Below the pieces are notes generated by a model. That model had not been told where the DNA came from. It saw only the letters and a program-made list of their open reading frames with translations, and ran no database searches. DNA of 64,000 nt from Ophelia neglecta (taxonomy: Eukaryota). A program made the translations under genes and the position numbers. The stretch lies in contig OZ260666.1 in assembly GCA_965285935.1 (NCBI GenBank), positions 35,712,001 through 35,776,000 of the forward strand. The letters are read 5' to 3'. Shown one piece after another: positions 1 to 64,000 of this stretch (the first letter of the stretch is position 1; every line of letters starts with the position of its first letter).

Positions 1-1758
1 TGTGAGATTAACGTGCTGTGATTACAACGATAAAGATGTTGCCCGGAGTAGTAAAAAATATATTTAAGCAGTGGGAAGCAAAGACAAGATTAATGCTATC
101 GGAAATGATTACACATCATTTTTCCCTGCAAAGAACACAGTAGAATCATATCAACAAACTAATTTGAGTCTATGTCCGGAAGCAATTGCTCGCATTGTAT
201 TTGCTGAGAGGTCTTATGTTTGGCTGCTTAATTGATCATGCTCATTTACAAGCAGAGACTTATTTACTGACCTAAAAACATCAGAGTGTATCTCAAATAC
301 TACATTGCAAAGCCGGCTCTGCTTCAACAAATGGGCTCCACACGCCAAGAATTTCGATTGATATGGCGACACACAGGCCAGTCAGGTTTTTTCAGAAAGC
401 TGACCCATATGGTTCCATTTACAATGTACGTCATTTTGAATGCATATAGCAAGGTGTGGTATTCTAGGTGTATGGTCTTCCCAACAACTCTCCACTGTCC
501 CATGGTGAACCATCGTGTCTCCTGATGCTCTATATGCCTAGTTATATACGGGAGCTGATTTCCCCGAACTCAGCAGCTCGGTTACTTCGCTCCTCGCAGG
601 CAGGAAGTCCTATGCTCTCTGTACCTGGGAGGCCTCGCATAAGGCACATGGACATGCATAATATTCTGCATAATGATCAGTTAGCTATATTTAGGCTTTT
701 ATATGTGGCGAAAAGATTGGGAATCTCTCATCCACCACCTCTATTTCACTTTCGGCACTGAACACGGTCCGTGGGAAAGTGCATGAATATATATGTCTAG
801 AAACGAGATCGCTATCTGAAGAAATTCTACTAGCTGCCCTCTAGATACTGATAGCATAAATAAACGAGGTAAGGCGAGATGGGCAGTCTATACGGCCTAT
901 GCTGTTTTAAGACGGGGCGAACCGTTCATTCTTGTTGGCCAGCACATTGTATTTCATAAAAGTGCCTTTTTAGCAACATTTTCTACAAACGTTGAATAAT
1001 AATCTAAATTTCTAAATAACCACACGAGTGGCTTGAATAGGAGTTTCTCTCATTGTTGGCCATACTATACGGCTCAAACACTAATCATCGCCATAGATGG
1101 CACACATACATGTACCAGGTCGGGTGCTTTCACGCAGCAATTATAGTAAATTCACCTTCATTTTACAACCTACGCCATGCCGCGGATATCCCACACACAT
1201 GGTGAAGATCCGATCAATGACTGAATACTTAGTTGTCTGTCTCATTGGAATTCATCTGTTGAACGACTCTATTGCCTAATTGGTTTGTCTGTAAATCAAG
1301 TAAATTCACATATGGCATTTTACTAAAATAAACTTGAAATAACTGCAACCAGTAGGTACTGATCCTGTGAGAATTAAACTCAATATAGCATTGACTAAAA
1401 TTATCTAGATAAAGCATGCTTGACAGTTTTGCAACAGTTCTTTGTATTCCTTTTTTGGTTAATTCGCGGAAAATTGCTATGGATACAAGTTATTTATCCT
1501 ATCATTCTAATTCTAGGAGCCGTGTGTATCTGCTTCTTACTGATGTAACATCATTTGTTGCATATGCCCTTTTCCAGTCCTAAAAAAGCACGCCTGGTTG
1601 CTTTGCTTATTTTGTAGAGTTAATTTTGGTATGTCCTGCCTTTGTTCTTTATACACATCTATCCTGCACAGCCTGTAACTAATGCCTCGCCGAAAGAATA
1701 CTGCATGACTTTATAAAAGCGCATTAACTAAATCAATGTTTTTGTTTATATTTTTCAG

Positions 1759-4056
1759 GTCTTTCCATTTACATTAGTATATAATCAAGCTATGGTGATC
1801 ACTCATGCAGGGGAAACGGTGCAGGCCTTATTTGGGACCAAATCATTGGCAGGACAGGGTATCAACGACAAGTTCATTCTCAGACGGCCTCAGCTGGAGT
1901 TTACATGGCAAAACGTAGGTGAATCAGTCCCTCCACAACAGGACCCTCATTCCCTGAATAACAGAAGTGGATAGCTGCAGACAATTCAAATTCGTAGATG
2001 AGAATGAAGAAGATTATACGCTCTTTCGTCTAACGAAGAGGAGGTTTTGCCTATTTGGTGGGGTTGGGGGGCCCACTGGGACATTGAGTGGAACGAGGTT
2101 CATACCCGCTACCTGCTATATTCATTTTCCTCTTCGAAATTCCTAGAATTACCCTGCCCCACTCACGACTCTTAATCTCTCCCCGGTAGAATACAGCCAG
2201 GCTGTCTACTCTATTACAGATTTGTTGGGATATTGGAAGGCATTTTTATTAAAGCTGGGGGATTCACAAGAGACCAAGAAAAGGCCCCAGTAGTTAAAAG
2301 CCGATCCTTTTAGTTCTTCCACACAATGGAAACGGAATGGAAATCAAACCCCACTGCTCAATATTACTTTAATATTTGGCTATTCCATAAGAGGTGCCAT
2401 AATATTTGGTTATTTCGGATTAATGATTATGCATATTCTGCAGGATAGACACTCCTGTTATTCACTGTATGCAACCGGGACCTGAGAAATTTCCATATAC
2501 ATAAAGATTTTTGCATGGAAAGGATTCACATTTATCTTTTTCTTTCAATACATTCGTCTTCTAGTTCAAGGCTTATAGACTTTCATATGACACCATAAAC
2601 TCTGCTGCATTATCGCCATAGACATATGACCATAGCAGCTTCAAGGGCACGCCTTATTTCCTGATGCCCTCCATAAATTGTCACCTTAAGCCTAGATGAA
2701 GTACCCAGTGTCTCCCTGACATGTATATCACCTGTGTAATGAGACCTGCCAGCACTCAGACACAACTAATAAATCAAAATTGAATAATGGGCTGTTTTGC
2801 CGGCCTGAGCATGTTAAAGCTTTCTCAAGTAATATATCATAGCATTACTCAAATTTCTTCAAGAGAATAGCACGAACCATTGAATTTCATAATCAAGAAA
2901 TACCATTTAAATAGAGAAACTTTCGATATTGAACTGCATGCTAACATGGACCCTCGACAATGTATAAGCGTTGAGAAATCTTCCCTTACTTTCCATATAT
3001 TTCGCCTCTGTCTAGGTATTGTGCCTTCAGAAAGTGATCTTTGAGCTGGAGTCGGTTGACATGCTGAGACGTCAGACTTGTTGTGACAAACACAATTGTC
3101 AGTGTGGAAGCTCATTAAAGGCCACACGTACCGTGTTGCTTAAAGGGCAAATGAGATACATCCCAAGTCTCAATGGCGTCGCATTTCTGTGTGCCCCACT
3201 GTAAGTTATTAAATCTATTCCGTGGTCCCACAGATATGTTATATGAGTTGTGTTTATCACTGAGAGCTTTCCTATAAACAGTAACTGGGAGGCTGAAAAA
3301 GAACGACGTGACTGAGGAAAGAAACGCGAAAAACGATTAAATATTTATGGCAGGTGGCCATATACTTAAGCCTGGCAGTCTGTTATAAAAAAAACAATAT
3401 GTGTTTGGAAAGGAGTTCGGCGGGCTGTGTGTTTACGGCGAAAGCGAAAGCTTCGGCGAAAGCCGAATGGCCTCTTAAATTGAGATAATATGAACACAAT
3501 TATAACCCTACCCTTACCTATTTATATCAAAAACAAAAATGAGATGTCTGGGTTAGGGTTGGGTTATAAAATAACTGATATTTTTTTATTATTGTGTCAC
3601 CGATGCTGGTTTCGCCGAAGCTTTCGCTTACGCCGTTAACACAAAGCCAGTTCATCGACCTTAAAAAATATTTAAAAATCTGAAACCAAAAAAGTATTTG
3701 TCTGCCTTTTTAATCCAGCAATGGTTAGTGAACCAATAGGTTTTTTTCACTGAGCAAATTCAGTATCACACAGGCACCCTCCGTGATAAAGATACACCAT
3801 ATAGGACTAGTTATATGTCTGTTGATAACACTTTTAATGGAGAAATCATGAGCATACGTTGTATTTAAAAGAAAATAAACCTTTGCCGTTGTTACTATGC
3901 CTAAATAACATCTTGTTTGGCTCTAGAATAAGTAATCTTGAGGAGATGCAGACATTGGGACTGTACATTCACGATCTCAACATGTATGACAGCAGTCGAG
4001 ACATGGTAATGGCAGGATGGCAACACGCCTCCCGCTTGGAATACTCCATCGAAAAG
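1759..4056 (+). CDS. sGC exons encoding the H-NOBA/PAS domain (1759-1914, 3016-3200, 3927-4056)
   Basis: [18 protein letters not shown]...[14 protein letters not shown] / [13 protein letters not shown]...[10 protein letters not shown]...FLCAPL / [33 protein letters not shown]; canonical splice sites with matching phases. Confidence 0.93.
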
Positions 4057-7000
4057 GTGAACCTCTATAGCTGTACGCTTTATCAAATGGTTGGTAAGCA
4101 AAATATGTTAATTAACTGACTGGTTCCGTAAGTCGATTGTTTTTGCCGTTGCTGTGGTAGATATATTATTTTTATTATATATAATATATATTATATATTA
4201 TCTACAGTACAGAAAACGGGAGGGGATACCTCGCAGACAAAACACAATCATTAATATAAAATATTCAATTATTTCGGCGAGAGAAATCATGGGGAACCTG
4301 CTGCTACAGGCACACATACGCAATCCCCAGTTTCCTAAAAATAAATAGGTTTTTAAAGCAAATAAAAGAATAAAGTATAAAAACATAAAGTTGATACCAC
4401 TTGCAATGACGATTGATAGTTAATTTTCAACGTTGCGAGTCACAGCACAATACAAACTAATCAGGTGTTAAATTACGACAAAAATGAAATAATCCCGAAG
4501 GAATTCTAAGCTCTCCCATAATTATAGAGACTGAAAAAGGAATTGTTCAATTAACACAAGAAAAACAGGGGTGGAAAAGGTCCCAGCATACTTAAGACGA
4601 AAATGGTATTTAATCTCCTAGATATTGCATAGAACGATACAAGAGAGTTTAGTATATATTATATAAATGTATATAAAGGCACCAGTTGCTCCTGTTTTGC
4701 CACAATTTAATCGAACAAAGTTAATGGAATATTCTTGACTAATTATTTTTTTGTCTGCCGGGGATTCACTCCTGTTTTATTTTTCAAGCTGTACGGCACG
4801 TTTGTCGTATGGAAGAACCATTTTAATTTGACTGTAGTAGCGGTTTGATAAGTAAGTTTATTCACATGTCATGGGTTTTTTTAGTGAATGGCAATAAGAT
4901 ATTTCGTTGAGCTATTCAAACGTTACTATGTTCAGCTGGGCAATGAACTACATAACATCTGAAAGGAATTACTCATGAGCTGCTTGCTTTTTTGGGTACA
5001 TGCACATCTATAAGCTGGTAATCATACCCTCAATGCTGATGTTTTGGGGTACTTATCGGGACTAAATTGCTAGGACTAATGCAAGCAACAGACTTTCACT
5101 ACGTTTTTGGCTTTATGATATCCACTGAAGGTTTTTACACAGAATCCAGGCGTTTTTTTTTATTGCTGGGAATGAATGATGCGTACTTGTTGTCAAACTT
5201 TGTAATCTCCAGTAAAATAATGCTAATTTGAAATAGAGCATAGCGTTCGAATAGCCCGTCGTCGTTGGGGATTTTCCAGAATGGCTCCAACGATAATCCT
5301 CTTGACTGTTATAATGAGAGCGCCTCAAAGCTGATCCATCTAACCGGTTAACCAATAACTTAACATTGATTATTTTTCACTGCTTTGAAGTAAAACATAT
5401 CATCTCTTTGTCCTAGCAAATAGAAAAGAGCAAGCAAATCGCTGAAAATCTGCGTATGTTGGACGAGTGGCGTCGGCGAAGTGACGACCTGTTGTATTCG
5501 ATGATTCCGCGTCAGATTGCTCTCCGGCTGAAAAATGGAGAGGATCCGATCAACACCTGTGAGGTAATTACTAATAAGCTTTTGAATGCCGACATCAATT
5601 ATGATTGTGAATCAAGCAAGTTCTTGAAATGTTGTGAGGCATCACCTGATGACACAGACCTCCATGTCAAGGCAGGAGGAGAGTAAAGGTCCCCACTTCA
5701 CAGCTATTTGAATCCAATCATCTAGAATTTGGTGCTCATTTTACAACTTAAGCTTTGTATTTACCTTCGGTTGAAAAGGTCTAGATCTTTGGGTGGGAGA
5801 ATTGTATTACACTTTTTTTTTTTATAAAAACAGTTTCAGCAAACGGAAAAGATGAGTTAACATACTTCTGTACATGTAGCGGAACTGATTTTGAACGTTA
5901 CGTCATGTTCGTCGCGTATCCTCCTTGAATCCCGAAACCAAAAACACCCCTCAAACGGATATGTTCCCTACAGGTGGTGCTCATTTTCACTGTTCAGCGG
6001 GGATGACGTGACAACCGCCAAACTGACTCTTATCAAAATTAGACTTTTCGAAAAGTAAAAATCTTACGCAAAAAGTCTTACGCCTCTGCACTCTCTTGAT
6101 ATTAAACTTAGTTTCTTGGGAAATTTATTTTAATGAGTGAACATATGTTGTTATTTTTAACATTAGTTAGAGATCTTGAGTGAGTCAATACATTAGTTTG
6201 CTGCATGGTGGTATAGTGTAGAAAAAGAAGTATACGATGTATTAGATGTATTTTCTATTATGTTGATATCCCTTTTCTTAATTTTTGTTTTCCATTTTGG
6301 AGAACAGTCCATTCTGTTGCTCTTAACTTTGCACTTGGTAATACATGAAATATGACTCTACTCATTTTGGTACCGTATTTAACAGTCTTCTATTGTGTTG
6401 TTAATAAATGCAGGCTTGTCAATTTTACGATTATGGGTTCATTGGCAATTTCTCACAATAATGGGAATGTTCAATATAAATACCATCCACACACTGAAAT
6501 CGACACAAATGCCTTGATTTATACAGACGGTGGAAGTCCCTTTCTCTCTTGGCCTCCTAATAGTCACTTTAGTTATCCATCAGACAAACTCTCTATCCAT
6601 TAGCACATCTCTGATCAACTTGCACAATTTGCACTATCTGTCCAACTCAGTTTCCATAGTATGGTAATGGACAGTACTACACTACCAATGTCTAGATATG
6701 GTGTCCAAAAGGAGGTGCCATGTAGTCAAGCATTGTGCATTGCTATTCTGATGAACCGCTATACTAAATCCCGAAATGTAAGCACACAACCAAAATGGTA
6801 TACTGTAAATTCCAGGTAATGATCTCGTTTTTTTATTCCAAATCATAGACTGTGTCTTGTTTACGGCAATCCGTTGTGGCTTCAATTAGTTTAGACACAA
6901 TAATAATAATTTAAGTAAATTTCCTGACACACAAGTGACGTTCAAAAAATGTCCCATCTAGTTATTCGGTAAAAGAATTCTGCGTGACAGAAACCCAATG

Positions 7001-10000
7001 TGGGTTCGCATGAAAGTTATTTGCATTTTTTCGGGCTTTCCTCTGGCTTTAAATTGATCAAATAGACCATACTTTTCAGTATTTGTCCTTTTATTCCTAC
7101 TTTTTTTATTATGCATTTAGAAAAATCTGTTGATAGGTATAATAGCAGTCGGTATGTTATCATGATATTTTCGGGGAAATGACTGCCTCTTTCGAGACAA
7201 TATCCAGTTATTGAATTATTGTCTTATTATCCTCTTATCACTAACGCTAGGTTTGTGTAGTTGTGTATAATATGTTGTTAAGCATAAGTACAGCCATAAG
7301 ACGGTACTAGATTGATATCTACATAACCAGTTGTCCTCATCACCCGCCTAAGCATTTTCCCCATACTATGGGAAAGTCAACGTTCCTAAATTGGCCATGA
7401 TTCCTCCTATATTAAGTATTAAGATGGTTGAGGCAGCCATGATCAAAGTCACCTTGGAAGACGAGAATAAGGTGAAGCCATGCTTTCTGATAAAAGAATT
7501 TATCAATGGTGATAGATTCTGCAATTTCATTAAAATCAAATCAAGCATTCGTACCGATATGAAATAATCTGACACTGGATCTTTAATTCTTCCCTAGCTG
7601 AGGCTTTTGAGCCATTTTCAATAAGGGGCTGACCTAATGTTGCTCCTGTCGTCGGTTTCCTGCCCTCTCTGTAACTGAGCGTTTACTTTATTGAAAGACG
7701 GCTGCAAATAGCTCTTGCAATAAAGTGACAAGCACTGGAATACTGTCATATCAGGAGCTAGTCAGTGCAGTATTATATGACTTCGGTGGCCTACACCCGC
7801 TTTTCGTCATTTTGTCTGTGCATTTATGTCAACCCTTGTCACAAGTTAATCTAGAAAATAAATTAATTGGTATTTGATTTTGAACATTGATCCCATAATT
7901 TGATTCGTTTTATCTATTCCTCTCGCTTCAGTGAATCGCTGATAGTTTCTTCGTGTTAGTGCAAATTGTAAGCCAGTACCTAATGTGGTGCGTGATGAAT
8001 GGTCCTGCTGCACAACGGGCTTTGTGTTTTATTAAAAAAAAAAAACAGAAAAACTCGTTACTTTATTGTTTAAAGGTTCCCTTACTATTACGAAAATTTG
8101 CTGCTTAGAAATAATTTATCTGAAGACTAATGGTTAGAAATGACCAACGAATAATTTGTTATAACTTGTTATCTTAAGTATAAAACATATATTTTACTTT
8201 CAGATAATACGCCAAAAACAAAAAGAGTTTACTCTAATCAGAATTCATAGATATAGTGACTTTTTATTACAGGTATTTGATCAAGTCACTATCATGTTCA
8301 GCTATTTGATTCACTTCAATGACATGTGTGCCAACATTCCCGCCTTGAGTCTGGTGGAATCTATTAACTCAGTGTTTACCGTCTTTGACGCAGTCATCGA
8401 CAAATACGATGTTTTTAAGGTAATCTATGCATATTTGATTTGTCACGACGTTCTATTAATACTTTTACATTTATTTGTGAATCTACCATGCCTGTGCATG
8501 TGCACTGATCGAATTCACACTTTGAGACAATTGCCTAGACACAGAACAAATCTTTGCATATAAGCAAATGGAAAGGGAAAATTGGATGTGACTCTTTCAT
8601 TAGCCGCTATTATCACCAAGAAAATGGAAGATGGTGTCAATATTGGATTGCACATTCTTGACATGGCACATTTGGTGCCTTATATTAAGTGTCTAGGGGC
8701 CAGGTTTAAGTCACGTATTCTTTTCTTGCTAAACGCGCTTTTTATTATAAAATAAATGCGGTGTTAACTGAGGGCGGAGTTATTTTGCACACGTTTTAGA
8801 GTCCTTTTTGCGTGTATCATCCTGCCATCCCCTCCCCCCTACCCCCCCCCCCCCAGCCATAGCCACTACCTTCACCACTTCCACCCCCGGATAAGCTACC
8901 TAGGTATGTGACGCCGAGCTTAAGCTCACAGCTGGAGTGTTGTTACTCCGATTGCTGGGCACTGATTGCTAGCCTTGCATATAGAACATGAATGGTTTGC
9001 ACTTTTTATGTTTTTGTGAACAGCGTTGTGGTTGAAAGGTTTGCAATTAATTGCCAACACGTGTGTCTAGATAAACTTGAGTATTTTATATGCCAAGGAA
9101 TGAAATGAATATGGTTTGGAGCATTTTTTTCTAAACAAGACCGGTGTAATTTGTAAGAATACTTCGAAACAACGACATGGAAGTGCTTTTTGCGATGCCT
9201 TTGGGATCGCCTTAGGCAGGTTGTTGAAATAAGATTTATTATCCCTCCCCTCTGGGATTTTGCAAATTCCAGTGGCACCCATTGGGAGGGAATAGGTCAG
9301 TCAAGTTCAATCAATCAAATTAATTTAATCAATCAAAGTAGAATAGTTTTAAGCCTTTCTTCCCTTGCTTGTTAAAAAACAGAACCTTGGATGGTGTTTG
9401 TATGTCTGGATAAGCTTAATTCAATTTAAATAATTGTATCCTGGGAGAGTACAACCAGAAGCTTGAATCTAAACGAACGATTAAACGATCAATGACCACA
9501 GAGCCGGCTTTGATATTGGCTTAAAAATTACTATAGAGAGCAAATGGTGCACAGGGAAACTGTGTACCCTTAATGCATGGGAAAGCTCATTTGGTTCATC
9601 TACTATACATTAAATAAACCATTGTTGTGTCAGCAATTTGTGGTATATTGGTGTTATAAATGGAAATTTTGAAATCTAGGACATGCTGGGCGAAGGTAAA
9701 TAACAAAATAGTAATGGGAAATGAATTATAAATGATAACTAAATAAATTTTCTGATTTGTTCCTTTCATTATATATAATATGGTAAAATTGAATATGATT
9801 GTGTAATTTTCACTGATGTCGTACATTCGCTCCATTGCTCTTATTTATGTTTGTCAACTGAATGTCATGAGATGTTTAACTTGTGCCCTGGATATCACCA
9901 CAGGTGGAGACCTTGGGTGATGCCGTGTACATGGTGGCGGGCGGTGTACCAGACCGTCGCTCCAATCATGCCCGCAGTATAGCCGCAGTGGCCCTCGACC

Positions 10001-12981
10001 TAACTAACAAGGTGCCTCAGATCTGTCTACCTCATCAGGACATGCTACAGGATTTCTTACAAATACGCGTCGGTGAGAAACAGGACTAATGTCTTCTCTT
10101 TCATGACCCTTTTATAACGTTCTTAGTCGTTATTTCTTCCTCTGTGCCTCGTTATGAATCCAAAACAAGACTGCGAACAGCTGTTTCGTGACAAGTGTGA
10201 AGAGAAAGATAATGGTGCTCAGAGATTCCTTGTTTCTTTTGGTAAACAGCCATGATCTTTTACAGTGTCATTGCACCAAATTCCCTACTCGCAAAACTTT
10301 CAGGTGCTAAATTCATAATAAAGCTACGACTTGGAACAGAATAATCACTAATATTCTTATCTTATCGCACAATTTGAACATAGTACATGTGTGTTTAGAA
10401 CCAGGGTTGCTAACTGATAAACCAACGTGAAGTTGCATTACACTTTTACGAGTGAACCTGCATTACGGGGTGCAGAGTAACACACCATTACGTGAGTCAG
10501 CATGGCACGCAAATCATTGTGGGCCCAAAGATTTTCTTTTAAAACTGACCTTTCTGTACTTCAGCCAAGGGTAAGCCTTTATTGGTATTTAAAAAATCTA
10601 CCCTAAAACTACAATGGCACAAATACTTGATAAAACTGTATTTTTATAACTTATTTGCCACTGGTGTCATATTCGTCCGAGATGCAGCCTAGTTTCTATG
10701 CCACTGACGTTAGTTATTAAACCACTTAGTAAAGATCGTTAGAAGATTAATTACAAGTATAGAACAGTAGATTTGTTTGAAGGGGGTTGCAACTTAGAAT
10801 TCCCGAAATCAGACGGATTTTCGTCAACGATTTTGGTTTGTTTTTTCGATCATACACTGTTTTTGTACACTTGTATACATTTTTACGAACCTGTATTATA
10901 TTCGTTGTTATACAAACTATTAAGATTTTTATGATGGAATGCTTGAAATGACATTACTAGTTACAAATAGATTTGTTGCTGGACCCGACAAACGTCCATG
11001 AACTTAACTCTGATTGTTTCTTGTCTGTAGGTATGCACACTGGGAGTGTGGTAGCCGGAGTGGTAGGAAGGAGGATGCCGCAGTACTGTCTGTTTGGAGA
11101 CACTGTAAACACTGCCAGTCGAATGCAAACCTACAGTGAGGTAAGGCTGGAGCATGACGAATATCACGTCTGCCATCCTCGTGGTTGGCAGTTATCCATG
11201 CTCATTCTTCTCTTTTTATTAAACGTGTACTAGCAAGCTCGGAACACGGGTTCACCCAGCCCCTAACGGCCTCTTGTCCATCCAGCCGCTTATGGCTCAT
11301 ATCTCTGGTCCCTCTAACTGCTGATGGCTTAGTCCTCTGGTTCATTTAGCCGCTGTTGGTTCAGTCCTCTGGTCCATCTAGCCGCTGTTGATTCAGTCCT
11401 CTGGTCCATCTAGCCGCTGTTGGCGCAGCCCTCTGGTCCATCTAGCCGCTGTTGGCTCAGTCCTCTGGTCCATCTAGCCGCTGTTGGCTCAGTCCTCTGG
11501 TCCATCTAGCCGCTGTTGATTCAGTCCTCTGGTCCATCTGGCCGCTGTTGGCTCAGTCCTCTGGTCCATCTAGCCGCTGTTGGCTCAGTCCTCTGGTCCA
11601 TCTAGCCGCTGTTGATTCAGTCCTCTGGTCCATCTAGCCGCTGTTGGCGCAGCCCTCTGGTCCATCTAGCCGCTGTTGGCGCAGCCCTCTGGTCCATCTG
11701 GCCGCTGTTGGTTCAGTCCTCTGGTCCACCTAGTCGCTGCTAATTTATTCCTCAGCCTGGTCTTCATAGTCTTTGATGATTTAGTTCTCCTGTTCATCTA
11801 GCCGCTTATAGCTCTCTGGTACATCCCTTCTAAGCTCTTTACTATATTCATCATTTTAACATCATATTTATATTCGTCCTCACCAATACTACAATACAAA
11901 GTTATGATTTGTAATGATTATACTTAACAAAGACAAATATAGTTTATATTTAATCATTTTCTTCTCCAAAATGTGGAGTAGTATTGTGATAAGTAACAGA
12001 CTAACACTGTAACCTATCTTTGATTTAGCTGATACTACTCTAAGTTTCACAGTAGTTTCTTTAGAAAATTGACATCACCAATAAACCTCAACAACCATTA
12101 TATTGATAATTTGAATTCATATTGATTTAGTTTATGCCTCAAAACTTTAACTAGCCTATTTGGTATTGGAGAAAAAGCGGTATAAATGGTTGATTGGTAA
12201 ATGTTAAGAGTAAAAGTAGTTGTACAAGCATAGGGCCCACAGTCTGCCGGGGCAGTGGTCTCCTTGAATAAAGAAAATGACATCAATTTTTCCAAAACGG
12301 CCAGAAGAGGGAAAAAGTGTGTCGTTTTTTGATAACGTCTTTCATATACGTATATATTAATGAAACTGTCACACTTATTGCGCGTTCAATTCGCTGGGTT
12401 ACCAGTACTTGGCAAAAAGACATCTGAACTGTGTAAAAGTGAAGCTTACCACTTGGTCAGTACGGTGTCTTGGAAATAGTGTAATCTGTATGGGTGCCAA
12501 TGAACTGGGTCACCGCATCATGAAAAAACTGATCAGACGACATTGATATTCCAGACTATAAAGACATTCTATAAGGCCTATCTAGTGTGGCAATATAAGT
12601 AAAAACGGGAAGTAGGGGCGGCTCCAGAAAATTGATACAGAGTGGGGAAGTGGGCGTGGCTCAGCTCTCGGAATGAAAGACAAGCTGAAGATAGGGTGTA
12701 CACACCCACAAAGAGGGGGAGGGGGGGGGGAGATTATATTATATTATGATAGCTTGTACTGAGTTAAACCACGACACACTCAATAGGCACTGTGGTTTAA
12801 ATAAAGTTTAATAGTTGTTTTATCAACATATAGGGAAAACTTGCGTGCACGCAGGGTATAATTGTGTAATTGGGGCATATTGCATCTTATCCATGTAAAG
12901 CGCTTGTGATCGGTGTGTCCAGACTATGCCCTTTCGTATATAATAATAATAATGTTTATTATTATTATTATTGTTATTATA

Positions 12982-13014
<33 letters not shown>

Positions 13015-16000
13015 ATTTTTATGTCGACACTAAGCCACCAGAGAACACAAGGGTACATATGTAATTTAAAAGTAGTTACCACGAGCTCTCCACAACTGCC
13101 CAGAATTTGTTCAAGGCAAAATTATGAAACTTGAAGAAACATTTCCTGAAACCGATACTTTTTTTTCTTTTTATCAATGAGCAATGTTGTAAACAATGGC
13201 ACAGTGTCATGCTATATGTGAAGTGTGCAATTTGTATAGTTAATGCTGAGCTGCTTATCTATAAATGCATGTATCCTGTTAGCCTGCGTTCAAATATTAC
13301 TAATGAATGCACAACAGGTCCTACTTATGCCTCATTTGTCTCGAGGTATCAGTCCCCTATTTGCGTACATGTTTATGCGCTTCTTAAAGCATAATTTGAC
13401 TATTATATGAGAGAGGCTGATGTATGAACATCTGTTATACAAATAGTTCTATAACATGGTTATACTATCACACTAGCGAATAGAGAAATTAAAGTCCTAC
13501 GTAAGTTACGCAAAGTTAATTACGTGTTAATTGGGAAGTACGTTGCGGTTAATTACAAAGCTGGAGCCTGAGCAAGCCAATGCAATCCGTCTCCTGTAGT
13601 CTCCCCCTAACTTTTTAGGAGTATCGGGTTAATACGATTCATACAGGATGATGTGTTACACTGATTGGGTAATGTTGATTGGGTTTTTTCTGTATTTCCT
13701 GAATACACGTGTTGCCTTTTACGTTAAGCCGTTTCCGCCCATAAATTTGCCATGTCACCCACTTGCAGTCTTGGCGTGTTTTATTACCTCTTCTGAAATT
13801 GATGACGTTTATTGCCTTACATAGTGCAATCAAATAAAAGTAAATTTCAATGATACCACCTTCGAATTCTAGTGTTCTGTAATTAAATTCTCCTCACAAC
13901 ATGTTGTCAACGGTGTCAATGGTTGATAATTGATAAGTAATTGTTGCACAATTAGCATTACTGTTATAATTAGTGCCCGTGAGAACATTAGGAGAGAACA
14001 ACATTCTGTGTATATGAATAGAGTTGTTCACATCTGGGCTGCCAGGATCCTTCCGCGTGACCACACCGGTTCGGCTGCTGTAGCTTGCCGACCGCCGCTG
14101 TGACACGCACCTAGCGACCAGAAGTCAAAATCAATTTATCACACTGGTCGTCTGCTCATAAAGGCTTTTCAGTGAAAATAACGCCGCTGCCAAGGCTACC
14201 CAAGGCTACACTGCCCCAGAATTGTGACAAATCAACACAAGTTGTATAACTGAATTACGTTTACAGGCATGGAAAACAATTTAATACTCTATAATTATTC
14301 GCCTTCGAAGGAACGCTTTATCTCTGTGAAAGATTCAAAACACGACTACCAGTGACCGGGGAAGGAGGAGTGGACAGGATCATTTTAGTAAACCACGGTT
14401 TTCTGTTTGGATTTTGATTTAAAGGTAAGTCATTACAGCTTTTAACATCGACATGAGAGTCAAATATGGCAAGTTCCTGAACTGCTCTCTTTATTAATTA
14501 TGTTTTCGTGTTCAAACTATGTAAGGTTATTCCCTCACAAGAAATAAAAATACTCAAAAACTGTCAGACCTAAGTAAGCAAGCCATTCTTTTTGAAATCA
14601 ATAAGATATATTGTATCTAAAGCAAATCGTGGAAAATTCCATAACGATAAATTGAGACAGGGGTAAATTTCACCGGAGCTCAATATTTTTGATTAAACTA
14701 ATTATTAATATTTAAACAGCAATTATTTAAAACAACTCTTGACCCTGGAATTGTCGCGACTCGTGATTATTAACGTTAACACAATCTACTGGGCTATGGG
14801 ACTTCATATAAAGCTATATTTTTAACCTTTATATGTACATGGTGATGTATTTAATACGTATATTTATCCATAATGAAACATTATGAGCGCAAAATAAGCC
14901 CACCAACCCTCGTGATTACTGCACGCATGTTATCATGGTGATGGTATAAGAACTGGTTGCCTGTAGACAAACAAAGCATTTATATTTGAATAAACTGCAG
15001 TTAAGCTCACTTAAAATGTTTTTTATGTCTTTATAAGTAGATCGTTTTCCAACTTCGGCTTTTTGTTTCTTGGATTCAGCCTTGTTAACATAGAATTATG
15101 ACATGTTTGAGTTCTTGGTTGTATTTTAGTGAATGTAAACCACCCCAAAAAGAGGTTAACGTGTTTGTTTGGGCAATAAACAATAAAATATGACACGGTG
15201 GCAGGAACAAACGTACAAGAGTGGCGACAATGAAATTCCCTTTAAATAGTGAATGCGGTAACGAGCATTAGCCTTACGTGTATTTTTTTTTCGTACAAAC
15301 AGTAATATAACTTATGAATCAACATTCTCATAAAAACATCCACATAAATCTGGAACTTACAAGACGTGGTCTCATTTGTGTGCTTTAGTGTGCATTTTTT
15401 AAAAGTATTGCCTACGTTATATTAAATCATTGTTGGATGTTCGCCACTTTCGCCTTACGAGCAAATTGGTTCATGTAGGGGCCTCTATCCGACAGTGCCG
15501 ATATATCCACGACCAGGCCTTCTATAGAGGGACAAAGTTACATATGTATACATGGTAAATGTTTAAATGTGGCCGAGTGGCGCGACGGTTTTTCATTGAC
15601 CTATATAGCCTATAGCAAGGTCATGGCACTTACGGTCTTTTTTCTGCTTTTTTCTCTCTACGTTTTTCTCGTGAACTGTACACTATGGGCCAAACAATTG
15701 CTGCAAATAGACTTCTTTAATAGTTTACATGCAAATAAATAAATTACTATAAACACGAGAAGTGTCGACCGCGTCAGTATACCAAAGTAACATGAGTACG
15801 TTTACAAAATATATTTCTTTAATCTTAATGAGCCAAATGCATGAATGAATGTTCAGATTATGAAAAAATATTACCCCAGTAACCAAAGTTTATATACACC
15901 CAACAGAATTTAGAAACCTGCGTTAAAATTGATGTTTGAAGGTCAACACCACGGTCATGGCCGTCCAGCGTATATCACAAGGACAGATATTTTAGGCTAC

Positions 16001-19000
16001 CCATTTCGATTTTGTGGATCCCTTGCATATCAATTCAAAGACTGTTCACCCTAAAGAAACACTCGTTGGTTAGTCGCAAATTACATTTTTATTTTATTTT
16101 CAGAATAGAATGGCATACGGTTATAGAAAAGTAAATAGCAACCAGTTGACCCACATCGTAGACCGGCTGACCTCGCCGACGCGCGCCAGTAGCGCGTGGC
16201 ATCACGACTACGACGCTCAGGAGACGCACCTCAGCTACCTCCGGAGACGTGACCCACGATTCCAACCTCAGCGCAGCGTCAGCCCCAAGGAGCTAGACCA
16301 TATCGTGGTCCGGCTCACCAGGCCCACCACAGCAAGTACCGCTAATTGCTGGAATTTCGACAACCAAGACGCGAACCTCGCCTATCTAAAAAAGGTCGAC
16401 CACTGCATTCAGATCCCATTCCGCAGCAAATCCGTGGCCTGCACACTGGAGAACTCGGACCCGAATGGAGGTAGTCCAGTGACGCGCAAGTCCCGAATTT
16501 CCATCAACCATTTGCCTACATCTCGCACGGCCAGTGCCACACCCAAGTACGGTTTCTGGGCCACCTGCGGCCGTTCGGTTAACCCGAGCCAGCTGATCGA
16601 CGCCGCCGCAAGGCTGTCACGCCAGCAACGGTCCCGCTACAGCACCCGTGAGACGAGTCGCTCGGCCGCCACCAAAAGAGACATGTCTCCCTGCTCCGTC
16701 GAGGAAGAGGAGGAAGTGGCTATCAAACTCAGCTGCGATTCTTCTCAGGCTCAATTCAAATCTGCTCCAAACGCCCATACGAACAACAACCAGGAAGTAC
16801 TGGTCAGCTGAGAATTTTTTCTCGTATACATTTTAGACCACCAATAGGTCCTGGTGGCACCAGGTTTTGGCTGCTAAGTGTATACAAGTTTGCTTGTAGC
16901 TTCGAAGGTTTTTTGCCAAAATTGTACACACTTTTAATTAGTACATTTGGTAAATATAATCCACAGGCCGTGGACAGATAAAACACTGAAGGTTTTTTCT
17001 TCATTTTATATATTCATATTTACTATATAATGTTACAAGTGTATGTTCGATTAACTTGATGAAGTTGTATGTTTCCAGTATGCCCACATAGTATTAAGAT
17101 ATTATAATTATAGATAATGGCCTAAGTAACTTTATGTTTATAATGTCTACATTCATTGTGTGTTGGATAACTTAAATGACTAGCTGCATTTCCAGCAAAC
17201 AACCATGTACATGTATAAGTATGTTCACAATAAATTTCACCTTCGCACATATTTGGACCAATTGAGAATTGTCATTGCTTACACATTTTAAACTACATGA
17301 AGGTCGACGTGGCTGTACCCAGTACCCCTGATACGTGTAATCATGTCAATTGGTTTTGATCGTTACTGAAATCATCATTATACGTGGTTTTTTTTTATCT
17401 GTGTATTGGTTAGCTATTCACTACCGATGACTGGTGCTCCGATACCCCCTTTAACAAGGTCAGGGTAGCGACAAAACAAAGTCTGTGTGAAACCTGTGGG
17501 TAACATCTGCTAATAATTTATATACAGCTTGATTAAACAAAAAGAAATACCACTTGGAAGAATCCAGGCGTTATCGTTTGGCCTCTGGGCTGCAGGTATA
17601 TGCCGAGAGGAGGAGATATGCCGAGAGGAGGAGGGGGTGGTAGTGGTTGGGGGGGGGGGGGGGGCTAATATATCATCATGTTTTAGTGATGTTCTTTACT
17701 ACAGCAATGTGTCCAGCTTGTCCTGTATTTGAAAGTTATGTTAGCGTCATAAACGCTTTTGTGATCATATTCATACAGAAAATATGCGCAGCCAAATCAT
17801 TTGAAAGCAAATTGCAAATTTATTATTGTTTATTGAGGCTGGCTGCGTTACATTTAGGCGCATGTAAGTTCAAACATGCAACATGTGCATGACCCAACAG
17901 AAGCAAGTGGAATGTTTGGGTTTTTGTTTCTTAGCGACAGCAAAGAAATACAATAGTAGTAAGTATGTTTGTAACAAATAGGACACAGGCATATATAGTA
18001 GTTTGTACATAGGAAACAGACAGGAAACAAAATAGAAGTGTGATTTTATGTAAAAGAACAGTAGTGAGTGTGTATGTTAAGACAATGAAATATAGATAAC
18101 CTAGTGAATCATGTAACACGAGTAGCGCCGGTGTATGGTTGGTTGGCGGTTGATGGCTTTACGTGGCCTGTGGTATTAAAAATGAAATAACAATTCAACG
18201 TTCCCACTTCTTCTCTGAAAGAAACCGTGCAGATATATGTGTATTTCTACCTAAGAACGTGTTGTGGCCGCCACGTTTACTTTTGCTTATATGATATTAT
18301 TTAAAGGAATCAAATATATCGCATCTACAAAAGGTATACTTATTCACAATTCAAATTCAATCATACGATTAAAAGTTTAATATAGGCACGTGCATGCATT
18401 CCAAATTGAAAGGGATGAGAAAAAGGATAGTCCTGAGTACATTATTTATTCTTTTCATTTTAGGCTGGTAGAATCCATATCAGTGAACCTTGTAACCAGT
18501 GTCTCAAAGGATCCCAGTTCGTCACAGTATTTCGAGGAAAAGTCAACATTAAGGTGTGTTTTGCGAAATAAATACATTACGTGAACTTGTCTGGACTTGG
18601 TCATGCATCAATATAACTGTGTGTAAAGATATGATGGTTTTAAGATTGCCCTGTGGGATACAGAGAGCCTGACTATTCAAGCAAATTGACAATTGATAAA
18701 TCTGGCGGTTTTGTTATATTATGTGGCTAGTTTATAATGATTAACGGTCAGACGTTTCTCTCGATATTAATCAACTGGCTTGATACTGAGGGTTGAATCA
18801 GCTCTGTACTTGTTGGTCAGTCTGTATTTTGGTGGTGCTCAGAAAAAAATATAAGCCAGCTAGAAGAAAGTTTTTTATTTCTGTGAGTATTAGCAAACCA
18901 CTCACTAATTTGGTAGTAATGTGCCAACGTCGGGCGCCATATGTTGCATACAGGCTAAAATTATAGGATAAAAAGGGCCAATAATTTGTCCATTAGTCAC

Positions 19001-22000
19001 GTTGTTCTTTATTATACATTATATAGGGGTAGGGTCAGGTCAGGTTTGTCACAGGAAATGAATATTGATGTGGATAACACGGTAACCAGTGCCTGCATAG
19101 GATACTATGCAGGGTCAACGATTGTTTAATTTAAAATGGTTGAACTTAAGCAATTTGTTTTTAATCTATATTTCCACACTACTACTGCTACCATACTACT
19201 AGGCGTCATTTGAGCACCACTCAAGAGGGGGGGGGGGGGGCCATAATCTCTTCCTCTCAGTTAAGCATACTTATAACTACGACCAAATTCGTCTCATTCT
19301 AATTTTCTAACGAATGTGTCTAATTGGCGCGAGTGGAAACTTTCCAGTGGCCGTAATAAGAAAAAAATAATAACACGTTCTACCCTTGCAGGACCGAGTG
19401 GTGTGCCAGGTGACAAGTCATACAGAAATTTAAAGTAGTACGCAGAAAGTGTACGAAATATATTGCAAACTGTTTTCTGTTGGAAAATTTTTATATTACA
19501 GAACCTATGTTGTTTTTGAAAGATTTGCAAGACATACTTTGATTTTGTGAACCGCATAGCGGAAGATATGTGACTGCTACAGTCTTGTCTATTATACCTG
19601 TATAATGATTACATGTATGTTAGTTAAGAGTGGTGAAGGGCATCTAAAATACTGGTTTTTGTCATTTATAGCCCAGGACTTCTATGCTTATATTAGTGTG
19701 TCTGTTGTGTTAAATGAACATTCAAAAAAACTATTTAAAATGCCAAATAACTATTTTCCAATATGGCCGCTCATGGTCCAAACACAATTGCTGACATTCA
19801 ATTTTAAATATTTAGATATTTGATACAAATGATCACATTTGGTATCTCAGGGAAAAGGCCAGATGAACACCTATTGGTTGGCAGGGAACAGAGATGATCC
19901 CCAGATAAGACAAGTCTGTAGAGAGCTGAAACAGGAACACACTCGTAATCTGTCCCTCTTGACTGCCTCTTCCAGGTACGCATTCACTTCCAGACAAAAA
20001 TAACTAAATAGCTCCATGGACATATTTTGGTATAATGGGACGAATGTAGGGTTTTCCCAGATTAGTAGATTAACTTAGAGGTCGGCATAGAGGTCCGCAT
20101 TTCTTGGAAAGTCTTTCCTTAACCGATGCCAGCGGTACATAATATATTCCTTAATGTGCATATCTCTCTACAGAAATGAAAGCTTTTTTGACTTCCGACG
20201 GGCGCGGAAGGGCAGTGAAATGCAAATTAGTTTTATGTTTGAAGAGGCTATGAGACGCGAACGAGAGTCGTCGTCCTCGGCGGGTACGGGGGTGACCACT
20301 TCAGATGTGGCCTCGTCCTCACATCGCTTCTCGGACGGGTCTCGGACCTCCTCCATCACCAGCATACCCCCCATCATCAGCGAGGAGGGTAAGACCGTCA
20401 TATTTTTGTTTGTGTCATTGTGCCGGCCAATCTAGCCTTTTCTACTGTAATTATCCATAGACGTGTACTAGCCGCATGGATTGTTCACATGTCGGCCAAT
20501 GTGCCAAAATACAGACAACTATACCCCTGTAACAGTACAATTATACACTTGATGATAGGAACTTTTACAGTGTATATATTTAAACAATATTGTAATTTAC
20601 AAAGACTATATTTTCAGAGTGCCTCTGCTTCAGTGTGCGAAGCGATGACTCCGATTCAGAAACGAATTCCGGGTCACACGAAAGTAGTAGTAATCAGTCA
20701 TCGTTGTTCGCGAGTAGTGGCAAAAACTACTTACACCCACATCCTCAACTCGCCTACCTGTCTCCGGACCAAAGTTGGCAGACCACTCAGTATATACTCA
20801 AGGAAACCCTCTCTTCATCCTCACGAATGCCAGGCACTCTGCAAGGAAACCAATTTATGAAGCCAGGCAGAAGAGTGTCTTGTCCTTTTGCTGAAGAATT
20901 CCAAGAAATGCTGAAACAAAAAGGTCAAGGTGGTTTGAATCTACCAGATATCCACAATGTGGACTCGGCTCTACATAAACCCGAAGGAGACAACCTGATC
21001 AAACATACCACAGAATTTGGTGCAGACCGTTCAAGTGAAAACAAAGTAGATAAGGTGACATTTGAATGTCCGGTTTTTACACTATCTCCATCGATTTCAG
21101 CGACGGATATTGAACCAGAAATTGACCCTTCACCATTGGTGGCACAAGGTGATCTTTCATTCTCGCAGATTGTTCTAGAAGAGCTGAAACCCCCCAAAGA
21201 ACATAGTTGTTCCATAAAGGTGCACAGAGGTGATCAGGCAAACGAAGAAGCTGGAGTTATTGACATTCCGGACGTCAAATCTGATTGTAGTAAGACTTCT
21301 TTCTCTGCTCCTCCATCAATTGCTGATAAACAGAAACCCCAAAACGCCCATACTCCAAAATTCTATTTATCTCCCCAAAACAGCAGCGACATCCTCAATA
21401 TTCATAATGATGCAAAGGAGAGTGACCTGCCTAGTTTGACCGGGACTGGGGACCTTGGAAGTCTTGTGGTGTCGACCTTGTCACAGTTTGACTCAATTCA
21501 CTATGCGGAAGTCCACTCGTTTCCTCAGAAAAAATCCGTGCCCAAAGACCCGAGGTTTTCTTCTACATCGTGTTTCCCTGATATATTCAAGCGGCCGCAT
21601 TTCCCAAAGAAAACCTGTATACACGGTAAGTTGTTGAAACAGTTGCCCAAGAGTGCTCCCGTGACAGCCCGAAACAGTTTGCAGAATGTGAACGGTGAAG
21701 AGAGCGAAGAGGACCCGACTGACCTCACAAAAAGTCATTCAATCACTAGCAACGGCTTCTTTGTCCGCTCTTCGACGTCACTAATAACAGCCGATATTCA
21801 TTCTGAACATAATAGGTCATCTCCGCGAAGCACATTGCAGACGATCAATGACTTGATTAAGGATGGCGACAAGAACGTTACCAGGGTCACCAGACCTATT
21901 GATATACCTGGCAAACCATGTATAAACCCATACAACAATGCAGTGCCTTTCATCCAATGCCCACGGCCATTCCGTTCCAGTTCCCTTCAGGCCCAAACCT

Positions 22001-22215
22001 TGCCGAAGATGCCTTTGCTGAATGTGGGAAATGCGGCGGAGATGGAGCGCTGTGGCAGCGCCTCGGCCTTCCTGGAGAGTCTCCAAGTCAACCAGCACTG
22101 TCTGGAAGAGGGGTCGAGTGTGGAGAGCGACATCTCTGATCTCAATGGGGCTCACGAGGAGAATGGGCGAGAAGGAGAGCCAAAATCACTGAGGAACAGG
22201 ACAACTTCCTGCTGA
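1759..22215 (+). CDS. Soluble guanylyl cyclase subunit (beta/atypical Gyc88E/89D-like), 5'-partial, 11 coding exons in window
   Basis: Frame-consistent GT-AG exons: 1759-1914, 3016-3200, 3927-4056, 5417-5563, 8273-8419, 9904-10072, 11031-11140, 18464-18553, 19851-19975, 20174-20388, 20618-22215 (3072 nt = 1023 aa + stop). Motifs: VFPF..., [21 protein letters not shown] (H-NOBA); [15 protein letters not shown] (coiled coil); [54 protein letters not shown] (class III cyclase). H-NOX exons presumably lie upstream of the window. Confidence 0.95.
3423..3648 (+). mobile_element. MITE copy 1 (~226 bp, ~39-bp terminal inverted repeats)
   Basis: ggctgtgtgtttacggcgaaagcgaaagcttcggcgaaa ... tttcgccgaagctttcgcttacgccgttaacacaaagcc; internal taaccct/gggtta inverted motifs; second copy at 25233-25457. 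Confidence 0.85.
5417..5563 (+). CDS. sGC coiled-coil (signalling helix) exon
   Basis: cctag|CAA...GAG|gtaatt; [49 protein letters not shown]. Confidence 0.93.
8273..19975 (+). CDS. sGC catalytic-domain exons (8273-8419, 9904-10072, 11031-11140, 18464-18553, 19851-19975)
   Basis: [11 protein letters not shown]...[12 protein letters not shown] / [16 protein letters not shown]...QIRV / [37 protein letters not shown] / AGRIHISE...RGKVNIK / [10 protein letters not shown]. Confidence 0.95.
11280..11810. repeat. 32-bp minisatellite (cagtcctctggtccatctagccgctgttggct), ~13 well-conserved units plus degenerate flanks
   Basis: Head-to-tail units with no spacers; the 96-nt (3-unit) period is visible in ORF 11452-11637. 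Confidence 0.95.
12940..13016. repeat. (TAA/TTA)n microsatellite
   Basis: taataataataat...attattattatt runs; these produce the spurious poly-Y and poly-I ORFs. Confidence 0.9.
14110..14430 (+). promoter_or_regulatory. Candidate promoter / 5'-UTR exon for the nested gene
   Basis: RFX X-box-like half site CCTAGCGAC at 14110-14118 in a locally CpG-richer patch; consensus donor AAG|GTAAGT at 14424/14425 not used by any sGC coding exon. Confidence 0.35.
16110..16811 (+). CDS. Nested 233-aa basic repeat protein (RLTxPTxAS repeats) inside sGC intron 11141-18463
   Basis: GC-rich ORF with coding-like composition in an AT-rich intron; strong acceptor ttttattttattttcag at 16103, 6 nt before the ATG; two clear internal repeats ([15 protein letters not shown] / [15 protein letters not shown], each followed by W..D.Q..L.YL) plus degenerate copies; AATAAA at 17229-17234. 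Confidence 0.85.
   Translation: MAYGYRKVNSNQLTHIVDRLTSPTRASSAWHHDYDAQETHLSYLRRRDPRFQPQRSVSPKELDHIVVRLTRPTTASTANCWNFDNQDANLAYLKKVDHCIQIPFRSKSVACTLENSDPNGGSPVTRKSRISINHLPTSRTASATPKYGFWATCGRSVNPSQLIDAAARLSRQQRSRYSTRETSRSAATKRDMSPCSVEEEEEVAIKLSCDSSQAQFKSAPNAHTNNNQEVLVS
20174..22215 (+). CDS. sGC C-terminal Ser/Pro/acidic low-complexity tail exons (20174-20388, 20618-22215)
   Basis: Phase-compatible with the upstream exons (2 then 1); the last exon contains the 526-aa ORF 20635-22215 and ends ...RNRTTSC*. Confidence 0.8.
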
Positions 22216-22744
22216 GTAGGTCTATTTTCACCTGCAAGCATTCTATAAGATCATCAAATGGTGCTTTGCCAACAGATTCATTATTTCACTTAGATTACCA
22301 ATGCTGATAAGATCATGTTGATTTTTGTACACCTTCCACGTTTAATGCCAATACCTCTTAACACTCAGTGCCAAACCTGCAAATACTCCTTCCATGTAGG
22401 CCTAGACAGTTGAAAAAATAGTTGGGGTCTTGATAAACTATATTCGACCCCGATTTGAGTGTGTGAATGAAGCTAGTCACCTTGTTTTAATCGTTCTGTT
22501 GTCTGCTGGTTGTACCGGTTGTCGCCGGAAAAGCATATTTAAGAACTTGGGCATTTTTAAAAATATAACATTTGTCAATTTTATTATGTGTCATTAAAGC
22601 TGAAGATTTCGTTTCATTATCAGAACCTTGGAGAGCTTTTATATATTGTCGTTATTGGCGACATGTTCATCTTAATCAGAAGAGTGTCAGTATTTTCCAG
22701 AAAACTAAGTGTTAAAAAGTGGCTTCTGTGCCAATAATTGCTGA

Positions 22745-22750
22745 AATAAA
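22745..22750 (+). terminator. Candidate polyadenylation signal of the sGC gene
   Basis: AATAAA ~530 nt after the stop codon, followed by T-rich sequence. Confidence 0.45.
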
Positions 22751-24699
22751 AATTATATATGTATATTACTCCTTTTTTTGCTCGTCAATTTCTGTCGTTT
22801 CCACGAATTCGAATATTAGCTATACATATTGACACTACAACCAAAACACTACTCCTGAATGGCTTTGACATTCATGTTCACTACAGTTAATGTGATATTT
22901 GATCTTTTCTAATCATAGAGCTGTGAAGCATGAGCTAATTAAAGGGAATGTTTATATATATGACTTAGAATTGTGAGGAAGATTCGTAATCCCTGTCGTA
23001 AAAAGAGCGCCAACAGCAAGTTTTTATCACGTCATCAGACCCATCGTTTAAAACGATGTCACAGCTAGGACAAGATAACTCTCCCATCTAAAGATGTTTT
23101 ACGTCAATTTCAGAAGAACTCCCCAGAACTAACAAATAGGTTCAAGCTAACTTGCGCAACATCCGTGAGTTGTCTAGTCATGTAACCCCCTCAGAATCGA
23201 GACTGTAGGCAATCATTCCCTCGGATCAGCAGAAATAGTATTCTATGAAACGATTTTTATGGCCAATTTCACTCCCTTGAAAAGCTGCAGATCTAGGTTC
23301 ATGCCAAGACCCACGCCGTAGGTTTAAGATCTACTCAGAATGACTGACTGTATCCAGCGCTGAGAGCAATAAGCTATCTGTATGGCGGTGATGAACTGGT
23401 GTGTATTGGGAACTGGTGTGAATTGGTATCTTGTGGGCTATGCTAGGCTTATTGTATTCATTCCGAAGACGGGACTGATGACTGTACAAAACTTGTAATT
23501 TTCAACAGTTCAATAAACATATGCCTTGATACCCAAGACACATGCTTCACAGCATATAACGATTGATTTGAAGGATGGGAATTCCCTAACAGAGGGATAA
23601 ACTTTTTTGTAAATCATGACGAAATCTTCGCCATGTACGGCCAGCTTTGTGCCATTGGTTTATCGCAGTGCCCAGAGGGCAGTACTTCCTGTAATACAGG
23701 TAGAAAATTGTAAGGGATGTATAATTGAGGGGAGACAGAGAAACGTGTACACCTGCGTATCCGTACAAGTTAAACAGTCTATAACCTGCTAGGAATGCGC
23801 GTCATTGAACCGCGGCTTTGTCGGCAGGAATTCCTTGTATATCCGGCAATCAGAAGACGTAAATCATGTCGAAGCCTGGGTTATTGCGGCTTATTAAGTT
23901 GAATAGCTCCCAACTGCAGGTGCTCTGCGACCTAAGCGTCTCGGAAGAAATATTATTGAGCAATAACTGTATTATATTTGAGGTATATCCTGGGATCCCA
24001 GGAGGGAGCTATGATGATGATGCTCATCATTTAGGCCTTCAGTCCGTTTTCTTATTTCTGCGTTACTGTCAAAAGCACATTGACTATAACTTGTATTCAA
24101 GTCAAGAAAATAACATTTAGTCGTGTTCCTGGGCTTGTATGCTGCACATAGGAAAAGTGGGATTTCTGGTCCGTTGCGTTTGTAGCATGCATCCCTGCTA
24201 TATAATGTCATTGATAAACTATAATTTATTCACCATTTGCCGGTATATAATTATAAAACATAAAACGGATGATTGCAAAATGCCACTTAAAACACAAAAT
24301 GGCCGCTAGCTCTGCAGCTCCCGAGTGGCAAGCATCCGGCCATTTTCCCAGTTTGCTCCTTAGCGGAACATGAGGTTTCCGAGATCCCTGTAAATGTACT
24401 TGGAATTTGAGGCCCTCTAACTCGTTAACAACCTTTACCATACCAATTCATTTGTGGAACGAAGCTGAGGCAAACCGGAAGCTTGAGGTTGGTAACTTTG
24501 TTCACTGAGTGACGAACCATTAGCAAACTGTAAATGGTCTTTAGCAACTCAATGTGGAATAACCACTTTCCTCCTACGATTCAGCCAAATGTCTTGCTGA
24601 CAAATTTGCCCTTTGCAGAGAAAAATTGTGAAAAATCAGTCTCAGTTAAGCTGAATTTGATATATAGAAAAGTCTCCCACAATAGAAGGAACTTACAAT

Positions 24700-25200
24700 G
24701 GCCCTTCACTGAAAAATTCTTGCTTCTACAACTGCAAATGAAATCTAATTGATTATCATGAAGGCATTCCCCCAAGTCATGTGTGCTACTGTAGCTACGC
24801 TCTAGGAGACTAGATGAAATTCTGCCGGTCATGACGCAAATAATAAACGTGTCTGTAAATGCAAGAGAGGTGCCCCTTGTCATGAAAAAGACACTCATAA
24901 GACGCATTTTAAAAGAATCAAACCTAAACAAGGAGCAATTAGGCAATTTAAGGCCAGTGTCGAAGTTGTCCATCTACAAAATTGCTGAGAAAGTACTAGC
25001 AAACAGAGCAACATCATAGTGTGGAAACTGCACTGTTGCGCGTGCAGGATGATACCCTAATGTTACACACTTTTGGTCAGCAGCAAAAGGTTCTCCGGTA
25101 CTTTTAAACTTACCGGCTGCATTCAATACCGTTGAACAAGCAGGATGCTTCCTCGCAAACTACAAAGTACATTTGATATTGATAATATATTATTCGAACC
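24700..25200 (+). mobile_element. Decayed non-LTR retrotransposon (CR1/L2-like) reverse transcriptase fragment
   Basis: LPVMTQIINVS...VP...LK..NL..EQLGNLRPVSKL...KIAEKV, then HSVETALLRVQDD and VLLNLPAAFNTV (cf. YRPVSNL...STETAL...LDLSAAFDTV); frameshifts and deletions present. Confidence 0.8.
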
Positions 25201-25232
25201 TTTGTCAAACAACACGGTGCATGGGTGCCATG

Positions 25233-25457
25233 GGCTTTGTGTTAACGGCGAAAGCGAAAGCTGTTGCGAAAGCAGCATTGGTGACACAATAGTCTAAAAT
25301 ATAAGTTATTTTATAACCCAACCCTAACCCAGACATCTCAACTTTGTTTTTGATGTAAATGGGGAAGGGGAGGGTTATTATTGTGTTCATATTAGCTACA
25401 TTTAAGAGGCCATGCGGCTTTGGCCGAAGCTTTCGCTTTCGCCGTTAACACAAAGCC
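25233..25457 (-). mobile_element. MITE copy 2 (inverted relative to copy 1)
   Basis: Same TIRs (ggctttgtgttaacggcgaaagcgaaagc ... gctttcgctttcgccgttaacacaaagcc); the interior is the reverse complement of 3423-3648. Confidence 0.85.
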
Positions 25458-38405: not shown

Positions 38406-40291
38406 CTAAGAGAAGGTGTTGCTGAAGTCGGTGCCGAAGCCAGGCGGGGGCGGCGGTGGTAGGTCACTCAGGTCCCGCGGACTCCCGTCTTTTGTCTTAA
38501 TCCAATATTCCTTATCAGGTGTGGCAATCGGAGCCAAGCGATTACTATAAACCTGCAAACAGAATAAACCAGGAGTCAAAAAATTGATAAATCTATGCAA
38601 AAGCAAAAAAACCTAGACAGGTTCGTGCTGTCAGTGCAGTTGAAATGATAATGGGCTCAAAGGATTGCTTCTATAACGCCAAATGTATACTATGTTTAAA
38701 TCCTAAAAAAAGACCAATTTATATACATTAATACTATCAAGAACGAGCTAAGCCCGCGCCCACCTCTTCATTATGTCGTCCACTAGCATCGTCTCTACTC
38801 TCCTCGTCTGGTTCAGGTTCTGGTGAGAACAGCGTCTTGATCACGTGGAATATGATGAGATCACACAACTCGAATAGAGTGAGGAGACTACCACCGAGCA
38901 GCAGTCCCATGAACCCCCCAACATCGCCTGAAAGGGGAGACAGGTATCAAATCTAGACCACACGTTGCCGATGTCATTCATCGTCTCTGTTGCTTTAATA
39001 TTTAATTCATCAATGCTTATGGGAAAGGCACTAATATGTGCATTCAATGGTATTAATATTCTTGGTTTTAGTAGATTGGGGTAGGGTGGACTTCAAATAA
39101 TACAAGGAGGTACTGGATGGTCACGTGTTTACATAACTGGCTTGAAACCCGGATCGGATACCCGGAAGACACAGCCAAATCATTGATCAATATTAGTCCA
39201 TAAAGTCGATGGGATATCATCATGAACCAGCCACAGCAATACACACATAAATAAATCAATTTCCAGGTCCCAGACAAACAATAAACATGCAACAAAATAA
39301 AATGTTCAACAACCAAAAAATGATATAACTTGCAATGAGAAGTATTTAACAGTAGTCCGTGATATAAATCAGATAACAAAACAAACAAGTCTGTAGTCGA
39401 AAGTAGGACAGAGGCGAATATGTACCAAGAGAGGCTACCAAAGTGGTCGCTCTCTCATGATATTGCGATATTACCAGTCACGCTTCTACCCTGACTGAAC
39501 ACGTGCACCTGCAACATATGATATTACATCAGTATAAAGCAGAGATGCACACGGCCCTTAACCCTAGGATGAGCGGACATTTCTAGTTCTGGAACAGCCT
39601 TTACTTTAGGCTTATGGGTCTCGAATGAAATCAACATTCCAGCTCTCATTCATAACATTACGAAATGGAATAGAAAAAGACAACTCCTCCAAATACTGGA
39701 TCTCATTTGTTTATTCTTGACATTGGGCACGGCGGAATTTAAGAATATGGTGGCAGCATCTTAACCCATGTAGCATTGGCGTTCTGGGACAGGTGGACAG
39801 AAAAGCGCAGTTTTATTTTGCCCGGGCCTTAAGAACCACACGCCTTAGCCTCACATTCTGACAGGCCACTGCTTAGGAGGGTTGTCCCTCTAAGCCTATC
39901 TTATAGCACAGGGATTTGGCCAGGTTATTTGAGTGAGTACCCTAGTTTCATGAGGTATTATGTTCAAAGAGGGCAAGAAAAGGCAGTAATATTTTCTTCA
40001 TCGACAAGGATGCTAATTCACACAGAGCTCAGACGATATTGTTGACGGTTCGCGATTATTACAGGCTCATATTTCGTAAGAGAAGGCTTGCTGAACTTTT
40101 TGTGTGATTGTTAGGACACGAGATCAAGTATTATTTTTCGACACTGCAAATTTTACACCCCTGGCTGCAAAGTAAATGAATAAATCAATCAAGGCTTACC
40201 GAGAAATTGTGTTATTTGATAAGCCTGTAATTGTTTGACATTCTGATGCTTCAGCTGAGAGAAATAGACGTCCACCGCCATGAAATTATTT
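38406..40291 (-). CDS. DEG/ENaC beta11-12, TM2 and cytoplasmic tail exons (40291-40200, 38927-38764, 38552-38406)
   Basis: [30 protein letters not shown] / [27 protein letters not shown] / ...[19 protein letters not shown]. Confidence 0.95.
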
Positions 40292-43200
40292 CTAGAAAAA
40301 AAAGTTGAGCAAAGAATCATGTTTAAACTTGTGTAAACAGATTGAGTATTTTTGTTGTCCTCCATAGTTAGTCTTTATCGACCGTAAGGGCCTGGACAAA
40401 AAGTAAAAGTAATTAACTACCGTTGGGTCTAAAAACTCTTATATAAAACTATGATAAACGCACAATATGAAGGTGTGGTCGATCTTTCTCAGCTCTGTAT
40501 ATTTGGTGTGCTCGTCTCCCATCTTTTCTATTGCGGTCGTCAGTTTTTTTGTATTCAGTAATAACTGCTCCTCGAAATCGTCGAGAATCTTGAGTAGGGG
40601 ATCGCAGAAAGCGTTCACTCCCTCCGCTATATATTTAGACGCTTCGCTCCTGACAAACACGCGTAAGGGCATATCTCGGTTCCACACCCTCCAATATTCT
40701 CGTGCAGTGTCGTGGTAACGTTCGGGATTCTCAAAGTTTGGGGAAGGGATCCTCCAAATTTTCATGGTTTTTGACTTGTCGTAGAAAGTGTTCGGTTTAA
40801 GGTACTTCTGGAGATGACTGGCCTTTTGGAAGGCCGTGTGATAGTAGTCTAGCAGTTCGTGTCTCATCTTTGTAATTCGCTGTCGTAGTGGAGAGGTCAG
40901 GCGCGACTGTATTCGGTCCACGAAGGTATTTATCCGGGTCAACACCTCCGAGCTGGACTCGGCAGGGTCGAAATTGCTTAAGTAGCCTAGTTTTGTCATT
41001 TGTGCATGCGCGTAGCGCGTTCTTAGGCTTTCCATAGCCCGTTCGTCTTTCTCTATGATGCCTGATTCGGTGGTGAAATTGAATTGGTCTCCTGCGAATG
41101 GACTTGTTTCAAATGCATAGTCATCTGCCTTTTTATCAGCACCTTCAACCCATTCCATTGTTTTGTCCAAAACGTTTCGATACTCGTCCAAGCATGTGGT
41201 GATGTATTTGGGATCTAGGAAGTAAGCATTGGTGTATTCTTCCAAATTTTCTTTGGTGGTGTGCTCATCATTAGAGCGGGGGTTGGGATTTTGCCAATCG
41301 GGTGCCTCCTGCAGAACAGCAGCTATCTGTTTGAGGGTCGCGGACAATTCCTTCATCCTTTGTAAACATTCATGGTTACTCACGGCAAATGTTACTGGCA
41401 GGAAGGCCAGTAGGTCCTTATCCTCATTACTTTTGATTGTCAAAGAACTTTGGTTTGTGATTTTCAAGTGAAATAATTCGAAATTCTCGTGCGCCAGCAA
41501 AACTTTCATCACCAGTGACGAAGTGATCGCATTGAAAAATGGTCTTAGTTTGGCCATGTTGTTGTCTTTCATTGTTATCATCTGTCTTAGCTCCTGCAGA
41601 GATTTATCTAATTCTTGCATATACATACGTACTAAAATTATCCCGTCATCGTAGAATTTCATGTAGGCTTCCTTGTGTTTGGGTAAATCACCCATGAGAT
41701 CCCCCATGTCATCCCGGAATATCTTAAGGAGTGTGCCCGTGGCAGTCCACACTTTGGCAAAGCTAGATTTCTCAACATCGCCGAGGTATGTTTTGGCAAA
41801 GCGCCGCATGTTTTTATACTGCTTTATTATCTCGGTAATCATCAGCATATCGGTGGAGAAGATGGACGACTCTACCCTCTGGCGAGATTCCAAGGCATCG
41901 TGGTACTTCTTCAACAGGAGGTCCTATTTGGAGTAAACAGTATTATAATATGGCTGGCTTATTTAGTTTATTTTCATGCATGTTGGGTTCAACAGTCTTG
42001 TTTCAATAGGGAAACAAATATAGTCTTATACGTGTTCGTTGTGTTCCCACGTCTGACGAGCCCAACTACTCATACTTTGATAGGCCTATACTGCTGACAA
42101 GATCGTCAAGTATGTATGAAACGCTCAAAGGCCTACTACAATACTACACACACATCCACACACTTTACATAAGAGTTTTTTTTGTGATTTATATGGAGTG
42201 AGTTATTTTACGAATCTGAATAACCAAAAACCACATTGTGTCTTTACCGCCCAGCGGACAGACATGGCTCTAACGTACTTAAAACCGAAACATTAGGAGT
42301 GAAATAAGAATAGTTGGTATAATGTTGAATAACTTGTCAAGCATTGTCGTTCTGAAAAGTCTATATGTTTAGTTTTTTGTTTGATTTTTTATTAACAAGT
42401 TTTTGGTCATTGCGATGACAATATCAGATATATATTTTTAGGCAATTGTTAAATTTCTTGAGCGACCTGCTGGTGGTAAGGGAGAGTGTTTGGTTCACCT
42501 TGTTCTCTGTGAGGATGTTGTCTACACTGAGCACGGAGAGGGCCGCCTGGGAAAGCCCCGGTTCGTAGATCGTCTGCTTACACGGCTTGGGACACTCGCA
42601 GCGAGACCGAGACGACGACAGTTTCACAGAATCTACATATACATTTTTTTTATTAAAACGAAATGTCAAAACACAGCAAAATACCTGTTTAAATGCTACA
42701 ACAAATAACGATCAAGACAAATGTCTTTCTTTTCAGCGATTCAGTTTTGCTTCATGAGGATTTGTGAAAGACCATGCTGACTTACTAATGGAGGGGATGG
42801 CGCAGGAAAAATACATAGTGAGATTACACACTGGCGGGTTATCTGGCATGGAAAACAAGAGACAAATATAAATATAAATTAAACAATAAATACATTTCAA
42901 AATGAGAAAACGAGTTCACTTGCTCTTGCTTGACACACACATATATATATATAATATTTGTTTCAAGTGTAGAAAGTTCCTTGCAACATTTTCTGATCAC
43001 ACATACCGATGGATCTCGCGAAGCCCGGCATGTAGGCATCCCTGCAGCCACACATCTCGTTGATCTGGGTCGTTTCACACTCTCGAATACATTTGGAGTA
43101 AACATAGTCATCCCCTGTGTAATATTCCAATGTATGGACCCCGCAGTCACCTATGGGCCGCGGTAAATTCTCAGCCTATAACCAACAACCAGTATTTCTA

Positions 43201-46200
43201 TTGTATATTATGATATAAAATATGAATTCATAGTATCTTTTAATTAGAACTAGAACTTTCGATCAGTTAATTTGCTCAGTCTTTGATTCTTTGATCTACC
43301 TCATTGAGTCTGATGGCAACCAAAGCATGTAGTCCAGGAGCGATTGCAAAACCCAGATCTCTCACTTCAGGTAGTTCATTCTTGGAGTGTAGGAATACCT
43401 AAATAAGTCAAAACATATACACAGTGATGCACTGATCGTCTTGAAAAGTCGGACGAACACATGTGAGAACCTTAAATTATCAGTCTTTTTAAACTATGCT
43501 CTAATTAACATGATGTTGTTAAAAAATAATTATTAAACTGGGCCCACTTATTATAAAGGCGAACGGGAAATTTATCAGAATGAAAATTTAAAACGTACTT
43601 AGTTTTGAACCTTAGCTATATTTAAAGTAAATGCCGAATTTGTCTTATAAATGTCGGTGAGTAAACATTCTACATGCGCAAATAAATTCGTTTATTAAAC
43701 ATTGCCACCTGTTTTAGATAGAGTAGTGTGTCAAGCAAAAGGTTATACATAGAGAACGCTGGATTAGGAACAGTTTAACGCTGACTTAATGGATGTAAGG
43801 CACTTTATTATAACCGTTAGGGGGCATTGCATGTTCCGGTAAGCTGGTTTCATGCATATCTAGGCTGGCAGTTCATCGCTGTGGATGCAGCACCATTTTC
43901 AACACAACTACCAGTCTTTACATGTGGATCATGTCACTGCTATCTATTGTTCTGTTCAACAGAGCAATGATGCTGGAAAACTTGTCAGCATCTAATATGT
44001 ATGAGGCACTTTATTTCATTGTTATCCATGTAACATTTAATGTGACATTGTGTGCTGCGGTTATATAGAGATTGAGGTCTGTAATAACTGCCCACGTGGG
44101 CTCTGGGTGATTTGTCAACATATTGTTTAGAGAATTATTTTGGCCTACACAGTTAAATTTAGGGAGACGATTTGGATGCTCAATGATATGCCAATTCTTC
44201 ATGCTGCCAAAAGATGTAATATATGTTCTCTATTACAGAGGTTCACTGTTGTTATCAGTATTTCCTATTTATCATATAAGATGAAGCAGAGTGCTTCTTT
44301 GAAAAGAGAGCTCAAGATATTATGATAAATAATTCATGGCAATCATTCACTGAAGGATGGTAAATTTGTGTTTAATAGATATATAGTTTTTTTGTAACAA
44401 ATTTGTTTTTCCAGGGTATTCATACTCAAGGCAGTGAACCATGTTTAGATGAAATTTCAAATGAAAAGAGTCGTTTCTTAAAAAATCCGTGTACTTTAAA
44501 GTATACATGATATAGTACACTTTACTCGGGCTGTGCATTCAGATATAACATTTTATTTGTACGGTAGATGTACGACTTACTTTGATGCCGGCATCACTCT
44601 GTGGTCCTCTCATGTACTCATACTGTTCAATGTTCATAGTGACGCTTAGTCCAAACCGGGACCCTGGTAAGACAGCAAGTCAGGTCAAAGGTTAACCATT
44701 AATAACATATAGAGCAGGTAGATACAGGCTGTATAGCTCCTAACATCATCAACACTGTGCAAATCTAGCAATGTCTGTAATGTCATTCATTGTGTATTTA
44801 ACAACTAACCCACCTGTCTTGGCTGTGCTGAGATTTCCTTGTTCCTCGGAGTTAAAAGTATAACAAAGCCCGTAATCTGTTACCTGCTTGGTAAAATTCT
44901 CATAGCTACATGTTTCGCCTTCCCATTTACAACTGAAAATATGGTTATATGACGATTATTAACAACATTTATTAGTAAACAGAATGCCAGGACTGAGTTA
45001 ATGGAGGCTGTAAGCTAACATATAATACAATTCACCCGTAAAGGAGGTCTTGTCCTTGGTGGCCAGCCCGCATGTATATTTCTGTCAGATTGAGTTTAGC
45101 CCCTGGAATAAAACTGCCTATATTAACAACTAGATTCACATATTTACAGATCTAATGTTTATGTGTAAAGGAAAAGGTTTATGCCGAGCAATTATTTTTT
45201 GCGGTTTGGAAAATGAAATTGAAAACATTTGGTTGGAAAGCTACCCAGGTCGATATTGGATGGTGTCGGGTTGACCTGAGTTCCCTCGAGGATTGCACCA
45301 TTCATTCCACCATCTTCCTCCGAGATCTCACTCAAGGTTTCATTCTCTGCTGTGTAGAAAATAAAAAGTCTCTACTGTGTAGGAAATACAAGTCAAAGAT
45401 GTGTTAAAATACATATTATGTGAGAAAGGAATGGAATTGATTTAAAACCTCCTAGACAGAGTATGGGCAACTCTTCTTCCCCCTCGTGACAGTTTGGTAT
45501 TCCATCACATTGTCTGCTCTGAGAGATGCAGGCGAAATTCCCCGTACAAGCAAACTCGTGATCAGAACAATCTGCAAGCATAAAACGCAATTGTGTTCGT
45601 GTAGTAGATGGAAATAGCTCATTTGCACGAAACAACTTTTTTATGTTTTAGTACGTATGTGAATATGGGAACCGTAAGTTTGTAAATCTTGTTCCCACTT
45701 GGATTTACACTACACACTTGTCTCTGGTATGTGATAACTGGCCTACGCTGTAAATAGGTTATGTTGTTGAAGACAGGGAAATGGGGAGAACCGTGAGCAC
45801 TGTTTTTCAAAAGCCGAACTTTGGACACGTGCCAAAAAGGCGCTATTTCTCCGGCGATATTATCATATCTTATTGAACATTAACGCTTGAACAAATGGCA
45901 AAAAAATATTAATATACACGTGTACCGGAGAAATAGCGTTTTTCGGTAATAAGTCTTTGTTCGGCTTCCGAAGCACTGCGGCAGAGCAGACTTTTCACTC
46001 CAAGTTTCTGTGGTCAACAACATAAGCGGCCAGTTGGCCAAGACCCATGCAGATACACGTACTTAATAACTAGCTAGGTTCACAGAAAGATCATCGACGA
46101 GAATGTCTTGTTAACACTATCCCTAAACAATAAAGTAAAAATAATCCAAATCTGACTATAATCGGGACATTCGCCGTCCATGACCGTGATATCGTCCACT

Positions 46201-49200
46201 CCAGTCCTGATTTGGTCACCGCTCAGCTCAAACAGCAGACGATAAGTTCCCGGCTCGAGCTGCGCCTGCGCGTAATGCCACTCGTTGTCCGTTATACTGT
46301 GAAGGCGCCATACGACCTTTGGGAGCCAAGCAGATATTACAGCTCAGTCATTAAATGTGTCTCGTTAATCTTGTACTGCGTATTTACAAGTTAATTTTCA
46401 ATCGAGCCTAATAAAATATGTTCAGTTTAATATGAACACGTATCAATTTTAAAATGTTGTTCATATCTCTACACCATTGCTCGCACACTGTATCCCGAGA
46501 AAATGTTGATTATAATTGCATAGTTACCTCGGTGTGCCTGTCCTCATCCTCCATGGAAATAGAAAGCGTGCTGACACGTGCTTTTAATTTGCCTTGAAGG
46601 AAGTAATAGAAGGAAACACAGCTCCGGTTGGAGTACGTGTACATCGGACTGGCCATTATGGTGGATCCTTTCCCCGGAAGGACGCCACTTGTTCGCAAGT
46701 AGTAGCCACCTGAATTGCCAAAGGAAAGGCCCGACGCTAGAGGGCCACAGTGATTTCACTAATACGCCGGCGCACAATGACAGGTAGAAATAGGAGGGGT
46801 CACACGAAGAAGAAAAGTGGTTTCAGGCTCGAACTTAATCATGCGCGCAACAATACAAATGAGCAACAAGGAAAGAAACACAGACAGCGTGGCTTGGAAG
46901 GAAGGAGAAACAGAGTGCAAAGGAAAGCAGCAGCAACACGTCATATCAATAGGATCGATATCTACTGTGACCGACGGCATTTTTTAAAGCAAAATGACCA
47001 ATAGAATAATCTTTTTATTAAAATGTTATTTTGTTATGCAGTCTTGTTCAAAGAAATGAAGGCAGATTTCTGTGCAGACATAAGTTTACCCTAATGCCAC
47101 TGCTCTTTCAGCAGGTGTTCGTTACGTACCAGGTATCGCTCTTGGTCTATAGTTCCGGCTCCTGATCCATTTGATTGTTCCTTCCGAACGGTCTTGGTAA
47201 TTACAGTAGTCATCTTCGTCAAAAGAACAATCAAAGGGCCCCCAATGTTCTGCAGGGATAAGAATTTAACTGCTATCTGAGATCTCTTTCCGATTTACCC
47301 AGACGACTTTCCGCGCAGCGCACGTAAGACTGTATCGTAACAGTATTCTTACGCGCTAACGGGTAAAGCAAATACCAATCACGCATCGCCTATTTCCGCG
47401 TAGAAAGTAGGCCTATGTTAATGTGTAAAATATGGTTTGAAATTCGCATGTTAAGACAGTTTTAATGGCAGTGCGTAAAGGACCCTCGCGTGTTATAGCG
47501 AGGCGTTGTATGATGAATGCACCAGCTTTGGTGGGTAAAGTTATGCTAAACAAAATACCTAAAAAGCACTTTGCGTTCTCGCCAGGGCGCTTGTTAATTT
47601 TCAACTTATCATTTTATAAGATAAAGGTGCCGTTCGCTTTACTTAATATATTCAGAACATCACTTTAATCTTGATTGTTTCCTTTTACACGAGTTTGTCC
47701 TCCGAAATCGGAAGTATCCTTTGGTTATTTCACAATATTGTTTTTATCCACTTGCATGATCAGGTCCATTCTTGTAATAAACAATACCTGAAAATGATGG
47801 AATTTCCGGTAGTCCAGCCCCCAAACAAATCTCCGAGTGGTCAAAATCAAGCGAATGTACTGAATTTTACTCAAAAATTCCCCCTTCTTCACATCAAAAA
47901 AGGACATTAATAACTATTTAAAACATTGAAATTTAAACAGAATCTGTCCGCCCGTATGATCCCTAGCCAAATGTTCTGATGGACCGTAGTGCTTTTGAAG
48001 CCTAAAATCGCCCCTTGCCCCCTAGAAATGTAAGAACAGTAAATTTAAATGAGCTGTCTAATGGTATTCAACATCCGTTTGACCCAGAAAAAAACGGCCA
48101 TGTATTGTTTTTCAATATGTCATGGGTCTCTCTCTTAAACTCATTAAGCCAATAATCAGTGTGTTTTATCATATACGAGAAAAGTTTATTCGGTTTATGG
48201 AATGCATCGATGTTCAATTCCCACACTGTAAAATTAGGGTTTGCTTAAGGTAATGCTTCTTATTTTATCACCGAAAAAGGAACATGTACTGTGTCGCCAT
48301 GAAAGAAATAATCCCGACAAGGGACGGCATGCTTTTTTAATCATCTACTGTCCCCTGAAGCAATTCTACCGTTGCCAATAGATATTTTTGTCATTGACAA
48401 ATTTACGTTATGAGCCATGGTGAATTTGTCGGTTCATCATATTAATATTTGTTTATTTATGGATAAAATTCAAATAGCACTTACCTTGGAAACAGGGCCC
48501 AGCGGAGATGTTGATGTTTGCCAGGCCGGCGTTATGTTCCGTCCATTTGACGCCATAGCCAGCCTGGAATACCAGCCCGTACTCGCCGACGGGTAGGTTG
48601 GCCGCCGCCTTGTGCCAAGCCTTCTTCTGGCCGTCGTGAATCAACGCCATCACCTGAAAAAAGATACAATAAAATCATACAGAGGCAAATACTACGCGAA
48701 AATCAATTTAATTCCATTTGCCCTTTTTCTTATAGGCCTTAATAATGCTAGATGGGTATGCAAAGTTGCCAAACAAACCCCACTCTTCTTTACAGAGCAG
48801 TCCATTAATTAACTTAAATGCTTTGATAAAATTATGCTAGAGAAGCACTGTATAATGCAAGACAAAGAACTTTTTTTTTAGCAGTCAGTAACAAAGAATT
48901 GAAATTAAGGCCAAATTGATGAGCATTATCGGAGACGTAGCAACAAGTTTGCTTTTTGGTGACAATGTTTTTCTAGGATCAATCTGCAACTTTTTCATAA
49001 TAAAACACTGTTGATTGTTGTGTTCTTGAAAATGAAGGTCGTTACCATACTGCATAACATGGTCAGAAGGGTGGGCATGATTTCCCTCTTGCCCCGGCCG
49101 TGTGTGTAACACGGCTACTGCTGAAGCGCATATTGACTATGGCGTTTTGTGATTTGATATCGCATATGCTCCATAAAACAATGCCTTGCCTGCACCCTAC

Positions 49201-52200
49201 TGGATAAAAGTATTTGTCGAGGGTCATTCTGAATTAGAAATAACATAACGTTTCGCCCCTAGGAGTAGCCGCGTGCTTTAACACCCGAACAGCCCGAGAA
49301 TGTTCACCTCCTTGGTTTTGTTTTCCCAGTACATGAAGATACGGATGTCGATGTAGCTGGTGTAGTAGGAGAAGCGCAGACAGCTCTCTGTCGACACGAG
49401 TTGTGTTGGTGTGATCAGACGGCTCCACTCGCCGGTCTTCGGGACCCCTCGCTTGGTTTTCGGGTTAGCCCTCGGGTTGCTCAGCCGCAGATAATACTCT
49501 AAGAAAGATAAATATCCTAACAATTAAAGCCAACAATTCACTGAATGGGCAGAAAAAAGCGCATGTTTAGTTTGCTCTAAGGGATGGAAACTTTTGTTTC
49601 CTTCTTGTCTTTGTATCTGAATTAAATGCGACTTTTGAGACTGGTTGTACACGAAGCTGAGGTTCTAAGCACGCCATTAGATACTTTTAATAGCATGCAA
49701 GTAAGGACAGAAACGAGCAATAAGCAAACACACGCACCTTTTCTTGGAGACTGTATGACCGTGAAGTTAGCGGTAAAGTTACTATTATAGGCCATGGGCA
49801 CTGGCATCTCTCGTTCTTCTCTCAGCCAAACATCATTACGGTTGGAGGAGATGTACCGATATCCACAAGCGCATTTGTCCGTGAACGAACACGGGATGCC
49901 ATCCAGTTCGCCAACTGTCGGAAGATAGAAAGCATTGAATGTTTAACATCTTTATTCTCGAAAACAAACATTAACATTAGGCGATTGCGGTTTTACACAA
50001 TTTAAATCTATATTCTACCACTGTAACAGTCTTGCCTTGCAATAGGTACACGTCCCAACCGCGTACGCCTCTTGAAATCTTTGACAACACAGCGTCGGGG
50101 TCTCTCAAGTCCGAGCACCGCTTGACCTGACAGTAGTCATCCCGGAAGTTGAAAGCGTTTCCGCCCAGTTTAATTGTTTCGTTTTTGCAAGTTTCCACCG
50201 TGTAGGACTTTGGTCTCTCTCTGGGTCGGATGTGTTCACAGTTACATCTATATCCTTCAAAGTCACTGGCCACGATCGCAAACTGCTTGCTGCATTCTAT
50301 ACGCAACAAAACACGTACAATGGTTAGCATAATGGGTTCGAGAAAGGTTTTGGGTCCTTCAAGAACATGACAATGCCAATATATCAGATTAAAAATTACA
50401 CCTTTGTCATTATATACAGAAAAAAAGTGTAGTATGTTATTTTAACACGGAAGTGTAATACGATAGTTCACCTTCTCTTTCTGCGAAGCTCTGGGCACAT
50501 GTACTACACGAGGAGTTGTTCGCCCAGCACATGGTGTGCTCGAATGCCTCGTGTAGGTCGACGATATAAGGCTCCATGGTGGTGTACATGGCGGTGGTGC
50601 CACCTGCAGTGGAGATACCTTCCTCTGTGGACGTCCACGAGGCACTCTCGGTCACGTTCTCTGTGCTTTCTGTGGTCATCACCGTAGTCGGCTCTTCTGT
50701 CGTCATAACTGAAAAACAAAAACACTATTCACAAAGGGTCCACAGCCTATTGCTGGAATGCTAAGTTCATGTTCACAACCTTCACTAAGTGACCTGTCAG
50801 TCTGTGTAGTTAAGACAGTTGACATCTAAATCTTTGAACGATGATTAAGCAAAGGATTTTGAAAAATATCAAAGCAGAAGATCACCGGTTTGCATGGAGT
50901 TGGCTTTAAGTTTACTGTAATAGCTTATAATACAATGATTTAAATATATTCTTACTGGGAGCGATCTCCACAAAGGCAGTACAGTTTTCATTGAGTAGGG
51001 TCATGTTGTCGAGGTAGATACGATCAGCGAGTCTGTTTGAGAGCACGTCTAGTATAAGATGATAACTTCCTGGCGGTAGTAAGATGTCAGACGACTGCCA
51101 CTCGGGCATCTCACTGTCCAAGCTCGACAGCGAGCACAGCCGCTGGACCCCGAGTATGATATTGGCCGAGGAGTTCTGAAAGGTACACCACCAAATGATG
51201 CGATGCATCCATAGTTTTACTGTAATACTACTTTTATGATATAGAAGGTATTCTGAGTGGTGGCTGCTTGTTGTGCTGACACGATGATTCAGAGAGATGA
51301 TGACCCTTGTTTCAGTAAAATATATATCACTGACCTTATATTTATGTACATTTTTTATTGATTTGCGCTGAAATTCAAATAGTATTTTTTTTTTTGACAA
51401 ATAAGACTATATCTTGCCAAGTTGGTTACGCTAGGTTTATCAACTGGTCGTAGAATCGTGCCAGTGTACGCCGTGGGAGCGACAGTGATAAGCACATGGC
51501 ATCTCGTTCTCCCTTATCATATATATATCGAATCATGTAATATATTTTATGATGTTTTATAAACTGAATTGAATTGAGCTCTCAGTTGCGGTTTCGTAGG
51601 ACAAGGTTCATTGGTTAGGCGGACATGACCTAGTTTCCCTGCTCCAAGTTGAAGGAGAGGACGTTTTATGGTGTTCACGTTTACATGGCTCTCTACCACG
51701 TAGGACAGCACGCCTCTCTGTCACATTCTACCTGTGAAGGCACACCCATCATGTCTGTATTTTTGTACCACCCCGGTTTCGCTACTTACCTGATAGGAAA
51801 TGTCAATAACCGTTTTCCCCGTGATGTAGTAGTCAATATGCAGACAGGTGGTAAATGGGTTGGAGTGAAGTGGTGACACCAAGCGGCTAATGTCTCCATC
51901 TCGTCCTTCGTGTGTGTCAACTGTCAGTACGCTATGCATGCCCTCTGGCGGAGAGAATACTTTTCAAGATAGATTTTTCGTGGATACCGTTTTTACACGC
52001 CAATTATCAAATTCAAACTATATTCAGTGTTGATGAACGTCATTCTTTTGAGCCTATCGCTTGTGCTGTGTTTATATGGACCTTCATCCATGAATCCGTT
52101 AATTGTAATATGTGATTAACTAGATAGTAACAAATAAGTGTTCTTTGCTGGGGCGCATTTTTGGGGTGGAGACCGAATTCATATTACACCCCATCCCCAT

Positions 52201-55200
52201 TTGTTTTCTTTCTACCGCTGGGGAAGGGATGTGGGGGGGGGGGGGTCTTTAGTAACTATAATGCAAAATAATTTTAACTTTGTCCTTTTTCAACAAACAA
52301 ATTACTAGATGCTTCGCGTAGAATTTCTGTTGTCCACTCGAAATAGCATGCTGATGCGAGTGACGTATCTCACGAACTAAATCTGATCATAACCCTCCGC
52401 CCATTCGTTTGTAATTCTTTTTAAGGCCATCCCGAGCGAGCGGAATTTGGGTCGACTCCCAGAGGTGAGTCTTTGCCCGAACCCCCTCACCCTACTGTGA
52501 TGAGGCAACCATCCTACAACCTCTAGGGACATTTTAATTCCATTTAGACCCCCCCCCCCCCCCCGAAAAAGGAAATTCTGTGAGGTTTTACCCCATGTGT
52601 CCATCTTCCATTCCAGCATGGAAGTAGCTGCCTCGACGTAACCACACATCCATCCGTTATCAAACGAACACGAAATGCTCTCCGTACGATCTGCATGTCA
52701 AAGGAACTCACTTATCAGTTGCAAGACAAATTACTTCGATTCTGGCATAAATTACTGTCCCAAAAAAATAACCCATTTAAAGCAAAATTAACCATAGTTT
52801 ACCATTCATTTAGCGAACATTATAATATACTGACCTATTCCTGTTACAGGTTATTATGTTATGGCCCTGTTATATAATATCAGCTCACTTGATTGCATAT
52901 TTATTGCATTAGTAATATATTAAACCACTTTCTAACTTACTACACGTATAGATTTCGTCTGAGTTGTCCCCGCAGTCATCGTTACTGTCGCACATCAAAT
53001 CTCGCGAGATGCAGCGTCCGTTGCCACACGAGAATTCTACAGGACGACATCCTAGCAGCTCACCTGAGATAGTTAATTGCCACGCTTAAAGTTCATTTTA
53101 CGCCAAATCAAAGTCAAAAACCGGTGGTCAAGAGCAACATGTTGCCAATGACTGCTTACCAAAATCATTATTACACATCTTCAATAAACACCGGTGTACA
53201 GAACCTGAAACCTTCAATTCATCATCAAAGTCGTCTGTTTGTGTAGTTCTGACTGGGCCTTTTGGTACCAATAGATAGCCGACATGCTGGACTTTAGTCA
53301 ATCTGTACGTTAGCAATGTTTCCATGTCTGTTTTTATGGTAACCGTAAACCGAAAAGCAACGCTATTCCCAACAACAAAGCGAATACTTCATGTGGATCA
53401 GGGAAGATAGATCTTAAAAATTGGCAAAGGTCAAAAAACAAATCGGGAAGACATTTGACCAAATTTGGACAAATTTTGAACCATTAGTTAGGGTTAGTGT
53501 ATATATAGTAAGCATATCAGGAGGTCGACAGGAAGGGACGTAATATATATACAGAGCATGGGGATGTTTTGTCTCACAGTAACTGAGCACAGGCTGATTT
53601 TACAACAAATGTCAATTACACCAATTTTTTTTATAGCTATTGTCTTGATAAATCGGTAAATATATTACATATATACCGATGAAGGCAACTCAGACATTAA
53701 AGGCACAATTTCCGTACAATCATGATTCCTGGCCATGCGAATCTTATCGCGTTTTCCCGCATGCTAAAATAATGAAGACGGCCGCAATGGGCGTGGCACA
53801 ATAAAATGATAATTATAAATCTCACATATCATACATGTAACTTGTCATCGAGATTAACGCTCTGGGGATGAATTACGATCGGTTGGTTTTACAGATTTTT
53901 TTGGGGCTGCGAAGGGATGGCTCATTTCCTAGATGATACACATTTACAGAAAAGATAAAAATGGTCAAATGGAAAATTCAACTGACCACACGGCGGAATA
54001 TCACAATATTCCATCCTTCCCGTATCGGCGTGAGTGAAGCACCACGGGCCGTTGGGGTCGTTATCGGGGTTGCGGCAATAGTTGGACATATCCGGGATAT
54101 TTTCCTGTACTATTGCGGCGTCTTGACTCCACCAAAGCTGAGCCCTGAGGTACTCCGGCGTAGAACTCCAAGCCTCGCACTTTTCTTGTCTGTTGGTGAC
54201 GGCCAATTTACCAGAGTATCCGCTACCTGAAGGACTCTGTTTACACTGCAAATCTGTAATTTATATGAGAATCCTGTCGTTACATGTAACAGCAAGGTCC
54301 ATTCTAATCAAGTGACTATGTTGAGGCAGGTGTACACGAATGTTAGTAGGTCCCCTTGCCATAAAGTCCGCATAACCCCCCCAAAAATGGTAGTAAGACC
54401 CCGGGGACGACATATATCAGTGTTTTGAGATTGGGGGCTGTAGTAAACATGCATTGTGCGATCCGATCCCTAATCCGCTTAAATGTGTATAACGGTGGAC
54501 CTACACGTGTTTGATGACCAGCGATCTCTCGGGTAGGGCTGGCTTTGGCAGGGAGTCAGGAGGGGCCTTACAACCAGGCTAGATACCGTTTTTATAATGT
54601 TAACAGCCTCAAAACATTATTCGACAAGATCTGCCCACAGCAGATCCTTGGTTTCTTGAGGTCTAGGCCTATAGATCTATACTACAAAATGTAGTAGATC
54701 TTAAACGTGAAAACCATTTTTAATATGCGAAAGTTTATGGAACTTTCTTTTAACTATTTATTGAACAACTAACCTTTTTCATTCCTATACTAACACATTT
54801 TAGTCAGAAAAACATCTGACCCATCCACCTAGATTTTTTTTTATAAAATAGAGCTCAATAACCGCTTACTTCTTACTATTATCCCCATGTTAATAAAAAT
54901 AGACAGTACAATAAACGATTAACTATATCCAACTTAAGACACTAAATGACCCACATGGTGTCTATGTGTCGTTAAGCCCCAAAAATCCAAATTCAAATCC
55001 TTACAACCATGCATGAGACTGTCATTTAATTTTACATCGGAAGAGTGGGACATGCCTTACCCTCCTCACAGTAGCCGATGTTCAGATCATCAATGGCGAT
55101 ATTCACGATGTTTCCGATGTCAGTGCCGCTACCCGTTTTTGCCTCGATCACAATTCGGAAGTAGCCATGGGGCAACTTTATGTGGCAAAGCTGCCACTCG

Positions 55201-58200
55201 CCTGTATAAAACACAGTGCACAATTTTGCTAATTCATTAGAATTTACTTAGTTATGAGAATAATTTATATTCAGCTCCCCATAAGCATAGACTATAAAGC
55301 TTAATCCATCAATGTTTCCCTTAATGCAGCTAATTCTGCAACGGATTAGTCTACAACTGTTGGTTACCTTTGCTGGGTGCCATTTGGCTCCAAATGGTTT
55401 TGTAAACGGAGCCTTGTTCTCGTATGGCCACACTTAGAATACCACCTCGTATCTGGTAGTAAAACTCTATACAAGTGTTGTCCTCCGACAGGATGTATGG
55501 CGACACCAGGTGAGCCATCGTGTTAGGCTGGTGGAACTTGGTCGCCACTATGATATATTTACCAGCACCTGAAAAAACCAAGCAGAAAGAAACATTGGTC
55601 CGGTTCTCCCAAGCCTCAACAAGTTGCTCAGTGGCTAGCAGTTATAACCCTTTATGAAAGGATATTTCATTATAGCAGTAACTGTCCACAGGGTGCCCTA
55701 CATGTACAGAGACAATTGCTTAGAGTATGGTCTAACCTATTTGGAGAATTATGAACAGTGGGGTCAAACACATAAGACTACTAAGCTTTATGCATCAGAA
55801 GACCTCATGGGATCTTAAATTCGGCATTTTTTTGAACGCATTATCTTCCTGAACATATAAATCCTCAATTGGACATTGTCTAAGGATTATTTTATTATTC
55901 GTTCACTCCAGATTATTTCATTTCGGACAGATTTCATTGACTATTTTTGCCTGATCATTTGCCTGTGTCCGTCGAGTATCCACTGGCTATTTCTCAGGGT
56001 CATAACTATATTAAAGTCCGGAATGGAGGACTTTTAAAGACTTCAGCAGCTGTTTTTGAACTTTCGAACACTAAATTCTAACGTCAAGATTTTTTAATCC
56101 TCGCACTTTTTGTATTTACATTATTGTAGGGGAATTATCGTGAATTTATGTCGTCACACAGCTTTTGAAACAAAAGACATTGTTCCCCTTTCAGTGAGTC
56201 ATTTCCACATTATAATTTCTTCTTAATCCTTCAAAGTCAATAGAATATAACAGAAGTATTGCTTGTTGGCTTAATTTTTCTGATAGCTATGCACATGTTA
56301 TTTCTTAATTCTATTCCATTTTATCACCATCAATTCACTTCGTGCGAATGAAGTATACTAGTCGAGGACAGTAATCAATCAACATTATCTACATTTACAA
56401 CAACACTGGACACCTACCTGTTAGTGTGGTGTGATCCTGCAAAGGGTGAGCATAGCCGAGCTTCTTTTCTTTGGTTTTGTCTATTTGTTTCCACTTGAGC
56501 GGTTTTGTGAAGTCATGGCTGAATGCACAGAATCCAATTTCTGTCTCCTCCTCCCCGTCGGTGATCACTTCCTCAAAGGAACAGTTAGCGGCCGTCTGGA
56601 CTAAATGGGAAAGATGGTTGTTTTGCCTAAGAACTGTCTAACATACAGCCTAAAGTGATTTTTGTTGTTACTTTGTAATCCATGCAGACGAGAATGTGTA
56701 TGACCAAAAAATATTTAACGTAGCTAAGGTAGCAATAGTTAAACCGAATGCTATTTCAATGCAATGCGTGAAAAATAACCTGCCACAGGTTTTCTACTTG
56801 CATAAGGGAATTGCCTAAAATGGGCTTTCTTCCTCAGGAAACTTATCACAATTTTAAAAAGAATAGAATGGCAGTGGTTGAGCCTACCTTCACATTTTCG
56901 TCTCCTGTAGTAGTCTGTATAGATCCGTTCCACAAGTTTTACTCCTTTGGACGTTGTCTCCAGCGGAGTGATATAACAGGCCCTTTTACCTCTCTCGTAC
57001 ACGACAGAACAGCAGGAGTCACCATGGAGCTTCTCGCATACGGTCTTACAGACAGTGGCCGTAATGTCGTAGTACACGGCGTGTGGTATGCCCATGCCTT
57101 CTAGGTAATAGTTTCGTTCCAATTGAAACCCTTCCTCTGTGAGCGAAAAGAGTATGTTCATAAAATGAATATAACGTTATAACTGTTTTAACGGTTTACA
57201 AAGACATCCCTGGACATATACATTTAGATGGTAATAGCTTAATGACAGGTTAAACCTATCAGACAAGGTCAGGAAAGGAGATCGACGGTATTCATTACTA
57301 TTCCCAAATAATGTATGGCAATCGCTTGAGGAATAAAAAAGTGAGAACATGATCAGTTTCCAGTGATTCATTTAGAAATTAAGCGGTTCGAGTCCCAGGA
57401 CTTAATGGTGAAAACCATGTGCGTGCATACAAAAAATTTACTGAGGCCTCAGTAGCTATAACGTTGAGCCAAAGACTCGGGGATAAATAAATCAACAAGT
57501 TTGTATTCCCACACGAGCTTTATCCGTCCTTTAATAAATATATGATTTTTCTCCATTGACTATAAACTTACCTAACTCCTCGCCATTCTGCAGAGTTCTA
57601 AAACTGTCTTCCACAATATCGTGCAAACCTAAGTTGTGTGCCGCGGACGTTCTACATTAAAGTATGATGATGTTGTAAACAGTTGTGATAATGATCAACT
57701 CCCAAAATGTTTTCTATTTTAGGAGTGTGAACATTTAGCTCTTTGACAATAATATTCAAGTACACTGGGAAGTGAGTTTCATAGGTTAAGCCTTTCTTAA
57801 AAGCCTTTTCTCAGAAGGATAATTTGTTTGTTGGGTTGCAAAGTTAGTCGCATATAGAGTACTAGGCAGATAGCTAAAAATGTCACACAATTGTCATCAA
57901 ACTCTTTGAACTAATAGTTACGTTATGTGCTCCTACCTGAAGAGGTTTTGGTTACAGATAGTTACAGCCGGGAAGTTTACTTGATCTGTGTAAATGACTT
58001 CGACATCTACCGTTCGAGGATTGCCCAACAAGAAGATAAATCGGTCCGTCATGAACCAAATGAAAAAACCGAAAGCTGCAGTGACGACGAAAATCCACAC
58101 CACTCTGAAACCAGATTGACAAATTAAAACATACCCCCTCTATCCTGTACGTCAAGATATTCTGAAATTAAACCGTTGCTATAGTGATGGAGATTTACAT

Positions 58201-61200
58201 TATGTACTGTTATATAATAATATGTCAAGTCTATTTACCGTGGACCTATACTGAATAAGTGTTGTGTTACGGTTTATGTACAATTAAACACTCGTTTTCG
58301 GATACATCGATATATTCGTTTTTATCATTAGTTTGGTAAATTGCCTCTCTCAACAACATATACTCTCCAAATTAATCTGATAAAATAGACAAAATATCTA
58401 CGCAATATGGAACGAACAAAACAATTGTTACTGCCCAAGTGAAGCTTTTAAAAATAGATCATTCCTTACTCTTTTTATGGAGGCCCGATAAAAACAGGTC
58501 TGTAGAATAAGTAACGGATCAAAAAGTCACGATTACTGAATTCCGGAGTACAATAACAATGGGTGCGATAAATATAATAACATCCGTATCAACAATTTGG
58601 AGGTAGTAGTGAACTGATGCACTTAAACGGGTCGTATTTGATGGAGCACGCTTAAAAGCGCCCCCGGGATGAAGTTTATAATACTGCAGAGTAAGCAGTC
58701 AGCTGGGGTAAATGTAGAAAGGTTAATGTCGTTCTTTGATGAACAGGGACAATTTGTTTATCCAACGGATTAACTTTCCATTGAGTTATTGGCTTTAACT
58801 CACTGGAGCAGATTAAACCAACATATTCAATGCCAGCCGTTTATCCGCGTCATGTATGACAGGAGATACTGGCCCATCACTCAAATAGTATGTTATTGAA
58901 CTTAATTTACAGATGGGTTCGATTCTTCAGGACAAGACAATACGCTGTTTGTTTCAAGACTCTTCAAATAAACACAATTTGATCATTATCAATTTATAAT
59001 CATCCAAACGATATGATCCCTTTGTCACAATTAGAGGACACGTCGTTTGGTACGAACTGAGTTAGTCGTAGAGAGTTAATGAGCGTCCACATGTCGGCGA
59101 GATAGCCAGCAAGAAATATTAGCCAGTCTAGCCCACTGTATCACCCATCCAATAAATCAAAAGCAATTAAACAAAAAACTGTCCATTTAGTCTATTGCTT
59201 AAAAAGAAAAAGACGTTTGAACACTGTTTATGGTAGAAGACCTAGTATACCAATAACAAATTTAATCCATAAGTGAGATAACTGTGTCGATAATATCACC
59301 GAATGAAACCCTCAGTTGTCTAGGCGACGTCACTTACCATTTCTATGTTATTGTTTTTAGTTTGAAATAATCATTTATTTACATATTTCAGATATATAAT
59401 AATTATCAACGTTTCTTATTTAAAACAAGGAATGGTCGTTAAATAATCTTTCACACGTTACCATGGGCTAACTTTCGATTTAACGGAATGTAACGCATTT
59501 GTGGGTTCATATAATTTCAATGTTCAACTCATTTAGGGCCTATGAATTGACAATATAGAAATAGAATACTTAATTCATACATTTAAACAGTAATTTGTTT
59601 GCAAGTATGTATGTGCATCAGTTATAGGTATTTGATATATATTAATAAATTACTGACTGACAAAAAAAAACAGTGAAATAAATTAAGTGTCTGTGGGAGT
59701 TTGCACTTATGGTAAGTTATCCCCAAGAGAAGGTACTCGCTACAATCTCTACATACAATAGTATCAATTCATAAAACAAAGCGTTGATGACTTGGCTATG
59801 TAAAACACAGTCAATCCTATGAGCAAGATTTTGACAGAATAACACAAACAAATAACATTCTACACACACACGTTCAGGAATCAGATGACATCATAACCAT
59901 TTCATTATTAAACTCTGTCATGGATCTTATCCGCATGTAGTGGTCTTTATTCCCCTGGTGGCAGGCTGCTGTGGCGTTACACATCACACTGTTGACACGT
60001 TAGGCGCTATTATTCTAAATATTCTACAGGGAGTGATTACATAACCGACTTGAGTTTTTATCTTCGATTACAGACCGAAAGTGTTGTATTTTCTCAAAGC
60101 CAACAATGTCATTTAATATGTTTGATGGTTTGATGGACTGTCATAAATAACTGTTGAGGCGGACAATGAGTTTAGAGCAATGTGTTGAACCTGAAATTGG
60201 CACATTCATGACAAATAAACTGGAAACTGGAAACACACTGCTCTACGTTGGGGGGGGGGGGGGGGATTCAAGAATGCCATCGAGATTACGAGATCTTAGA
60301 TACCTTTCTTATTTCTTCTCTTTCCTGTGGCAGGAAAATATTAAAGAACCATGATGTTTGTCTATGGGCGGCAACAGATTGCACACTGTTGGAATTCCCT
60401 GGATAAGTCAGTTGGAGTGTGTGTGAGTGGATAGTGAGGGTTTGGGAGGTTGAGGGGGGGGGGGCATTTCAGTAGATTGGTTTTGTAGAGCATCCTCAAA
60501 ACAAAACCAATATACTTAAGTTGGTATAATTGCCTCTTAATTAGTAATCAAAGAGCGTTTCTTTCCACGTAATAGTGTTAAGCGGTTTTTCGGGGAACCT
60601 TTCCCAAATAACACAATTTGTTTCAATTTGTCGAAAGGTTCTTTGTGCTTTGAAGAAAAAACAATAGAAATGGTTTGGTTTGTCTTTTTCCAATAATAAG
60701 TCACGATGCTCGGATAAAAATTGCCGATGCATTAGCCTTTCCATCGAAAAACTTTTCAAATACTATGTTTTTTGGTACTTCGCCTAATATGGACATGTTG
60801 CACCACCGAACAGGGTTTATTTTGCATTAAAACCAAATAGCATCCTGCGGAAGGAATCTATGTTAATATTCATCTGGTAACCACTCGGAAAATTAAAGTT
60901 TGAAAAAACTATGGGCTGTATTATTATTTTATAAGAATTGACTTTTATGACAGTCGAAGTACAGCCAATAAAAAAACACGATGATCAAAATAACCTAGAC
61001 GGTATCTTGGGGAACACCAAAAATTTTATATGCAAGTGCTATTATATTGTTTATTAGAATTTTTAAAGCCCATATGGGCCTTTTCGTTAACTAGAAATAA
61101 GGACGCCTGGTGTCTGAATGTTTGTAGGTTGGGACTTTGGTATACAAACTACAAAGCATTCTAACATAAAAAGTATTGCCCAAAACGTCGTTACTACAAA

Positions 61201-63577
61201 TATATAGCAAGAAAAAGTATAAAATTCAATATAATCCATTCAATAATTGAAGGAAACACTGTCATTGCACATATAAGGGTTATCCATTGGTTCGACGCTT
61301 GAATGGTATACAATGAAACATGTTTAGGCACACTTAAATCCTTTGGCATTTTAAATGTTGCAGTACTTAACACACAGGTCAACACAATTTTATTACTGCA
61401 TAACTTGTGTAAATTGATTAGATTGGTCTCATCTTTGATTGTTAGGTAGCCAAATATTAAGTGATTTTCTCCTCCCCTCATCCCCGCCAGCTGACGCCAC
61501 TAAGGCTGATATTCGTGCCCACCCCCGTTAAGTATCCCTTTTGGAGCTCCCAGTATTTCACCCAACCTCTCCTAGCCTTCGGGCACTATAGGAAGTGGTG
61601 ATAGCGAATCCCACTTTACAATATTGAAATGCATGAATGAAATAGGTAGGCATTTCCCACAAATCAACGGCATATTACTCGGGATAGGAGATTATAATGA
61701 TAAGACCTGTATGGTCTGATCATAAATGACATTTATTAGTGATTTGCCTTATTTGTTATTTATATTTTATTGTGTTCCTTATTTATATATTATTGCTCTG
61801 TCGCTTATTAGGCTTGTTTTGGTCCTTTGTATCTATGCATTGTCTCGGGTCAGGAATGTTTACCAACAAAGAATCTAAATGCATTTTGTAAAGGAGACAG
61901 TGCGATTAATCATACGTGCAGATAGAAAAATACACCCACGCAACTATATCGCACAAAACTGGTCATCTGCAGAGGCATGGGTGAGTTTATAATACAAGCT
62001 ACCATGTTATGATGGCAATGGAATTTCCCATTATTTGCTTTGTGAAATATCATGTTTATAAGGCCTAACCCATTTGTTTAGAACTCATTATTCAACGCTC
62101 ATGTGCTTCGGGCTAGATTTTTCAACTTGGTTACTCGGCAGAAACTCTTGAAGCTTGCTGGCCACGGCAGTGTTTCCACAATTCGCAATAGGAGCATGGA
62201 ATTCAAACATGAACAAAAGCAGAGTACACCAGACCCGATTTGTAACCCTCCTCCCCCCAAACCAGCTCTAATCTCGCGAGTAAGTTAAGAGTGGTCAACC
62301 ATATGATTGCCCGATAGGGACAACACAAGATGGTAGGTTATTTCTCTTTCAATATCGCCCTGAATGTACCAATATTTGTCTTTTAGCATCACTGGTCGTT
62401 TCGATTGCGTGGAGTGCAACGAAAATATTAAGCTCTGTGTTACACTGGGGTATAGTGTGCCACAAGATTTGATGGCTCAATAATGAACAGCTAACACTTT
62501 CCTCCTGCGAAAACACGCCCAATAAACACAACAAATGGACAACTTCTTTTAAACTTCTAATTTACCCTGAGTAGCAGCCAAATATTAATGCTGTACTGTA
62601 AAAATCCATTTGGCAGGCCGGGGAGTGTTTTCTCTACATGCTCCGTTTAGCACCAGATTGATACCGAATTGAACATCTAATCCAGTGAAGTGTGCTTCAC
62701 TTCAACCTTATTGACTTCACTGAAGTCAATGGATCGTATGGCGCTTTGTATTTCACCCGACGATATCTTAGTATCAAAGCCAGCTAAGCTTTCCGCCTAT
62801 TGCATCTATATGTTCCTTCGAAACTGAACTTGCAACAAATTTTCCAGATGCACAGCCTCTATGTTCTTTATAGGGAAGCGGTTCAGTAATCAAACCTCGC
62901 GAGACGTCTTAATTATTTGTATCAGTAAAATGACAATGATATAATTCCATCTTCCTTTCTTGGCATCAACATTATCATGTCTGGGGTCCTGACAACTAAT
63001 AATAACAAATATTTTACTCTGCTATCACCATCCATGAGTATAAGAAACTGTGGTATAATTTAACTGGGAGTTAGTATGATGTGGCGCGGTGTTGTAAGAT
63101 GTGGTGAAACGCCTTAACAGTGGGGTTTACCAGTGAGTGATTAAGGGTTTTGACTTAAAGTGGTGTATGATGTGGTACAGTTTAACCGCTAGTGTCGTCG
63201 GATGTTTTAAATTATGATGTGATTAGATTTAACGCTGAGTGAAGGAGGCTGTTTCAGTATTATATGACTTAACTGCGACGGTGAGGGTATGTTGGTTAAA
63301 CTACTTGTAAGTGACGAAGATTGTGGTTCGGATGTTGTTGGAGTGAAACCAGCCTACCTGGTTTATTGAAAACATCTTCGGTACTTTTAATATACCTATT
63401 TCGAGGGATAATTAAAAGACAATAACAAGTGATTTATAAGACACAATTTATGTGATTGAGTTTACCTGCGGGTGACGTAGGGAGTGTCCGCTGTTATATA
63501 TCGCACACCATGGAATGTTGTATCCTGGGTAAAACGAAACATCAACCTCCTCCATGTCGCCAATGTGCTCCGCTTCT
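38406..63577 (-). CDS. Giant DEG/ENaC (ASIC-like, amiloride-sensitive sodium channel family) subunit with PAN/MAM/Kringle/LDLa cassette and helical insert; ~2,100 aa, 33 exons, probably 5'-partial
   Basis: Exons (5'->3'): 63577-63466, 58104-57937, 57651-57572, 57136-56888, 56600-56418, 55568-55368, 55201-55061, 54253-53987, 53063-52941, 52690-52592, 51944-51790, 51175-50956, 50708-50472, 50296-50036, 49914-49738, 49498-49308, 48653-48485, 47249-47130, 46709-46528, 46316-46157, 45571-45449, 45349-45245, 45102-45036, 44932-44814, 44663-44581, 43398-43300, 43175-43007, 42842-42786, 42632-42499, 41923-40464, 40291-40200, 38927-38764, 38552-38406. All phases are compatible and there is no internal stop. 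Hallmarks: TTFHG, TM1, [40 protein letters not shown], Cys-rich thumb, [25 protein letters not shown] (TM2). Confidence 0.93.
40464..41923 (-). CDS. Single 1460-nt exon encoding a ~490-aa alpha-helical insert in the ENaC knuckle region
   Basis: Contains ORF 40439-41914; phase-0 acceptor matches exon 42632-42499 and phase-2 donor matches exon 40291-40200; E/K/L-rich amphipathic sequence. Confidence 0.88.
42499..45349 (-). CDS. DEG/ENaC core ectodomain exons (end of finger, beta-ball, palm, thumb)
   Basis: [33 protein letters not shown]...DYGLCYTFN...[17 protein letters not shown]...DAGIKVFLH...GFAIAPG...GDC...CIRECE...CGC...MPG...VC...[17 protein letters not shown]. Confidence 0.95.
45449..45571 (-). 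CDS. LDL-receptor class A domain 2 exon (phase 1-1)
   Basis: [38 protein letters not shown]. Confidence 0.88.
45811..45967. repeat. Nested inverted repeat / mini-MITE in an ENaC intron
   Basis: aaaaggcgctatttctccgg ... ccggagaaatagcgtttttc (~20-bp arms), flanked by aagccgaac ... gttcggctt. Confidence 0.55.
46157..47249 (-). CDS. MAM domain 4 (47249-47130, 46709-46528, 46316-46157)
   Basis: [14 protein letters not shown]...KW / GYYL...MASP...SCVSFYY / VW...[19 protein letters not shown]...[12 protein letters not shown]. Confidence 0.88.
48485..49914 (-). CDS. MAM domain 3 (49914-49738, 49498-49308, 48653-48485)
   Basis: [11 protein letters not shown]...W / YYLRL...SRLITP...SCLRFSYY / [20 protein letters not shown]...[11 protein letters not shown]. 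Confidence 0.85.
50036..50296 (-). CDS. PAN-like Cys-rich domain exon (phase 1-1, GC donor)
   Basis: FEGYRCNC...[29 protein letters not shown]...GWDVY; the domain assignment is by cysteine/aromatic pattern only. Confidence 0.65.
50472..50708 (-). CDS. Thr/Glu-rich mucin-like stalk exon (phase 1-1)
   Basis: [30 protein letters not shown]...[11 protein letters not shown]. Confidence 0.8.
50956..52690 (-). CDS. MAM domain 2 (52690-52592, 51944-51790, 51175-50956)
   Basis: [11 protein letters not shown]...W / SRLVSP...CLHIDYY / [19 protein letters not shown]...[13 protein letters not shown]. Confidence 0.85.
52941..53063 (-). CDS. LDL-receptor class A domain 1 exon (phase 1-1)
   Basis: [36 protein letters not shown]. 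Confidence 0.95.
53987..54253 (-). CDS. Kringle domain exon (phase 1-1)
   Basis: [17 protein letters not shown]...KCEAW...[17 protein letters not shown]...MEYCDIPPC. Confidence 0.95.
55061..56600 (-). CDS. MAM domain 1 (3 exons: 56600-56418, 55568-55368, 55201-55061)
   Basis: CSFEE...FCAF...W...[15 protein letters not shown]...AHLVSP...CIEFYY...IW...GEWQ...FRIVIEA...[11 protein letters not shown]. Confidence 0.9.
56888..57136 (-). CDS. PAN/Apple domain exon (phase 1-1) of the giant ENaC
   Basis: ...[29 protein letters not shown]...TDYYRRRKC: PAN C-x3-C...C-S-x2-Y...C-Y...DYY pattern. Confidence 0.8.
57572..63577 (-). CDS. DEG/ENaC N-terminal exons: HG re-entrant loop, TM1, beta1-beta2 (63577-63466, 58104-57937, 57651-57572)
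   Basis: [22 protein letters not shown] / [56 protein letters not shown] / [18 protein letters not shown]. Confidence 0.93.
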
Positions 63578-64000
63578 CTGAGATAAAAAGGGAGTCAAAC
63601 ATGAAAATAAATGCCACAAAGAAAAAAAAACTAGTGACATTACTCATTATGCCGTTATCAAATAACAATGCCAGTGGTTAGTATCAGAGGAGAAGTGACC
63701 AATTCAAATTAATTCTTCCTCTGACAGATATGCAAGTTTTCAGCGGCCACGCACAATCGGGTGGCCTTAATAGAAACAGGTTGAGAACATTGCCATGTGT
63801 GGTACGAATGAACTAACCGTATGTCGCAACTCGTTGTTGTAGAATACCTGATTGATTTAATTACAGTCATGGCAAATAAATGACTCCTTAAAATTTCAAT
63901 CAAGATGTACTTAATCTAGAACAAGAACTCGTCACAAGTTAACCATTTCCAATGTGTCGAATATGTGAAGGATATTTCTCTTCAAATTATGCTTATTAGG

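Follow-up and report, generated by a model that had tools for sequence, protein, structure and literature searches.

Pairs in which a complete gene lies in a long intron of another gene and in the same orientation as its host have been described before (PMC11694760, PMC3192792), so that the layout reported here is in itself unsurprising; statements on these and all other papers cited refer to the accessible parts of the sources. A catalogue of mammalian nested genes describes same and opposite orientation as about equally frequent and ties nesting to exonization and premature polyadenylation of the host (PMC11694760), and transcriptional interference has been described for same-strand host/nested pairs (PMC3192792). 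A related anatomy is known from CSB-PGBD3 in intron 5 of ERCC6, where a frame in one exon, with an acceptor directly before it and an AATAAA behind it, is in frame with the preceding host exon (PMC2268245). Among cyclases, Drosophila Gyc88E and Gyc89Da/Db are NO-insensitive oxygen sensors that act in heterodimers (PMC10248080, PMC1435932). A literature search that took in few subscription papers returned nothing on the present locus or its repeat motif, including nested genes in annelids or lophotrochozoans.

The window analysed here (the whole stretch of 64,000 nucleotides) lies on contig C9 of a 762-Mb animal genome, which is likely that of an annelid, as the named homologues nearest to the genes studied here are annelid proteins. 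Our analysis suggests, with a probability of roughly 0.8, that positions 16110-16811 hold an independent gene (the guest) nested on the same strand in the intron 11141-18463 of a guanylyl cyclase gene (the host), with its own promoter, spliced to 16104 and ended at 17229. In contrast to the mammalian pairs (PMC11694760), this is an invertebrate locus known from DNA alone, in which a late intron splits a catalytic domain and the acceptor of the guest is in frame with the host. The anatomy resembles that of PGBD3 in each of the points named above. However, PGBD3 is a transposase with a shown and conserved fusion (PMC2268245), whereas the guest belongs to a cellular gene family and has neither a fused homologue nor outstanding terminal repeats.

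The host, an atypical soluble guanylyl cyclase

By its sequence the host is a Gyc89D-like atypical soluble guanylyl cyclase with H-NOX, HNOBA and cyclase domains that is closest to proteins named 88E or 89D, and its named relatives ('89Db-like' or '88E-like') match it at 50-63% over the H-NOX exon. Searches by tblastn with orthologous proteins and a phase check gave 13 coding exons with 1,236 codons. The two H-NOX exons, located by HNOB/HNOBA searches and tblastn, precede the window (G000 C9:35701943-35702187 and 35704577-35704970), and the other eleven are found on the plus strand of the window. Exons 3-8 (1759-1914, 3016-3200, 3927-4056, 5417-5563, 8273-8419 and 9904-10072) encode the HNOBA domain, a coiled coil and the first half of the cyclase domain, and exon 9 (11031-11140, GMHTGS...MQTYSE) ends in phase 0 at codon 561. 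After the 7,323-nt intron with the nested unit (11141-18463, phase 0 at both ends), exons 10 and 11 (18464-18553, AGRIHIS..., and 19851-19975) supply the final strands of the cyclase domain, and exons 12 and 13 (20174-20388 and 20618-22215) run to the stop, with the AATAAA of the host at 22745-22750. An acceptor about 40 nt before the host ATG makes it likely that the host begins with a non-coding exon. Two atypical paralogues at C9:75.8 Mb seem to break at the same codon as the intron 11141-18463, which is therefore likely older than the guest.

The heme histidine and the YxSxR motif are present in the host. The first aspartate of the cyclase domain binds metal, and subunits without it need a partner. 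In the host and in 7 of its 9 full-length orthologues this residue is replaced by tyrosine (phenylalanine in one of the others, a Cys-Tyr shift in the other), and the paralogues L054, L059 and L061 keep the aspartate. The host cyclase thus probably needs a partner subunit. Gyc89Da/Db likewise combine H-NOX, HNOBA and cyclase domains (PMC1435932, PMC10248080), a likeness in sequence, whereas the host differs from them in that about 640 residues follow its cyclase domain as a tail (20174-22215). This tail is mostly encoded by one 1.6-kb exon, the last exon gave no Pfam match, and the longest of the nine full-length orthologues has 889 aa in total. The choice of query mattered for the orthologue search: a 49-aa cyclase exon recovered host orthologues in 0 of 23 cases, whereas the H-NOX exon did find them.

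Some further observations were made on related genes and on the surroundings of the host. A cyclase paralogue (L060:5072-5533; G000:C1:101312072-101312533, plus strand) has an intact exon preceded by three tandem 104-nt copies of its start, all of which contain a stop. Two tandem soluble-cyclase-like genes (G000:C7:59646870-59669776, minus strand) have one open frame each, of 444 and 468 codons, with H-NOX and HNOBA. A 5.5-kb tandem repeat with three frames open (L012, G000:C9:35652399-35657910) lies about 45 kb ahead of the first coding exon of the host.

Signals of the nested frame

The entire coding sequence of the guest lies in one host intron and on the host strand, between exons 9 and 10. 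A T-rich pyrimidine tract with the acceptor AG at 16102-16103 (feature 16080-16108, plus strand) is followed by the codons AAT AGA ATG with the ATG at 16110. From 16104 the frame stays open for 235 codons up to a TGA at 16809-16811, and an AATAAA follows at 17229-17234. The acceptor with its phase 0 relative to exon 11031-11140, the own stop and AATAAA, and a consensus donor at 14424 had all been pointed out in an earlier note on this DNA, and we found each of them in the sequence as described there. The single coding exon (16110-16811, plus strand), delimited by its frame, its homologues and chance tests, encodes 233 aa (26.2 kDa, pI 9.5), and 16812-17234 would be the 3′ UTR with the AATAAA at its end.

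Chance is a poor explanation for the frame: its 245 stop-free codons exceed the longest frame (194) in every one of 200 intron shuffles, and their length was reached in only 1 of 500 shuffles of its own bases. Third-position GC is 0.69 versus about 0.37 in the intron. Splice sites were ranked with a matrix trained on the splice sites of the host itself (12 donors and 12 acceptors), a small set in which one of the 12 acceptors was placed 2 nt off (20620, correct 20618). With this matrix the acceptor at 16104 ranks second among the 396 AG sites of the intron, the first being the true host acceptor at 18464; the donor at 14424 (AAG/GTAAGT) ranks first among 477 GT sites and scores above all 12 true host donors. 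Minus-strand counts give P of about 0.004 for an acceptor as strong as 16104 within 40 nt of a given ATG, and of about 0.14 for a donor as strong as 14424 somewhere in the upstream 5 kb, so that little can be concluded from this donor by itself. Another AG, 5 nt further on (16107-16108, exon start 16109), ranks tenth of 396 and is out of frame with the cyclase.

The region 14071-14424 (plus strand, left edge arbitrary) is a candidate for the promoter and a non-coding first exon with the donor 14424 at its end. A motif scan with consensus sequences for core promoters and X-boxes detected no more than an initiator-like TCAGT at 14169 and an X-box half-site at 14110, one of 16 such half-sites in the whole window. 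The segment 13950-14480 has one match in the genome. An Rfam search of the intron matched nothing, and no convincing terminal repeats were seen in it; the 5′ end of the intron is occupied by a tandem array of a 32-nt unit (11206-11813).

Taken as an independent gene, the guest would be driven by a promoter in the intron and transcribed into a two-exon mRNA of about 1.2-1.5 kb, in which a non-coding first exon, likely with donor 14424, would be spliced to the acceptor at 16104 and the transcript would end at the AATAAA at 17229. The host transcript would be spliced from 11140 to 18464 around the guest, past a strong acceptor and an AATAAA, and activity of guest and host in different cells would be the simplest escape from this conflict. 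Splicing of the guest exon to the non-coding first exon of the host, with one promoter serving either protein, would agree with the likely existence of such an exon and with the weak promoter evidence near 14100. It would require that nine coding exons and more than 26 kb be skipped, although the top-ranked donor lies just 1.7 kb upstream, and we regard it as highly improbable.

Three runs, X1-X3, were taken as DNA runs by their behaviour (even cover, no splice joints). In run X2 the 702-nt coding stretch differs at one listed site, which is synonymous, versus 29 differences in 3,219 nt of flanks (0.9%; Poisson P of about 0.013, counting one run and the sites among those listed), and this is a modest indication of constraint on the guest coding sequence. 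The stretch 14071-14464 is invariant in the contigs of X1 and X2, which is not specific, since 13724-14046 is invariant as well. No single contig of the three runs joins the frame to a host exon, as might be expected if the guest were a recently inserted, silent or decaying copy or if the region were locally mis-assembled. However, in all three runs the contigs follow each other across the region in one and the same order, the sole joint touching 16104-18464 being repeat-linked (17649). Moreover, the frame is intact with conserved start and end, the coding stretch shows just the one synonymous difference, and the guest is the sole subfamily-I copy found in this genome with six query proteins. 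A silent copy or a mis-assembly is therefore hardly credible.

The guest family and a possible alternative end of the cyclase

Homologues of the guest were found in a 90% collection (12 of 373 candidates) and in a 50% library of 1.84 billion representatives (63, of 53-630 aa, no length limit being set), which together gave 68 distinct sequences. Judged by these sequences the guest family is an unnamed, widespread group of basic lophotrochozoan proteins with two subfamilies and no Pfam model, characterized by a unit of about 26 residues in which a predicted helix is followed by RLxxPTxAS. Members with a name are known from Paralvinella (KAK2159242.1), Owenia (CAH1786917.1), Tubulanus (XP_074654361.1), Magallana (A0A8W8LG56), Potamilus, Batillaria and Mercenaria; 28 of the 68 homologues were looked up, mostly without a name, and the family might range beyond lophotrochozoans. 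The repeat pattern occurs as 139 units in 60 of 68 sequences (P0036 excluded, window protein included). Two units are found in the guest, at residues 7-32 (16128-16205, plus strand) and 56-81 (16275-16352, plus strand). The 'repeat tail' of the earlier note thus consists of these two units within the first 81 residues and a low-complexity tail behind them.

Scans with Pfam gave no significant family for the guest and no match to DUF4476 in guest or homologues, and a metagenome scan for the family pattern confirmed 0 of 134 matches. Matches in the ESM Atlas were 'hypothetical protein' clusters only (Mollusca 0.87-0.91, Euglenozoa 0.84-0.86) and serve as leads only. P0036 joins an oxidoreductase to one repeat and was put aside because it is likely chimeric. 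An assignment to lophotrochin/trochin or to another spiralian-specific gene was rejected on the accessible part of the source (34 of 37 oyster-gene rows; PMC7441323), in which neither QDANL nor, in a repeat context, RPT/KPT was found.

A tree of 39 proteins of at least 190 aa (shorter ones, the chimeras P0006, P0036 and P0092, and the six-repeat P0013 being excluded) splits the two subfamilies at 100/100 and places the window protein and P0001 in a clade of nine rows (100/99) together with P0008. A subfamily-II paralogue with CxxC is encoded by a single coding exon of 257 aa elsewhere in the genome (G000:C12:50953284-50954015, minus strand, L013), tail to tail with a 1,115-codon C2H2 zinc-finger frame. 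Its ATG is preceded at 35 nt by an acceptor with a pyrimidine tract, so that the acceptor of the guest can be explained by an intron in the 5′ UTR, which the family would typically have. In the homologue cluster P0018/P0091 the first repeat is not preceded by a Met, which points to a further coding exon upstream in that species. Searches around other paralogues of the cyclase and NCS genes (20 stretches, each of 10 kb), in 60 kb around the NCS gene on contig C1 and in the 60 kb downstream of the window detected no family members.

In 7 of the 12 closest homologues the protein starts in the alignment column of Met 16110, and one more starts a column earlier; P0002 and P0003 share the end of the guest as well as its start. 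Seven of the 12 (P0002-5 and P0008-10) are found on contigs of 891-1,166 nt, which would be transcripts. Their length is about that of the predicted mRNA, and they leave no room for a preceding 1,683 nt that would encode the cyclase part. None of the 68 homologues matched Guanylate_cyc, HNOB or HNOBA in Pfam scans, and the family is accordingly free-standing in other species. From the host side, 9 of 9 full-length orthologues (among 16 matches) continue with a strand of the (G)RIHIS type, and repeat profiles run on them gave no score above 2.2 bits. No fused guest-cyclase protein was thus found among 68 guest and 16 host homologues, a sample drawn from outside the close relatives of the species.

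The earlier note had left two readings side by side, a nested gene or a cyclase isoform without the last catalytic strands, and it is the nested gene that gains from the free-standing homologues with the same Met, while the isoform loses through the missing fusion and the normal end of all nine orthologues. Since the junctions of exons 9 and 10 are both in phase 0, splicing from 11140 to 16104 would be in frame and yield a 796-residue protein with H-NOX, HNOBA, half a cyclase domain and the repeat tail, and such an alternative last exon might have been selected as the main product. The strong in-frame acceptor ahead of the true one, the own AATAAA and the likeness to CSB-PGBD3 (PMC2268245) all point in this direction. 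Given the tyrosine for the first cyclase aspartate, the truncated form could also bind the partner that the host probably needs, and thereby sequester or re-localise it. The conserved start Met, the lack of any fusion among the homologues and the retained cyclase end argue against it; the shared phase is probably chance, at about 1 in 3, and the AG 5 nt downstream would break the frame. As the main selected product we therefore consider the isoform very unlikely. A low-level by-product of 796 aa without the last cyclase strands, made beside the nested gene, is less far-fetched, though still rather unlikely. For annotation the locus illustrates a trap, in that an in-frame acceptor in an intron of a catalytic domain does not necessarily mean an isoform, and gene predictors have twice fused this family to a neighbour (P0006 and P0092).

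Possible function and origin of the guest

The guest family is basic: of 38 homologues with at least 190 aa, 37 have a pI of 9 or more, and the family median is 9.9. AlphaFold models show short helices and no folded core (pTM 0.19 and 0.20). A sequence search of the PDB gave one match for query A1 (CD72, E 0.61) and none up to E 10 for P0013 and A2. A fold search with the pTM 0.19 model had 0 matches at E 0.001; among its five weak rows, two belong to doublet-microtubule chains of trypanosomatids (E 6.5 and 8.4; Z 2.7, rmsd 3.8, 44 aligned), which is not evidence. The repeat may resemble a MAP7 motif. Neither PDB nor Pfam searches matched the guest to MAP7 or to ciliary repeat modules, and short motifs escape such searches. 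Short-repeat proteins of ciliary microtubules (Mn, NWE, PYG, GFG and SNYG) are likewise basic and non-globular with short helix-plus-loop repeats, whereas the unit consensus of the guest matches none of the motifs named for them in the accessible parts of the sources (PMC10973386, PMC13406575). Because charge, disorder and repeat build resemble those proteins, the guest might be a microtubule-binding protein of basic, non-globular repeat type, e.g. in cilia or sperm. We offer this as a tentative reading to which we give slightly less than even odds. Members of the family would be candidates for cilia or sperm proteins specific to a lineage.

By the arrangement in other species, nesting in the cyclase is apparently not the ancestral state. 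In Owenia the cyclase (CAH1787649.1) and the repeat protein (CAH1786917.1) lie on one 40.8-Mb contig but 732 accessions apart, and in Tubulanus they are on contigs of unlike length; each species was judged by one family member, perhaps not its sole copy. The guest gene would thus have entered the intron through a rearrangement in this lineage. A different neighbour is indicated by two database models that fuse subfamily-I members to NCS-1-like EF-hand exons, P0006 from Paralvinella and P0092 from oyster. Free-standing forms of both exist: P0008, whose first 86 residues are identical to the Paralvinella model, and the 328-aa form, which accounts for 14 of the 15 members listed for the oyster cluster (the first 324 residues of P0092 match the free-standing P0035 at 319 positions). 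The two models are therefore likely prediction errors. They likely betray, however, a same-strand neighbour or host gene of NCS-1-like type, and the joins coincide with introns of an NCS paralogue in the present genome (about residues 45 and 76).

The NCS orthologue in this genome (84% to the oyster NCS exons) is an intronless gene of 199 codons (G000:C1:41563603-41564199, plus strand; L004:1174-1770). The 67 and 54 candidates that were scored included no intron-rich copy of similar identity, no NCS-1 relic was detected in the window or in 60 kb upstream (best E 0.18), and the intronless gene showed neither a poly(A) tail nor a target-site trace. An intronless gene without an intron-rich copy or a relic fits replacement by a retrogene and a move of the guest. 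The gene on contig C1 is, by its sequence, likely a retrocopy that replaced its intron-rich parent, and the guest may have changed its neighbour or host. The retrogene replacement of amphioxus SYCP1 (PMC5803294) is a parallel for this apparent former neighbour and not for the guest itself. It is conceivable, though we hold it to be unlikely, that the guest is an ancient lophotrochozoan intron guest, housed in oyster and Paralvinella by an intron-rich NCS-1-like gene and moved to the cyclase intron here, with the old host left as an intronless retrocopy, and that it now also truncates the cyclase. Switching the guest on and off would in that case tune the supply of active cyclase through the in-frame acceptor and the poly(A) site. 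If the NCS-1 link were true nesting, it would provide a dated case of a nested gene that changed hosts.

Two other regions of the window, both on the minus strand, contain further coding features. A 494-codon frame without Pfam match (40442-41923) adjoins a cysteine-rich frame (42424-42711) that presumably resembles DEG/ENaC channels, and exons encoding PAN, MAM and kringle domains are found at about 49600-57200.
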